Source: Phycisphaerae bacterium (GTDB lineage Bacteria > Planctomycetota > Phycisphaerae > Sedimentisphaerales > SM23-30). Taken from it: a stretch of DNA of 64,000 bases. The stretch's first letter is position 1. Each line of letters opens with the position of its first letter. A program made the translations under genes and the position numbers. The notes below the pieces were generated by a model that was given only the letters and a program-made list of their open reading frames with translations, was not told the DNA's origin and searched no databases. The stretch is from the NCBI GenBank assembly GCA_016342495.1, contig JAEIOG010000008.1, forward strand, positions 1 through 64,000. Reading direction: 5' to 3'. This document shows, piece by piece, positions 1-64,000 of the stretch.

Positions 1-69
1 TAACCCCCCAAAACAAGTGAAAAATTAGAGCTTAATTTTCTAATAGAATTGTCTCATTTTGCTTGACAA

Positions 70-771
70 TTACCGGTCATAACAAACCTGGCCACGCAGC
101 TCATGGGCTATTCTAACACCTACAACACCCAATGCCTTCCTAATCCAGCGATCATCAGTATCCCTTAATTCCAAAGCGTTCTTTATCCCACCGGCAGCTA
201 ACCGATTAGAATAACCGCGTGAAACACCCCAAATATCAGGCAGACTTGTTTTAACTAAAATCTCATCAATATTTTCACAATTAATAAGATCGACAACTCC
301 ATTGCCATGTTTAGCTAAATGGTTAGCCATCTTCGCCAGTGTTTTTGTTGGCCCAATACCAACTGAAACCGGAATCCCTGTCCATTGCCTGACTGTTCTT
401 CTAATCTGTTGGCCATAATCGCATAAATCAATGTTTGCAAGATTACTCAAATCCAGAAATGCTTCATCAATTGAATAGATTTCCATGTCATCGCAAAAGC
501 CTGCCAGAGTTTTCATAACCCGCTGAGACATATCACCGTAAAGGGCATAATTAGAAGAAAATATTGCTGTGCCATGTTTTTTAAGAAAAGGTTTTTCTTT
601 GAAATAAGGCACTCCCATCTTTATTCCTAAAGCTTTAACTTCATTGCTACGGGCCACGATACAGCCATCATTATTACTCAAAACTGCAACCGGCCTGTTT
701 TCCAAACCCGGGTTAAATACCCGTTCACAGGAAACATAAAAATTATTACAATCTACCAAGGAAAATATCAT
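70..771 (-). pseudogene. umuC: UmuC-like Y-family (translesion) DNA polymerase, N-terminal 233 aa only. It ends just after the conserved ELRG..C region, whereas full-length UmuC is about 420 aa.
   Basis: The N-terminus 'MIFSLVDCNNFYVSCERVF...VAVLSNNDGCIVARSNEVKALG' matches the UmuC/DinB palm domain. An in-frame TAA (complement of 70-72) removes the little-finger domain, and only 69 bp remain to the window edge. Confidence 0.6.
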
Positions 772-783
772 CTCTACCCTCGA

Positions 784-1209
784 TCAAAATGAATGTATCA
801 CATGCCGAACAACTCCCCAGACCGTAAAATCCATCGCATCGGAAATCTTCTGCTGTTGATATGCCTTATTTTCAGGGACAAGCCAAATCTGGCCCCGCTT
901 TATTCGCATTGTCTTGACCGTCAGTTCGCCATCAATGCAAGCAATAACCACATCGCCATCTTTGGCATTAACGGCTCTATCGACCACAAGCATATCATCA
1001 GGATGGATACCGGCATTAATCATCGATTCACCAGTAACCCGCACAAAATAAGTTGATGCCGGGTTGCTGATCAGATGCTTATTCAAGTCCAGCTTGCCTT
1101 CGATATATTCCTCAGCTGGCGAAGGAAACCCCGCCGCCACCGCCGACAAAAACAATGGCCGCAGGCATATACTACCTTGCTCAGCTTTGTAAATTGCTTC
1201 TACATTCAT
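784..1209 (-). CDS. umuD: UmuD-like S24 LexA-family self-cleaving peptidase (translesion synthesis accessory)
   Basis: 141 aa, with an S24 fold motif '...VTGESMINAGIHPDDMLVVDR...' (Ser-Lys dyad family). It lies directly upstream of umuC in the usual umuDC order. Confidence 0.8.
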   Translation of the reverse strand: MNVEAIYKAEQGSICLRPLFLSAVAAGFPSPAEEYIEGKLDLNKHLISNPASTYFVRVTGESMINAGIHPDDMLVVDRAVNAKDGDVVIACIDGELTVKTMRIKRGQIWLVPENKAYQQQKISDAMDFTVWGVVRHVIHSF

Positions 1210-1999
1210 AAAATAAGAGGCTCCAGTCCTAAAAAATAATCAAAAGGCTATTACTGCCACCAGATCTCAAATCATACCACGCTAACATATACCTAACAAG
1301 TGAATATCTTAAAATATATATATTTTTAGCTTTTTTTGCAGTGAAAAGGAGGTGGGGGGGGGCTACATAGTTAAATTTAAAAATAAATAAGCGATCAAAG
1401 CAGGATACCTCTAAGATTGATGGTACCTAAGCCCCGGGGGGTATGGTAATATCTGGGGAAATCAGGGGTTATCTTTTTTTGTGGTTCCAGCATATATCTA
1501 TTAGTCAGTTAAATTTACCGTCTTATTCATTAATTCTGGTATTTTCCCGGAATATGTGATGTTGCCATAGTCAAACAGGCCAGTATATATGCCAACACAT
1601 ACCAGCTTACCCAGTTATTTACCAAGCCCCCCTTGGTTAAAGTAGGGGGAGGACAAGGAACACGACAAAACTACAAAATAAAAAAACGATGATGCGACAA
1701 AGCCGAGATACCTTAACCCCTTATGGGACCCAACCCGGTGGGGGTGTGGTAAAGTTTCTGTTAATATCTTTCAGATGTTTTCTATCAGCTATTGGTCAAA
1801 AAACCGTGCTTTACCGATAAAATGTGTGAGCTATATCTTTCGTCAAAGTTATGTCAGTATTTTGTCAGTCATTCATATTGACGCAAGTTTAAGTCTGAAT
1901 TGCCGTTTTTAATTTAATAATGGGGTTTATTCATTAGGTAAACACTTTCGTCAGTTCTGTCGGTTACTTTTCAAGGAATTCACAAAAACACATAGCCCA

Positions 2000-2308
2000 T
2001 TATTTTTTATCCCCCAGCTTGCTGGCCAGTCTCATTCTTTCATCGGCGGGTAAGTTTTCGAGTATTACTGCCCTGCATTGTTCGTTCATACCTGCCAAGA
2101 TACTGGCTAGAAGTTCAATTTTTTCATCAGCATCAGTACCGGTTTTATTTACCTGTTGTGCATCATTTTGCAGATTATGCCCCAGATTGTGCCCTGATAG
2201 TTTTTCCGTATTTTCATAAGTCTTGTTTTGACAACTATTTACGTCACTTACTTCGAGTCCTACTGGGCCCATCATGCTGTTGGTCTTTGTAAACGCAAGG
2301 TTTAGCAA
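2000..2308 (-). CDS. small hypothetical protein (102 aa)
   Basis: ORF only, with no recognisable family. It is co-directional with the downstream operon. Confidence 0.3.
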   Translation of the reverse strand: MLNLAFTKTNSMMGPVGLEVSDVNSCQNKTYENTEKLSGHNLGHNLQNDAQQVNKTGTDADEKIELLASILAGMNEQCRAVILENLPADERMRLASKLGDKK

Positions 2309-2404
2309 TTTTTCGCAAAGCCTCGTAACTACAAGGACTTACAGCTTTTTTTATGTCGCTGTGAAGTTATGGTGTTTCTCAGGTGAAATTCTAAAAGCAT
2401 ACAA

Positions 2405-2785
2405 TTATCCGCCGGATCGTTTGGCTTTATAGCCCAGTTTATCCAGCTCATCGATGAGTTTATCCCGCTGGTCACCCTGTATTTCGATTATGCAGTCTTT
2501 GACTGTGCCACCGCAGCCACACTTATTCTTTAGCTTTTTGGCCAATTCTTTTAATTCATCCTCAGCCAGTGGCAATCCGCTGATAGTTGTTACGCCTTTA
2601 CCTTTGCGGCCTTTAGTCTGGCGGCCAACCCGCACATTGCCGTCACCTTTGATTACCTGTTGACTATCCTTACAGGCACATTTATCGACAGCTTTCGAAC
2701 ATTTCGGGCACATCTTCCCGCCATCAGTACTGAATACCAGCCCCAAATTATTGCTGTTCTTGAATATCAAAACTAAACTCTCCAA
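2405..2785 (-). CDS. yciH: SUI1/eIF1-family translation initiation factor YciH
   Basis: 'GRQTKGRKGKGVTTISGL...KLKNKCGCGGTVKDCIIEIQGDQRDKLIDELDKLGYKAKRSGG' aligns with E. coli YciH end to end. Confidence 0.85.
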   Translation of the reverse strand: MESLVLIFKNSNNLGLVFSTDGGKMCPKCSKAVDKCACKDSQQVIKGDGNVRVGRQTKGRKGKGVTTISGLPLAEDELKELAKKLKNKCGCGGTVKDCIIEIQGDQRDKLIDELDKLGYKAKRSGG

Positions 2786-2818
2786 ATTATTATTGTGTGA
2801 ACCGCAAGCTACACGAAG

Positions 2819-3718
2819 TTATAATCCTTTAGCTTCCCGCTTTTTCTGTCGGGCCAGAGCTCGGGCACGTTGATTCTTTGTGGGCTGGTTTTGACCGCTT
2901 TGTTTATCGGTATCTACTTTAGACTTATTGACAGGCTTGTAGGGACTTGCCTTTTTGACCTGACGTTTTTTTGGCGGAACAGCTTTGACCTTGTCAGGCT
3001 TTTGCATAATGAAAAGATAATTAAATCCTCTCAAAAAGAAATTGCCTTCATCGGCGGCCTTGCGATAGTTACCCATCTCCAGCGTTTTATTGTGCCGGAC
3101 CACTGCGATAATATCAACCGGAATAAAGAATTCACGTAAAATTTCAAACAGCTCAAAACCAATCGGGAAAAACCCCTTTTTGATTTCATGGGAGTCACTG
3201 ACATACAAACCCATATATTTGCCGGGCTTTAATATTCGATTAATCTCGGTAATTACCAGCCGCAAAGCATCATAATACTCATTGCAATCGGCGTGTAGTT
3301 TACCGATGCACTGGGGCGAATCGCTGTAATTGACATGGGTTGAATAGGGCGGGTCGATAAAAACAAAATCTGCTTTCTGGTCTTCCAGTGGAAGCTTACG
3401 GGCATCAACTCGAAAAATGTCATCACGGGTCGGATTAACATCATAGCCCAGAGCCCGGCGATTCAGGTCGCGGGCCACATCCAGTGTCGTACCGCTGCCG
3501 CACATCGGGTCAACTACCAGGTCTTTTTCTTTGGTATAGCGATCCAGCAGGTTCCAGATTATATAGCTGGGCGTTGCCCCGATATAATTTTGATTGCCCT
3601 GCATCTTATCGCCATAATTCTGGGATGGATAATCCCACAAAGTCGTAACCTGCCTTTGCAAGGGTGGCTTAGTCTTTTTGTATTTCATACCGGGTTTATT
3701 TGTGTTTTTCATATTCAT
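2819..3718 (-). CDS. Orphan N6-adenine/N4-cytosine DNA methyltransferase (pfam01555-like). The SAM-binding motif (DPMCGSGTT) precedes the DPPY catalytic motif, and there is a lysine/arginine-rich C-terminal tail.
   Basis: Motifs 'VVDPMCGSGTT' and 'FVFIDPPYS'. No adjacent endonuclease-like ORF, and it is embedded in a housekeeping operon. Confidence 0.75.
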   Translation of the reverse strand: MNMKNTNKPGMKYKKTKPPLQRQVTTLWDYPSQNYGDKMQGNQNYIGATPSYIIWNLLDRYTKEKDLVVDPMCGSGTTLDVARDLNRRALGYDVNPTRDDIFRVDARKLPLEDQKADFVFIDPPYSTHVNYSDSPQCIGKLHADCNEYYDALRLVITEINRILKPGKYMGLYVSDSHEIKKGFFPIGFELFEILREFFIPVDIIAVVRHNKTLEMGNYRKAADEGNFFLRGFNYLFIMQKPDKVKAVPPKKRQVKKASPYKPVNKSKVDTDKQSGQNQPTKNQRARALARQKKREAKGL

Positions 3719-3794
3719 AATATTTCAAAAGGTACGATGGGCTAAGCCCATGCAGATAAAATCTCTTCGTATTAGCGACATCAAATTAGTTTTT

Positions 3795-4676
3795 TTATGC
3801 CTGATTTATCGCCGCAGTCATATCAACCACTTCCCTGGTTTCCTTGACATCATGCACCCGCAATATCTGGCATTCTTTACTTACGCAATAGCCAACTACC
3901 GCGGCATTGCCAAATGTTCTATCCGCAGCATTTTCAATCCCCAGTATATCGCCAATAAACCGTTTTCGGCTATGGCCTATCAGCACTGGCACACCAAGTT
4001 CACTAAAGGCATCAATATGCTTAATCAGCAATAAATTATGTTCAGTTGTCTTGCCAAATCCAATACCCGGATCGATAATTATCTGTTGCTTTTTGATTCC
4101 GGATGATAAACAAAACGCTATCCGCTCGACCAAAAACTTTTTAACTTCCTCAACCACATTTTCATATTCCGGCTGTCGCTGCATGTTTTCAGGCTTACCC
4201 TGCATATGCATCAAAATGATTGGACAGCCTTGCTCTGCAATCAGGTCAGCTAACTTATCATCAAACAGCAAAGCAGAAACATCATTTACAATTGATGCTC
4301 CGGCTTCTAAAGCTGCCTTGGCAACCTCACAGCTGGTCGTGTCGATACTTATGGCCACATTACACTGGTTAGCTATCCCTTTGATCAACGGCACCACTCG
4401 TTTGATCTGCTCGGTTACACTTACCGCCTGTGAGCCGGGACGGGTCGATTCCCCGCCAACATCTATAATTTTAGCACCATCGGCGACCATTTGTAAGCCA
4501 TGGGCAACAGCAATATCAATATCTACAAAATGTCCGCCATCGCTAAATGAATCCGGCGTAGCATTTAGTATTCCCATAATCACAGGCTTATCGCCCAGAG
4601 TTAGTTCTTGCCTTTTGCATTGAATCTGATATTGCTTCATCAAATTACTCCCAGGGCCACCAACTCCCTGCGGCAC
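3795..4676 (-). CDS. folP: Dihydropteroate synthase
   Basis: 'GILNATPDSFSDGG', 'DVGGESTRPG' and 'GHSRKRFIG' are pterin-binding DHPS signatures. Confidence 0.9.
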   Translation of the reverse strand: MPQGVGGPGSNLMKQYQIQCKRQELTLGDKPVIMGILNATPDSFSDGGHFVDIDIAVAHGLQMVADGAKIIDVGGESTRPGSQAVSVTEQIKRVVPLIKGIANQCNVAISIDTTSCEVAKAALEAGASIVNDVSALLFDDKLADLIAEQGCPIILMHMQGKPENMQRQPEYENVVEEVKKFLVERIAFCLSSGIKKQQIIIDPGIGFGKTTEHNLLLIKHIDAFSELGVPVLIGHSRKRFIGDILGIENAADRTFGNAAVVGYCVSKECQILRVHDVKETREVVDMTAAINQA

Positions 4677-5248
4677 TGGTTGGCATCCTTAAATAATATC
4701 CCCGTTATCCCCAGCTTATTAGCTGACTGAATATTGGCGACACTGTCATCTATGAACACTGTCTGGCTTGCTTCAATGCCAAATCGTTCCAGAGCATAAA
4801 CATATATTGCTTCATCAGGTTTAATCATCTTAACCTCAGATGAAACAACAGCATCGTTAAACTCGCTGAAATATTCATTGCGGTCACGCAGATAATTGAA
4901 ATTATTAGTATGGATATTAGACAGGCAGAAAATCTCATTATTCTTCTTGCATTCCAGCAATAACTCCACAGTTTCAGCTTTGGTTGTCAGGCTTGCCCGA
5001 GTTGTCTCAAAAAGTTCCTCAGTTGTTTTGCTGTCAATACCGAGCCTGGCCTCAATTCGTAGGCCAGCTTCATCTTCGCTTATTTTACCACTATCCATAT
5101 CCAGCCAGTCCTGATGGCCAAATACCTCCGTTAATACTCTCTGTTGCATTCCCGGTTCATTGAATTGTTTCGCTGCGATCAATTCAGGCGACCAGTTAAT
5201 CAAAACCCCGCCCAAATCAAATATGACATTCTTTATTTTTTTATTCAT
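4640..5248 (-). CDS. HAD-superfamily hydrolase
   Basis: N-terminal 'VIFDLGGVLINW' HAD motif I (DxG). It overlaps folP and pgsA in the operon. Confidence 0.7.
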   Translation of the reverse strand: MNKKIKNVIFDLGGVLINWSPELIAAKQFNEPGMQQRVLTEVFGHQDWLDMDSGKISEDEAGLRIEARLGIDSKTTEELFETTRASLTTKAETVELLLECKKNNEIFCLSNIHTNNFNYLRDRNEYFSEFNDAVVSSEVKMIKPDEAIYVYALERFGIEASQTVFIDDSVANIQSANKLGITGILFKDANQCRRELVALGVI

Positions 5249-5870
5249 TAATTTCTCGACTGTTTTTTATCACTTGTCGTAATTTAATTGTATAATCCAC
5301 CGCGGTAAAAGCGGTAAATACCACCGCTGCCCAAATCCAGAAATTTCTGAAATAGTCCCAGAATGGATACTTGTAGAAAAATGTCATACAAAACACCGTA
5401 GTTCCTATTGCGATACTCTGCAGGATCATTTTGGTTTTGCCAGTCCAAACTGCACCGAATGCTTTGCCGTTGGCTTCCAGTATACTGCGGGCAATTGTAA
5501 TATAAACTTCCCTGGCTAAAATGACGATTACCATCCACCATTGAACGCCTGTCTGTTCATCAGGTCGCAGTGCCAGCAGAATAAATCCTCCACCGACCAG
5601 TATCTTATCGACAAACGGGTCGAACCAGCGTCCAAAAGCACTGGTGGTATTCCAGCGCCGAGCCAGCGGCCCATCGATAATATCTGTTATTGCCGCGACA
5701 ATAAATAATATAAATGACCACAGCATCATTACCGTATCAGTTTTTGTAGCCGGGCCAAATGGAGCTTCGCTTTTGAAATTCGATTTATAAAGTAAAAATA
5801 CAAATCCCGCGGCAAAAAATATGCGAGAACCGGTCAATACATTTGGAAGATGTTTTTTTATTAATGACAT
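5241..5870 (-). CDS. pgsA: CDP-alcohol phosphatidyltransferase (CDP-diacylglycerol--glycerol-3-phosphate 3-phosphatidyltransferase-like)
   Basis: 'DIIDGPLARRWNTTSAFGRWFDPFVDKI' is the CDP-OH phosphatidyltransferase signature D-G-x2-AR-x8-G-x3-D-x3-D. It is a multi-TM protein. Confidence 0.8.
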   Translation of the reverse strand: MSLIKKHLPNVLTGSRIFFAAGFVFLLYKSNFKSEAPFGPATKTDTVMMLWSFILFIVAAITDIIDGPLARRWNTTSAFGRWFDPFVDKILVGGGFILLALRPDEQTGVQWWMVIVILAREVYITIARSILEANGKAFGAVWTGKTKMILQSIAIGTTVFCMTFFYKYPFWDYFRNFWIWAAVVFTAFTAVDYTIKLRQVIKNSREINE

Positions 5871-5922
5871 AACTGCAGTCCAATAGAAAAGATTAACTCT
5901 AACTTACTTGCTTACTTTATTT

Positions 5923-7323
5923 CTAAGCAATCTCGCCCACTAAATCATAATCCAGTCGCCCAATAATCTTTATCGGTAAAATATCACCAGAGGTCAATTC
6001 CAGATCCGGATCAACCGTAATATAGCAAACGCTGTCGACTTCCGGGCCTTGCCCTTGATGGCGACCTGTTACCCAGCGATAATCCGGGTCCAGCCCCAGC
6101 TCATCAGCCTCATCATCAAAAAGGGCACTGGTTATCATGCAATCGATAGTTTTATCTGTCAGCTCATCAGCCAACTCAAAAGCGATTTCCTGTTGGGTTG
6201 TCATGATCGCATCATAACGCTTTATCTGAGTTTCTTCATCGATATGGCCAGGAAGTTTCGCCGAGGCGGTTTCCTTTTCAAAAGAATACATAAAAGCGCT
6301 GAGAGCATCAAAACGGCATTCCTTGACAAATTCCAACAACTGGGCGAAATCATCATCGGTTTCACCCGGAAAACCAACCAGCATCGTTGTCCGCAAAGTT
6401 ACATCAGGGATCTGCTTTCGTATTTTCTCAAGCAACTCAATCGTCTGGCTTTTAGTCAGCTTGCGATTCATTAATTTTAAAATATTATCGCTGATATGCT
6501 GTAGCGGTATATCGATATAAGGCACAACTTTTTCCAGTTTAGCCATCGCTTCAATTATTTTATCACTTAAAGTTGCAGGGTGCACATAAAGCACGCGTAT
6601 CCATTTTAATTTTTCAATTTTATTTAGTTCAACCAGAAGCTCCGCTAAGCCATAGCCATCATTAAGGTCCTGACCATAGCCAGATGTCTCCTGACCGATA
6701 AGATTAAGTTCCACTACTCCATCGTTAGCTAGCTCCTTAGCTTCTTCGATGACAGCATCCATTGGCTTACTGCGGAAATTACCTCTTATAAATGGTATCG
6801 TACAGAATGTGCATTTCTGGTCGCAACCTTCACTTATTCGAAGATACCCCCAGCAGCTTTCTGTAATCCTTAAGCGTCCCTGGTCATTGGCAACATCGCG
6901 AAATTCACCTTTTGTCACCTGAAGATTATTGGCCAGTCCGCTATCACTGAGCAGTTCGTTAACGATTCCGACAATCTTATCCCGCCGATCAAGGCCCAGC
7001 ACAGCATCAATCTCTGGCTGTTTTTCCAAAAGCTCCCCCTGCCAAAGCTGGGCCAGACAGCCAGTGACAATAACGATTTTGGTCTGTCCCTGTCGTTTTC
7101 GTTCAAGGACCTCTTCGATATTTTCCATGGCTTCATCGCGTGCTTCTTCGATAAATCCGCAGGTATTAATAATTGTAACATCACATGGCGTATCCGGCCC
7201 GGTCAGCATAAAGCCAGCCCCGCCTAACAGACCAAGCATTTTTTCGCTATCGACCAGGTTCTTAGCACAGCCCAGCGTTACGAAACTAACTTTTATTGGT
7301 TCATTTTCAGTATTATTATTCAT
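5923..7323 (-). CDS. rimO: Ribosomal protein S12 methylthiotransferase RimO (MiaB-family radical SAM with C-terminal TRAM domain)
   Basis: Has an N-terminal MTTase domain 'VSFVTLGCAKNLVDSE' and a radical SAM 'EGCDQKCTFCTIP' CxxxCxxC motif. At 466 aa it is RimO-sized. Confidence 0.8.
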   Translation of the reverse strand: MNNNTENEPIKVSFVTLGCAKNLVDSEKMLGLLGGAGFMLTGPDTPCDVTIINTCGFIEEARDEAMENIEEVLERKRQGQTKIVIVTGCLAQLWQGELLEKQPEIDAVLGLDRRDKIVGIVNELLSDSGLANNLQVTKGEFRDVANDQGRLRITESCWGYLRISEGCDQKCTFCTIPFIRGNFRSKPMDAVIEEAKELANDGVVELNLIGQETSGYGQDLNDGYGLAELLVELNKIEKLKWIRVLYVHPATLSDKIIEAMAKLEKVVPYIDIPLQHISDNILKLMNRKLTKSQTIELLEKIRKQIPDVTLRTTMLVGFPGETDDDFAQLLEFVKECRFDALSAFMYSFEKETASAKLPGHIDEETQIKRYDAIMTTQQEIAFELADELTDKTIDCMITSALFDDEADELGLDPDYRWVTGRHQGQGPEVDSVCYITVDPDLELTSGDILPIKIIGRLDYDLVGEIA

Positions 7324-7450
7324 TCCGGCATTCTAGCTGATAAAAGCCTGATTTGCAACCTATAATTAAAAACTAATACATGAAGGGTACTTGCCATGGC
7401 AGACTGCTTGCACCGTGATCGATACCCAAAGATATTTCATCTGAAAGCCC

Positions 7451-7493
7451 ACAAAAAAAGGTATGTTATTCCTTTTGCAAAAAATAACATACC
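7451..7493 (-). terminator. Rho-independent terminator downstream of the flotillin-like gene
   Basis: 11-bp perfect stem GGTATGTTATT / AATAACATACC with a 12-nt loop. It is followed by a T7 run on the minus strand. Confidence 0.6.
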
Positions 7494-7535
7494 TCCATTT
7501 AACTTAAAATAAAATTGGCTGGCACTACCCCAAAA

Positions 7536-9068
7536 CTATTTATTTATTTTAGGTGCAGTCGTTTCCTTTTCGCCATTGCCGAGCTTGCCGCTCAAAATAG
7601 TACCCATCAGGGCATCAGACATACCTGTTTGACTGGAACCGCCAACCATAACATCTGGGGTAATCCTGATTTCACTTTCGGCAATGAGTTTCATTATCTC
7701 GATTAATGCCGCATTATCAGAACCAATAACTTCTGAAACCAGCTTATAAGCTTTAGCTTGAGCTTCTGCGGTCAATTCGATTTTTTCAGCCTGGGCTTCA
7801 GCATCAATAATCATTTTCTTTTTGATTTCTTCAGCAATTGTCACACCATATTCAGCAGTTGCAAGTAGTTTCTCTTCTTCTGCTTCTTGTGTGGTTTTCA
7901 TTAGTTCTTTTTCTTTTTCAGCTGCTCTTTGCTGTTCTTGGAATGTTTCCTGTTCTTGCAAGGCGATTTCTCTGTCGGTCTGGGTTTTCAGCAGAGTCCC
8001 CAGACTTTCTTCATCACCAATATTTCCTATTCGCACTGCAAGGACAGTTACACCATATTCCAACAGCTCTTCATCAAGCATCTTGGCACTTTGAGATTCC
8101 TGTACCGATCTGTTTTGTACATATTCCAGTGCTTTTACTTTTTCCGCATTATTTCTGAAAATAGCTCTAACCGCCGGGGTTACCAGCTTAGACAGTACAA
8201 GATCATCATCACCGACTGTTGCAACAACCTTAGGTGTATCGTTGACATCAATTCTATAGGTAACTCTTACATCAACCGGAAAAGTAAAGCCATCTTTACT
8301 TCTTACTGTAATAGGGCGATCAGGCTGGTTGCTATCTGTCAGTTCGCCCGCTTCTTTATCGGATGTATAGCTAACCTTAACTTGTCTGATACTGACCATT
8401 GTCACTTCGTATGCATCGGTATTTCTATAATACTGGCCTTCGCCAAGCGCGGTGTCCCATATCCCACGCTGGCCTTCCTTGACAAGCCTGTCTTGGGCCT
8501 TGACACTTTCACCGACATTACTTTTTATCACTGCCGCCGATCCTGTCTTAACATCTATTACTTTGGCTGACTTAACAGTAAACAGTTTAGTGTTCAAACG
8601 ATATTTACCGGGTTTCAAAACCGTCAACTGGGGCCCTTTATAGCCTTTGCCTTCGCCCAGAAAATACTCGGCATTTATCATATCGTCTGGTTTTGTCCAT
8701 TCCGGTGCAAAAATTGTATCTTCAGGAAGACTCATTCCATCTGATGCCTGGAGAATACCAACTTCTCCTTGGCGAATTTCAGTCACTGGCACCTTAGTGA
8801 CAGTATACTGCCAGGGCCAATAGAAAAAATGCCAGCCTGGTGCCAGCGTTTTCGCCTGGATTCCATTTTCTCCATTAAAAGCTAAAATTCGTCCGCTGGG
8901 CAATTTCCCGCCGCCAAATTTCTTTTCGACAATGCCGACATCGCTGCCGCTGACATTCACCAGCGAACTGGCAATTATCGCCAGAATTAAAAGCAAAAAG
9001 ATTCCAATTGCCGCTGGAATCACTTTGGCCTTACTGAAATTTACCGGAAATTCATGTCTCTGATTCAT
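7536..9068 (-). CDS. SPFH/band-7 domain protein, flotillin-like (YqiK family), with a C-terminal E/A/K-rich coiled coil
   Basis: Has an N-terminal TM segment, an SPFH domain, and then a long 'EQETFQEQQRAAEKEKELMKTTQEAEEEKLLA' coiled-coil tail typical of flotillins. Confidence 0.75.
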   Translation of the reverse strand: MNQRHEFPVNFSKAKVIPAAIGIFLLLILAIIASSLVNVSGSDVGIVEKKFGGGKLPSGRILAFNGENGIQAKTLAPGWHFFYWPWQYTVTKVPVTEIRQGEVGILQASDGMSLPEDTIFAPEWTKPDDMINAEYFLGEGKGYKGPQLTVLKPGKYRLNTKLFTVKSAKVIDVKTGSAAVIKSNVGESVKAQDRLVKEGQRGIWDTALGEGQYYRNTDAYEVTMVSIRQVKVSYTSDKEAGELTDSNQPDRPITVRSKDGFTFPVDVRVTYRIDVNDTPKVVATVGDDDLVLSKLVTPAVRAIFRNNAEKVKALEYVQNRSVQESQSAKMLDEELLEYGVTVLAVRIGNIGDEESLGTLLKTQTDREIALQEQETFQEQQRAAEKEKELMKTTQEAEEEKLLATAEYGVTIAEEIKKKMIIDAEAQAEKIELTAEAQAKAYKLVSEVIGSDNAALIEIMKLIAESEIRITPDVMVGGSSQTGMSDALMGTILSGKLGNGEKETTAPKINK

Positions 9069-9525
9069 AATGTTCTCCTGAAAAAAATGAAAATTGTTCT
9101 TATGAGGCTATCCCGTTAGCCTTAAATAAGCTTTTGAATATTGTTTAACCACTTGTTAATACACCACACCCATTTGAGCAAAAAGCTCAACTATAAATAT
9201 TCTATCCGAATAATATTCATTTGAACAGCATTAATTTAATATTTTCTATATACCACACTCGTATTTCTGTTTATAGCCCACTATCTGCATGGTTACTCAT
9301 TCAAGCTGTAAATAGGATATACTGATAACAGTTGAATTTCACGCTTTGTCAATACCTGAGTTATTGTATTGAGGGACTTAGAACTGGCCCAGCCAGAGGG
9401 GACCATACCCTTGGGGTATAAATAATCTCACTTTTTTATTCTAATAGTTGCTGTTTCAAGTTATATTACTTAGGTGCTTTTTCCCAGCATAAAGAATTTA
9501 TATTTTTTAGCCAGAAGGACAGACG

Positions 9526-11445
9526 ATGAAAAATTTGATTTTTACTCTTATTCTCAGCATTATTTTTCTTAACAATTCTTTTAGTTTTGCCGCTTCCGAA
9601 CCAGATTTTCCCGGTAAAGTCTCCGATTTCCATGGATATGTCCGACATGACTTCCAATTCCAATCACACAATTGTATCATCGTCGAGCCCAAAACTCCAG
9701 CCGATGGCAATCCCTGGATTTGGCGGGCCCGCTTCTTTGGCCACGAACCTCAAACGGACAAATGTCTTTTGGCCCGTGGCTTCCACGTTGCTTTCATCGA
9801 TTGCCCCGACATGTTTGGCTCTCCCAATGCCGTCAAACTATGGGACGACTATTATAATTATCTGACCACCAAATTCAAATTCAATAAAAAACCCGCACTG
9901 GAGGGCATGAGCCGTGGCGGTTTATTTGTCTTTAATTGGGCCAAAGCCAACCCCGATAAGGTTTCCTGTATTTATGCCGATGCTCCCGTTTGTGATATCA
10001 GCAGTTGGCCCAGCTCTCAACGCAAAGTTTTATGGCAGGCCGCTCTCAAACAATATAATCTTACCGACCAAACCGTCGCCACCGCAAAAATTAATCCAAT
10101 AGACAATCTTGAACTCTTAGCTAAAGCTAAAGTCCCAATCCTTATCGTTGCAGGTGATGCCGACCAGGTCGTGCCTATCGAAGCTAATTCTTATATTTTC
10201 CGTGACCGTTACCAAAAACTCGATGGCCCCATCAAAATGATAGTAAAACCTGGCGTTGACCATCATCCCCATAGCCTTAAAGATCCAACCGAAATTGTAA
10301 AATTCATCGTTCAGCACACAAACGATTTAGACCGGATGTATTACATCCGTGACCAACTTCAAAACTCCCGCCTGAAATTCACCCGCGAAAAGAAGGGCAC
10401 CGTAGCCTTTCTGGGTGGCTCAATTACTTACAATCCCGGATGGCGGCCAATGGTTTGCGAATATCTTCAAAAAGAGTTTCCCGACACCGAGTTTACTTTC
10501 ATCGCTGCTGGCATCCCATCGCTTGGTTCTATCCCCGGTACCTTTCGCATGGATCGCGACATCCTTTCCAAAGGCAAAGTTGATCTGCTGTTTCAGGAAG
10601 CTGCCGTAAATGATAAAGTCAACAATCAGAATCCTGACCAGGTTACCTTCGCCATGTCCGGCATCGTTGAACATGCCCGCAGCGTCAATCCGGATATGGA
10701 CATCGTCTTTATGTACTTCGTTGATCCTGAAAAAATGAAATTTTACAATTCTGGCCAATCCTCACCGATTATCGATATTCATGAAAAAGTTGCCAGAAAA
10801 TACCATGTCAGCGGTATCAATCTGGCCCTGGAAGTTACCGACCGTATCAATACCGGCGAATTCACCTGGAAAGATGATTTTAAAAATCTCCATCCATCGC
10901 CATTTGGCCAAAAGATATATTTCAATAGCATCAAACGCTTCCTGGAACTGTGCTGGGCCAATCCCATTAAGTCATCTGACCGGATCATTGCCCATCAAAC
11001 CCCGCACACACCCAATTCATATAATCAGGCTCGGCTGGCCGATGTCCATGAAAACTGGCAGTCCGATGGTTTCAAAGTCGTCGAAAACTTCAAACCCACC
11101 GATGCCGCTACCCGCGATGGTTTTGTAAATATCCCTGTCCTGGAAGCCACTGAAACCGGCGCCGAACTTAAATACCAATTTAAAGGAAATGCCATTGGCC
11201 TGTTTGTCATTTGTGGCCCTGACGCCGGCAAAGCCCAGTATTCCATTGATGGCAAGCAATACCCCATTATCGATTTTTTTACACCATGGAGCCGTGGCCT
11301 TCATTTGCCTCGCGCCTATGTCTTAGCCGATGAACTCAGCGATGGCTCACATGAACTCATCTTAAAAATGATAGAAGACCAAAACCCAAGAAGCAAAGGC
11401 CACGCCTGCCGTATCGCTCATTTCCTGGTAAATTCCCCTAGGTAG
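9526..11445 (+). CDS. Secreted two-domain esterase with an N-terminal alpha/beta-hydrolase domain and a C-terminal SGNH/GDSL hydrolase domain (probable carbohydrate esterase)
   Basis: Signal peptide 'MKNLIFTLILSIIFLNNSFSFAASE'. 'LIVAGDADQVVP' is an alpha/beta hydrolase motif, and 'VAFLGGSITYNPGW' is the SGNH block-I GDS-like motif. Confidence 0.65.
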   Translation: MKNLIFTLILSIIFLNNSFSFAASEPDFPGKVSDFHGYVRHDFQFQSHNCIIVEPKTPADGNPWIWRARFFGHEPQTDKCLLARGFHVAFIDCPDMFGSPNAVKLWDDYYNYLTTKFKFNKKPALEGMSRGGLFVFNWAKANPDKVSCIYADAPVCDISSWPSSQRKVLWQAALKQYNLTDQTVATAKINPIDNLELLAKAKVPILIVAGDADQVVPIEANSYIFRDRYQKLDGPIKMIVKPGVDHHPHSLKDPTEIVKFIVQHTNDLDRMYYIRDQLQNSRLKFTREKKGTVAFLGGSITYNPGWRPMVCEYLQKEFPDTEFTFIAAGIPSLGSIPGTFRMDRDILSKGKVDLLFQEAAVNDKVNNQNPDQVTFAMSGIVEHARSVNPDMDIVFMYFVDPEKMKFYNSGQSSPIIDIHEKVARKYHVSGINLALEVTDRINTGEFTWKDDFKNLHPSPFGQKIYFNSIKRFLELCWANPIKSSDRIIAHQTPHTPNSYNQARLADVHENWQSDGFKVVENFKPTDAATRDGFVNIPVLEATETGAELKYQFKGNAIGLFVICGPDAGKAQYSIDGKQYPIIDFFTPWSRGLHLPRAYVLADELSDGSHELILKMIEDQNPRSKGHACRIAHFLVNSPR

Positions 11446-12022
11446 AAACAACTTCCACCATATTCATATAACACACATGTAGAGACAAGGCATGCCTTGT
11501 CTTTGACCAACCTTAAGGTGGCAAGGGTCCGCCAATAAGCGACCCCTTGGCCTGTATGCCGCCGTCAATGATGTTGTTAATCTTTCTGGATGGCTAATAA
11601 AATCTGCGCAATCCGCATGTGAGCAAGTTTATTTAGCGGCAAACCTAAAGTTATATTCGATATACACTTAACAAATGATTCATGCTAAAATTAAGTCTTC
11701 CGGGCTTGTAGTCACCAAATAACCATAAAAACCCAGCCCAACCAGTGATAATCAAAAACCAATTGCTTCAAAACAGGCTCTGCCAGCTTAAAAACCCACA
11801 AAACCATTTAAGTAATCATTAGCTCTTGCCCAATCAAATCTGCTCGATCCGTTAAAATTCGTGTCCTATTCTTATATTTTCCCCGCCACTAAAAAATCTC
11901 ACTCACATCCGCATTCTATATAAGTTATTTCACTAATTTTATACCAAATAATGCCCGATAAGAAATAATAACTATGTATCCCCGATATTTTTATCTCAGC
12001 AAATAAATGAAAGCAATTTATC

Positions 12023-14059
12023 ATGAAATCATTATCAAAAATTTTATTGTTGACTATAATTACCTTCTTATCATTTCCTGTTATTTCCCATGCTCAAAAC
12101 CGTTCCAGCTTGGAACTGATGTCCTTTGAACTTAATCGAATAGCCGGCGTTGAAACTATTAATTCAATTGCCGCCTTAGATCAGGGCCAGAAATTCCTTG
12201 ATTCACTCAATAGCAGTGAAACCTGGCTAACAGATCTGCTTGATAGCGGCCCGGTCCAAAATCCCAAACGCATACTCACAATGCTTCATCGTATCTGGCT
12301 GCAGGACAATTATATTGCCAATGATGATCTCAAACGTTCGTTTGCTACCGCATGTAGCCTGGCTATGGGTATGAATACCCGTCTGGACGAAGACTGGATG
12401 TTCAACCGTTATCAATATTTCCTCGATAGCTGGGACAATGGTCGACTCAATAAATGTTTCTCCGACCTTGCAACCTGGGAAAGGCGTTATATCGCCCGTG
12501 GCCCGCAATATTCCAGCTATTCCAGCGTAGAATCCCTGAAGTATCTCCAGCAGCGTATCTGTTTGCCTCGCAAAGATTATGTCGGGGCTTGTTGGCAGGC
12601 TCCTTATCGGGGCCATAACTGTTTTGGTGATAGCGTTCAGGGCCCCAAATATTATCAGCCTTTCCGCGGCTCCTTTTCCTGTGATCCAGAGATGGCAATT
12701 ACCGTTGGGGGTGTCTGTGGCGCTTTATCGAATCTTGGTACTGCCGCCGCTATCGCCAATGGCATTCCGGCTACTTCAATGGGCGAGCCGGGTCATTGTG
12801 CTTATGCCGTCAATACCGCCCCTGGCATTTGGACTCCCGCATATTCGCTTTCGTGGAAACGGGGCATGCATACATCTTTCTATCGTGGTACCTGGACTGA
12901 TCTTATGCTCGCCCAGGCTTGTTTTGAAAAACCCGATCTTGTCCATAAAGCCGCTAATCTCCAAAGGTTGGCCCATTGGAATGAAAGTCTGGGCAATATC
13001 AAAGATGCCGATCTTGCATTAGCTCAGGCAATTAAAACTCATCCGATGCACTATGCTATTTGGATTGACCGCGCCGAATTTGCCATCCGACATAAATTTG
13101 ATGCCAAATGGTGGAAAGCTTATCATGATGACATCCTTGAATTATTAGCTCCTGCTCATGAAGAACCCGCCTGGCATCTGCTCTCAAAGTATGTTTATGA
13201 CAATCTTACTACTAAAATGAGCAATGCCGCACGTACCGAAATATTCTTACAATATCTAAAGTCTTTTGATGATTTTGGAGCTGGCCGCTGGAATATCGAA
13301 TCTGCATGGTCCTGGATGACTGGCAAAGCTGGTGGCTCAAGCACTCAGAGAAAATTCCTTCGGCAGTTAGCCGATGCGACTATTACTTCCCCGGGACTGG
13401 GTGCTGCTTGTCTGGCCTGGGTTAAAAATTATTATGAAAAAGATGATCGGCAATGGCTGGAATTCCAGAATTGGCTTGTCGCCAGACTCGATAGTAATGG
13501 TGATGGTGCCGATAGTATCATCCGCCAACTGGGGCGTACCGCTATGCCGGCAGCCGCTAAACGTGGCGATCTTGCCTCCTATCAGGCTATTGGTAAACTT
13601 TGTTCCAGACTCTATAAGTCCACTGACACCAAAGGCATTGACCCATTTCCCGGCGAACTGCTAACCGAAGGCGGGGCGATGAATATATCTGGCATAGGTG
13701 AACATTATGATTCTCCAGAACAGCATTGGGGTGTCCTGAATATGCATGGCGGGGCATTGCACACTAATACCACAACCACACCTTGGGTCGAAGTGAAGCT
13801 TGGCAATTTTGGTCTGCTAAACGGAATTGTAATCCAGAATCGTCCTGGTGGTTTTATGTCACGTGCTAATGGTGCCCGTGTACTTGTCTCCACTGATGGT
13901 CAGGATTGGCAGCAGGTTGGCAAGCTCGAAGGGGCGAAACTTTTCTATCGCATTGACCTGAGCCAAACCAAACCTCAGGCTGGATATCTTCGCATCGAAC
14001 GCGATGGTCAATGCATGCACTTTGCCAGAATCTTAGCCTATGGCCAAAGAACCAACTAA
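12023..14059 (+). CDS. Secreted hypothetical protein with a C-terminal F5/8 type C (discoidin)-like domain; possible transglutaminase-like Cys/His core in the N-terminal half
   Basis: Signal peptide 'MKSLSKILLLTIITFLSFPVISHA'. The C-terminus 'VEVKLGNFGLLNGIVIQNRPGG...RVLVSTDGQDWQQVG' resembles discoidin. The 'GVCGALSNLG...GHCAYAV' reading is speculative. Confidence 0.5.
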   Translation: MKSLSKILLLTIITFLSFPVISHAQNRSSLELMSFELNRIAGVETINSIAALDQGQKFLDSLNSSETWLTDLLDSGPVQNPKRILTMLHRIWLQDNYIANDDLKRSFATACSLAMGMNTRLDEDWMFNRYQYFLDSWDNGRLNKCFSDLATWERRYIARGPQYSSYSSVESLKYLQQRICLPRKDYVGACWQAPYRGHNCFGDSVQGPKYYQPFRGSFSCDPEMAITVGGVCGALSNLGTAAAIANGIPATSMGEPGHCAYAVNTAPGIWTPAYSLSWKRGMHTSFYRGTWTDLMLAQACFEKPDLVHKAANLQRLAHWNESLGNIKDADLALAQAIKTHPMHYAIWIDRAEFAIRHKFDAKWWKAYHDDILELLAPAHEEPAWHLLSKYVYDNLTTKMSNAARTEIFLQYLKSFDDFGAGRWNIESAWSWMTGKAGGSSTQRKFLRQLADATITSPGLGAACLAWVKNYYEKDDRQWLEFQNWLVARLDSNGDGADSIIRQLGRTAMPAAAKRGDLASYQAIGKLCSRLYKSTDTKGIDPFPGELLTEGGAMNISGIGEHYDSPEQHWGVLNMHGGALHTNTTTTPWVEVKLGNFGLLNGIVIQNRPGGFMSRANGARVLVSTDGQDWQQVGKLEGAKLFYRIDLSQTKPQAGYLRIERDGQCMHFARILAYGQRTN

Positions 14060-14071
14060 AGGAATTGAAAT

Positions 14072-14992
14072 ATGAATAATCTCAAAAAAATTATAATACT
14101 TATCGCAATCGCTGTTTTAGCTTCAAATTCATGGGCTGGCGTATATTTCGCTAATTCTTATGAACAGGCATTTCAGGCAGCTAAAAAACATAACTCAATT
14201 GTCATTGTACTAGTCCATGGCAGCGATTGGAATGTCAAAGGCCAGAAAATCTATACCAGTTTATTTAAGACCAAAACTATCAATCGCTCTTCGGTGAAAG
14301 ATAATGTAGTTTTTACCGATGTCGATATTTTGCAATCGCCCTCGGAATTTCAAAAAACCAATAATGATCAACGTAACAAAGGTTTTAAACCTCAGGGTAT
14401 CCATTCATACCCTGCGATATGCTCTTATTTGCCTGATGGCACACTTCTAGCGGTAAAGCAGGGTCAGGACGTCCCTACTGAAGTTATAAAGGTGAACAAA
14501 ACAGTTATTACTTTAATAGAAGATTCTGCTAAATATCAAAACTTAAAAGCCACAGCCGACAAAGCTAACAAAGCTAAAGATACCAAGGCAGAACTTGCCG
14601 CTCTGACTGAATTAGCTCAATTACCGCTTAATCAACCGAAAGATATTCTCAAACGAATCAAAGAACTTGACCCGGCTGATACCGATGGCTTACAGGCGAG
14701 ATTGAGTTTTCCGCATTGGCAGAAACTTTTTGCTGATACTACCAGCAGAACTCAAAAAGGTCAGGGACCAGAAGTTGAAAAAGAACTAAATGAAATGCTG
14801 AAAAACAAAGTTTATACCAAAGAACAATTAGCTACAATTCATGTGGCTATTGGAATATGCCATCGTCATCAGGCCGGCCATGAAGCCCAGGCAGCGGTGG
14901 CATTTCAGCAGGCCGCCCAGATTGCTCCCGGTACTTTCCCGGCTGAAGTTGGGACTCGCTGCTATGAAGCTTGGTATAAGAAAACTAAATAA
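14072..14992 (+). CDS. Secreted hypothetical protein (306 aa)
   Basis: Signal peptide 'MNNLKKIIILIAIAVLASNSWA'. No family recognised. Confidence 0.45.
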   Translation: MNNLKKIIILIAIAVLASNSWAGVYFANSYEQAFQAAKKHNSIVIVLVHGSDWNVKGQKIYTSLFKTKTINRSSVKDNVVFTDVDILQSPSEFQKTNNDQRNKGFKPQGIHSYPAICSYLPDGTLLAVKQGQDVPTEVIKVNKTVITLIEDSAKYQNLKATADKANKAKDTKAELAALTELAQLPLNQPKDILKRIKELDPADTDGLQARLSFPHWQKLFADTTSRTQKGQGPEVEKELNEMLKNKVYTKEQLATIHVAIGICHRHQAGHEAQAAVAFQQAAQIAPGTFPAEVGTRCYEAWYKKTK

Positions 14993-15181
14993 TTTATGGC
15001 AATACCAAAAAAAAACATCAAGCTCCATTATCAAAGGGTTAGGATGTTTTGACGCTGGCGATTAATTTTGTGTAAATGTTGAAAAAATCGAGTCCCCAAA
15101 GTGCTCGAAAACGACATAAAATTGCACAAAATTACCGAAAATTACAAAAAATTACCAAAAAATAACATAAAAACCGAGCAA

Positions 15182-15208
15182 AAATGGGCGGTTTCGGGCC
15201 GCCCATTT
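15182..15208 (-). terminator. Bidirectional rho-independent terminator between convergent genes
   Basis: 10-bp perfect stem AAATGGGCGG / CCGCCCATTT with a 7-nt loop. It is flanked by T/A runs on both strands. Confidence 0.6.
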
Positions 15209-15222
15209 ACGTTTTTGTACTG

Positions 15223-17112
15223 TTACTTTACGGTTGGGTAAGTAATGGTTTTGCCTATGATTTTCCCATTTTGGCAGGTTACAACTTTTAGATCCTGAGC
15301 ATTTTTAGGAACGACTAAAGGCTTAGTGTACTGAGGATAAAAACCGTCAGGGTCAGCACCTTCGAAAGTGTAGTGGATAGTTAGTCCTTCTATTTCAGTA
15401 GAAAGGGTGATGATGGTTTGGTCATCTTTTTTGGTTGTCTTGAAAATGGGGTCGTAGATACTGCGGGCATACTTGATTTGACCGTAGTCCATTCGTTGGA
15501 AATGATTTTCTGCGCGGCTAACAAAATCTGGCCAGTTTTTATCTTCTTTTTGTGACCAGGCAGATTCTGCGATAGCTAAGCTTCGTGGCCAGGTCATATA
15601 TTGAGCATGTCGGAATTCAGAAATTTCTTCAGTCCATAAATTGCCTTGTATGCCCAGTATCAATTTTGCATCGATGCCATCCGGTACGGGTTCGAAATTA
15701 TAGGTATCGGTAAGTCGAGCCATATTATAAGTTTTGGGTTCGGCTGCCGGGTCACCTTGATACAGGTCAAGATAATAATAAGGTGAGGGTGTCATCACGA
15801 CTTCGTGGCCCATCTTGGCGGCTTTTATGCCACCGGCGGTGCCTCGCCATGACATGACCCGGGCGTTTGGAGCTAAGCCACCTTCGAGGATTTCGTCCCA
15901 GCCAATAAGTTTTTTGCCTTTGGAAGCAAGGATTTTTTCCATGCGTTTGATGAAGTAACTTTGCAGTTCATGTTCGTTTTTGATGTTATTATCTTTTTTG
16001 AATTGTTGACAGCGGGGGCATTTTGACCAGAAACCTTTGTGGGCTTCATCGCCACCGATATGGATATATGAATTTGGAAACAATTCTGCGATTTCGGCAA
16101 AGACATCATCGAGGAATTTATAGGTGAAGTCATTGCTGGGGCAGATAGTATTTTCGATTTGGCCATAGAATTTACTGCCTGGGTTAACGGTGAATGGTCC
16201 GCCACCGCAGGATAACTGAGGGTAAGCAGCCAGAGCGGCCATGGAATGGCCGGGAACATCGATTTCCGGAACGATAGTAATATGCCGTTTTGCTGCGTAA
16301 TCGACGATTTCACGGATTTCTTCCTGGGTATAGAAGCCACCATCGGTAGCTTTTTCATCGGGTTGGGGGGCATCAAAAGTCCACCAGTAGCCTTGGCGAG
16401 GAACACGGAAGGCGCCAATTTCGGTAAGTTTGGGATATTTTTTGATTTCGATACGCCAACCCTGGTCATCTGTTAGATGCCAGTGGAAGGTGTTGAATTT
16501 GTAGCGTGCCATCTGGTCGATGAAAGTTTTGACTTGTTCTTTTGTGTAGAAATGGCGACTGACGTCAAGCATGAGTCCGCGCCAGTCAAATCGTGGTGCA
16601 TCTGTGATCTCAACGCATGGTATGGTCCATTTTTTGTTTTTGATTATACTTTTAGATTCAATTTCCGGTGGTAAGAGCTGAAGTAAACTCTGGATAGCAT
16701 AGAAGGCACCTTGGGGGGAAGCAACTGTAATACCTATTTTTTCCGTGGAAACATCTAGTATATAGGCTTGTTCTTTTAAACTTCTTGATTGAAGTGCTAC
16801 ATTGTCCAGCAGAATAGAGTTTTTGGGAGTAGGGGTGTTATCCATGGATTTAGTGGCGATTTTGAGGTCAAAACCGGTAGCACGATTGAGTTGGCTGGCT
16901 AGATATTGGGCTTCAGAATTGAGAATTGAAGTATAGGTTAATATTTTGGTATCAGCATTAACCGTAAAAGAGCCGTTTTTTTCGCTGATAGAGTTGGGTT
17001 TAGGAATAACATTAATTTTCGCAAAAGTGCTGATAGAATTAAATAGTGACAGTGCGATAGCCGATATTATTACTGGTCGAGGAGCGAGTTTAATCATAAT
17101 TGCTTTCTCCAT
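15223..17112 (-). CDS. Beta-N-acetylhexosaminidase (glycoside hydrolase family 20), secreted
   Basis: Catalytic 'SYIHIGGDEAHKGFW' (H-x-G-G-D-E) motif of GH20. It has an N-terminal signal/TM segment and is 629 aa. Confidence 0.85.
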   Translation of the reverse strand: MEKAIMIKLAPRPVIISAIALSLFNSISTFAKINVIPKPNSISEKNGSFTVNADTKILTYTSILNSEAQYLASQLNRATGFDLKIATKSMDNTPTPKNSILLDNVALQSRSLKEQAYILDVSTEKIGITVASPQGAFYAIQSLLQLLPPEIESKSIIKNKKWTIPCVEITDAPRFDWRGLMLDVSRHFYTKEQVKTFIDQMARYKFNTFHWHLTDDQGWRIEIKKYPKLTEIGAFRVPRQGYWWTFDAPQPDEKATDGGFYTQEEIREIVDYAAKRHITIVPEIDVPGHSMAALAAYPQLSCGGGPFTVNPGSKFYGQIENTICPSNDFTYKFLDDVFAEIAELFPNSYIHIGGDEAHKGFWSKCPRCQQFKKDNNIKNEHELQSYFIKRMEKILASKGKKLIGWDEILEGGLAPNARVMSWRGTAGGIKAAKMGHEVVMTPSPYYYLDLYQGDPAAEPKTYNMARLTDTYNFEPVPDGIDAKLILGIQGNLWTEEISEFRHAQYMTWPRSLAIAESAWSQKEDKNWPDFVSRAENHFQRMDYGQIKYARSIYDPIFKTTKKDDQTIITLSTEIEGLTIHYTFEGADPDGFYPQYTKPLVVPKNAQDLKVVTCQNGKIIGKTITYPTVK

Positions 17113-17636
17113 AAAGGATTAGTGTAAATAACCTAATTTTAGTAAGGAAAGATTGATTTAAATATGAACAAAAGCATTATGGTTAAATAAAATCGCTTTT
17201 CAAGAGAAATTAATTTTATTTCGTAGAGGCTGGAAGGCCTTTAATTGCTATATATGAAAAGTAAGTTTAATAAAGACCTGGTGCTTATTGAATGAAAACT
17301 AGTTTGTGTGTATAGACGGCAAATTTTAAATATTTTTAAAAAAAATTGTAGCAGGTGCAGTCATAGTTATCTGCCTATTGTATAATTATTTACGAAAAAA
17401 TTAATTTACTACGCGAGCCAAAAATGCGAACTTTGGTACAGATGAAAATATTACTTGACGGTTGGCTAATATTGTAGTAAATTAGGCTTTAGGCCATACT
17501 CGGAGCAGAGAAACTCGCGTATGAGTTTAACTGCTTGTTGACAATGGGTTTATAGACTTGATTGAGAACCTACCTTAAGGCGGCACAACGCCGTAACTGA
17601 TGTATTAATACCACGTAGCTCTTCAGGAGAAAAAAG

Positions 17637-20600
17637 ATGTTATCTAAAAATAGTTTTATTTCCAAAAGACATTTTGCAATGGTTCTGTTGGCGTTTTTAG
17701 TGTTATTTGGCACTTTAAATGCGGAAATTACAGAAACCCAGGGTGATTGGGTAGAGCTAGGTTGGCGTTCGGCGTCAAGTGGTGGGGTGTCCTGGAATCT
17801 ATCTAACAATGCGGCAGAATCTACTATGGTATTAGGTCACGATGGTGATCCGATAGTATTTTGGGTAGAAGGTCCTGGGCAAAATGCCGGTGATAAAGGG
17901 GTAAATAAAACTCCGATTAATCAATATGCAACCTGTATTACTGAATTTGTTCAGCCATTGTATTATGAACACAGCTATGGATTTGAAGTTTATGGAATAG
18001 TAAATGCTCGTCAACATTGCGGCGACCTGGGCTGGTGGGATTTGCGAACAGGTTTGGGCGATGGTAATGGCTTGAATATATTAGGAACTCAGCTGGATGC
18101 AGCAGTGAAGCCTAATGGCGACATAGTTCTTTGTATGAAGGCAAATGGTAGTGTTGCCCAAGTTTATCTCTGGAATGGCAGCAATCTTGAGGATTTAGGA
18201 ATTGCCAGCGAAGGTGTGATAGACAGACCAAAAGTTGCAGTTGGTCCGACAGGAGAAATTTTTGTTTGCTATACAGCAATTCCCTGGGATGCACAGGGTA
18301 ATTTAGATTTTGAGCATACCGAGGTAGTAGTAAGAAAGTATACCTATAATTATACGGTAGACTCAGTGGGCGGTCCATCGGATGCGGATTTGGCCTGGGT
18401 AGAACTGCGTAATGCTGACATAGAAGATTTTACGGTTGAATGGAGCGGAGGGGTAAGTAATAGTGCGGGAGTGTCATTTGACCCTGCGATAGCAATCGAT
18501 GTTGATGGTTTGCCAGTAGTGGTTTGGACTGAAGTGGTAAGGCAGGGTAATGTCGAAGTTTTTGGTAAAAAATGGGATGGGCGTAACTGGAATGAAATCG
18601 GTTTGGGTTCAACAAGTGACCCGGATGGCGATTCAAATTTTGGTATCAGTTCTGACCCGACTCAGTCTTTGCAGCCTGATATTGCAATTACCGAAACAGG
18701 TAATTATATAGTTACATGGGTTAATTTTGGTGACTGGGCAAATAATTACTGGTCAAACCCGCAGGCAGCTGTTTATGTAAAGACTTTGTTTGTAAATTCG
18801 CAGGTTTGGGAAGAATATTCTGCTGGAAGTGCGACAGGATCAGGTATTGTTCCAGAGGGAGATACCTTAGGTGACCTTGCAGATGGTGAATTAGGTTTAG
18901 GCTGGTATTATGTTCCTGAGATAACTTTAGATAAAGATGGTTATCCATTGATTACCTTCGTCGGTTTTTGTATGCCAGAGCGTTTTGCTCATGATTTAGA
19001 TAATGATATGGTACCCGATTTTCCTGACTTGAGTTTTTATTGTATCAAGTATGATGGTGCCGGGTTCAATATGATATATGACAATCGTCGTGGTTCGGCG
19101 TCGGCTACGGTAGGTTCATCGTGGTCACCTTCGGCGATAATAAATGATAATGATGAACTTATTATTGCTTATGCAGAAGGAACGCGTCTGTTTAGTAATG
19201 AGATTTTTGTACAGAAATGGGATGCGGTAGAAGAGACCTGGATTGAACATGGTCGTGGTTCAATGAGTTTTGGTAATGATTTTGTAGGTGGCTATCCGTT
19301 TGGCGAATATCCGGTAGTTATTGGCGATCATTTCCGATATAACCCAATGTTTGATCCAGAATTCTTCATGGAAAGTAAAAGTCAGATCGCAATGGTGGAT
19401 TATAGCAATGATCCTACTGGCAAGATGGATGTATTGTTGGCAATCCCGGGTACACTGTATGAATATATGGTAGCAGATGATCCGATACCAAATGCCGGTA
19501 AGATGTATGTCTATCGTCGTGATACAGGCAAATGGAGCGATGAGCTACAAATAGATTTTGGTCGTACATTTGATCTGGTAAATTCACCGGAGAATTCATT
19601 TGAGATTGAAGGGTCGGCATTATTAGCTTATCTTGACGATGAGGATGGATTGCCATACGTTTATGAATTTCGTAATGGTGCCTGGAATTTGCTGGGTGGC
19701 GGGGCGGCAAGTGCCGATGCTGGAAATACTGAGATAGCCGGAACAGGTATCGCTACCGGTATCAGTGCACAAGTGGGACCAAATGGCCAGATATTATTAG
19801 CTTATCTGGCATCGGCTGACGCTGATACAGATGTAGTGAAGACACGTTTATGGGATCCGGGCAGTAGTTCATGGATAGATGCCGGTGATGGCGAATTGCC
19901 AAATGCGGGTGCTTTGAATGTGGCATATTATGATCATTTTGATATGCATAATTTTGGTTTATTGGATGAAGATGCTGATTTTGCAAGAGCCGATGATGTT
20001 GGTTCTATTACAGCCGGTGCGATAAATGCCCAGACAGGTGCAGAAGTTCATCCGTTTTATAGATGGGGCAATTGGGTTCAGTGGCGTAGAGGTTCACTGA
20101 TTGAAGAGCTAATTGGGGATTTGGCAGGGGCCGCAATAGTAGGTCCAGATGGAGCAAATCCACCATGGGGACCAGGAAGATATAATGAAAGCTTGATTAC
20201 AATAGAAAAAGTTGAAGGTGGTGATGATACGCAAGGGCCAGGCATGATAGGAAATGGCTGGGGTGCGGATCAGGCATTGAAAGTATCGTTTGAAATACCT
20301 GGCACTGCAGCAGGCCCTGGTCATAATATTGCAGTATCAGATGGAGCGGTATTGGCAGCGCGGATAACACGCGGTTTTAAGATGGCAGCGGAAGACCATG
20401 TAATGGTTGAGATGTGTTATGCTTTTGATACGGATGACTTTTTTACAGCGAATGGTGAGCCAGAAGAAGATGGCACTGTAGTAGTGAATAAGCGTCCACT
20501 GATTACCGGTAATTTATATATTTATGGTTTGATTGACGAAGTTGATGGCGATGTAACAACAGCAAAATGGCTGGATGGTGATCCGTCAACTCCGATAGAT

Positions 20601-23600
20601 TTTTTAGATGATAATGGTGATCTTTATGATTTTCCATATCCGGGGCTAGAGCCAATAGATTGGTGGCCAGCGTTTCATGATTCATATTATTATCATCGCA
20701 AGACATTGGATACCAGTGAAATGGGTATGGGTAAACTGGGGATTGGCGATCATACTTTGACCTTTATTCCAGCATTGATAATGGAAAGGACTGAAGATGA
20801 GCCAACCAAAGTAGATGGGCTAGTAGATTTTCTGGCAAGCGTTGGCGCAGTTACAATCACTGAATATCTTGAAGGTCGAGATGCAGATCCGGATGTCGAT
20901 GGTGATGCGGACGTAGCCGCACATGAACAGCGTGCATCTATCGCATTTGATAATATCGCAGTATATCAGCGTGTAGTTAAAACTGATATAGATAATAGTA
21001 ATGGTGCTCCAGATGAGTCGTTCTTTGATGAAGCCACAGACTTTGATAATGTTGATCCGCTAGTTGTTACTGACTGGGAAGATGATGGTGGCGACGGTGT
21101 GGCAGTTTATGATGCAGCTGAAGGCAATGATGATAATGGTTCAGTAAAGATAAGCCTGACAGATGGAGATATAAATGAGAGTCTTGTTCATACAATAAGT
21201 AAAACTATAACCGTTCCAGATGGTCATAATTATGTTGAAGTCGAGATGGCAGTTCGGGTGCTGATGACTGGCTTGGGTACAAGAGATGTAGTTCAGGTGG
21301 CAGTTGCCGAAGATGTTTATTTACAAGGCTTAGTAGGCGCTGCAGTGCAACCAGGGACTTTGGTTGACGGCAATTATGAATATCTGGAATTTAGTGGTAT
21401 AGATGCCGGGACAAATATTGATACTGATTGGCTGGAAGTAAAACTGAACAGGGTGTTTGAACTAGCACCAGGTGATCATAAGATGGACATTCTGGTAAGC
21501 CTGATGGATGTTGATTTTGTAGATGATGATGGGACTGTGGATGTATGGGTGGATGATATTAAGTTCAATTTCTATCCAGGTGTTACAACTTATGAGGCAA
21601 TGCCATATGGTAGCGATGCAAATCTAAATAATCATGTAGGTGGAAGCACTAACCTCACAACCGGCAGACCGGATTATGGTAAGAATCGTCGGGAATGTTA
21701 CCGTATTCATGTAGAACATGATGTGGCACAGCCTGCAGCGATACAATCGCTTAAGATAGCAGAAGTAGTCCAGGGCGGTAAAGGGCCAATGGCAGTAGGT
21801 TTCCGTTATAGATTAGATAGTGACAATGGTATGGCCGATGGTCTAAGTGGTATCAAGGTTAGAATCGGTGACAGAGCATATAATGTTGCTGGCGAAGATG
21901 ATTTTCTGACATTGCCAGATTGGTGGGGAGGCACAGGTCTATTCTGGAGCAATAGCGAAATTACATCTCCGCCATTCCCATTGGCATATGCATATTTTGT
22001 AATAAATCCTGAGGTAGTGGATGCCGGGACATACGATGTTTCTATTGAATTGACATTGGATGGCGGCGGTTTCGCTGACTTGTGGATTGATGATATTTTT
22101 GTCGCAAGTACCAAGAAGGGATCACCAGAGAAGATATTGGCGACATTGTCGGCGGTAACAGAAACCGGTACAGGGCAAACCAGAAGGTTTGCGATAGGTG
22201 GAACCTATAGAGCTGATGATTTCTGGTGTCATGATGATGGTTATAGAACAAGTCTTGACCAGGAAAATCCTCAAGATGATGAATTCCATCAGACAGACGG
22301 AAGACCTGATGAGAACAATGACGGTATTGCTGGTGGTGATACGACATCCGATCCTTATCCGGATGGATATTTGCGATCTCTGAGTCCTTATGTCGGTGAT
22401 GAACATAGATCAGTATGTATTTATGAGCTGATAGATAATGAATGGCAATTGTATGGTGATCGCATAGTCGAGACCATTGATGTTGATTTTCTGGGCATAA
22501 GAGTAGCGGGCAGTTATTTCCCGATGCCAAGGCCAGAGCTTCAAGCGATAGCGGGAATAACAATTGATAAATCTCAATGGTTATGGACAGCAACCCAGCA
22601 TTATACATCGGTATGGTCGCCAGATCCATTAAATGGAAATCCATTCCGTTATGCGGTTCATCCCTATCAGTTGACACCTCCGGCTCTTACAGAATTGAAT
22701 CTGGAAATATTTGGCTGGGAGCCAGTAGGTGAGATTGATCAGCTTGGCTGGGTGCCACATTGGGTAAATAAAGGATTTGAGCCTGCCGGACATAATGTAG
22801 GTGCTAATACCCGTTATCAATTTATTGATATGGCGACAACCCATGAGAATAAATTTGTATTGGGCTGGACCGAATATGATGACTGGACAGGATTTACTGA
22901 TGTTAAATTTAACTATATGCCCGATATTGCTGATAATCTAGACAATACTGATTTTGGACGTTTGTATAGCGGCAATGAAGAATTGCAAGATGCAAGATGG
23001 GATCCAACGCTGTTATCAGATATAGAGATCAAGCCGGGTGGATCGCCAATAGTATCATTCTGGATGTCCGAGATGTTGTTGCATGGAATACGCGAATTTG
23101 TTGAGTATTCAGATATGCCTTTCATGCAAGTCGAAGATGCATCCGGCAATGCGACGAACAATGTTCTTGAGCTGGGTGATAGTGTCAATGAGATTACTTA
23201 TGCAACCTTTGTGATATCAAATAAATATCCGACACAGGTTCCGCCATTGGATGATACTGAACTGGGTCAATTAGTAATATATGGCATAGAGTTTGGCGGA
23301 TTTGGCCAACTGGATGGAAGTCAGTTCGATATAATTGGCTCGCCAACATTCCCGATACGGCTAGATGGCGGAGAACGTCATACATTTACGGTTCGATTTG
23401 ATTCTAATGGAGTGCCAGCGGGTCAGTATGATGGAGCATTGGTTATTCACAGTAATTCTGTTGTGCATCCAACACATCCGTTTGGTCAGTTTTATGAATT
23501 GAATATTAGTGCGATGGTATTGAACCGCGGTATTGTTGATATGTCGGTAAATAGTCAATATGTTGAGTTTGAAGAAAAGCATGTGATAGGCAATATACCG

Positions 23601-26564
23601 GCGGCAGATGATCCTGCCCGTGAAGTCAAGCAGGTATTGGTACGTAATATTGGTACAGAAGATTTGACGATTTTCGAATGGCTCTTTAGCGGGACAGGCT
23701 TTGAAGTTCAGTCAGCTTATGTTGGAGTCAAGACCAATAATTCAGTTATATATGGCGCGGCTCTGGCGTCAACAAAGAATATTGTTGGTACGGCAGACGA
23801 TGTGGTATTGACGCCAGGTGATTATTTGAAATTGAATATTATATTCTCACCAACAGAATCAAGAGATTATAATGACACTCTGTTTATTCACAGCAGTGAC
23901 CCGGGTAATCCATATATGGCATCACGATTAAAAGGTTTGGCCTATACCGGAGCGGATATGGAGATAACCGTTGATGATGGTAATACCTCATACGGAATTG
24001 ATTTGTGGGAACCTGAGATAGACCTTGGCAGTGTGGTCAAAGGTGAAAGCAAGACAGTTACGGTAAATATTAATAATGTTGGTACCTCGTTATTAACATT
24101 AAGCGATGTGCGTAATTTGATACCAATAGATGAAGTGACATTTGATCCGGACAATATGGAAAATATAGAAATTGATCCTGGTCAGTCATTTAGCTTTGAT
24201 ATGACATTTTCTCCGGCACCAAATCATGATCCAGATGACAATTTAGTGATCGAGATGGAAAGTCTGGTTTTGGTGGCTAATGATGTTGAAGATACGGATT
24301 TGAGATTCTTGAAGATAAATGTGTTAGCTTTGGCGGTGCCGAAGATACCTGTTATCAGGATAATTGATCCTGCGACAAATGAAGAAATGACTTCTCTGGA
24401 CTTTGGAATAGTCAATGCTGAGCAATCAGTTGATAAGTCATTTTTGATTAAGAATATAGGCGGAAAGACCGCAACGATAACCGGTTGGAGATTCAGCCGT
24501 GGCACAGGAGCTTATACATTTTCACCAATTAACCCGGTAGGAGTAAATCCTGATGCTGGTATTGATGAAGATCCGGTATTGCTGCCAAATGAATCGGTAC
24601 TGGTTTCAATAACATTCTTGTGGGCAAATGCAGGAATTATTCGTGAAAATGTGATTGTAGACTATAAGCCAGGCGATAAATTTGAAGATGGTGATATGTC
24701 TAATACTCCGACAGTATTGATTTTGCGAGCTGAGGTAACTGACAGAGAATTGGCAGTTACTGATACTCAAGGGGAATCCAGCGATAATCTGATAAACTTT
24801 GGCAAGGTAGGCCAGGGCCAGAGTGCAGGCCAGAATTATTATATTACCCTGTCGAATCTGGCATTGTCACCGGTGACGGTAACAGGCTGGAGCTATACAG
24901 GCGACGCGGGTATAAATGTGATGCCTTTTAGCAATGAAGTAGTGCTGGCATATGGTGAGACTTATATGATTGAAGTCGGATTTGCACCTGAGACATTAGG
25001 TCTAATTAATGGAGCAGTCAGAATTGTATCTAATAGTCCGACCGCTACCGAACAGTCGCCATGGCTGATAACCATACGTGGCGAAGGGGTATTTCCTGGT
25101 CAGGTGAGTTTTGCACCGGCAGCTTTAGATTTTGGGCAGGTTCCACTAGGTGACAGCAGCACAGAAACGCTGGTGTTGACTAATACCGGTAATGCCAATA
25201 TATATGTTAAAGATATTGTGAGTGAATCTACTTATTTCAAGGTTAGCACTCTGGCAATTACTGATGCTAATGGATACTATGTAGTACCTGCAGGGAATTC
25301 TATCAGTTTTGATGTGAAGTTTGTGGCATCGAATCCATTTGATGCAACAGTGAATTTAAGCGTTGTAACTGACAATATTTCTGATGGAGCTGTGAACAAT
25401 CTTATTCCGATGACAGCGCAGACAAAAACAGTGATAATTGGCGACAATTTAACAGTCAATGACGGCAGTGGCCACACATTGAAGATTGTGGTTAAAGGTG
25501 GCGGTTTCGCAACAGTTGAAACAGTCAGCGCGACAAATAATGATATTGCTTCGATAGCTCTTGTCGGTACTACAATGAAGTCATCAGTTTATATCAGTGG
25601 CCCAGGTGTAGAATCCCACGTCGGCCAGATCATAGGTGGAACAATTAAGAATCTTGTTCTTAAGAAGATAACCCTTGATGGTGACATTGACAATGACGGC
25701 GTTCAAGACAGTGCTAATACAATTGAATTTGGTCATATTGATGGGACGATAACACTTGGTGATGTAGTAGACGGAGCAGACATTAATATTCTTAGTGTCA
25801 ATGCCAAGGGTACTACCATAAAGGCTGGTTCGATTGGATATGGAACAGATATGACCATCAATGGTAATATCAAGACCTTATCTTGTGACGAATTTGGTGA
25901 TGGCATGATTGAAGCATCATCGTTGAAGTCATTTAAGGTAGGCAAAGGTGATTGCCTTGCCAGTTTGAATGTTGCAGGTGATGTAGGTACAGTGTCAATA
26001 GGTGGTGGCCGTGTAGACGGTGATTATATTATTGGCGGTGAGATCAAGACATTCAATGCCAAGAAAGCTGTGTTTACGGGTATTATTAAGGCTGAAGAGA
26101 TTGGATCAGTGAGCTGTTATAATCTTGGAAGTGATGATGCTTCGGCGATGATTGCTACTGGAGGTTCTATCAAGAAGGTATCGGTAGGTAAAAATGTACA
26201 GGATAGTCATATCCTGGCAGGTTTTGACCTTGGAGCTAATAATGTGCTGGGCGGCGGCGATGATTCGCTTCGGTCAGGTGGCATTGTTAAATCAGTGAGC
26301 GTCAAAGGTAGCTTCCAGAACAGCTATGTGATGGCTGGCTTGATGACTAATGCAGCGGGCAACTTTGATGTCTTTGGCAATAATCCTCCAATGGACAGTC
26401 GCACCGGTGAAGTTGGTAAAGTTAAGCTTGGCTATGTCATTATTGACAATGCTGGTGTAGGCTTTGGTATTGGTTCACATTCTAAACTTGGCAGTGCCAA
26501 GGCAGGCCGAGATAAGTTGAGTGCTGGTGATAAACTAGGCGACTTCAGTGTTGGGCTATACTAA
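17637..26564 (+). CDS. Giant secreted protein (2975 aa), Asp/Gly/Val-rich with many predicted beta-rich repeat domains (adhesin-like)
   Basis: Signal peptide 'MLSKNSFISKRHFAMVLLAFLVLFGTLNAE' and an uninterrupted 8.9-kb ORF. The Ig-like repeated motifs read 'T..TL.I.N.G...L.I' and the C-terminus is beta-helix-like 'G.I..V.V.G'. No recognisable sorting signal. Confidence 0.7.
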   Translation: MLSKNSFISKRHFAMVLLAFLVLFGTLNAEITETQGDWVELGWRSASSGGVSWNLSNNAAESTMVLGHDGDPIVFWVEGPGQNAGDKGVNKTPINQYATCITEFVQPLYYEHSYGFEVYGIVNARQHCGDLGWWDLRTGLGDGNGLNILGTQLDAAVKPNGDIVLCMKANGSVAQVYLWNGSNLEDLGIASEGVIDRPKVAVGPTGEIFVCYTAIPWDAQGNLDFEHTEVVVRKYTYNYTVDSVGGPSDADLAWVELRNADIEDFTVEWSGGVSNSAGVSFDPAIAIDVDGLPVVVWTEVVRQGNVEVFGKKWDGRNWNEIGLGSTSDPDGDSNFGISSDPTQSLQPDIAITETGNYIVTWVNFGDWANNYWSNPQAAVYVKTLFVNSQVWEEYSAGSATGSGIVPEGDTLGDLADGELGLGWYYVPEITLDKDGYPLITFVGFCMPERFAHDLDNDMVPDFPDLSFYCIKYDGAGFNMIYDNRRGSASATVGSSWSPSAIINDNDELIIAYAEGTRLFSNEIFVQKWDAVEETWIEHGRGSMSFGNDFVGGYPFGEYPVVIGDHFRYNPMFDPEFFMESKSQIAMVDYSNDPTGKMDVLLAIPGTLYEYMVADDPIPNAGKMYVYRRDTGKWSDELQIDFGRTFDLVNSPENSFEIEGSALLAYLDDEDGLPYVYEFRNGAWNLLGGGAASADAGNTEIAGTGIATGISAQVGPNGQILLAYLASADADTDVVKTRLWDPGSSSWIDAGDGELPNAGALNVAYYDHFDMHNFGLLDEDADFARADDVGSITAGAINAQTGAEVHPFYRWGNWVQWRRGSLIEELIGDLAGAAIVGPDGANPPWGPGRYNESLITIEKVEGGDDTQGPGMIGNGWGADQALKVSFEIPGTAAGPGHNIAVSDGAVLAARITRGFKMAAEDHVMVEMCYAFDTDDFFTANGEPEEDGTVVVNKRPLITGNLYIYGLIDEVDGDVTTAKWLDGDPSTPIDFLDDNGDLYDFPYPGLEPIDWWPAFHDSYYYHRKTLDTSEMGMGKLGIGDHTLTFIPALIMERTEDEPTKVDGLVDFLASVGAVTITEYLEGRDADPDVDGDADVAAHEQRASIAFDNIAVYQRVVKTDIDNSNGAPDESFFDEATDFDNVDPLVVTDWEDDGGDGVAVYDAAEGNDDNGSVKISLTDGDINESLVHTISKTITVPDGHNYVEVEMAVRVLMTGLGTRDVVQVAVAEDVYLQGLVGAAVQPGTLVDGNYEYLEFSGIDAGTNIDTDWLEVKLNRVFELAPGDHKMDILVSLMDVDFVDDDGTVDVWVDDIKFNFYPGVTTYEAMPYGSDANLNNHVGGSTNLTTGRPDYGKNRRECYRIHVEHDVAQPAAIQSLKIAEVVQGGKGPMAVGFRYRLDSDNGMADGLSGIKVRIGDRAYNVAGEDDFLTLPDWWGGTGLFWSNSEITSPPFPLAYAYFVINPEVVDAGTYDVSIELTLDGGGFADLWIDDIFVASTKKGSPEKILATLSAVTETGTGQTRRFAIGGTYRADDFWCHDDGYRTSLDQENPQDDEFHQTDGRPDENNDGIAGGDTTSDPYPDGYLRSLSPYVGDEHRSVCIYELIDNEWQLYGDRIVETIDVDFLGIRVAGSYFPMPRPELQAIAGITIDKSQWLWTATQHYTSVWSPDPLNGNPFRYAVHPYQLTPPALTELNLEIFGWEPVGEIDQLGWVPHWVNKGFEPAGHNVGANTRYQFIDMATTHENKFVLGWTEYDDWTGFTDVKFNYMPDIADNLDNTDFGRLYSGNEELQDARWDPTLLSDIEIKPGGSPIVSFWMSEMLLHGIREFVEYSDMPFMQVEDASGNATNNVLELGDSVNEITYATFVISNKYPTQVPPLDDTELGQLVIYGIEFGGFGQLDGSQFDIIGSPTFPIRLDGGERHTFTVRFDSNGVPAGQYDGALVIHSNSVVHPTHPFGQFYELNISAMVLNRGIVDMSVNSQYVEFEEKHVIGNIPAADDPAREVKQVLVRNIGTEDLTIFEWLFSGTGFEVQSAYVGVKTNNSVIYGAALASTKNIVGTADDVVLTPGDYLKLNIIFSPTESRDYNDTLFIHSSDPGNPYMASRLKGLAYTGADMEITVDDGNTSYGIDLWEPEIDLGSVVKGESKTVTVNINNVGTSLLTLSDVRNLIPIDEVTFDPDNMENIEIDPGQSFSFDMTFSPAPNHDPDDNLVIEMESLVLVANDVEDTDLRFLKINVLALAVPKIPVIRIIDPATNEEMTSLDFGIVNAEQSVDKSFLIKNIGGKTATITGWRFSRGTGAYTFSPINPVGVNPDAGIDEDPVLLPNESVLVSITFLWANAGIIRENVIVDYKPGDKFEDGDMSNTPTVLILRAEVTDRELAVTDTQGESSDNLINFGKVGQGQSAGQNYYITLSNLALSPVTVTGWSYTGDAGINVMPFSNEVVLAYGETYMIEVGFAPETLGLINGAVRIVSNSPTATEQSPWLITIRGEGVFPGQVSFAPAALDFGQVPLGDSSTETLVLTNTGNANIYVKDIVSESTYFKVSTLAITDANGYYVVPAGNSISFDVKFVASNPFDATVNLSVVTDNISDGAVNNLIPMTAQTKTVIIGDNLTVNDGSGHTLKIVVKGGGFATVETVSATNNDIASIALVGTTMKSSVYISGPGVESHVGQIIGGTIKNLVLKKITLDGDIDNDGVQDSANTIEFGHIDGTITLGDVVDGADINILSVNAKGTTIKAGSIGYGTDMTINGNIKTLSCDEFGDGMIEASSLKSFKVGKGDCLASLNVAGDVGTVSIGGGRVDGDYIIGGEIKTFNAKKAVFTGIIKAEEIGSVSCYNLGSDDASAMIATGGSIKKVSVGKNVQDSHILAGFDLGANNVLGGGDDSLRSGGIVKSVSVKGSFQNSYVMAGLMTNAAGNFDVFGNNPPMDSRTGEVGKVKLGYVIIDNAGVGFGIGSHSKLGSAKAGRDKLSAGDKLGDFSVGLY

Positions 26565-26586
26565 AAGTAATTACTTAGATTATCAA

Positions 26587-26613
26587 GGGACGTCATTGTG
26601 GCGTCCCTTTTTT
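26587..26613 (+). terminator. Rho-independent terminator after the giant gene
   Basis: GGGACG...CGTCCC stem followed by TTTTTT. Confidence 0.6.
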
Positions 26614-26741
26614 AATAGGTGAAATATGCTTTCATTCCCTGGTGGTTTGGCTATAATAGGACTTTTACAGAAGTTTAAAACCAACAGTTAAACAGCATGG
26701 GCAGAACCCATCGGTCTGAATTTAATAAATAGGGTGTAAAT

Positions 26742-28880
26742 ATGAGAAATAATTTGGATGTATTTTTAGTGGCTATGATGATGATTGTTTTGGTATCGCC
26801 AACATGGGCGGTTAAAACTGTTTATGTCGAACAAAGCAGTGAAAAAGATTTTAAGGCAGGAGAATTTGTCGACCTGAGCATTAATAGCCAGGGCAAGATT
26901 GAGCTTTGCCATGATATTTTGACTCTGGATCCTAAAGCCGGGGATGAATGGGTTATAAATGATATGCTTTGTGGTGATGATGGTGATATTTATATAGCTA
27001 CCAGTGGTGAGGGTTTAATTTACAAACTAAAGGCCGATGGGAGCAGCTCTGTTATCTATGGCGATAAGGATGGGCAGGCAAAGCACATTTTTACATTAGC
27101 GAAATTGGGCGATGGCAGTATTTTAGCCGGTTGTTCTGGAGATGAAGCGTCACTATTGAAAATTAGAAATGATAAGGCCGAGACTATCTGGTCAGATCAG
27201 GAAATAAAATATGTCTGGGATATTGTTGTTGGGCCATCAGGTCAGATATATTTAGCAACAGGCCCTCAGGGCAAGGTTTTGACGATTGGTTCAGGCAGCA
27301 GTGAGGCGGAATTGCTTTATGAAGCGGCTGAAGATAATATTTTGGCATTGGCATTGGATAAAGATGGGGTGCTATATGCCGGTGGCGATCAGTTTGGTAT
27401 GGTATATCGGATCGAACCGGGCAGTAAGAAAACGACGGTATTATACGATACTGGCCATAAAGAGATAAGTAATTTACTTTTTGATGGAAATAATAATCTT
27501 TATATTGGTACAGCGGATGCGACAGCGGCCAAACCGGGTAATTTATTGATATTGTCAGATGATGATACCAGTATGCCAGCGGCTGAAGGTGAAAAAGATG
27601 ATTCGGTAAAAGAAACGGCAACGGCAGATAAAACCAGTCCGGCAGCTACCAAGTCTGATACAACAACACAGAAAACACCATCAAAGCCAAGTAAACCCTC
27701 GGCGGCCAACAGTGTTTATAAGATTACCCCATCGGGATATGTGACAGAGGTATTTAATAAGCCAGTTGCGATTATATCCATGGTTTTTTCCGGCAAAGAT
27801 GAGTTGCTCTTGGGGACAGGCAATGATGGTAAGTTATTGAAATTAAATGTTGTGACTTTAGAAGCTGTGGAAGTTTATGCGGCGGAACCGAGTGCCCAGA
27901 TTTCGGCTTTGGTGGTCAATGATAAGGATATATTGGCTGGCTGTGCAAATCCGGCGAAGTTAGTGAAAATCAAAGAAGATTATCGAACAAAAGGGACATA
28001 TATTTCTGATGTTATTGATGCGGGCCAACCGAGCAAATGGGGGACAATTCAAATTAGTTCTCAGTTGCCAACAGGGTGCAAGCTTATGCTCGCGACCCGA
28101 AGCGGCAATAGCAAAGATCCTAAGAAGCAGGGTTGGCAGGATTGGAGCGAACCTGAAGGGGTTAAAGATGAATTTACGATAGGGTCTGAAGTAGGGCGTT
28201 TTCTGCAATATAAATTTATATTCGAATCAGATGGCAAGGCAAGCCCGGTAGTTGAAACTATCAGGATTTCACATATGATACCGAATTTGCCACCGCTGAT
28301 TTCCGATTTAGAGGTGGTAGCCGACAAAGGTAATGCCAAAAATAAAACTGTAAGCTGGAAGGCTTCTGATGCCAATGGTGATAGTTTGGTATATGAGCTT
28401 TTTATGAAACAGAAAAACTGGGATGACTGGATCAGTATCGTTAAAGACTTGGCAACTCCGAAATATGCCTGGGTTACCACGGGGTTGCCGGATGGTCAAT
28501 ACCAGATAAAAGTTGTGGCTAATGATAAGAACAGTAATACGCCGGGCGATGAACTTGATGCAGGTCGGGTGAGCTCTGCGGTTGTTATTGATAATACTGC
28601 CCCTGTGATAAGTTCGTTGAGCGGTAGAAGTGTTGGCGGGATGATAGAAGTTGCTTTTGTCTTTGAAGATTCTATCAGTGTCGCCGGTGAAGTTCATTAT
28701 GCTATGGACAGCACGACCGAATGGGTAACTGTTTTGCCGGTTGATGGGATATTGGACAGTAGAGTAGAGAATATTAAGTTTGAGATTAAACCGGAAGAAG
28801 CGGGTAGCCATATTGTTTTGATTCGGGCATCTGATGCTTTGGGAAATATGGTGTATAGGGCTTTAAAAGTTAACAACTAA
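26742..28880 (+). CDS. Secreted protein with beta-propeller-like repeats (two-component-regulator-propeller-like), a T/S/P/K-rich linker and a C-terminal Ig/Y_Y_Y-like domain. It has no kinase domain.
   Basis: Signal peptide 'MRNNLDVFLVAMMMIVLVSPTWA'. It has repeats 'GQIYLATGPQG', 'GVLYAGGDQFGMVYRIE' and 'NNLYIGTADA', a low-complexity segment 'TATADKTSPAATKSDTTTQKTPSKPSKPS', and 'DGQYQIKVVANDKNSNT'. Confidence 0.55.
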   Translation: MRNNLDVFLVAMMMIVLVSPTWAVKTVYVEQSSEKDFKAGEFVDLSINSQGKIELCHDILTLDPKAGDEWVINDMLCGDDGDIYIATSGEGLIYKLKADGSSSVIYGDKDGQAKHIFTLAKLGDGSILAGCSGDEASLLKIRNDKAETIWSDQEIKYVWDIVVGPSGQIYLATGPQGKVLTIGSGSSEAELLYEAAEDNILALALDKDGVLYAGGDQFGMVYRIEPGSKKTTVLYDTGHKEISNLLFDGNNNLYIGTADATAAKPGNLLILSDDDTSMPAAEGEKDDSVKETATADKTSPAATKSDTTTQKTPSKPSKPSAANSVYKITPSGYVTEVFNKPVAIISMVFSGKDELLLGTGNDGKLLKLNVVTLEAVEVYAAEPSAQISALVVNDKDILAGCANPAKLVKIKEDYRTKGTYISDVIDAGQPSKWGTIQISSQLPTGCKLMLATRSGNSKDPKKQGWQDWSEPEGVKDEFTIGSEVGRFLQYKFIFESDGKASPVVETIRISHMIPNLPPLISDLEVVADKGNAKNKTVSWKASDANGDSLVYELFMKQKNWDDWISIVKDLATPKYAWVTTGLPDGQYQIKVVANDKNSNTPGDELDAGRVSSAVVIDNTAPVISSLSGRSVGGMIEVAFVFEDSISVAGEVHYAMDSTTEWVTVLPVDGILDSRVENIKFEIKPEEAGSHIVLIRASDALGNMVYRALKVNN

Positions 28881-29205
28881 CAGTTAAAAGTGAAAAGTTA
28901 GTAGTTGTAATATCGCTAATGCGATGTGGTTTTTCAGCATGGGCAGGGCTATCGGGCCGGCTGGATTCGGCGCCGTCGAGGCGGTGTCATAATTGGAATT
29001 TTAAAATTTTAATCATCATGGACGTTTTTTTTCTTGATTTTCTGAATAAAAATCAAGGTTAGCGGGTCGCTACCGCTCGCCGCTGTTTTGTTGGCGGTGT
29101 TATGACACAATGATTTAGATGTATAAGCCCTGCGTACAGTGGGGACAAGCTGGAAGCTTATCCTACTTAGGGTGAAAATATTACACTTAATCGAACAAAT
29201 AAGTT

Positions 29206-30480
29206 ATGAAATTAAATTTAAGTAGACATATAAGTGAAAAGCAGAAATATAGCTGTATCTGTTGCGGGCGGGGTTGCCGGGCTTTTCTGGTGCCGGTTGG
29301 CAAAGGTGAACGTGAGGCTATTGAGAATCTGGCATATTGGCCGGAGGAGCTTGGCACAAAGGATATTTTTGGTAAGTCATCATTGTTTGGCAAAAATATC
29401 GATGTGCTTTCTAAACGGGCCAATACTGATTGTGTTTTTCTTGACCGGCAAGATCAGCTTTGTATTATTCATAAACGATTTGGATTTGAGGCCAAGCCTT
29501 TGGCGTGCCAGTTATTTCCGGTTTTGCTGACGCCTTTTGCTGGAGAGTTGCGGGTTGGTTTGCGCTTTGATTGTCCGGGGGTTTGTAATAGCGATGGCGA
29601 AAGTATTCAGAGTTTATTGAAGGATGCCCGACGTTTGGCGACAAAGTTGATACCAGCTGGGGCATTGAAAAATGAGCCACCGGAAATATGGCCGGGTGTT
29701 AAGGTGCTGGCATCGCGTTTTGATTTGTTAAATGAGACTATGTTGGGGGTGTTGAGACGCGATGATATTGATTTGATTGTAAAGCTTCATTGGCTGAGAA
29801 GGTTTGCTGATAATTTGACAGTGGTGCGATGGGATATACTGGATGAAGAGGAGGCCTGTAAGGTGACGGCGTCGTTCAGTGAAGAAATATTGACAGAGGA
29901 ATGCGAGGCTGGTCATAGCTATCAAAATTTAGATGGCAGGGTGCGTAAGATGCTGGGTCAGATTTTCTTTTTTCTTAGTTATCCATCTGATGTGATGGCA
30001 CCATCGCGGACGATTTTTCAGAATCTGATAAATCAGATTAAGACTTCGATTAAGGCACATAAGTTGAATAGGCCCAAAGGGAAGTTATATCCGATACAAA
30101 AGGATTGGCCGAATTGTGACAAGGCGATTTTGGAATATAGTTTTGGCAGCTGGCCAGAGGATGTTAAGATGTTTATTGTTCGGTATTTGACTTGTCGAAT
30201 TAGCGGGTTGAATTATTGCGGGCAGGGTTGTTATGGATATTCGATGGCTGAGGGGATTAATCAGCTGTTACTGGCGATTGGGACGACTGGGTGGCTGATG
30301 CGAATTCATGCAGTTAAAGCGGGACGGAATGAAATTGTGCTGGCTGATGCTCATGCTGCGATAATTACGATAGATGGAAATCTTGGATATGCAAAGCCAT
30401 TAGGAATGGGGCCAGCGAAATTAAGGTTGAATTATTTATCGGGGTATCTGGAAGAGATTATTAATTGTTATTGCCTTTAG
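29206..30480 (+). CDS. YkgJ/UPF0153-family Fe-S (CxxCxxCC) domain protein, of a size and motif resembling flagellin lysine-N-methylase FliB-like proteins
   Basis: 'CICCGRGC' and then 'CVFLD...LCIIHKRFGFEAKPLACQLFP' is a PF03692-type motif. 424 aa. Confidence 0.55.
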   Translation: MKLNLSRHISEKQKYSCICCGRGCRAFLVPVGKGEREAIENLAYWPEELGTKDIFGKSSLFGKNIDVLSKRANTDCVFLDRQDQLCIIHKRFGFEAKPLACQLFPVLLTPFAGELRVGLRFDCPGVCNSDGESIQSLLKDARRLATKLIPAGALKNEPPEIWPGVKVLASRFDLLNETMLGVLRRDDIDLIVKLHWLRRFADNLTVVRWDILDEEEACKVTASFSEEILTEECEAGHSYQNLDGRVRKMLGQIFFFLSYPSDVMAPSRTIFQNLINQIKTSIKAHKLNRPKGKLYPIQKDWPNCDKAILEYSFGSWPEDVKMFIVRYLTCRISGLNYCGQGCYGYSMAEGINQLLLAIGTTGWLMRIHAVKAGRNEIVLADAHAAIITIDGNLGYAKPLGMGPAKLRLNYLSGYLEEIINCYCL

Positions 30481-30567
30481 AAGTTTAAAAACAAGATGAT
30501 CAGTATTGGAATATGAAAAAACAGCTCTCTGATTTATGTCAGAGAGCTGTTTATGTTTACGGGTTTA

Positions 30568-33234
30568 TTAGAGTTTTACTTCTATGGTGGAATCGGGGTC
30601 GATTGTCACGCCTGTGATTGTGGTTGTGGTTTTGTCGGGCTTGCCAACTTCGATGGTGTATGAACCTTCGGTAAAGACCTTGGGTTGGAAAGTATTGCCT
30701 TTAATGCGGATTGCATAAATGGGTTGTCCGGTGGCTTCATCGATAACTTTGATTACCGGGTCGGTCGCACCTTTTATTTTCAGAGTTGGCAAAAAGCCCA
30801 GTGCTTTGCGGGAGTAGTTGTCCATTTGATTAATGGTAATGGGCCACCCGGTGTATTGTTTAGCATCTTTCTTTGAAGGGTCGGTAAGCCGAGGCCAACA
30901 TTCGATGGTGATGTCACGCGTGTCGAGATTGAAACGGGTAATGCCATAGCCTGTAGCACGGTCATAAAGTCTTTCGGGTTTTAAACCGGTAAAGAGAGGA
31001 TTGGAAACGGCATGGACGGTGATTTTATTGCCAAAGCCATCTTCAAAGTCACCAGTATATTTAGGTTGGCCTTCTTTATGGTTGGCACCGGGGATGCAAG
31101 GGTACCAGCGGCGTGGCCAAACATTTGAAACTGAAGGAACGCAAAGGGCAAAGCCAGCATCATTATATTCATCGATACCATACTGGATGGTGCTGCCGAG
31201 GTGCTGGTCGCCGGCGATGTGGAAGGTGAAACCTTTGCGGATTGCTTTAAGGGCATTGTTGCGTCCAGTTTGGGGCCAACCATTAGAATCGAAGTCAGAG
31301 ACAGGCATATCATCTTCGGGATATTCACCTTCGTTAAGGATGCGCAATCTTGGCACAGCGGCATCGGACATTTCGTTAGCTGGCAGGGTAGCGACATTAG
31401 CGAAAATGGTCTGGCTAAGCAGAACTTTCATATAGACATCGCCACTCCAGTCGGTGGCCCAATCGTTAAGGAAAGTGAGCTGGCGTTCGCCGAGCAGTTT
31501 TGCTCCTGGAACATCGGCACTGGCTTTGGCGTTAAAGTCTTTGTTTTGCGGCCAACCATTGTAGATTTCGGCATCGGGCAGCAGTGGTTTGGGTGCGGAT
31601 TTGAATTTGCGGTCTTCGATCACGCCAAAGCTGACACCGCCATAATTCATATTGCAATAATAGACGTCGATGTCCTGCAGTACAGGAGTCGGGTCATAAG
31701 GGTCGGGCATGTGGCTGGTTTGGGTGCGTTGAACGGCATTGACAAGTTCGGGTGGCATTTTGTAGCCACCGGCATCCTGAGCAGCGGCTCCGCCTTTGCC
31801 GGCGGGGGTAGCTTTGCCACCAGCACCCCAGATATTTCCATGATAGACATCGTGGTCATCAGGGATGGCGATGGCAGGGATGTTGGCTAATAGGTGTTTA
31901 TAGGCCCAGCCATAGAGGTACCATTTGCGCAGGTAATCAACGGGGTCGTATTGAACGCCGTAGCCACCGACGCCTTCATAGATCTGATCGCCAGAAAAGA
32001 ACAGCAAGTCAGGATTATGGAATTCTACGCTTTTAACAAAATCATTATTAGGAAAGCCCAGATCATTATTTCCGGTGAAACTGGCAACAACGAGTTCTTT
32101 TTTATTGCGTGGGTCTTTGCGGATGGTACCGGTGAAATATTCGTTTGTTACCTTCCCGGAAGTTTGGGTGTATTCATAGCAAAGACGATAAGGTGTGTCT
32201 TTGGTGTCATTCCATTGGGGGATTCTAAAGGTGGCGGTGCGAGAAAGGGGATGAATTTGAGATTTTTCCAGAGCATGCCATTGTTTATCTTTTAGAATTT
32301 GCAATTGAACGAATTGCGATTCAGCAGGTCCGATAGGGGCCATCTGAGCGGTTAGTTTTAGAATGTTATTACTGAGAGTGTGTTGGGCGAACATGATTGG
32401 GCCAAAGGTCTGGTCGGGTTTGGCGATGATTTTTGAGCCTTTGACGGTCCAATTGCCAAACCAGAATCGGACATTGCCGCCACGTCCGGTGCCAGCTCTC
32501 ATGCCCCAGTTGCCATCGTCGATATTAGGACGTTTGGCAGGGGTGTCAAGAATTTTACCTCTTGAACAGGCCAGGGCCAGCCCGCCATTGAGCCAATCGG
32601 GGTCAATGTTTTCACGTTTGATGCCGGCGATGATTTTACCTTCTTTATAGGCAGCCATTTCGATTTTATAATTGCCATCGGTTTGGGGTTTGGCGATAAG
32701 CTTTAGTTCAATATTATTTAATGGTGTTGGGACTTGTTCGGTATTATTATCCAGGTTGCCGATGAATAGTTTACCATCGGTGGTAATGCCAATGGGGTAG
32801 CCTATGCCTCTGACGGCGCTGTCACGGTAATCGTTAAATTCACCCCGTACACCGACCTTGAAGCCTACCCAGCCTTGATCGAGTTTTGCAAGATCAGGTT
32901 CGAGTTGTCCAAGTTGGACAGAAGTGATGATTGAGCCGGCATTAGCGGTGGTTTCATGAGTGAGCAGATAAACATTACGGTCACCGCCACTGACATTGCA
33001 CTGGATTTTGCCATCGGCTAATTTCCAGTCCTGCAGCGGATTAGACCAGAATTGGGGAGCTAAGAAGTAGCGGTCGATTTCGGTGGAAATCTGGCCACTA
33101 TTGAAGGGGGGGTTAGGGGTGGAAGTTTTAAATATTTCGGTTTGACTGCAACCTGCCATAGTAATGGCAAATAATAGTGACAGGCAAATAACTATCCTGA
33201 TTTGTTTTTGAATCATGCTGATTCCTTTCCGCAT
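30568..33234 (-). CDS. Large secreted/lipoprotein PhoD-like metallophosphatase (alkaline phosphatase D family) with extra N-terminal domains
   Basis: Signal 'MIQKQIRIVICLSLLFAITMAGCSQ' is lipobox-like. 'LLFFSGDQIYEG' and 'IPDDHDVYHGNIWGAGG' are PhoD calcineurin-like motifs. Confidence 0.7.
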   Translation of the reverse strand: MRKGISMIQKQIRIVICLSLLFAITMAGCSQTEIFKTSTPNPPFNSGQISTEIDRYFLAPQFWSNPLQDWKLADGKIQCNVSGGDRNVYLLTHETTANAGSIITSVQLGQLEPDLAKLDQGWVGFKVGVRGEFNDYRDSAVRGIGYPIGITTDGKLFIGNLDNNTEQVPTPLNNIELKLIAKPQTDGNYKIEMAAYKEGKIIAGIKRENIDPDWLNGGLALACSRGKILDTPAKRPNIDDGNWGMRAGTGRGGNVRFWFGNWTVKGSKIIAKPDQTFGPIMFAQHTLSNNILKLTAQMAPIGPAESQFVQLQILKDKQWHALEKSQIHPLSRTATFRIPQWNDTKDTPYRLCYEYTQTSGKVTNEYFTGTIRKDPRNKKELVVASFTGNNDLGFPNNDFVKSVEFHNPDLLFFSGDQIYEGVGGYGVQYDPVDYLRKWYLYGWAYKHLLANIPAIAIPDDHDVYHGNIWGAGGKATPAGKGGAAAQDAGGYKMPPELVNAVQRTQTSHMPDPYDPTPVLQDIDVYYCNMNYGGVSFGVIEDRKFKSAPKPLLPDAEIYNGWPQNKDFNAKASADVPGAKLLGERQLTFLNDWATDWSGDVYMKVLLSQTIFANVATLPANEMSDAAVPRLRILNEGEYPEDDMPVSDFDSNGWPQTGRNNALKAIRKGFTFHIAGDQHLGSTIQYGIDEYNDAGFALCVPSVSNVWPRRWYPCIPGANHKEGQPKYTGDFEDGFGNKITVHAVSNPLFTGLKPERLYDRATGYGITRFNLDTRDITIECWPRLTDPSKKDAKQYTGWPITINQMDNYSRKALGFLPTLKIKGATDPVIKVIDEATGQPIYAIRIKGNTFQPKVFTEGSYTIEVGKPDKTTTTITGVTIDPDSTIEVKL

Positions 33235-33639
33235 TTAATAGAGTTATACATTTATGCAGGTGACAGTGTTATTATTGCACTGGAAAGAGAGGATGGCAAG
33301 GATAAAAGTTGAAAGTGAGTAAGTGTTCATGGGACAATTTGCGACGGGGTTTTATATTGTATGCCACAGAGAAACAGAGGACACGGAGGAAGAGTAATTC
33401 TTTTGTGTGCAGATGAAGGGTGAATTTAATTTTGAAAAGCACAATTGGTGATTTGTAAGTTTTGTATAAAGTTATTGTTTTCAGTATATTATGGTGTTTT
33501 TGCATCGTTTTTTGGGATTCTTATGTCAGTGAACTTTGGGGTGTTATTCTATTGGAATAGTGGATCCAAGAAGAAAATATTGCGAAAAAGTAGAAAAAAG
33601 TGCTGGAAAATTAAGATTATTAGTTGATAATAGACAGCA

Positions 33640-34764
33640 ATGGATACCGAACAAAAACTTAACATACTGGCCGACTCAAGCAAGTTCGATCTGGCTTGTT
33701 CATGCAAGCTGGATAATGAGCCGGGGCGAGTGCGCGGGCCCGAGGGGCGCTGGATATATCCTACGGTTTTGCCCAATGGTCAACGGATTTTTCTATTGAA
33801 AGTGCTCCAGTCTAATGAATGTCGCAATGATTGTTCTTATTGTCCGTTTAATCATAATGCTAATATTGACCGTTGCAGCCTGGGTTCAGAAGAACTGGCG
33901 GCGGTGTTTGTCAAGCTGTGGCATGGACGTAAGGTGGTTGGCTTGTTTCTATCCTCGGGGATATGCGGCAATGCAGATAGAACCATGGCAGCGATGCTAA
34001 AGACCATTGAGATATTGAGGTATCGCTACGGATTTAAGGGTTTTGTGCATTTGAAGGTTTTGCCGGGAGCCAGTGACAATGCCATCTTGCGAGCGGTTCA
34101 GCTGGCGACCAGGGTTTCGGTTAATATTGAGGTGCCCAATGCAAAGCGGATGGCGATACTCAGTAAGGGCAAGGATTTTCAAAATGGAATTATTCGCACA
34201 ATTGACAGGATAAAATATTATACTGAAAATGTGCCAGGGGCATGTAGGGGGCAAACGACACAGTTTGTGGTGGGGGCCGCTGATGAATCGGATAAGGAAA
34301 TAGTTAGTTCGACGGCGGCATTGTATAATGACAAGGGGCTGGACAGGGTGTATTTTTCAGCTTATCAGCCGGTTGGTGATCTGTCAGCTAGCGAAGGTGA
34401 GGGGAGTTTCATCCGTGAGCATAGATTGTATCAGGTTGATTATCTGTTGCGGAAATATAGCTTCAGCAAAGATGAGATTATCTTTGATGCCGAAGACAGG
34501 CTTTCGCTGACAAAAGACCCTAAGGAAGCGTGGGCCCATCAGCATCCGGAGTTTTTCCCGATAGATATTAATACCGCTGACCGGGAAGAGATCTTGCGGG
34601 TGCCGGGTATTGGATTAGTTAGTGTCAAAAAGATTATAAAAGCCCGGCGGGCCAGGAAGTTTTTGTATATAAGTCAATTGCAGGATCTGGGTGTGTCAGT
34701 TAAGAAAGCCCGGCAATATCTAAAGTTGCGGGACAATCAGCTAGTGCAGTTGACTTTGTGGTAA
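33640..34764 (+). CDS. Radical SAM protein with C-terminal helix-hairpin-helix, of the 'putative DNA modification/repair radical SAM' type that is normally paired with a family-4 UDG
   Basis: 'NECRNDCSYCPFN' is a CxxxCxxC cluster motif. The C-terminus 'ADREEILRVPGIGLVSVKKIIKARR' is an HhH. Confidence 0.65.
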   Translation: MDTEQKLNILADSSKFDLACSCKLDNEPGRVRGPEGRWIYPTVLPNGQRIFLLKVLQSNECRNDCSYCPFNHNANIDRCSLGSEELAAVFVKLWHGRKVVGLFLSSGICGNADRTMAAMLKTIEILRYRYGFKGFVHLKVLPGASDNAILRAVQLATRVSVNIEVPNAKRMAILSKGKDFQNGIIRTIDRIKYYTENVPGACRGQTTQFVVGAADESDKEIVSSTAALYNDKGLDRVYFSAYQPVGDLSASEGEGSFIREHRLYQVDYLLRKYSFSKDEIIFDAEDRLSLTKDPKEAWAHQHPEFFPIDINTADREEILRVPGIGLVSVKKIIKARRARKFLYISQLQDLGVSVKKARQYLKLRDNQLVQLTLW

Positions 34765-34949
34765 CTGCTAAGGGCGGGGTTCACTTTATATAATGAGTAA
34801 TATTTTGGCTATATGAAGCAATATAGAACGAAGCGGCAGCGCCGTGCTAAGGCGTTATGCCACATTACATAATGCTTAAAGCAATTTCGGTGTAAAACCA
34901 CAATTTACGTTTTTTAGCTGGGCGCTACCGCTACCAGCTGTTTGTTGGC

Positions 34950-35300
34950 TAATAAATGCTGGTATTGTAATTGACCAGTGTTATCGCTTAGGCATCCGTC
35001 GGTATGCAGAGACGTTGCATGCAAAGTCTCTGCAGTTGTGTCCAGCACAATAGACATCCGACAGCGCGGGCATGGCCCACCCTGCAAAACTGGTAACTGG
35101 TAATTAGTTATCGCTAATGGGATAAGAGACAAGCAGGATGCTTGTCCTACAGATGGGTCCCTCGCCAGCTACATCCAGACGGTCCAAGGCGGCAACGACG
35201 CCGGTACATCCACCAACCAATGATGCTTATGTAAGTTATGTCCAGCTTCAAGCTGGTAGGGTAGAGACGTTGCATGCAACGTCTCTACTACAGTATTGTG
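34950..35300. repeat. Copy A of a composite palindrome-rich repeat element, in the same orientation as copy C at 57590-58065 and inverted relative to copy B at 55305-55830
   Basis: Shared blocks with copy C are 'gctggtatt..ttgac', 'gacaagcaggatgcttg', 'ggcggcaacg.cgccgg...ccaacca.tgat.cttatgtaag' and 'CCAGCTTCAAGCTGG'. The hairpin 'tagagacgttgcatgcaacgtctcta' is shared with copy B. Confidence 0.7.
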
Positions 35301-35461
35301 TTCAGGGAAATAAACACCCTGCAACATGGCATAGGCCATAATCAGCGTGGGATACTTGGTTTAGGGCCAGCTTCTGGCAGAGCCGACTCAGGGCAATCGC
35401 ATGAAATTTTCATCCCTGTTTGTGGGTTAAAATCGATGCTAAATCAAAAAAGTTGACCTTG

Positions 35462-35543
35462 TCATCCCCGCGCAGGCGGGGATCCAGGAGATGCAAGCCA
35501 TGATTTTAGCTCGAAAACTGGATTCCCGCCTGCGTGGGAATGA
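35462..35543. promoter_or_regulatory. Pair of GC-rich hairpins in mutually inverted orientation, located between repeat copy A and the LRR gene
   Basis: 'CCCCGCGCAGGCGGGG' and 'TTCCCGCCTGCGTGGGAA' are separated by about 40 nt. Confidence 0.4.
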
Positions 35544-35645
35544 CACAATGAAATTTCATGCGTTAGCCCTGGAGCCGACTTGCAAGCCCTTGACATAGTC
35601 CTAATTAACCAGTACAATAACCCTATCGGACGTTAAAACCATAAA

Positions 35646-36326
35646 TTGAAAGGACAAAAACCAATGAAAAAAATCTTAGGGATTATCTTAATATCCATCA
35701 TAGCTTTGTTTGTACTAGATCATATTTTAGTCTATTATTTTGTGTATGACGCCACAGGTGGTTCCCTATCGAATACCGATCCCGGCCAACAAGCCGCTTA
35801 TGACAAGGCCCTAACCTTAATCGAGAAGGCCAAAGCCGACAATGACATCTCGCTGAGCCTTAGTCATTCAGGTTTGACCCAAGTACCGCCAGAGATAGGT
35901 GAGCTTACTTCTATGGAATGGCTGGACCTTAGCAATAATGCTCTAACTGCTTTGCCACCGGAGATAGGTGAGCTTGATTCGCTGAAATACCTGTATCTAT
36001 ATGATAATGCCATAACCAGCTTCCCGACAGATATCAGTGAGCTTACTTCCCTGGTAATGCTTGTTCTGCATGAGAATGAACTTACCAGCCTGCCAGAAGA
36101 AATGGCCAACCTTACTTCACTCAACCAGCTGTACCTCAATGACAATAAGCTGAAAGTTTTGCCCCAGTGGATTACCCAGCTGGATATGGAAATAGTCTGG
36201 GAAGATAAATCTTATAGAGGTAAAGGCATCAATGTCTATGGCAACCCTTTAGAAGAACCACCAATCGAAGTCGTCAAGCAAGGCAAAGCCGCTATTAAAG
36301 CCTGGTTCGATGAGAAGAATAAGTAA
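35646..36326 (+). CDS. Leucine-rich-repeat protein, single module: an N-terminal TM/signal, 'AAYDKAL' helix, about six LRRs (LxxLxLxxNxLtxLPxEIgxLtsL) and a conserved C-terminal cap 'WITQLDMEIVWE..GINVYGNPLEEPPIEVVKQGKAAIKAWF'
   Basis: LRR consensus repeats 'LEWLDLSNNALTALPPEIGELDSLKYLYLYDNAITSFPTDISELTSLVMLVLHENELTSLPEEMANLTSLNQLYLNDNKLKVLP'. Confidence 0.8.
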   Translation: MKGQKPMKKILGIILISIIALFVLDHILVYYFVYDATGGSLSNTDPGQQAAYDKALTLIEKAKADNDISLSLSHSGLTQVPPEIGELTSMEWLDLSNNALTALPPEIGELDSLKYLYLYDNAITSFPTDISELTSLVMLVLHENELTSLPEEMANLTSLNQLYLNDNKLKVLPQWITQLDMEIVWEDKSYRGKGINVYGNPLEEPPIEVVKQGKAAIKAWFDEKNK

Positions 36327-36500
36327 CCGCCGAGGGCAGCGGTTAACTGTTTATCGGGGCAAGGGGGATTATATGGGATTGAACAGATGGTATAGGCTTA
36401 AAAGTGAAGCCCCCAGCGTGAGAGCTGAGGGCTTGCTATTGACGGGAACTCTACAATCGCTGGGCGGTGAGGCACAGCTTTGCATTTCCTTGTTTCTGCT

Positions 36501-37514
36501 TTAGTAGGCATTGCCTATTTTTCTGGCCCGGACGGGTTTGTCCAGGTCGATATTAAGTTCTATACCGACTTCTACCAGGATATTCCAGCCGGCAGCCAGC
36601 ATGACATAGGTGGTCAGGGCTTCGGCATCTTTGACTTTGATGGTGGGGAAGATGGTGTCTTTCGTTGAGATAGCGATAACAGTCAGGCCAACGCCATCAG
36701 CTAAGGTGGTCTTGATCTTTTCCAGTTCGGCTTCATATGGATCAATCAGGATGACAACATCATTGGCGTTCATGACTTCTTCGATGCCATGGACAGCATA
36801 GGTGCCTTCGAGGTAGTCGCTCTTCTTGCGGGTGATTTCGTTGGTCTTGAGGGTAAGTTCTTCAGCTACTCCATCATTGCGGCCAGCAAAATAGATAGTG
36901 CCGGCATTGGCGATGGCTTTGGTGATAGTCGGGTCGATTTCCATGGTTAGAGCATCTTCGATGCCATCGGCCATCAGGTCTTTGAGGTATGGTTTGCAGA
37001 AGCCTGACATATTGCAAAGGATCGATTGATAGAAAAGAGCCTGTTCGGCTACGCTTTTAGTAGCGGCGACAGCGTTTTCTTTGCCACATTTAAGGACAAA
37101 AGCCTGCTTTGACATTTCCTGGAGCTTGGTACCGGCATTGGCGGTCAGGCCATAAAGTTTGTCATTGCCTGCTTGCTTTTGGGTATCGAACAGGCAGATG
37201 AGTTCTTTGGTCTGGCCACTGTTTGAAGCACCGAAGATGACCCAGTCTTTGAGGTCATATTCAGCGGCCTGGCGTGAGCCTTCGGTATCCAGTTCAAGAT
37301 TCATGCCCAGGCCACGAGCAAAGCGGATGGCATTTTTGGCTGGGAAGATACGGCTGGAGCCTTCACCGGTTAAGAAAAGCTTGCCAGCAGTTGTGATCGC
37401 TTCGGATACCGCTTCGATATTGTTGTTGGCTGATGAGAATTCGCGGATGATTCCGGGGGTTTCAAGCATTTCTTTGCAAAGTGCGTATTTTGAGTATTTT
37501 TCGCTATTATTCAT
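36501..37514 (-). CDS. Tandem-SIS-domain sugar-phosphate isomerase/deaminase (AgaS / GlmS C-terminal-like)
   Basis: 'LFLTGEGSSRIFPA' and 'IYFAGRNDGVAEELTLKTNEITRKKS' are SIS motifs. 337 aa. Confidence 0.65.
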   Translation of the reverse strand: MNNSEKYSKYALCKEMLETPGIIREFSSANNNIEAVSEAITTAGKLFLTGEGSSRIFPAKNAIRFARGLGMNLELDTEGSRQAAEYDLKDWVIFGASNSGQTKELICLFDTQKQAGNDKLYGLTANAGTKLQEMSKQAFVLKCGKENAVAATKSVAEQALFYQSILCNMSGFCKPYLKDLMADGIEDALTMEIDPTITKAIANAGTIYFAGRNDGVAEELTLKTNEITRKKSDYLEGTYAVHGIEEVMNANDVVILIDPYEAELEKIKTTLADGVGLTVIAISTKDTIFPTIKVKDAEALTTYVMLAAGWNILVEVGIELNIDLDKPVRARKIGNAY

Positions 37515-37612
37515 TTATATAGTCTCCAAATTAGCGTTAATAATGATCAGGGGATAAGTATTGTAATGGTAAATAATGGTTTTGGCAAGGGGCAAATCGG
37601 TGACAGAATGTG

Positions 37613-38377
37613 CTATTTTTTCTGTGGTATAGGCATATTAAGTTCTTTTAGAACGCTTTTCATGTCCTGCCAGACCTTTAATCGGGTATCCTGGGTGTAG
37701 TTGCGGAGTAGATAGGCAGGGTGGTAAGTAGCGATTAGTTTTATGGGGTTGGCGTTTTGGCCCGGTAGATATTGGTGGGTTTTGCCGCGTAGCTGGCCTA
37801 TTGGGGTGGTAGTATCTAGTAAGGTATGGGCGGCATGAGAGCCTAAGGCGACGATGATTTCCGGGTTGATGATTTGTAATTGCTGGTGCAGGTAGTCAAT
37901 ACAGTGCATGATTTCATCTGGTTTGGGGTCGCGGTTTTGCGGTGGGCGGCATTTAAGGATGTTGGCGATATAGATGTCATTGCGTTGGAAGCCCATGGCG
38001 TTAATAATATTGGTGAGCAGCTTGCCAGCATTGCCGATGAAAGCTAAGCCTTGCTGGTCCTCCTGCTGTCCGGGAGCTTCGCCAACAAAGACGATGCGAC
38101 TATTGGGGTTGCCCTGGCCTGGGACGATATTGAGGCGGGTTTGACCCAATGGACATTTCTGGCATTGACTGATTAAGGCATATAGTTCGTGGAGCTGTTG
38201 GCCTTTATCAATTTCAGCTTTCTGGACAGAGGGGTCATTGGGGATTATTTTAGCCATTGATTGAGGTTCCGGGGTGCTTTTGTCGACAGGCAACCATGAG
38301 CCACCCAGAAATTGATCGCACAAAAACTGGGCTTCGATATCGTGCATGAGTTGTTTGTTGGGATTGTTGATTGCCAT
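37613..38377 (-). CDS. Uracil-DNA glycosylase family 4-like protein, of the subfamily usually found adjacent to the DNA-repair radical SAM protein
   Basis: Motif A 'FVGEAPGQQEDQQGLAFIGNAGKLL' and motif B 'ATYHPAYLLRN'. 254 aa. Confidence 0.75.
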   Translation of the reverse strand: MAINNPNKQLMHDIEAQFLCDQFLGGSWLPVDKSTPEPQSMAKIIPNDPSVQKAEIDKGQQLHELYALISQCQKCPLGQTRLNIVPGQGNPNSRIVFVGEAPGQQEDQQGLAFIGNAGKLLTNIINAMGFQRNDIYIANILKCRPPQNRDPKPDEIMHCIDYLHQQLQIINPEIIVALGSHAAHTLLDTTTPIGQLRGKTHQYLPGQNANPIKLIATYHPAYLLRNYTQDTRLKVWQDMKSVLKELNMPIPQKK

Positions 38378-38380
38378 AAG

Positions 38381-40513
38381 TTATTCTTCCTGATGGCCAA
38401 ATTGCATATTGTATAAGGTTTTATATAGTTCACATTCTTTGAGTAGCTGTTGGTGTTTGCCGGCGGCAATGATTTGGCCCTGATCCATAACGACGATTTT
38501 GTCGGCGCCGATGACTGTGCTGAGCCGATGGGCAATAACAAAAGAAGTTCTGGTTTTGGAGAATTCTTCCAGGGCTTTCTGGATTTTAACTTCGCTGTCA
38601 GAATCGATCTGGCTGGTCGCTTCATCGAAAATAAGGATAGCCGGGTCGCTGAGGATAGCCCGGGCGATAGCCATCCTTTGTAATTGGCCACCAGAGAGGG
38701 TAGAGCCTGATTCGCCGACGATGGTATCATAGCCATTGGCGGTATTGGCGATGAATTCATGGGCGAAAGCCTGTTTAGCAGCTTCGATGATTTGTTCGTC
38801 GGTTGCGTTGGGAACACCATAAGAAAGATTAGTTTTTATGGTCTCATTAAACACAATGGTTTGCTGGGTAACGATACCAATTTGACTACGCAGAGATGTA
38901 AGGGCGACATCAGCTGTGTTAGTGCCATCGATAATAACCTGACCAGAATCCGGGACGAAAAAACGGGGGATAAGGCTAAGTAAGGTGGTTTTGCCGGAGC
39001 CATTTGGCCCAACGATAGCGATGGTTTGGCCGGCTTGGACTTTGAGGTTGATATTTGTCAGGTTCTGGACTGGGCTGCCTTGATAAGTGAAATTGATGTC
39101 TTTGAATTCAAGAGAGCTTTGTAGTTTAGTCATTGGTTTAGCCTGTGGCTGGTATTTTTCCTGTGGGGCATCATGAAGTTCAAAAACCCGTTGAGCAGAA
39201 GCATTAGCGGTTTGAATTTTCGGGAAGACAGATCCGAGTTTACGTCCAGCTTCAGCCATCGAGCCCAGGAGAATCGAAATTGTGAAAAATGAACTTGGGT
39301 CCATTTTTCCCGAAGCGATCCAGTCGGCGGCAAAAATCATACCTACGCAAGCTCCAGATATTGCGACGCATTCCAGCAAAGGTCCGCTACCGGCATCGAC
39401 CCGGGCCATTCTTAACTGTTGTTTTACAAGATTATCATTTATGTTGAGAAAATTTCTACTTTCATTGTCTTCCTGACAATATCCCTTTACCACCCTTATT
39501 CCCATGAAAGTGTCATGTAGTTTTGAAAGCAGTTTTGACCAGTTTTCTAATGTGCGTTTGGTTGCCTTTTTCATTTTTTTACCAAGTCTGTTCATGGCAA
39601 AACCAGCGATGGGGACACAAGTAATGACGATTAGAGTCATCTGGGCGTCAATCAGGAAAGCCCCGATAGCCATAGTGAGGATGGTGAAAGGTTCGCGGAT
39701 ACATTTGCCTAACAATACAGTAATGCCGCTTTGGATTTTGTTGGTATCCTGGATATATCTGCTCATGGTATCACTGACACCTTCATTACTGAAAAATGAA
39801 AGAGGTAGTCTTATGGTATTTCTGTAGGTTTCCTGACGGATTTCCTGGAGGGTTTTGAATGTGATAATACGAACGAGGTATTCCTGAATGAAACGTAAAA
39901 GGCAACGCAGGATTGTGGCAATGAGCATCATAATGATAAGGGCGACCATGCACTTTCGTTTGAATTCGACGCTGTTTTCATGAGGCAATTTAGCCAGTAT
40001 GTTTTTTGCTAATGGGGCATAGAACGGTTTATCACCGGGGTTAAGGTTAAGCGTAGAGATAGAATTGTCACTATGTTCGATTTTAAGTTGCGGGTTTTGT
40101 GCCCAGGCTAACTTATCAAGTTCGGCTAAGAAATTAGATGTGGTTTGCACATCGCCATTATCGTCGGTCCATGAAACAGCTAAAAGTTTATCGCCAATTT
40201 TCAGGCCTGCAATATCCGAAGGAGATTTATCCTTGATTTTGCTAATGATAAGGAATTTTTCAATTTTGGCGGTTTGCTGGCTGAAATTATTTAATTCTGA
40301 TTCGGAAAAAGACAGTCCGGAGCTGCTTTTGATGACACTTCGATTGACCCAGCCAGCCATACCTTCATCTGTAATAATGATTTTCATCAGTGGCAGCATA
40401 GCTGTAAGACTGGCTGCAAAGAGAGTAGCTGTGCCTAAAGCGCATATAATTGAGATGATGACAAGTTTATAATGCTTAAAAACATATTTGAGTACGCGAT
40501 TCAAATGTTCCAT
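38381..40513 (-). CDS. ABC exporter with fused permease and ATPase (MsbA-like), carrying a roughly 170-aa periplasmic insertion after TM1 that contains a PDZ-like motif
   Basis: Walker A 'GPNGSGKTT', signature 'LSGGQLQRMAIARAIL' and Walker B 'ILIFDEATS'. The PDZ-like motif is 'GLKIGDKLLAVSW'. Its stop is 3 nt from the UDG start. Confidence 0.75.
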   Translation of the reverse strand: MEHLNRVLKYVFKHYKLVIISIICALGTATLFAASLTAMLPLMKIIITDEGMAGWVNRSVIKSSSGLSFSESELNNFSQQTAKIEKFLIISKIKDKSPSDIAGLKIGDKLLAVSWTDDNGDVQTTSNFLAELDKLAWAQNPQLKIEHSDNSISTLNLNPGDKPFYAPLAKNILAKLPHENSVEFKRKCMVALIIMMLIATILRCLLRFIQEYLVRIITFKTLQEIRQETYRNTIRLPLSFFSNEGVSDTMSRYIQDTNKIQSGITVLLGKCIREPFTILTMAIGAFLIDAQMTLIVITCVPIAGFAMNRLGKKMKKATKRTLENWSKLLSKLHDTFMGIRVVKGYCQEDNESRNFLNINDNLVKQQLRMARVDAGSGPLLECVAISGACVGMIFAADWIASGKMDPSSFFTISILLGSMAEAGRKLGSVFPKIQTANASAQRVFELHDAPQEKYQPQAKPMTKLQSSLEFKDINFTYQGSPVQNLTNINLKVQAGQTIAIVGPNGSGKTTLLSLIPRFFVPDSGQVIIDGTNTADVALTSLRSQIGIVTQQTIVFNETIKTNLSYGVPNATDEQIIEAAKQAFAHEFIANTANGYDTIVGESGSTLSGGQLQRMAIARAILSDPAILIFDEATSQIDSDSEVKIQKALEEFSKTRTSFVIAHRLSTVIGADKIVVMDQGQIIAAGKHQQLLKECELYKTLYNMQFGHQEE

Positions 40514-40896
40514 TTTTGGTCCTGAGAGTGCACGCCGGTCTGGTATGACCAGTCTAAAGTCCTATAATTGTTTATCTGATAATATCTTACAGATGCGGAT
40601 TATAACACTAACTAGTCCATTGTTAAATAAAAATAAAGGTTAATTCACATGAGAATCATTATTGCTGACATAATAAAATTTATCTATAATGGCGGATCCT
40701 TAAGATGTGTGGCATTGGGTTTGAGGTGACCTTATAGATGATTTAAAGCAGATGATGTGCAAATATTTTTGTTTGCTATAGTAATCAGGAATAATTGACG
40801 ATATTGTAATTGTATGTTGTAATGTTATGATATGTAATGATTTATATCTTAAAAGTCGGTTTTTCGACGTAAAATAATTATAGAAAGAGGAAAAAA

Positions 40897-42018
40897 ATGA
40901 GAAGTATTGGATTGTCCGCACCGGATATCAGCCAGGCAGAAATTGATGCTGTGGTTGCGGTTATGAAGACTAATTCTTTGAGTCTTGGGCCGAAATTACC
41001 GGAATTCGAGCAGAATTTTGCGGATTATGTGGGTCGAAAGTATGCTGTGGCAGTAAATAGTGGTACAAGCGCTATGTTTTTAGTGATGGCGGCTATGGGC
41101 GTTGGTCCTGGCGATGAAGTAATTACTACGCCCTTTAGTTTTATCACAACTACTAATGTAATATTAATGGTAGGGGCGACACCAGTATTTGTTGATATTG
41201 ATCCAGAGACATACAATATAGATGTTAATAAGATCGAGGCTGCAATAACAGATAAGACGAAGGCAATAATCCCGGTTGAAGTTTTTGGCAATCCTAAAGA
41301 TCTGGATAAGGTTTATGAAATAGCGTTAGAGCATGGCTTGTATTGTCTAGAGGATTCTTGTGAAGCTCTGGGCAGTGAAGTTAATGGTAAGAAATGCGGT
41401 ACGCTGGGCCATGCAAGTACATTTGCTTTTTATCCCAATAAACAGATGACTACTGGTGAAGGGGGTATTGTCTTAACCGATGATAAAAAAATAGCTGATA
41501 TGTGCAATTCGCTGCGTAATCAAGGCCGTGACCCTGATGCTGGATGGCTGGCTCATGCGAGATTGGGCTATAATTATCGCTTGTCAGATATAAATTGCGC
41601 AATGGGTGTCGAACAACTTAAACGTATCGATGGATTTATTGGGAAACGTCGCCATGTGGCGGCACTTTATAATGAAGCATTTGCCGGTGAGGATAGATTG
41701 GTTTTGCCAAAAGATCCGGAAAATTGCCTGGTTGACTGGTTCGTATATGTTGTTCGGTTAGCTGAAAAGTATACTCAGCAGGATCGTGATAAAGTTCTTG
41801 AAGTGTTGCGTAGCAAAAATATCGGATGTAATAATTACTTTACGCCTATTCATTTGCAACCATTTATAGCTGAAATGTTAGGCTGTAAAGAAGGTGATTA
41901 CCCGATAACAGAAAAAGTGGCACAGCGTACAATTGCATTGCCTTTCCACAATAATCTTCCTAAAGAAGATGTTGAATATGTGGTGGCGGAATTACGCGGC
42001 ATTTTGGATAGTTTATAA
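40897..42018 (+). CDS. DegT/DnrJ/EryC1/StrS-family PLP-dependent sugar aminotransferase
   Basis: 'NSGTSAMFLVMAAMGVGPGDEVITTPFSF' and 'YDNAITSFP...' are typical of ArnB/PglE/WecE-like enzymes. 373 aa. Confidence 0.85.
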   Translation: MRSIGLSAPDISQAEIDAVVAVMKTNSLSLGPKLPEFEQNFADYVGRKYAVAVNSGTSAMFLVMAAMGVGPGDEVITTPFSFITTTNVILMVGATPVFVDIDPETYNIDVNKIEAAITDKTKAIIPVEVFGNPKDLDKVYEIALEHGLYCLEDSCEALGSEVNGKKCGTLGHASTFAFYPNKQMTTGEGGIVLTDDKKIADMCNSLRNQGRDPDAGWLAHARLGYNYRLSDINCAMGVEQLKRIDGFIGKRRHVAALYNEAFAGEDRLVLPKDPENCLVDWFVYVVRLAEKYTQQDRDKVLEVLRSKNIGCNNYFTPIHLQPFIAEMLGCKEGDYPITEKVAQRTIALPFHNNLPKEDVEYVVAELRGILDSL

Positions 42019-42186
42019 TTAAAACTGACCGAAAGTCAGTTTTAAAGTTAAAAGTTGAGGTGTTTACCTGCGGTAAATGCTATTAAAAAAACACTTAAGT
42101 TTTTTAAGTTTGAGCTTATAGTTAAAATTATAGTGTCTTTTGCTGATTTCGTAATAGATACTGAAGTTGTTAGAAAAGGTAAATTG

Positions 42187-43494
42187 ATGAGAAGAAATAT
42201 TGTACATGAAGGTTCCGGTCAGCTTAAATATGAGATTCGCGAGATCGTAGCTGTCGCTGATGAATTGCATAAGCTGGGCCGTGAGATAATCTGGGAAAAC
42301 ATTGGCGATCCATTGGCCAAAGGCGAGCCTATGCCAACATGGATTAAAGATATTATTGGCGAGCTGGTCAAAGAGGATAAGACCTATGGCTATGTCGCAA
42401 CCCAAGGGGTGCTGGAAGCTCGTGAATTTATCGCCAAAGAAGTTAATGCACGGGGTGGCTGTCAGATTGCATCTGACGATATTCTGTTCTTTAATGGCCT
42501 GGGCGATGCTGTTGCTAAAGTGTATGGTTTTTTGAGGCGTGAAGCCCGGGTGCTGGGCCCATCGCCAGCGTATTCGACGCATAGTTCAGCGGAAGCAGCT
42601 CATTCAGGTTATGAACATTTAACTTATGAACTGGATGCTAATAATAACTGGCTACCAGATTTGGAAGATATTGAAAATAAGATCAAGTATAATGATTCTA
42701 TTGCAGGATTGATTTTGATTAATCCTGATAATCCTACCGGTGCCGTTTACCCCAAAGAAATATTGGAAGAAATTGTTGATATTTGCCGTCGTTATGGCGT
42801 ATTTATTATCTGTGATGAGATTTATGCCAATATTGTTTATAAAGAAAATGGTCAACATGCTTATTTGAGCGAAGTAATTGGTGATGATGTAGCTGGCCTG
42901 GCATTAAGAGGTATAAGTAAAGAATATCCATGGCCGGGTGGACGGTGTGGCTGGGTGGAAGTTTATAATAAAGATAAATATCCCCAGTTTAAGACTTATT
43001 TTAATACTCTGTTGAGTTCTAAGATGGTTGAGGTTTGTTCGACTTCGCTGCCTCAATATTCAATACCAAAAGTTATGGGTGACCCACGTTACGCAGTTCA
43101 TTTGAAAGAACGTGCCGCTATGTTCGGCAGACGCGCAAAAGAAGCATGGGAAACCCTTTCCAAGGTGCCGGGTATTACTGTTAATAAGCCAGAAGGCGCA
43201 TTTTATATGTCAATTTTGTTTGATGAAGGAGTGCTGAATTCCAAACAGAAGCTTGATATCGATAATGAAGAAATCAAACGTTATATTGAAGCTAAGGTTC
43301 ATGGCGTAGCCGACGATAAACGATTTGTATATTATTTATTGGCTGCATACGGGATATGTGTTGTGCCTATGACAGGTTTCTGTTGTGCAAAGAAAGGTTT
43401 TAGAGTAACATTGCTGGAATGTAATGATGAAAAAAGGCTTTACACCTGGGATACAATTGCCAAGGCTATTACTGATTATTTAGGCTCTGTCTAA
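42187..43494 (+). CDS. Class I/II PLP-dependent aminotransferase (alanine-aminotransferase-like)
   Basis: 'ISKEYPWPGGRCGWVEV' is the PLP-lysine region. The start was moved to the internal ATG at 42187 preceded by AAAGG; the full ORF begins at 42055. Confidence 0.65.
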   Translation: MRRNIVHEGSGQLKYEIREIVAVADELHKLGREIIWENIGDPLAKGEPMPTWIKDIIGELVKEDKTYGYVATQGVLEAREFIAKEVNARGGCQIASDDILFFNGLGDAVAKVYGFLRREARVLGPSPAYSTHSSAEAAHSGYEHLTYELDANNNWLPDLEDIENKIKYNDSIAGLILINPDNPTGAVYPKEILEEIVDICRRYGVFIICDEIYANIVYKENGQHAYLSEVIGDDVAGLALRGISKEYPWPGGRCGWVEVYNKDKYPQFKTYFNTLLSSKMVEVCSTSLPQYSIPKVMGDPRYAVHLKERAAMFGRRAKEAWETLSKVPGITVNKPEGAFYMSILFDEGVLNSKQKLDIDNEEIKRYIEAKVHGVADDKRFVYYLLAAYGICVVPMTGFCCAKKGFRVTLLECNDEKRLYTWDTIAKAITDYLGSV

Positions 43495-43590
43495 TAAAAT
43501 TGATTGTGATTTGATAGATTAATCATGCTCTCTGGCTTGCTGGGGGGCATTTTTTATATAGGCTGTTTAATATTAGTTCAGGATAATATT

Positions 43591-45057
43591 ATGAAGACTT
43601 ATTTGCCATGGGTGTTTCCTATAATTCTAATTTTAATTTCTGGCTGCTCAATGACATTTGATGGCATGGACAATCAGCAGTTGATTTTATTACTGGATAA
43701 CAAAAGCCAAAGTCGGCAGTTTGCGATAATGGATGAGCTATTGAAACGTCAATTGTCTGATACTCAATATCAAGATCTGGCAGGCAAAATGCCTGAGATT
43801 CTAGAGGTGCCATCACAGGTTTTAGTTAAGCAGAAGGCTTTAGAGCTGGCATTGCAGAAATATCCCGATAAAGCCGAGACCTGGTTATGCAATGCTTTAT
43901 TAAATGAGAGACTTGATGTCAATGTTCAAAAAATGTATGTAGATACTTTGGCAGAAATGCATAGCGTCGATTCGTTGGGGGCCTTAATTTATTGCGGTTA
44001 TCCGGGCAGGCTACATTTTCAGTATCAAGGGGATTTTGTGCCACCAATTCAAGCTGATTATTCGCATGCAATTGAAAAAATATCTGGACGACCATTAGAT
44101 ACTTTTCTTTTGGATGTTGTTGGCGGTGGGGAAATGTCAGAAACATCCGGGCAAAAAATGAATTTGCAGAGTAATAAGGTCAGGCTTTGTGCTTTGTATT
44201 GGCTTGTTCAAAGGCAGGGCCGGGGAATGGTTGCTACAAGGCTGAAAAAACAGAGTGGTAATATTGACAAAGAACTTATGGTTTTGTGGTATTGGCTGGA
44301 TCATTTTGATTATTTGCCTTCTAATTTTAGTCAATATTGTAATATGGCGCAGATGCTTGATGAGTTGGCTCAAGAAGATTTAGTGAAATTAAAATCGATT
44401 TATAATGATTTAAAATTAAAAGGTTATATGTTCGAAATATGCGATTCGTGGTTTATATTAAACTTTAAGGATCAGATATTAGCTTCTGATAGAAATATGC
44501 TAATTAATAGTATAAACGTTAAATTGCAAAATATAGGTCATAGTAAAAGACGGCCAACGCATAGAGGTGCCAGCGACGATTATCTGGAAAATTTTGAAAG
44601 CCAGATAGATAGCTTAAGCCTTGTTGATCTGGAAAGAATAAGGATGCTGATTGGTTGGCTTGAAAAAAGAGATAATCGAGAGATATTAGCCAACATACTT
44701 AAAGAAGATTTGTATAATGAAAATACTGAACTTGGTGGCTTATGCATGATTGAAGATGGACAGCTGAAATTTAAGGTTTATATGTCAGGCAATGCTATCA
44801 GTGATCATGCATACGTTGAAAATGATAAACTTTGGGATGATGCAGTTAAGTGTTTTAGCCGTTGGCATTGTCATGCTGGTGCAAGCCAGGACAATTTGCC
44901 GGGGCCCGGTATAGATGATATGCGGTATGTTACTTATGTGAAAACACCAAATTTGATAATTACTTTACTAAATGATATGAATGGTTTAGAATTCAATATT
45001 GACTATATTAATCCATCTGGAAAAGTAATTGATATAGGTGTTTATGGCAGCAAATAG
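43591..45057 (+). CDS. Hypothetical lipoprotein
   Basis: Likely start 'MKTYLPWVFPIILILISGCSM' with an L-I-S-G-C lipobox; the longer ORF begins at 43525. No family recognised. Confidence 0.4.
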   Translation: MKTYLPWVFPIILILISGCSMTFDGMDNQQLILLLDNKSQSRQFAIMDELLKRQLSDTQYQDLAGKMPEILEVPSQVLVKQKALELALQKYPDKAETWLCNALLNERLDVNVQKMYVDTLAEMHSVDSLGALIYCGYPGRLHFQYQGDFVPPIQADYSHAIEKISGRPLDTFLLDVVGGGEMSETSGQKMNLQSNKVRLCALYWLVQRQGRGMVATRLKKQSGNIDKELMVLWYWLDHFDYLPSNFSQYCNMAQMLDELAQEDLVKLKSIYNDLKLKGYMFEICDSWFILNFKDQILASDRNMLINSINVKLQNIGHSKRRPTHRGASDDYLENFESQIDSLSLVDLERIRMLIGWLEKRDNREILANILKEDLYNENTELGGLCMIEDGQLKFKVYMSGNAISDHAYVENDKLWDDAVKCFSRWHCHAGASQDNLPGPGIDDMRYVTYVKTPNLIITLLNDMNGLEFNIDYINPSGKVIDIGVYGSK

Positions 45058-45156
45058 ATTATGCTATAAAAAAAATACAAAATTATGCTACCATAAGTAT
45101 TCTATTTCGGGCATAATCTTCTGGTGGCAAATATGATTTTTTAGGAAAGTGGTGTT

Positions 45157-46488
45157 ATGAGTGATTTGAATAGTTTGATGCAGGCAAATGCCGAACAGTT
45201 ATCCAGAGATGGCAGCGTGACCAAAGAAGCGGTGCCGGCTTTAATGGGAAAATTTGTTGAAAAACTGCAAAGTTATAGTGCAATTGAGAATTGGGCAGTA
45301 TTTTTAGCCCATGCTATTGCCGTAATATTATTGCTATTACTGGCACTGTTGGCTAACTATATCGCCAAACGTTTTATTCTCAAAATTATCAAAAAGGTGG
45401 TCAGTAAAACAAGCAATAAATGGGATGATTTGCTATTGAAACGGAAGGTTCTCGATAAGCTTTCGCATTTAGCCCCGGCTTTGGTGATTTACTATCTGGT
45501 TCCGGAGGTTTTTTCGCAATATGGTGATGTGTCAGCGACCATTGAGGTGATTTCTAAGATTTATATGATTATGGTGGGTTTATTAGTAGTAGATTCGCTA
45601 TTGAATTGTGCGGTAGATATCTATCGGACATTTACATTTTCACGAAGTTTGCCGATACGAGGATTTGTTCAGGTAGTAAAGATAGTGCTGTATTTTGCTG
45701 TTGGGATTTCGATTTTGTCGATGGCATTAGGCAAGAACCCAAGTTATTTTCTGGGTGGCATGGGTGCGATGACTGCTATTTTATTGCTGGTGTTTAAGGA
45801 TTCGATCTTGAATTTTGTTGCGGGGATACAATTATCCAGTAATCAAATGGTCAGGATTGGCGATTGGGTTGAGATGTCTGCTTTTGGAGCTGATGGCGAT
45901 GTTATTGATATTTCGCTGACAGCGGTTAAAATACAAAACTGGGATAAAACTATTTCGACTATTCCACCTTATGCAATGGTAACGAATTCTTTTAAGAATT
46001 GGCGGGGCATGAGCGAATCTGGTGGACGTCGGATAAAGCGTTCGCTTTGTATTGATGTTACCAGTATCAAATTTTGCGATGAAGAGATTTTGGGAAAATT
46101 CAGGAAAATCCATTACCTTTCCGAGTATATTGATGGCAAACTAAGTGATATCGCTCGATATAATAAGGAAAATGGTATAGATGAATCTTTAATTGTCAAT
46201 GGACGTCATCTGACCAATGTTGGGACATTCAGGGCATATGTGGAAGCATATTTGAAGAATAATCCTAAGATTCACAAAGATATGACATTTCTGGTTCGGC
46301 AGTTGCCTGCTACGGAAAAAGGTTTGCCGATTGAAATATATGTGTTTTGTAACGATCAGGTTTGGGCAAATTATGAAGCCATTCAGGCGGATATTTTCGA
46401 TCACTTTTTTGCGATTTTGCCAGAGTTTGGTTTGAGAGTTTATCAGCTACCAACGGGTAATGATTTGCAAATGCTTGGTGTGAAGTAA
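45157..46488 (+). CDS. Mechanosensitive ion channel, MscS family
   Basis: Has TM helices and then 'IGDWVEMSAFGADGDVIDISLTAVKIQNWDKTISTIPPYAMVTNSFKNW', the MscS beta-domain signature. Confidence 0.8.
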   Translation: MSDLNSLMQANAEQLSRDGSVTKEAVPALMGKFVEKLQSYSAIENWAVFLAHAIAVILLLLLALLANYIAKRFILKIIKKVVSKTSNKWDDLLLKRKVLDKLSHLAPALVIYYLVPEVFSQYGDVSATIEVISKIYMIMVGLLVVDSLLNCAVDIYRTFTFSRSLPIRGFVQVVKIVLYFAVGISILSMALGKNPSYFLGGMGAMTAILLLVFKDSILNFVAGIQLSSNQMVRIGDWVEMSAFGADGDVIDISLTAVKIQNWDKTISTIPPYAMVTNSFKNWRGMSESGGRRIKRSLCIDVTSIKFCDEEILGKFRKIHYLSEYIDGKLSDIARYNKENGIDESLIVNGRHLTNVGTFRAYVEAYLKNNPKIHKDMTFLVRQLPATEKGLPIEIYVFCNDQVWANYEAIQADIFDHFFAILPEFGLRVYQLPTGNDLQMLGVK

Positions 46489-46522
46489 TTGCAATAGGGC
46501 AATCTAAAAATATACACTTAGT

Positions 46523-46558
46523 AAAAAAGCCGACCAGATTGGGTTCTGGTCGGCTTTC
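46523..46558. terminator. Bidirectional rho-independent terminator between the convergent MscS and EF-G genes
   Basis: AAAAAA-GCCGACCAG-attgggtt-CTGGTCGGC-TTT, a 9-bp perfect stem with A/T runs on both sides. Confidence 0.7.
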
Positions 46559-46712
46559 AGGGTTTTAGAAACTGTTTCTTTTGCAGGTGCAGAATGTTTT
46601 CGGAGGAACATGAAATATTCTGCTGGGCATTTTCCTGCTGAAACAAGTTCAAGCTCCCGAATAAACGGGAGTTTCAAAAAGGAGAAAATTACAAAATTTA
46701 ATGTTTAGAAGC

Positions 46713-48809
46713 TTACTTTTTGTTTTTAGCTTCCTGCTGTTCTTTACGAGCAGCGATAATTTCCTGGGCAATGCTTTCAGGCACGCGAGCGTATTTGGCC
46801 ATCTCCATGGTGAAGGTAGCCATCCCTTTGCTCAAGGAACGCAAAACAGTCGCATAGCCAAACATGTTAGCCAGTGGCACTTCAGCGTTAATTACAGAAT
46901 ACTGCTCTTTAGCTTCGGTGCTGTAAACCATGCCACGTCGGCTGTTAAGGTCGCCAACAACGGCACCCTGATATTCAGGTGGAGTTTCGATTTCCAATGC
47001 CATCAGTGGTTCCTGCAGGCAGGGTTTGGATTTCAGGAAAGCTTGCTTGAAAGCATCTCTACCGGCGATACGGAAAGCCATTTCGCTGGAATCGACTGTG
47101 TGGTATGTACCATCATCCAGAACCATTTTGCAGTTGACGATTTCATAGCCAGCAACAGGGCCTTTGGCCATTGCTTCCTGGAACCCTTTATTAACGGCAG
47201 GGATGTATTCACGAGGAATGCGGCCCTGGGTAACATTATCTTCAAATTCATAGGTGACTTTAGTGTCATCAGGTAATGGGACAAGTTTGCCGACAACATG
47301 ACCATACTGGCCAGAACCACCGGATTGTTTTCTGTGTTTATAATCGAAATCAGCTTCTTTGGTAGGTGCTTCACGATAAGAAACATTAGGAGCGCCAACG
47401 GTAACATCGGCGTTATATTCACGTTTCATACGTTCGACATAAACGTCAAGATGTAATTCGCCCATGCCAGCAATGATAGTTTCACCGGTTTCAGGGTCAC
47501 TTGAAACGCGGAAGGTAGGGTCTTCTTTCATAAAACGAGAAAGAGCTTTACCCATACGCTGTTGGGCATTGTTATCCTTTGGATGGATTGACAATGAAAT
47601 AACAGGTTCTGCGACAAAAATGGATTCCAGAGAGTAGTTTACGCCATCGCCACAGACGGTATCGCCTGAAGCACAGTCAAGTCCCATCAAAGCTACGATA
47701 TCGCCAGGGCCTGCTTCAGGTATATCTTCGCGGTCATTGGCGTGCATCTTCAAAATTCGGCCAATACGCATTTTTCTATTTGTACGAACATTGCGATATT
47801 GCTGGCCTTTAGTAATGCGTCCCTGATAAACACGTGTATAGCTAAGCTGGCCAAAAGTTTCGTCGGCTATTTTAAATATCATTGCAACTAATGAACCATC
47901 GGGGTCACAGCTTAAAGGTGTTTCAGCACCTTCATTGTCGTGATCGCGAGCAAAGCTCATGCGGTCCATTGGGCTGGGCAGATATGCACAGACTGCGTCA
48001 AGTAAGGTTTGGACGCCTTTATTTTTGAAAGCTGTTCCCATCATCATCGGGACGATGTCGCGGTTGATAGTTGCTTCGCGGATAGTGTCAATAATCATTG
48101 ACACTGGAATTTCTTTATCTTCGAGCATTAGTTCCATAATATCGTCATTGAACATGCTGATTTTGTCAAGCATTTCAGTATATGCGGTTTGAGCTTGTTC
48201 TTTGTATTGCTCAGAAATTTCGCTTAATACGATGTTTTCTCCACTGGGGCCTTCGTATTTTATTTCTTTCATATTGACCAGGTCGATGATACCGGCAAAA
48301 TCTTCGCCAGTTCCCATATTCAGTTGAATCGGCACGACATTAAGGCCAAGTTTTTCGATGATTTCGGTTTTTACTCGTTCGGGGTCGGCGCCTGTTCGAT
48401 CCATTTTATTAATGAAAGCAATACGAGGAACACGATATCTTTTCATTTGACGGTCAACGGTAACCGATTGGGATTGTACACCGCCGACAGAGCAAAGAAC
48501 CATAACAGCGCCATCGAGTACGCGAAGGGACCGTTCAACTTCCACAGTGAAGTCAACATGGCCGGGAGTATCAATAATATTGATGATATTATCCTGCCAG
48601 TCAATTTGGGTAGCGGCAGATGCGATTGTGATGCCACGTTCGCGTTCGAGTTCCATGAAATCCATTGTAGCACCGCCATCGTTGCCACGAACTTCCTGCA
48701 TTCTATGGATACGACCTGAATAATACAACATGCGTTCGCTTAACGTAGTTTTTCCAGAATCGATATGAGCCGATATTCCAATGTTTCTGATTTTACTGAT
48801 TCTTTTCAT
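46713..48809 (-). CDS. Elongation factor G paralog (translational GTPase), standalone outside any str-operon context
   Basis: G1 'AHIDSGKTT', 'DTPGHVDF' and 'NKMDR'. 698 aa across the five EF-G domains. Confidence 0.85.
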   Translation of the reverse strand: MKRISKIRNIGISAHIDSGKTTLSERMLYYSGRIHRMQEVRGNDGGATMDFMELERERGITIASAATQIDWQDNIINIIDTPGHVDFTVEVERSLRVLDGAVMVLCSVGGVQSQSVTVDRQMKRYRVPRIAFINKMDRTGADPERVKTEIIEKLGLNVVPIQLNMGTGEDFAGIIDLVNMKEIKYEGPSGENIVLSEISEQYKEQAQTAYTEMLDKISMFNDDIMELMLEDKEIPVSMIIDTIREATINRDIVPMMMGTAFKNKGVQTLLDAVCAYLPSPMDRMSFARDHDNEGAETPLSCDPDGSLVAMIFKIADETFGQLSYTRVYQGRITKGQQYRNVRTNRKMRIGRILKMHANDREDIPEAGPGDIVALMGLDCASGDTVCGDGVNYSLESIFVAEPVISLSIHPKDNNAQQRMGKALSRFMKEDPTFRVSSDPETGETIIAGMGELHLDVYVERMKREYNADVTVGAPNVSYREAPTKEADFDYKHRKQSGGSGQYGHVVGKLVPLPDDTKVTYEFEDNVTQGRIPREYIPAVNKGFQEAMAKGPVAGYEIVNCKMVLDDGTYHTVDSSEMAFRIAGRDAFKQAFLKSKPCLQEPLMALEIETPPEYQGAVVGDLNSRRGMVYSTEAKEQYSVINAEVPLANMFGYATVLRSLSKGMATFTMEMAKYARVPESIAQEIIAARKEQQEAKNKK

Positions 48810-49429
48810 AATTCTTTCGCTTATGTATAAAAAATTTAAGTTTTATTTTATCTCAGCTATTGTACTAGCGAGATTCAGTTAAAACACATTCTAGTGTTTG
48901 TTTATGATTCAATCACGGTATTGTGCCCTGGGCATTGTCGCTGTGATTCGTATGCAAAATATCAGGATTATAATAAATTCCTGTTTGCAAAGCTGGATAT
49001 ATACCCTTACAGTCTGCGATCTATGGCAAGCTTTCGTCGCAGCCGATGTCACTAGCAGTGAGGGCCACTGCTTTAACTTGGTGTTAATCCCTATAGCCTT
49101 ATGTAAAAGGCGAAAGCAAGTGTGAACACGATCACTAATATACTACAACGATCAGTTAAATACAAGCGTTAATTTAAAAATATTTATCCATGTTCCACAA
49201 GTTTAGCGGGCTAGGCATAAGTAGTTGTTAATTAGTGACTTATATGGGTTAATAAGGATGGTTTTTATCATGAATTAACAGGGTAAATCAAAGATATTCA
49301 TAGGGTCAGATAGTTTTTTGATAAGTTTTTATCAGCACTTGCAACTTTTGTGACACTTTGAGGTTGTTATTTTCATCAGATAATATAAACTATATATCTT
49401 GAAATTTTATAGTAATCACGAGTATATAC

Positions 49430-50386
49430 ATGGCCAAAGACATAAATAGTAAATCACCCAGAAATCAGACCATATTTCTTGATGAACAAGATTTACATAT
49501 CTATAAAAATGGTATTACCGAAGTTGTTGGCCCAGTTGAACTGGCCGACATAATTGATAAGACTATCTGTCAGGACAGTTTTAAGATACTGGATTATATG
49601 CCCAGAGATTCTGTTGACCTGCTTATTGCTGACCCACCTTATAATCTGACCATGAAGTTTAATGAAGCCAGCTTCAAGGCTTGCGATATGGGGCAATATC
49701 AAAATTGGCTTGAAAGTTGGATTCGTAAACTGGTTCGCATTATCAAATCTGATGGTAGTTTGTATTTTTGCGGTGATTGGCGGAGTTCGCCGGCTTTGTT
49801 TTTTGTTTTACAGAAATATTTTAATGTGCGCAATCGCATAACCTGGGAACGAGAAAAAGGACGTGGTTCAAAAACTAATTGGAAAAATTCCCATGAAGAT
49901 ATCTGGTTTTGCACGATGGGTGATAAGTATACATTTAATGTCGATGCGGTGAAGCTTAAACGCAAAGTAATAGCACCTTATAAAGATAATGGTCAGCCGA
50001 AAGACTGGGCGCATGACAAAGATGGTAAGTTTAGACTTACCCATCCATCGAATATGTGGACAGATATATCGGTGCCGTTCTGGTCGATGCCGGAAAATAC
50101 CGAGCATCCCACCCAAAAGCCTGAAAAACTGATAGCTAAACTGATATTGGCCAGCAGCAATGCGAATGATATTGTTTTTGATCCGTTTTTAGGCTCTGGC
50201 ACAACAAGTGTTGTTGCCAGGAAGCTCAAAAGGCATTATATTGGTGTCGATATTGATGAGAAGTTTTGCTTATTAGCAGAAAAACGTTTGGCAATGGCCG
50301 AACCAAGTCCTGATATTCAGGGGTATTCTGGTGGTGTGTTTTGGGAACGAAATAGTGGTAATAACATTAAACGTGCAGCTGATTGA
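49430..50386 (+). CDS. Beta-class N6-adenine/N4-cytosine DNA methyltransferase (CcrM/M.HinfI-like) with no visible cognate endonuclease
   Basis: 'LLIADPPYN', 'HPTQKPEKL' and 'VFDPFLGSGTT' in beta-class order. It ends 36 bp before the radical SAM gene. Confidence 0.8.
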   Translation: MAKDINSKSPRNQTIFLDEQDLHIYKNGITEVVGPVELADIIDKTICQDSFKILDYMPRDSVDLLIADPPYNLTMKFNEASFKACDMGQYQNWLESWIRKLVRIIKSDGSLYFCGDWRSSPALFFVLQKYFNVRNRITWEREKGRGSKTNWKNSHEDIWFCTMGDKYTFNVDAVKLKRKVIAPYKDNGQPKDWAHDKDGKFRLTHPSNMWTDISVPFWSMPENTEHPTQKPEKLIAKLILASSNANDIVFDPFLGSGTTSVVARKLKRHYIGVDIDEKFCLLAEKRLAMAEPSPDIQGYSGGVFWERNSGNNIKRAAD

Positions 50387-50422
50387 CAGGTGTAAGCTTT
50401 TGGAATTAGGACAGGAAAACAG

Positions 50423-51538
50423 ATGAGACCATTTTCGTTATTGATAAAACCGGCTGGTCCGGATTGTAATATAGATTGTAAGTATTGCTTTTATTCACGT
50501 AAAAGCGAGATGTTTGGGCCGGGTCGTCATCGTATGACTGATGATGTGCTGGAGAAGCTGGTCAAGGATTTTCTGGAATTGGGTTTTCCGGTAAACAGCT
50601 TTGCCTTTCAGGGGGGTGAGCCTTCGCTGATGGGTTTGGAGTTTTATCAGAAGCTGGTAGATTTACAGAAAAAGTATGGCTCTGATGGCCAGGTAATAAC
50701 CAATGCCCTGCAGACCAATGGTACATTATTGGATCAGCAGTGGTGCGAGTTTTTACATGAATATAAATTTTTGGTTGGCATTAGCTTAGATGGCCCGCAA
50801 AAGTATCATGATCATTTTCGCATCGACCATGCTGGCAAACCAACCTGGCAACGGGTAATGGATGGCATAAGGAATTGCAAAAAATATAATGTTGAATATA
50901 ATATTCTGGTTTTGCTCAATAGTTTCAATGTTGACTATCCTGATGAATTATTTGATTTCTTTATCGAGAATAAATTCAAGTTTTTACAGTTTATTCAATG
51001 TGTAGAACTGGACCAGGGAACTGGAGATATTTCCACTTTCAGTATTACGCCCAGGCAATATGGTGATTTTCTCTGCCGGGTATTTGACCGCTGGCTGAAA
51101 TATGGGCCAACAAAAATGAGTATTCGTACATTCGACAGTATTTTGAGCTATCTTCTGGAAGGTCGCCATACCGAATGTACCCTGGGGCCGCGCTGTAATG
51201 ATTATGTTGTAGTTGAACATGATGGCGGGGTTTATTGCTGCGACTTCTTTGTTGATAATGAATGGAAACTCGGCAACTTAATGGATGAAAATATTGGTGA
51301 TCTTGCCAATTCCCCATTGAAAAGTAAGTTTTCCAAACGCAAAAGAGATGTACCTAATAAATGTAGCTTATGTCGCTATTTGCATATATGTCGCGGGGGC
51401 TGTCCCAAGGATAGAGTTGTGACTCAAGGCAATAAGCCTATTAGCTACTTCTGTGAATCCTACCAGCAACTATTTGGGCATACTTTACCAAAACTGGAGG
51501 AATTTGCAGCGATGCTGCGGAGTCAAAATGGACAATAA
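50423..51538 (+). CDS. Anaerobic sulfatase-maturating enzyme (radical SAM/SPASM, AslB/anSME family)
   Basis: 'LLIKPAGPDCNIDCKYCFY' is the CxxxCxxC motif. 'FAFQGGEPSLMGLEFYQKL', 'LQTNGTLLD' and the C-terminal SPASM 'CSLCRYLHICRGGCPKDR' are collinear with characterised anSMEs. Confidence 0.8.
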   Translation: MRPFSLLIKPAGPDCNIDCKYCFYSRKSEMFGPGRHRMTDDVLEKLVKDFLELGFPVNSFAFQGGEPSLMGLEFYQKLVDLQKKYGSDGQVITNALQTNGTLLDQQWCEFLHEYKFLVGISLDGPQKYHDHFRIDHAGKPTWQRVMDGIRNCKKYNVEYNILVLLNSFNVDYPDELFDFFIENKFKFLQFIQCVELDQGTGDISTFSITPRQYGDFLCRVFDRWLKYGPTKMSIRTFDSILSYLLEGRHTECTLGPRCNDYVVVEHDGGVYCCDFFVDNEWKLGNLMDENIGDLANSPLKSKFSKRKRDVPNKCSLCRYLHICRGGCPKDRVVTQGNKPISYFCESYQQLFGHTLPKLEEFAAMLRSQNGQ

Positions 51539-51701
51539 TCATTTTATGGGTTTATTGTCTGGATTTGATCTGTTGGTAATTTTATTGTTTTTTATGGCGA
51601 TACTATATATAATAACAGCTTGTATGCAGCTTGAGCAGAAGACTGAGCCATCTGACTCACACTGGCATTGGACATGTTTATTTGATTCAAATTATTTCTA
51701 A
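51528..51701 (+). CDS. Small hydrophobic peptide (57 aa) with a C-terminal 'SHWHWTCLFDSNYF'. It is translationally coupled to the anSME stop and 30 nt upstream of the tryptophanase-like gene.
   Basis: ATG at 51528 overlaps the anSME 3' end in another frame. It has a predicted TM segment 'GLLSGFDLLVILLFFMAILYIITAC'. Confidence 0.3.
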   Translation: MDNNHFMGLLSGFDLLVILLFFMAILYIITACMQLEQKTEPSDSHWHWTCLFDSNYF

Positions 51702-51731
51702 TCGGCTCAATAGAAAAAGAAAGAAAGCACC

Positions 51732-53180
51732 ATGGCAAATATCAAATATTTTTTGGGTGAACAAATCCCTCTTGAAATGCATAAAGTACGAGTAGTTCAG
51801 AGGTTAGACCTGGTTCCTATCGAAAGGCGACTGGAAGCCATCAAAGAGGGCGGTAATAATACTTTTCTACTTTTCAATAAAGATATTTATCTTGATATGC
51901 TCACCGACAGTGGCGTAAATGCCATGAGTGATAAGCAGATAGCTTCAATGATGGTAGCTGATGACAGCTATGCCGGCTCGGCGACATTTACCCGCCTTGA
52001 GAGTAAGCTTGCTGAAATATTTGATAAAAAGTTTTTCCTGCCTGTCCATCAGGGCCGTGCATGTGAAAATCTTCTTTCTCAGATGCTGGTCAAAGAAGGC
52101 AGTCTTGTGCCTATGAATTATCACTTTACCACTACCAAAGCCCATATTGGTGTTAATGGCGGTAAGGTTTTGGAATTATACAAGGCCGAAGCTCTTAACC
52201 CGATCAGCAGCGACCCTTTTAAAGGTGATATGGATATTGATGCGTTAAATGCATTGATTGCTAAAGAAGGTCCTGACAAAATTGCCTTTATCAGAATTGA
52301 AGCAGGAACTAACCTGATCGGCGGCCAACCGGTTTCTCTGGCAAACTATGAAATTGTAAGTAAAATTTCCCGTGATAATGGGATACCTTTTATTGTTGAT
52401 GCCAGTTTGCTGGCTGATAATCTGCATTTTATCAAGCAGCGTGAAGATGCCTGCAAGGAAATGTCGATTCGTGAAATCACTAAGCGGATTTCGGATGCTT
52501 CTGATATCATTTACTTCTCTGCCCGCAAGCTTGGCCATGTCAGAGGCGGGGGGATTATCACTAATGATGAAAAGACATTTAAGACTTTGTTGGAAATGCT
52601 ACCGCTTTATGAAGGTTTTTCGACTTATGGCGGGATGTCCGTGCGTGAAATGGAAGCTATGACCGTTGGTTTGGAAGAGACCATGGATGAAGAGATGATT
52701 AATCAGGGTCCGGTCTTTATTGAGTTTATGGTTAATGAGTTGACTCGTCTGGGGATACCGGTTATCACACCTCCCGGCGGTTTGGGTGCCCATCTGGACG
52801 CTATGGCATTCCTTGATCATGTCCCTCGTGGGGAATATCGCGCCGGAGCTTTAGCTTCTGCTCTCTATATCGCCAGTGGCGTAAGAGGAATGGAAAGAGG
52901 AACGATCTCCGAAGAGCGTGAAGCCGACGGCAGCGATCACCTGGCCGCTGTTGAACTTTTGAGACTGGCTCTGCCTCGTCGGGTTTTTACTCTTTCACAG
53001 ATCAAATACACTATCGACCGCATCGCCTGGCTGTATGAAAATCGCAAATTGATCGGTGGTTTGAAGTTCTATGAAGAACCTAAGGTGCTGCGATTCTTCT
53101 TTGGTAAGCTGGAGCCGACTTCTAACTGGCAGGAGAAACTTATTGCCAAGTTCAAAGCAGATTTCGGCGAGAGTCTATAA
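51732..53180 (+). CDS. Tryptophanase / tyrosine phenol-lyase family (PLP beta-eliminating lyase)
   Basis: 'NTFLLFNKDIYLDMLTDSGVNAMSDKQ' aligns with TnaA '[25 protein letters not shown]'. It is 482 aa, with an 'SARKLG' PLP-lysine region. Confidence 0.75.
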   Translation: MANIKYFLGEQIPLEMHKVRVVQRLDLVPIERRLEAIKEGGNNTFLLFNKDIYLDMLTDSGVNAMSDKQIASMMVADDSYAGSATFTRLESKLAEIFDKKFFLPVHQGRACENLLSQMLVKEGSLVPMNYHFTTTKAHIGVNGGKVLELYKAEALNPISSDPFKGDMDIDALNALIAKEGPDKIAFIRIEAGTNLIGGQPVSLANYEIVSKISRDNGIPFIVDASLLADNLHFIKQREDACKEMSIREITKRISDASDIIYFSARKLGHVRGGGIITNDEKTFKTLLEMLPLYEGFSTYGGMSVREMEAMTVGLEETMDEEMINQGPVFIEFMVNELTRLGIPVITPPGGLGAHLDAMAFLDHVPRGEYRAGALASALYIASGVRGMERGTISEEREADGSDHLAAVELLRLALPRRVFTLSQIKYTIDRIAWLYENRKLIGGLKFYEEPKVLRFFFGKLEPTSNWQEKLIAKFKADFGESL

Positions 53181-53353
53181 TTATCAGCGAATATATATCG
53201 GCATCCTGATCATTTTGGTTGGGATGCTTTTTCCCCAGAGAGTATCTTTTCTTTAATTTCAGGATAAGCCAGATAAATAATAAAAAAAATCCGGCTGCAA
53301 CCTTGCCTGGCTCAGCCGGATAATTATCTATTGATTTAACTAATAGCTGTCCA

Positions 53354-55207
53354 TCATTTCTCCGCGGCTAAATAAAGCTTGACCCGGCAGTCAATAAGAT
53401 TATCTTTGGCCTTCACTGATTTATCAGTGATATTAAACTGCCAGCCGGCTTTGCCATCAGTCAGCATAACCACGGTATTTAACGTGATAAGGGCTACCAG
53501 CGGCTTATCGGTTTCGGCCAGCACCTTCATAATGGTCGGGCGCGGGTCAGCAGCACCGGTAAGACCCAGGAATTCGGCTGCCCGAACCTTCACCAGCTCA
53601 TTATCATCCTTTTCAGCGATGGCTTTGGCCTTATCATAGAAGTCCGCTGCCTGATTGCCAAAACAGCTGCACACGATTAAGGCCCAGTAACGCTTGAATG
53701 GATCCTTATCTGCCAGTGCCCGGTCAATACCAGCTTTGGCCTTGTCATAATCTTCCAATGCCAGGTCCGCCACATCGATTAATTCGGCGATACGTCCCTT
53801 ATTTTTTATTCCAAAGGCGATCGGATCGCCAAAGGCATGCTCACAGAGATAACTTTCCGGGAAGAAACTCAAATCCGGCAATGCCTTAGCCTGATTTTGC
53901 AGTTTGCCGCGTAGCTGAGCTAACACATCTCGATAAGCCGGATCCTTAGCGAGGTTCTTAACTTCATAGGGATCCTTAACCACATCGAATAAAGTCTCCG
54001 GATCACGGCCCAAAAAGAACTGGCTTTGCACTTCATTGAGTTTACCAGCTTTATAAAGCTCTCTCCATTCCTGATAAGCGATCATTTTATAGCGATAATT
54101 ATTCTGCAGGGCATCGAAATTAAAACCCTGATAGTTGCGATGATACTTAAATTGACCCTTCCGGACAGTTCGCACCATATCATACTTTTCATCAAAGCGG
54201 TCAGCGATCCCATAAGCTTCATCCTGCCGAGCAACAGCTTTGATATCGACCTTAGGTCCCAGGAAAGGCTTGCCATCAGCTAACTCAGGAATCTTAACAC
54301 CGGCCAGATTCAATGCCGTTGGGGCCATATCGATAAAATTGACAAAGCCATCGAATCTTGTACCTGCCTTTAAGTCGATCAGATGCCTGAAATTAGCCGG
54401 GATCCGCATGACCATCGGCACATGCAGCCCGGTTTCATAGAGATAACCCTTGCTGCGTGGGGTAACTCCGCCATGATCGCCAAAATAAAAGATGAAAGTA
54501 TCTTCCAGAACGCCCTGAGCCTCTAATTTAGCGACCATTTCACCAATTTGCTCATCGAGAATCTCATGATGCTTGTAATATTGATTATAAGTCTTGCGGA
54601 AAACCTCGGTGTCAGGGTAATGAGGGGGAAGTTTAATATCTTTATTGTCGATACCGGTCTTGCCGGCCTTTTGCAGCGGTCCTTCATGGGTAATAGCGAA
54701 CTGATGTTGATGGAAAAACGGCTGGCCGGGCTGCCGGCCTTGCCAGGTTTTATTGGAGTCAAAGACATCTTTGCCCCAGTTAAAGTTAAAATCGGTCTTA
54801 CGAAAATAAGAAGTATAATAACCGGCCTGCTTCAGATAAGCCGGAAAGGGCTTTAGGCCATCGGGCAGCTCAACTGGCTGATATTTACGGTGATAATGGA
54901 TCGCCAGCTTATTAGGATAGCAGCCAGTGATCAAGGTAGACCTTGCCGCCGAGCAGACCGGGCAATTGGAAAAGGCATGGTCAAAGATAACACCCTTGCC
55001 GGCGAGCTTATTGACATTGGGCATATCCACACCATCTCTATTATAGATATTGCAGAAGTGTTGGGAATTATCTTCGGATATCAGCCAGACTATATTAGGC
55101 CTTTTACCCTTGATCGGGCTCTGGCTGAAGCAATTATCAGAGCCCAGTAGAACGGCACCCAGGCTCAAACCGGCCATTTTAATGAATTGACGACGACTAT
55201 TTGGCAT
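53354..55207 (-). CDS. Cys-type sulfatase (arylsulfatase family) with a Tat-like signal and a C-terminal HEAT/ARM-like extension
   Basis: 'MPNSRRQFIKMAGLSLGAVLL' and 'PNIVWLISEDNS...CPVCSAARSTLITG' give a C-x-A-x-R FGly motif variant. 617 aa. Confidence 0.75.
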   Translation of the reverse strand: MPNSRRQFIKMAGLSLGAVLLGSDNCFSQSPIKGKRPNIVWLISEDNSQHFCNIYNRDGVDMPNVNKLAGKGVIFDHAFSNCPVCSAARSTLITGCYPNKLAIHYHRKYQPVELPDGLKPFPAYLKQAGYYTSYFRKTDFNFNWGKDVFDSNKTWQGRQPGQPFFHQHQFAITHEGPLQKAGKTGIDNKDIKLPPHYPDTEVFRKTYNQYYKHHEILDEQIGEMVAKLEAQGVLEDTFIFYFGDHGGVTPRSKGYLYETGLHVPMVMRIPANFRHLIDLKAGTRFDGFVNFIDMAPTALNLAGVKIPELADGKPFLGPKVDIKAVARQDEAYGIADRFDEKYDMVRTVRKGQFKYHRNYQGFNFDALQNNYRYKMIAYQEWRELYKAGKLNEVQSQFFLGRDPETLFDVVKDPYEVKNLAKDPAYRDVLAQLRGKLQNQAKALPDLSFFPESYLCEHAFGDPIAFGIKNKGRIAELIDVADLALEDYDKAKAGIDRALADKDPFKRYWALIVCSCFGNQAADFYDKAKAIAEKDDNELVKVRAAEFLGLTGAADPRPTIMKVLAETDKPLVALITLNTVVMLTDGKAGWQFNITDKSVKAKDNLIDCRVKLYLAAEK

Positions 55208-55304
55208 ATTTTACTCCTTTAACGGTGAAAAAGTGGCTTCGATATAGAGGATATTTCTCCAAAGACCCCAATTTGCCCAAAAATCCCCTCAAAATTAATA
55301 ATAA

Positions 55305-55830
55305 TCCAGCTTAAAGCTGGACATAACTTACATAAGGATCATTGGTCGCCAGCTTGAAGCTGGACACAGCTTACATAAGGATCATGGTCGGTGGGTACTC
55401 CCGCTTCCGTTGGTCGCTGCATCAGCCAGAACGTCATAAGCGGGGGACAAATGTTGATGCGGCCGTGACACATTTTGTAGAGAGTTTGCATGCAACGTCT
55501 CCACCCCCGGCCAGATGCCAGTCGCCAGAAACACCGGTCAAATACAATACCGGCATTATGAATCATTCAATATGTAGGACAAGCATCTTGCTTGTCATTT
55601 ATCCCCAGGCACCAGCACAATGAAACCAATATCAAGCAGGATGCTCGACCTACTTTGCCCAATGCAGGTTGAACCTGCTTACAACTTACATAAGGATCAT
55701 GGTCGGTGGGAGCTCCCGCTTCCGTTGGTCGCTGCTGCCGGCAGAACGTCACAGGCGGGGGACAAATGTTGATGCGGCCGTGACATATTTGTAGAGACAA
55801 GGCACCCCTTGTCTCAGCTTCCGGCTAAAT
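55305..55830. repeat. Copy B of the composite palindrome-rich repeat element (about 1.4 tandem units), inverted relative to copies A and C and directly 5' of the minus-strand sulfatase gene
   Basis: A 120-bp block 'cttacataaggatcatggtcggtggg..ctcccgcttccgttggtcgctgc...gcgggggacaaatgttgatgcggccgtgaca.attttgtagaga' occurs at 55371 and 55685. The palindromes are CCAGCTTAAAGCTGG and CCAGCTTGAAGCTGG. The reverse complement aligns with 57700-58060. Confidence 0.75.
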
Positions 55831-56043
55831 GTCAGGCAACTTAAGATAAAAGCAGGGGCGCAGAAGGTATAAGTTAATCCATTTAAAATAGAAATCTCCC
55901 ACCAACTGACAAATTCGGCTTTGCTAAGGCACAGATTTGGCGGATTTAATACTTGAAAACATCAAAGTGAGGAGTTAGTATTGATAAACCAGTTAAGAAT
56001 AAGTCAACCGTTGAGCAGTTTGGCTTAACAAAGGAACAAAGCT

Positions 56044-56670
56044 ATGGGAATAACGGAATCAAACATTTACCTAATATTCACTTTCATACTAGTTATCCTG
56101 ACAGCTAACATCAAATCCTTCAAGGATTGTTCGCTAGAGCCTGTCCGTTGGTATGATCTGACTGTATCGTCATGGATAATAGTGGCTATTATGTGCCTGC
56201 CACATAATATGCCCGGACATTTCACTTTCGTTGTCTGCTTTATGGTGGTGATGTATTTGTTATCCCTGCTTTTATGGCGATTTATGTTGCTATTTACCAA
56301 TGATCGTTCGCTTCAACGTCGCTGTTTGCCTTTACTTCGCATAATCAGCAGTGTTTTCATTTTTATCATAATGGTTTTATGGTCACAGCTGGCTTTTGCC
56401 GATGCCAAAGACTTCGCCGATGCCACTGCCCGAGAGCTTCAGGCTCAGATAGAAACTCAAGGCAGCTGTCCGGAGACTATCGATGGCTGGCAATCGGATT
56501 TAGGAAACCACCTTATCGCCTGGCATGGCAGCTATGGAATCAAATACCCTGTAAGATGCTTCTTGGATGACAGCGAAGACAGCTTCACAATCTTTATCAG
56601 TCAACATTTTGGCGAGAAATATATAATAACCGGCGGACTAAACAACAAATTATACTATGCCACCGAGTGA
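56044..56670 (+). CDS. Hypothetical membrane protein, paralog 1 (208 aa), with N-terminal TM helices and a conserved C-terminal 'AFADAKDFADATARELQAQIETQGSCPETIDGWQSD' domain
   Basis: It is 55-60% identical to the adjacent ORF, and the upstream 40 bp including the RBS region is also duplicated. Confidence 0.6.
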   Translation: MGITESNIYLIFTFILVILTANIKSFKDCSLEPVRWYDLTVSSWIIVAIMCLPHNMPGHFTFVVCFMVVMYLLSLLLWRFMLLFTNDRSLQRRCLPLLRIISSVFIFIIMVLWSQLAFADAKDFADATARELQAQIETQGSCPETIDGWQSDLGNHLIAWHGSYGIKYPVRCFLDDSEDSFTIFISQHFGEKYIITGGLNNKLYYATE

Positions 56671-56757
56671 GTGGATTAATTAAAAGCAAAGTTATCCGCA
56701 GATATACGCAGAATATGTCAACCGTTGATTATTTTGGCTTAACAAAGGAGTTTAGCT

Positions 56758-57384
56758 ATGGATATAATGGAAGTATCATTTTACATATTAATATTTTTTG
56801 TGTTAGTTATTCTGGTATTTTACATAAGATCAATCAAAAATCACCAGCAGGAGCCCATCGGCTTGCTTCATCTGACAATACCAACTTTGCTAATACTCGC
56901 TTTCATTGGGCTTCCGCATAATATGCCTGGACTTTGGATTTTCGCAGGTTACTTCTTGGCTGTAATGTGGGTGCTTTCCCTGCTGCTGATGCGTTGGGTG
57001 CGGTCTTTAACTGATGCTCGCCCACTTCTGCGGCGCCATATTTCCTCTGTTCATGCGTTTATGAGCATTTTAATCTTTATCATAATGCTCTTATGGGCGC
57101 AGCTGGCTTATGCCGATGCCAAAGACTTCGCCGATGCCACCGCCCGGAAGATACAAGCTCAGATAGAAACCGAAGGCAGCTGCCCGGAGACTATCGATGG
57201 CTGGCAATCGGATTCAGGGGGATTCCTTAGCACCTGGCATGGCCGCTATGGAATAAAATTCCCTGTAAACTACACCTTAAACGAAAGCAAAGACTGCTTC
57301 ACAATCAGCATCGTACCCCATATTGCCCAACGCTATACAATAACCGGCGGCCCGAACCGCAAATTACATTATGCCACCGAGTAA
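56758..57384 (+). CDS. Hypothetical membrane protein, paralog 2 (208 aa)
   Basis: Tandem duplicate of 56044-56670. The motif 'TTATCCGCAGA' follows both genes. Confidence 0.6.
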   Translation: MDIMEVSFYILIFFVLVILVFYIRSIKNHQQEPIGLLHLTIPTLLILAFIGLPHNMPGLWIFAGYFLAVMWVLSLLLMRWVRSLTDARPLLRRHISSVHAFMSILIFIIMLLWAQLAYADAKDFADATARKIQAQIETEGSCPETIDGWQSDSGGFLSTWHGRYGIKFPVNYTLNESKDCFTISIVPHIAQRYTITGGPNRKLHYATE

Positions 57385-57589
57385 GTGGATTAATTAAAAA
57401 CAAATATTATCCGCAGACTGGCATAGCCAGCTTTACAAAGGGCATAGCCAGCTTTACTGAGACACAGATAAGACATCGGCGACCGCCGCTGAAATACGAA
57501 AATATATAAAATTCATCTTCGCTGCTGTTAAGCAGCTCTTATCTGCGTTCATCTGCGGATAAAAGTAATGATTTAATTAAAGACCCTGT

Positions 57590-58065
57590 CCCCCGCATCC
57601 GACGTTCAGCCGGATGCAGGCGGCAACGCCGCCGGTGGCACTTGCCAACCAGTGATTCTTATGTAAGGAGGGTGCAGGCTCAGCCTGTTGTGTGCAGGTT
57701 CAAGCTGGAGGGTGCAGGCTCAGCCTGCATTGGGCCAAGTAGGTCGAGCATCCTGCTTGACATTGGTTTTATTGTGCTGTTGCCTGGGGAAAAATGACAA
57801 GCAGGATGCTTGCGCTACTTATTGAATGAATCATAACGCTGGTATTCTATTTGACATTTGTCTCTGGTGCTCGACATCTGGCCGGATGCCCAGACAAGGG
57901 GTGCCTTGTCTCTACCAAATATGTCACGGGCGAATTAATATTTTCCCTCGGCCTGCGACGTTCTGGCTGATGCAGGCGGCAACGCCGCCGATAGCACTTG
58001 CCAACCAGTGATTCTTATGTAAGGAGGGTGCAGGCTCAGCCTGTTGTGTGCAGGCTCAGCCTGGT
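57590..58065. repeat. Copy C of the composite repeat element (about 1.35 tandem units), upstream of the triple-module LRR gene
   Basis: 'ccggatgcaggcggcaacgccgccg.t.gcacttgccaaccagtgattcttatgtaaggagggtgcaggctcagcctg' occurs at 57610 and 57960. The CAGGCTCAGCCTG palindrome occurs three times, along with the hairpin 'agacaaggggtgccttgtct'. Confidence 0.75.
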
Positions 58066-58072
58066 TGGGTTA

Positions 58073-58198
58073 AAAGTGAACTTGATTCTGGCAAAAGTGA
58101 ATTCAATTCTGTCAAAAGTGAGTTCAATTATGTTAGAAGTGAATTCAATTCTGTCGAAAGTGAACTTGATTCTGTCAGAAGTGAACTTGATTATTACT
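58073..58198. repeat. Six tandem copies of a 21-bp unit (consensus AAAGTGAAYTYRATTCTGTCR), with no spacers
   Basis: The units begin at 58073, 58094, 58115, 58136, 58157 and 58178, with 2-5 mismatches each. Confidence 0.8.
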
Positions 58199-58487
58199 CT
58201 TTTAAGCATGATTTTGCCTGTTTCGAAGGGGGAAATGGCTGTTTTACGCTGAAATCCGGCTTTTATTTATCGGTCCGGGCCGCTGGCGGGGGCATTGGCG
58301 GCTCTTTGACGCTGATTTGTGGCTGACTTTAAGATATTATTGAAGATTCCTGCTGGGCCGGCCTTGATTGTGGCGGTTGGGCAGGGTTGATCGTACCAGT
58401 TTTTTTCTATTGCATAGCAGTATGGCCCGGTTTATAATCTCCCTGCGGCAGAAATGAAGCTTAACGGCCCCCAGCGGAGATCAAACC

Positions 58488-60557
58488 ATGACCAAATATG
58501 TAAGCCAAAGCATAATAGCGATTATCGCAGCAACAATCATGCTCGCCTTAACCTCCTGTGACAGTAAAAGCGAACCCTTCAATATCAGCTCATCGGAAGA
58601 TGTTGCTCAAAAAAATGATACAATGACACTTAGGCAACAGGCGGCTTATGATAAAGCCCTGCTTATGATTAAGCAGGCAAAAGTCAATAAAGCTAACATG
58701 CTCAACATTTTTTCTATAGACCTTACAAAAGTGCCGAACGAGATATCCCAGCTCTATGAACTAAAGGAACTATATATTTCCTGTAATCCATTATTAAGTT
58801 TACCACTTGAGATCGGCAATTTAACAGCATTGAGATCTTGTTTTATTACTTATAACGATCTGATAGCCTTACCTCCTGAGATTGGCCAGCTTAGTAACCT
58901 CGAAGAATTAAGTTTTACCGGTAATAGCTTAAATTATCTTCCTGCTGAGATCGGTGAGTTATCCAATCTGGAATTTTTATATCTTGATGATAATAATCTA
59001 ACCAGCCTACCCGAGGAAATCAGGCAGTTAACTAACCTTAGAATTCTGGATCTTAGTAATAATAAACTTACAATCCTGCCTCGCTGGATTACTGAAATGG
59101 ATATGAATATTCGCTGGGGGACTGGCTTTGTAGTTAAAGGCATCAACCTCTACGGCAACCCTCTTCAAGAGCCGCCGATAGATATTGTGATGCAGGGCAA
59201 GGAAGCGATTAAGCAGTATTTTGCGGATAAGGAAGCAACCGCAAAAGCTGGTGATGATGTTAAAGAAGCTAAGATGATCGCCGAAGAGCGTGCGGCCTAT
59301 GATAAAGCTCTCAGCGAGATTAAAAAGGCTAAAGATGAAAATGCCATTTATCTGTGGCTGCATGAAATACCTCTTAGCAAGTTACCGCCGGAGATTGGTG
59401 AACTTATCTGGCTGGAGAAATTGTTTATTTTTAAAACTGAGCTATCCAGTTTACCGCCAGAAATCGGGCAATTGACTGCATTGAAGCAGCTTGCTGTTCA
59501 TGACAATCAGCTGACTGGTTTACCGAAGGAGATTGGCCAGCTTAATCGCCTTGAAATCTTCTCTGTGGAAGATAATCGTCTGACTTGTCTGCCGGCTGAG
59601 ATCGGAAAGTTGACTGCTCTGCAAGAGTTGAGGCTTTGCAATAATAAACTAAACAGCATTCCCGATCAAATCAGCCAGCTGGCTAACCTTAGATGTCTTG
59701 ATCTTAGGGGTAATGAGCTTAAGAGTTTACCTGGCTGGATTACGGAAATGGATATGAAGATTCTCTGGGGAGAACATGGGAATTTTAAAGGCATAAACCT
59801 CTACGGCAACCCTCTTCAAGAGCCACCGATTGAGATTGTCAAACAGGGCAGGGCCGCTATAAAGCAATATTTTGGAATTGATGATGCAGGTTTTCCAGCA
59901 AGCATTGTCCAGAGAAAAGCTAAGATAGCAGCTAAACAGCAAATGGCCTATGATAAAGCTCTCAAGAAGATTAAAAAGGCCAAGGCTGAAAATGTCACAA
60001 CACTATATCTATCTGGAATGGACCTGATAAAGTTGCCGGCCGAGATTGGTGAGCTCACCGAGCTGGAAAAGCTGGTTATTTTTAAAACTGAGTTATCCAG
60101 TTTACCGCCTCAGATCGGTAAGTTGACTGCATTGAAAAACCTTGATGTCAGTTTCAACCAGCTGACTTGTTTACCGCCAGAGATTGGTCAGCTCAGCAAC
60201 CTTGAAACCTTGTTTGTTGAAGATAGTAATCTGACTTGTCTGCCGGCTGAGATCGAAAAGTTGTCTAACCTGCAAGAATTGATGCTTAGTAATAATAAAC
60301 TAACCAGTCTTCCCGAGGAAATTACCCGGTTGACTAACCTTAAACGCGTACATCTGTTAAATAATAAACTCAAAACCCTGCCGGTCTGGATTACCGAAAT
60401 GGATATGGCGATCATCTGGGATAAATCCGATGCATCTGAAGCCATTTTCCTCTACGGCAACCCGCTGGAAGAACCGCCGATTGAGATTGTCAAACAGGGC
60501 AATGCCGCTATTAGGCGGTATTTTGAGGATAAGGGCGAGGGAAAGCCTCGGGAGTAA
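58488..60557 (+). CDS. Leucine-rich-repeat protein built of three tandem copies of the module found in the 226-aa LRR protein. Each copy has the AAYDKAL helix, about six LRRs and a WITEMDM...GINLYGNPLQEPPIEIVKQG..AIKQYF cap.
   Basis: The module boundaries lie near residues 45, 260 and 470. The LRR consensus 'L..L.L..N.L..LP.EIGQL..L' occurs more than 18 times. The N-terminus 'MTKYVSQSIIAIIAATIMLALTSCD' is lipoprotein-like. Confidence 0.8.
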   Translation: MTKYVSQSIIAIIAATIMLALTSCDSKSEPFNISSSEDVAQKNDTMTLRQQAAYDKALLMIKQAKVNKANMLNIFSIDLTKVPNEISQLYELKELYISCNPLLSLPLEIGNLTALRSCFITYNDLIALPPEIGQLSNLEELSFTGNSLNYLPAEIGELSNLEFLYLDDNNLTSLPEEIRQLTNLRILDLSNNKLTILPRWITEMDMNIRWGTGFVVKGINLYGNPLQEPPIDIVMQGKEAIKQYFADKEATAKAGDDVKEAKMIAEERAAYDKALSEIKKAKDENAIYLWLHEIPLSKLPPEIGELIWLEKLFIFKTELSSLPPEIGQLTALKQLAVHDNQLTGLPKEIGQLNRLEIFSVEDNRLTCLPAEIGKLTALQELRLCNNKLNSIPDQISQLANLRCLDLRGNELKSLPGWITEMDMKILWGEHGNFKGINLYGNPLQEPPIEIVKQGRAAIKQYFGIDDAGFPASIVQRKAKIAAKQQMAYDKALKKIKKAKAENVTTLYLSGMDLIKLPAEIGELTELEKLVIFKTELSSLPPQIGKLTALKNLDVSFNQLTCLPPEIGQLSNLETLFVEDSNLTCLPAEIEKLSNLQELMLSNNKLTSLPEEITRLTNLKRVHLLNNKLKTLPVWITEMDMAIIWDKSDASEAIFLYGNPLEEPPIEIVKQGNAAIRRYFEDKGEGKPRE

Positions 60558-60688
60558 TTGATAATTGACAATTGATAATTGACAGCTGATATCAAAAAGC
60601 CGCTGAAATTGATTTGCGTTAGCGTTTTTATGCAAAATAACCGATATGGTTATAGTTGTAACTGTTTGCATAGAATAGATCTAGACGT

Positions 60689-62140
60689 ATGTGTAAGGAA
60701 TTGTTTGTGAAGATAGCTCTTATTAACCCATCCTGGCTGTTTCGTAATAACGCTGATGTTGTCCTGTCACAGAATCTTGGATTGGGGTATTTAGCCAGTT
60801 ATCTTCGTCAGCATGGCCATCAAATACAGATAATCGACTCATTAGCCGAAGGCTTTAAACAGCGGGGAAAAATGCCCAATGGCTCTTTGCGGGTGGGTTT
60901 GCTGGATTGTCAGGTAGTCGATCTTCTAAGTAACAGGCTCGATTTGATTGGGATTACAATTCCATTTTCACATATGTATGAGGTAGCAGAAAGTTTATGC
61001 TGTGCAATTAAAGAGGGGTATCAAGATATCCCAGTCGTAATGGGAGGGGTGCACCCATCAACCTGTCCGCAAGATTATATGACAAGCAAAGCTGATTATT
61101 GGCTGGTAGGCGAAGGCGAAATAGCCATGCGTCAGTTGGCTGATGGCCTGGAACCTGACCAAATTGAGGGGCTGTTGTCTGCTTCAAAGCCTCAGTTGCT
61201 TCCAGGTGAGAAGACTCAACAGATCATGGATTTAGATTTGATTCCAGAGCCGGCCAGAGATTTGTTGCCCATGGATTTATATAAAAATCTTTCGCCGCGG
61301 CGGATATCACACAAGCCAACAGCTAGCATTTTTACCAGTAGAGGCTGTCCCTGGGATTGTCAATTTTGTTCAGTACATCCGATCAATGGATATAAATGGC
61401 GAATGAGTTCGGCAGCTAAGGTTTTGCAGGAAATAAGACATCTAGTCAAAGACTATGGCATAAGACAATTAGAATTTGAAGATGATAACCTGACAGTCAA
61501 TTACGACAGGGCTATGGAAATATTTGATGGAATATACCAACTCCGAAAGCAATTGGGCATAGAGTTGACCTGGGGGACACCTAATGGCGTTCGGGCAGAT
61601 AATGGCATAGACCGGGCGATGTTGGAGATGATGAAGAAAAGTGGTTGTGTCAGGCTTACCTTTGCCCTGGAGCATGGCGACCAGGAAATTAGAAAGATAA
61701 TGGACAAACATCTCAATATGGATAAATTCGAGCAGGCATTGCGTGATGCGATAGATATGGGAATTTATACTGAAGTGTTTACAATGGTTGGCTATCCGGG
61801 CGAGACAGCAGAGCGATTCGAAAATGGCCGTGCATATTATCGAAAATTAGCTGATTGGGGTGTGAATTTAATACATTTCTTCTATCCTCAGCCTTATCCC
61901 GGGACGAAATTATATAGTTTTTGCAAGGAAAAGGGCTATCTTGTATCTGACAATTATTCGCTTCTGCCTGAAATTAAGATTGAAACGGAAGATTTTGATA
62001 CCAGGGAAGTCTTACGAAGGAGAGAAGTGCTGTTGTGTGAGCATGATCCCGCCTATAAAATCCGCCAGAAAGCTAAGGCAATACTTCCAGATAGATTGAT
62101 TTCATTTATTAATCGACTTTTGCCCCGTAAACAGATGTGA
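60689..62140 (+). CDS. B12-binding-domain radical SAM protein (class B rSAM)
   Basis: 'RGCPWDCQFCSV' is the CxxxCxxC motif. The N-terminus 'IALINPSW' and the 'MGGVHPS' region are cobalamin-binding-like. An alternative GTG start lies at 60707. Confidence 0.65.
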   Translation: MCKELFVKIALINPSWLFRNNADVVLSQNLGLGYLASYLRQHGHQIQIIDSLAEGFKQRGKMPNGSLRVGLLDCQVVDLLSNRLDLIGITIPFSHMYEVAESLCCAIKEGYQDIPVVMGGVHPSTCPQDYMTSKADYWLVGEGEIAMRQLADGLEPDQIEGLLSASKPQLLPGEKTQQIMDLDLIPEPARDLLPMDLYKNLSPRRISHKPTASIFTSRGCPWDCQFCSVHPINGYKWRMSSAAKVLQEIRHLVKDYGIRQLEFEDDNLTVNYDRAMEIFDGIYQLRKQLGIELTWGTPNGVRADNGIDRAMLEMMKKSGCVRLTFALEHGDQEIRKIMDKHLNMDKFEQALRDAIDMGIYTEVFTMVGYPGETAERFENGRAYYRKLADWGVNLIHFFYPQPYPGTKLYSFCKEKGYLVSDNYSLLPEIKIETEDFDTREVLRRREVLLCEHDPAYKIRQKAKAILPDRLISFINRLLPRKQM

Positions 62141-62360
62141 TTGTAAGCCAGGCATTGATATTTGACTGATTTGTTAGTTGTTTTATACTCTCCAATATCT
62201 TGAAACAGTGAAAAAGCCTGTTTTTAAGCCATATCAACCTTGACTATTTGTTTTTAATCGTAGATAATTGCTCAATTAGGTTGATTTGACCTTTTGGATA
62301 AGCTTCCTGGCAGTAACTCACTGGCGGGTTAGTAATATTGATAAGTAATTATAAGTAGCT

Positions 62361-63608
62361 GTGCAAGCGAAACTTATAACGGAAACTATGACAAGCAGGT
62401 ATGATATGCAAACAAATGAAATAATTCAGCAATTTGAGAAATATGTGATTTCAAACTATGGGCGACTGCCTTTTGTTATCACCAAAGGGGCCGGTTCGAT
62501 TATAACTGACAGCGAAGGCAAGGAATATCTTGATATGTTTCCGGGCTGGGCAGTCAGCGGGATTGGCCATTGCCATCCGAAAGTAGTTGATGCTATTCAG
62601 CAACAGGCCGGGCAGTTAATCCACATGGATAATACCTTTTATAATGCTCAGCAGGGCCAATTAGCTCAGATGCTAAGTGAGAGATCTTTTGGCGGCAAGG
62701 TGTTTTTCTGCAATAGTGGTGCCGAAGCGGTCGAGGCGGCTTTGAAACTGTCCCGTATTCATACAGCTAAGAATAAATATAAAATCATATCGGTGGAAGG
62801 CAGTTTCCATGGCCGAACCACAGGGGCCGTTGCCGCTACCGCTCAGCCCAAATACCATAAAGGTTTTCTGCCATTGATGCCGGGCTTTGTCTATATTGCT
62901 CATAATGATATTGATGGGCTCAAGGCTGCTTTCGATGATGATGTAGCTGCGGTGATTATTGAACCTATACAGGGTGAAGGGGGCGTACGTCTGGCCTCTG
63001 TGGAGTTTTTGCAGACTATTCGCGACCTTTGCGATGAAAATGAGGCGATAGCGATCTGGGATGAAGTCCAATGCGGCATGGGCCGAACCGGTAAATGGTT
63101 TGGCTATCAGAATTATGGAATAGAACCGGATATTATGACTTTGGCCAAAGCTTTAGGTGGCGGGACATCAATAGGTGCGATCGTGGCAAGGGCAGAAATA
63201 GCCGATTCGCTGGTGCCGGGTACTCATGCATCGACTTTTGGCGGAAATCCTCTGGTTTGTGCCGCCGGCATTGCAACTATAGAAGCTATCGAAGAAGAAA
63301 ATTTGTTGGAAAATGCCAATGAAATGGGCCGTTATGCCCAGGCTAAACTTAATGAATTGAAAGATAAGCATAATTGTATCAATCTGGTGCGGGGTTTTGG
63401 CTTGATGATCGGTATAGTTCTAAATGAACCCGGTGCTGAAATTGTAGCGAAGTGCTGGGAGAAAGGTCTGCGGATCAATTGCACCCAGGGTAATATCCTG
63501 CGATTTATGCCAGCGATGAATGTGACCCAGGAATTGCTGGATAAAGCCATAGCAATTTTTGATGAAACCCTGACAGAGCTCAGCGGGACAACTTCGGCCG
63601 AAGAATAA
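62361..63608 (+). CDS. argD: Acetylornithine aminotransferase (class III PLP aminotransferase)
   Basis: 'FFCNSGAEAVEAALKL' and 'DEVQCGMGRTGKWF', with the 'LAKALGGG' PLP-lysine region. The true start is probably an internal ATG at 62388 or 62406. Confidence 0.8.
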   Translation: MQAKLITETMTSRYDMQTNEIIQQFEKYVISNYGRLPFVITKGAGSIITDSEGKEYLDMFPGWAVSGIGHCHPKVVDAIQQQAGQLIHMDNTFYNAQQGQLAQMLSERSFGGKVFFCNSGAEAVEAALKLSRIHTAKNKYKIISVEGSFHGRTTGAVAATAQPKYHKGFLPLMPGFVYIAHNDIDGLKAAFDDDVAAVIIEPIQGEGGVRLASVEFLQTIRDLCDENEAIAIWDEVQCGMGRTGKWFGYQNYGIEPDIMTLAKALGGGTSIGAIVARAEIADSLVPGTHASTFGGNPLVCAAGIATIEAIEEENLLENANEMGRYAQAKLNELKDKHNCINLVRGFGLMIGIVLNEPGAEIVAKCWEKGLRINCTQGNILRFMPAMNVTQELLDKAIAIFDETLTELSGTTSAEE

Positions 63609-63632
63609 AAAAAAGTTTTGAGGAATATAAAA

Positions 63633-64000
63633 ATGGTAAACCATTTTCTAACAATAGCGGATTACTCCAGTGAAAAACTGCATGAGTTACTTTATCAGGC
63701 AATCGAGCTTAAAAAACTTTATAAAGATGGTGGACGCGACCTTTGCGCAGCGGGTAAGACAATAGCCATCTTCTTTGAAAAACCCAGTTGTCGTACAAGA
63801 GTCAGCTTTGAAACCCTGGCCAATCAGCTGGGAGCTGCTACGATTTACCTGAAACCCGAAGATGTAGGATCTCTGGGGCAGCGTGAACCCATTAAAGACC
63901 TGATGCGGGTTATGAATGGTATGGTTGACATGTTCGTCGGGCGGGTGTTTAAGCATAGCGATCTGGTCGAACTAGCGAAATGGGCCACGATTCCGGTGGT
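63633..64000 (+). CDS. argF: Ornithine carbamoyltransferase, N-terminal part (continues beyond the window)
   Basis: 'IFFEKPSCRTRVSFE' is the STRTR carbamoyl-phosphate-binding motif. Confidence 0.8.
   Translation, partial: MVNHFLTIADYSSEKLHELLYQAIELKKLYKDGGRDLCAAGKTIAIFFEKPSCRTRVSFETLANQLGAATIYLKPEDVGSLGQREPIKDLMRVMNGMVDMFVGRVFKHSDLVELAKWATIPV

What the first reader, a model, noticed from the sequence alone, without database searches (positions are those of the whole stretch)
58488..60557. Eukaryote-like LRR protein formed by internal triplication of a complete 215-aa module that also exists as a stand-alone gene 22 kb away
The 689-aa protein is three diverged copies of helix + 6 LRRs + cap (WITEMDM.I.W...GINLYGNPL.EPPIE.V.QG.AI..YF). 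The 226-aa protein at 35646-36326 is a single such module. Both genes are preceded by copies of the same repeat element. Modular expansion of LRR cassettes behind a shared mobile 5' element suggests a recombining family of surface or secreted binding proteins. This is analogous in principle to Leptospira, Bacteroides or Listeria LRR adhesins, or effector-like LRR proteins.
Basis: seen in the sequence. Interest (0 to 1): 0.55.

Follow-up and report, generated by a model that had tools for sequence, protein, structure and literature searches.

The report
Lipoprotein with three Roco-type LRR domains
A Phycisphaerae bacterium encodes a probable membrane-anchored lipoprotein made of three tandem copies of a complete leucine-rich-repeat domain of the type normally found at the front of Roco GTPases; it belongs to a small paralog family in the same genome with one, two or three such domains, which is a neat but fairly ordinary case of domain duplication in a binding protein.

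Summary
ORF 58488-60557 (689 aa) holds three in-register copies of a 217-aa module: an N-cap helix, six 23-residue LRRs and a C-cap. The copies are 53-62% identical (E 1e-66 to 1e-82). The gene at 35664-36326 is one such module, lacking one LRR.

The module is not generically eukaryote-like. Its cap matches residues 392-441 of the solved Chlorobium tepidum Roco protein (E 5e-17), the end of the LRR domain leading into the LRR-Roc linker. In 93 of 148 database proteins carrying this cap, a P-loop follows it directly. Here there is no Roc-COR. Instead there is a lipoprotein signal (LTSC) or a membrane anchor.

At least seven paralogs with 1, 1, 1, 1 plus a stump, 2 and 3 modules lie in the same metagenome-assembled genome, and no close relatives were found elsewhere. 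Variation concentrates on the concave LRR face, and the caps are nearly invariant.

The modules are old (dS 0.7 to saturated; longest identical run 29 nt), so active cassette recombination is unsupported. The upstream repeat is a mosaic of hairpins that also sits upstream of a sulfatase gene, so it is not LRR-specific.

Most likely function: an exported, multivalent binding protein with unknown ligands. Interest is modest.

The parts
58488..60557 (+). 689-aa ORF: lipoprotein signal, tether, three tandem LRR modules and a short tail
   Evidence: (100% identical to NCBI MBI9016129.1, Phycisphaerae bacterium MAG)
58488..58559 (+). Signal peptide with lipobox L21-T22-S23-C24, followed by Asp at +2
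   Evidence: Read from the sequence. The same MTK...LTSC-DSK N-terminus is in paralog P0002, LTSC in P0128 and LLSC in P0127. AF2 predicts helix 2-22.
58560..58628 (+). Low-complexity tether, aa 25-47
   Evidence: pLDDT below 50 for residues 24-44
58629..59231 (+). Module 1 (aa 48-248): N-cap helix, six 23-aa LRRs and C-cap. It has no counterpart in the two-module paralog P0002.
59280..59882 (+). Module 2 (aa 265-465)
   Evidence: (AF2 pLDDT 87.5)
59931..60533 (+). Module 3 (aa 482-682)
59076..59231 (+). C-cap of module 1 (aa 197-248): LPxWITEMDMxIxW hairpin, then GNPLxEPPIxIVxQGxxAIxxYF
   Evidence: homologous to CtRoco residues 392-441
59727..59882 (+). C-cap of module 2 (aa 414-465)
60378..60533 (+). 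C-cap of module 3 (aa 631-682)
59232..59279 (+). Inter-module linker 1 (aa 249-264)
   Evidence: pLDDT below 50 at residues 253-262
59883..59930 (+). Inter-module linker 2 (aa 466-481), conserved with the linker of paralog P0002
   Evidence: pLDDT below 50 at residues 466-476
35664..36326 (+). Stand-alone single-module paralog: 220 aa from the ATG, or 226 aa from the TTG at 35646. N-terminal membrane anchor, N-cap helix, five LRRs and C-cap.
   Evidence: NCBI MBI9016113.1
57590..58065 (+). Mosaic palindromic-hairpin repeat element: a 356-nt unit present about 1.3 times, upstream of the 689-aa gene
34950..35300 (+). Partial, rearranged copy of the same mosaic element upstream of the 226-aa gene
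55300..55850 (-). Inverted copies of the same element, upstream of the sulfatase gene 53354-55207(-). This shows the element is not LRR-specific.
58073..58194 (+). Six tandem 21-nt units (core AAAGTGAAYTYRATTCT), 294 nt upstream of the start codon; role unknown
   Evidence: 6 matches against 0.22 expected

Best explanation
The 689-aa gene encodes an exported, lipid-anchored protein made of three rigid LRR horseshoes strung on flexible linkers.

Each horseshoe is a complete Roco-type LRR domain. It has an N-terminal capping helix (AAYDKALxxIKKAK), six 23-residue LxxLxLxxNxLxxLPxEIGxLxx repeats, an irregular last repeat with a W...W beta-hairpin, and a terminal helix (EPPIEIVKQGxxAIxxYF). In Roco GTPases this terminal stretch leads into the linker to the Roc domain. 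Here Roc-COR is absent, and a lipoprotein signal takes the protein across the inner membrane.

The gene arose by in-register duplication of whole domains (651-nt period). It belongs to a family of at least seven paralogs in this one Phycisphaerae genome. These share the signal peptide and C-terminal tail but carry different numbers of domains. The 226-aa gene is a more distant one-domain member with its own membrane anchor.

The scaffold and caps are conserved, while the concave beta-sheet face differs between domains. The inferred mechanism is therefore multivalent or multi-specific protein binding in the periplasm or at the cell surface, with each domain offering a different recognition surface.

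Shown: the architecture, the homology to the Roco cap, the paralog family, the age of the duplications and the pattern of variation. Inferred: export and lipidation, localisation, and binding function. The ligands are unknown.
For: - Self-similarity and register.
- The cap profile matches CtRoco PDB 5il7, 6hlu and 8r4b at residues 392-441, E 5e-17 over profile positions 1-50. RocCOR constructs 4wnr and 3dpu begin with GNPLExPPxEIVKQG. In CtRoco the LRR-Roc linker, with the alpha0 helix that just precedes Roc, is the hinge on which the LRR domain swings; K443 lies in that linker (PMC11052575).
- Of 148 best cap-profile hits, 93 have a P-loop within 70 aa after the cap. Most whole-protein hits are LRR-Roc-COR proteins.
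- The window protein has no Roc or COR domain.
- The lipobox is conserved in four paralogs.
- All close paralogs carry NCBI accessions MBI9016113 to MBI9018803, and the two named 'hypothetical protein' carry locus tags JEZ07_, i.e. one MAG.
- P0002 aligns to the signal peptide, then to modules 2 and 3.
- AF2: single module pLDDT 87.5. Full length 82.4 with pTM 0.39, and only the tether and the two linkers fall below 50, giving beads on a string.
- Concave x positions have 2.19 bits of entropy against 1.20 for convex positions (p 2e-10). dN is 0.48-1.48 at concave positions against 0.07-0.13 at scaffold positions.
- Overall dN/dS is about 0.3, so the copies are under purifying selection and are not decaying.
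Against: - No signal-peptide or lipoprotein predictor could be run, so export rests on a sequence pattern and its conservation.
- Paralog P0126 has lost the lipobox cysteine.
- No ligand, conserved operon partner or gene neighbourhood points to a function. Flanking genes are unrelated: a sulfatase, two unknown 208-aa membrane proteins and a B12 radical-SAM enzyme.
- Concave-face dN/dS is 0.35-0.92, not above 1. Diversification may therefore be relaxed constraint rather than selection for new specificities.
- The family is known from a single MAG, so conservation of architecture across species cannot be checked.
Confidence: 0.6

Rival explanations
1. One reading: an actively recombining cassette family. 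LRR modules are shuffled, expanded and contracted by ongoing homologous recombination, driven or seeded by a shared mobile element at the 5' end. The result would be surface variation.
For: - Module number varies among paralogs (1, 2, 3, and one with a stump of a second module) while both protein ends are shared.
- The N-terminus of P0126 looks mosaic between P0002 and P0001.
- M2 and M3 reach 82-85% nt identity in their central part.
- Mosaic repeats lie upstream of both LRR genes in the window.
Against: - dS is 0.7-1.3 between modules within the gene and saturated against the stand-alone gene. The longest identical run is 29 nt, which is poor substrate for RecA-type exchange.
- The repeat is also upstream of a sulfatase gene and brackets unrelated genes.
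- Only about 50 nt align between the two LRR loci.
- No transposase, integrase or reverse-transcriptase domain turned up among the window ORFs that were scanned.
- The DNA of the other paralogs could not be retrieved.
Confidence: 0.1
2. Eukaryote-directed effector or adhesin. The proteins are released or displayed to bind host or prey proteins of a eukaryote (alga, sponge or protist), like Leptospira LRR proteins, internalins or Xanthomonas/Salmonella LRR effectors.
For: - Fold and repeat type are closest in the PDB to the Leptospira LIC12234, LIC10831, LIC12759 and LIC11098 proteins and to eukaryotic SHOC2 and LRRC8.
- Leptospira LIC_10831 binds cadherins (PMC11674859).
- Neochlamydia LRR proteins are among the hits.
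- There are weak NCBIfam similarities to XopAC and XopL.
Against: - All effector and internalin models score far below their cut-offs (for example XopAC 248 against 450, internalin 37 against 1050).
- There is no NEL, Fic, E3 or cell-wall-anchor domain.
- The Leptospira proteins lack the Roco-type cap: profile positions beyond 157 are unmatched.
- A lipobox is present rather than a T3SS-type N-terminus.
- Nothing in the window indicates a host-associated lifestyle or a secretion system.
Confidence: 0.12
3. Cytoplasmic leftovers or trans-acting regulators of Roco GTPases. The modules would be Roc-less fragments that still dock onto Roc-COR proteins through the conserved cap, and the predicted signal peptides would be misleading.
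For: - The cap is the most conserved part of the module (mean column identity 75%).
- In CtRoco the linker that follows it contacts Roc and COR.
- 63% of proteins with this cap are Roco-like.
Against: - Four paralogs conserve a hydrophobic N-terminus plus lipobox, and a fifth has a membrane anchor.
- dN/dS of about 0.3 and intact ORFs argue against decay.
- No Roco gene turned up among the window ORFs that were scanned.
Confidence: 0.05

Closest known systems
LRR domain of bacterial Roco proteins (Chlorobium tepidum Roco, PDB 5il7 / 6hlu / 8r4b)
   Same: - The same 23-residue LPxEIGxL repeats.
- The same C-terminal cap, including the W...W hairpin and NPLExPPxEIVKQGxxAxxxYF: E 5e-17, full cap coverage at CtRoco residues 392-441.
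- A similar N-terminal capping helix sits at the extreme N-terminus of some Roco hits, such as P0092, P0097 and P0088.
   Different: - No Roc GTPase or COR domains.
- A lipoprotein signal instead of a cytoplasmic protein.
- Six repeats per domain, fewer than CtRoco (repeats up to at least 11 are named in PMC11052575).
- Three domains in tandem.
Leptospira interrogans LRR protein family (LIC12234, LIC10831, LIC11098, LIC12759; Miras et al. 2015, as cited in PMC11674859)
   Same: - A family of many LRR proteins (the study analyses 21) with variable repeat number. Some are predicted lipoproteins, and some are binding proteins.
- Best structural match: 4tzh, TM 0.72-0.76.
- Best PDB sequence matches over the repeats.
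   Different: - In Leptospira, variation is in the number of repeats within one solenoid. Here it is in the number of complete capped domains.
- The Leptospira proteins do not match the Roco-type cap.
Slit-type tandem LRR domains of animals (own knowledge, not tested here)
   Same: Several complete LRR domains, each with its own N- and C-caps, are joined by short linkers in one extracellular protein. Different domains bind different partners.
   Different: Slit has cysteine-rich LRRNT and LRRCT caps, which are absent here (no such Pfam hits). It is eukaryotic, unrelated in sequence beyond the LRR motif, and not lipid-anchored.
Other multi-cap bacterial proteins found here (P0122 with 4 caps; P0129 with 3 caps plus a pilin domain; P0123 EAD9-TM with 2 caps; P0130 caspase with 2 caps; P0153 with 2 caps plus Roc-COR)
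   Same: Tandem complete LRR domains with the same cap type. Whole-domain repetition of this module therefore recurs in several lineages: 12 of 148 top hits.
   Different: - Different N-terminal or C-terminal partner domains.
- None among the top 150 outside this MAG has a lipobox.
- Their cap scores are much lower (20-70 bits against about 107 bits).

Membership tests
Leucine-rich repeat superfamily | Repeated LxxLxLxxNxL motifs that match Pfam LRR models above the gathering score | tested here: met
   LRR_14 168 bits (cut-off 40), LRR_4 128 bits (27), LRR_8 116 bits (27) for the 689-aa protein. LRR_8 103 bits for the 226-aa protein.
Roco-type LRR domain (a domain type, not the Roco protein family) | C-terminal cap homologous to the end of the LRR domain of a solved Roco protein | tested here: met
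   Cap profile against the PDB: CtRoco 5il7, 8r4b and 6hlu at residues 392-441, E 5e-17 to 9e-17, profile positions 1-50 of 52. The cap occurs three times in the 689-aa protein at about 107 bits each.
Roco protein family | Roc (Ras-like GTPase) domain followed by a COR domain | tested here: not met
   No Roc, Ras, COR-A or COR-B Pfam hit at E up to 0.01. No P-loop follows any cap. Each cap is followed by a linker and the next module, or by the C-terminus.
Bacterial lipoproteins (SPII substrates) | N-terminal positive n-region, hydrophobic h-region, and lipobox [LVI][ASTVI][GAS]C | tested here: met
   MTK-YVSQSIIAIIAATIMLA-LTSC24. The pattern is conserved in P0002 and P0128 (LTSC) and P0127 (LLSC). 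This is a pattern match only; no dedicated predictor was available.
Bacterial lipoproteins (SPII substrates) | Actual lipidation and cleavage by Lgt and LspA | not testable with these tools
   Needs globomycin sensitivity, lipid labelling or mass spectrometry.
Leptospira LRR protein subfamily | 23-residue LPxEIGxL repeats and the same solenoid fold | tested here: met
   hmmsearch gives 4u09 E 8.6e-133 and 4u08 E 6.5e-120 over the repeats. Foldseek gives 4tzh E 1.4e-11, TM 0.72/0.76.
Leptospira LRR protein subfamily | Shared capping structures, i.e. common descent of the whole domain | tested here: not met
   The printed alignments of the two best Leptospira chains stop at profile position 157, and the table gives 152 or lower for the other two, so the cap (positions 158-201) is unmatched. 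The cap profile finds no Leptospira chain in the PDB.
T3SS LRR effectors (XopAC, XopAE, XopL, SlrP, SspH) and internalins | NCBIfam model score above the curated cut-off, plus effector or anchor domains | tested here: not met
   XopAC 248 against 450, XopAE 219 against 600, XopL 186 against 500, SlrP 101 against 1113, InlH 37 against 1050. Only LRR domains are present.
Anti-phage defence system components | Match to a PADLOC model | tested here: not met
   No PADLOC hit for either LRR protein.
Cassette or mobile-element-driven variable gene family | A specific shared mobile element at the 5' end, and recombination-competent identity between cassettes | tested here: not met
   The element is also at 55300-55850, upstream of a sulfatase gene. 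Only 50 nt at 82% are shared between the LRR loci. The longest identical run between modules is 29 nt, and dS is 0.7 or more. A genome-wide test was not possible.

The most novel reading that the evidence does not exclude
The near-invariant cap is kept in Roc-less, exported modules because it still works as a docking or signalling end, while the hypervariable concave faces act as recognition surfaces. In Roco proteins this stretch leads into the linker that couples the LRR domain to the GTPase. On this reading, Phycisphaerae would carry an extracytoplasmic receptor family of the form 'variable recognition face plus constant coupling helix'. It would be built by whole-domain duplication of a module borrowed from Roco sensors, and would report to an unknown common envelope partner.
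Probability: 0.07. Interest if true: 0.6.

Novelty: new variant of a known kind. Interest (0 to 1): 0.3.

Why it matters
It shows that the complete LRR domain of bacterial Roco proteins, including the approach to the LRR-Roc linker, behaves as an independent evolutionary unit. The unit can lose Roc-COR, be exported behind a lipoprotein signal, and be multiplied in tandem.

For Roco/LRRK2 structural biology, this offers natural, small, stand-alone versions of the LRR domain with its cap (about 200 aa, predicted with high confidence).

For planctomycete biology, it flags a lineage-specific family of probable envelope binding proteins.

It does not open a new mechanism. Tandem capped LRR domains and LRR paralog families are already known.

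Tried and rejected
- Exact-sequence look-ups of contigs for P0001, P0002, P0126, P0128 and the window ORFs all returned nothing. The DNA and context of the other paralogs could not be examined.
- The word-indexed search with the 52-aa cap profile returned only one fragment. The exhaustive representative search was needed.
- The genome-contig scan found only six distant relatives in other phyla. Neither this MAG nor close relatives appeared.
- The metagenome scan for the repeat core (CAACCANTGATNCTTATGTAAG) gave one hit with no further similarity to the window, i.e. chance.
- Rfam found nothing at gathering score anywhere in the window, so the hairpin element matches no curated RNA family.
- Promoter and terminator scans upstream of the gene were uninformative.
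- TRF does not report the 651-nt period, because its longest period is 500 and the copies are too diverged.
- A narrow HMM of the N-cap helix found only two outside proteins. It is too family-specific to quantify how Roco-typical the N-cap is.
- A test for positive selection on the concave face gave dN/dS 0.35-0.92 with saturated dS. Positive selection is not shown.
- Assembly artefact was rejected because the modules differ at 26-37% of nucleotides.
Full report
**Observation.** ORF 58488-60557 (+) encodes 689 aa, and ORF 35646-36326 (+) encodes 226 aa.

When the 689-aa protein is split near the proposed boundaries, the three parts align over 209-212 residues. Identities are 54%, 53% and 62%, with E 7e-70, 2e-66 and 3e-82. 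The register is exact: a 217-aa (651-nt) period with no indels, and modules start at aa 48, 265 and 482.

The 226-aa protein aligns to each module at 45-48% identity, E 3e-49 to 5e-57. It lacks exactly one 23-residue repeat. NCBI calls it from the ATG at 35664, giving 220 aa.

Pfam LRR models are far above threshold. The best hits outside the family are only 34-43% identical. The signal is therefore a real domain triplication, not generic LRR periodicity. At the DNA level the modules are 63-74% identical, which excludes an assembly artefact.

**Anatomy.** AlphaFold2 predicts one module with mean pLDDT 87.5. It has an N-terminal helix, six strands spaced 23 residues apart, a beta-hairpin at the WITEMDMxIxW segment, and two short terminal helices.

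The full-length model (pLDDT 82.4, pTM 0.39) has three confident domains. Low confidence is confined to residues 24-44, 253-262 and 466-476, so the picture is beads on a string behind a disordered tether.

The N-terminus, MTKYVSQSIIAIIAATIMLALTSC-DSK, has the n-region, h-region and lipobox of a lipoprotein signal. The 226-aa protein instead has a hydrophobic N-terminal anchor.

**What the module is.** A profile of the 52-aa cap matches the solved Chlorobium tepidum Roco protein (5il7, 6hlu, 8r4b) at residues 392-441. The E-value is 5e-17 over the whole cap: LPETITGFDMEILWNDFSSSGFITFFDNPLESPPPEIVKQGKEAVRQYFQ. RocCOR crystallisation constructs (4wnr, 3dpu) begin with the GNPLE.PP.EIVKQG segment.

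In CtRoco the LRR-Roc linker, with the alpha0 helix that immediately precedes Roc, is the hinge on which the LRR domain swings. K443 lies in that linker (PMC11052575).

The exhaustive search of 1.84 billion representatives found 738 proteins with this cap, 125 of them at E up to 1e-10. Among the 148 best hits:
- 93 have a P-loop within 70 residues after the cap, i.e. Roco-like.
- 37 end with the cap.
- 12 have two or more caps.

Multi-cap examples include a 2409-aa protein with four caps, a protein with three caps plus a pilin domain, an EAD9-TM protein with two caps, a caspase fusion, and a Roco protein with two caps.

Whole-protein hits are likewise dominated by LRR-Roc-COR proteins of cyanobacteria and Chloroflexi. 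A similar N-cap helix sits at the very N-terminus of some of them.

The module is thus a complete Roco-type LRR domain. The window protein has no Roc or COR.

In the PDB, the repeats themselves are closest to the Leptospira LRR proteins and to SHOC2. Those do not share the cap.

**The family.** The cap search recovered P0002, P0126, P0128, P0127 and P0124 in addition to the two window genes:
- P0002: 472 aa, same signal peptide and lipobox, two modules.
- P0128: 255 aa, lipobox, one module.
- P0126: 240 aa, one module, lipobox cysteine lost.
- P0127: 226 aa, lipobox, three LRRs, a cap, and the stump of a second module.
- P0124: a 125-aa fragment.

All carry NCBI accessions MBI9016113 to MBI9018803 from one 'Phycisphaerae bacterium' MAG, and P0124 and P0127 carry locus tags JEZ07_. 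P0126 and P0128 have consecutive accession numbers, so they are probably adjacent genes. These are therefore paralogs, not orthologs.

No close relative from any other organism was found.

P0002 aligns to the signal peptide and then to modules 2 and 3, including the inter-module linker and the tail. Module 1 is therefore the extra unit.

**Age and selection.**
- Between modules of the 689-aa gene, dS is 0.7-1.3 and dN/dS is about 0.3.
- Against the stand-alone gene, dS is saturated.
- The longest identical DNA run is 29 nt.
- M2 and M3 are more alike in their centre, at 82-85%. This hints at old conversion but no recent exchange.
- Across eight modules, the concave-face x positions have 2.19 bits of entropy against 1.20 bits for convex positions (p 2e-10).
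- dN is 0.48-1.48 at concave positions and 0.07-0.13 at scaffold positions, but dN/dS stays below 1.

**The upstream repeat.** The two upstream regions share a 50-nt stretch at 82% identity plus collinear palindromic hairpins.

The same mosaic element occurs in inverted orientation at 55300-55850, upstream of a sulfatase gene. Together with the copy at 57714-58007, it brackets two unrelated 208-aa genes. It is therefore an intergenic hairpin repeat of this genome, not an LRR-specific 5' cassette.

It matches no Rfam family. Its core was not found in JGI metagenomes beyond one chance hit.

**Interpretation.** The best reading is an exported, lipid-anchored, multivalent binding protein built from three Roco-type LRR domains with different concave faces. 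It belongs to a lineage-specific paralog family that grew by whole-domain duplication. Export, localisation and binding are inferred, and the ligands are unknown.

The rivals are less well supported: active cassette recombination, a eukaryote-directed effector or adhesin, and a cytoplasmic Roco-related regulator. Effector and internalin models fall far below their cut-offs, and there are no PADLOC hits.

**Verdict.** This is a new architectural variant of a known domain type. Interest is modest.

Noticed in passing
window 1-34000 (switch near 12000-14000): GC skew of the + strand flips from about -0.15/-0.2 to +0.2/+0.3, regardless of gene strand. The cumulative minimum is near 13 kb. This could be a replication origin or a rearrangement or assembly joint. 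None of the ORFs scanned around it (5.9-17.1 kb) has a DnaA domain.
   Followed up: partly
window 56044-56670 and 56758-57384: Two tandem 208-aa paralog genes (81% nt identity over 350 nt). Each has a multi-pass hydrophobic N-half and a conserved C-half, with no Pfam, NCBIfam or PADLOC hit. They are bracketed by inverted ~294-nt copies of the mosaic hairpin element (55385-55678 vs 57714-58007, 78% complementary), a composite-element-like arrangement.
   Followed up: partly
window 58073-58194: Six tandem 21-nt units with core AAAGTGAAYTYRATTCT (GAA-N5-TTC), unique in the window (0.22 matches expected by chance). They lie 294 nt upstream of the 689-aa ORF. The two-helical-turn phasing suggests a binding-site array, but this was not tested.
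   Followed up: partly
window 35460-35545: An 88-nt imperfect palindrome (GTCATCCCCGCGCAGGCGGGGATCC ... GGATTCCCGCCTGCGTGGGAATGAC) lies between the mosaic element and the 226-aa gene. It looks like a different small repeat or MITE-like hairpin.
   Followed up: no
window 17637-26564: A giant 2975-aa ORF with HYDIN/ASH-type Ig-like and DUF1573 domains, probably a large surface protein.
   Followed up: no
window 49430-51538: An N6/N4 DNA methyltransferase is followed by a radical-SAM/SPASM protein with weak prokaryotic-viperin-like PADLOC hits. The B12-binding radical SAM gene at 60689-62140, 131 nt downstream of the LRR gene, hits a candidate defence model (PDC-M51A) weakly.
   Followed up: no
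proteins P0129, P0123 and P0130 (not in the window): Other bacteria combine tandem Roco-type capped LRR modules with quite different partners. P0129 has a signal peptide, three modules and a C-terminal pilin domain. P0123 has EAD9, a TM segment and two modules. P0130 has a caspase domain and two modules.
   Followed up: partly
paralog P0126 (same MAG, other contig): Its N-terminus looks mosaic: aa 1-15 are identical to P0002 and aa 15-22 are identical to P0001. The lipobox cysteine is replaced (LTWN). This may be past recombination among paralog 5' ends, or a decaying copy.
   Followed up: no
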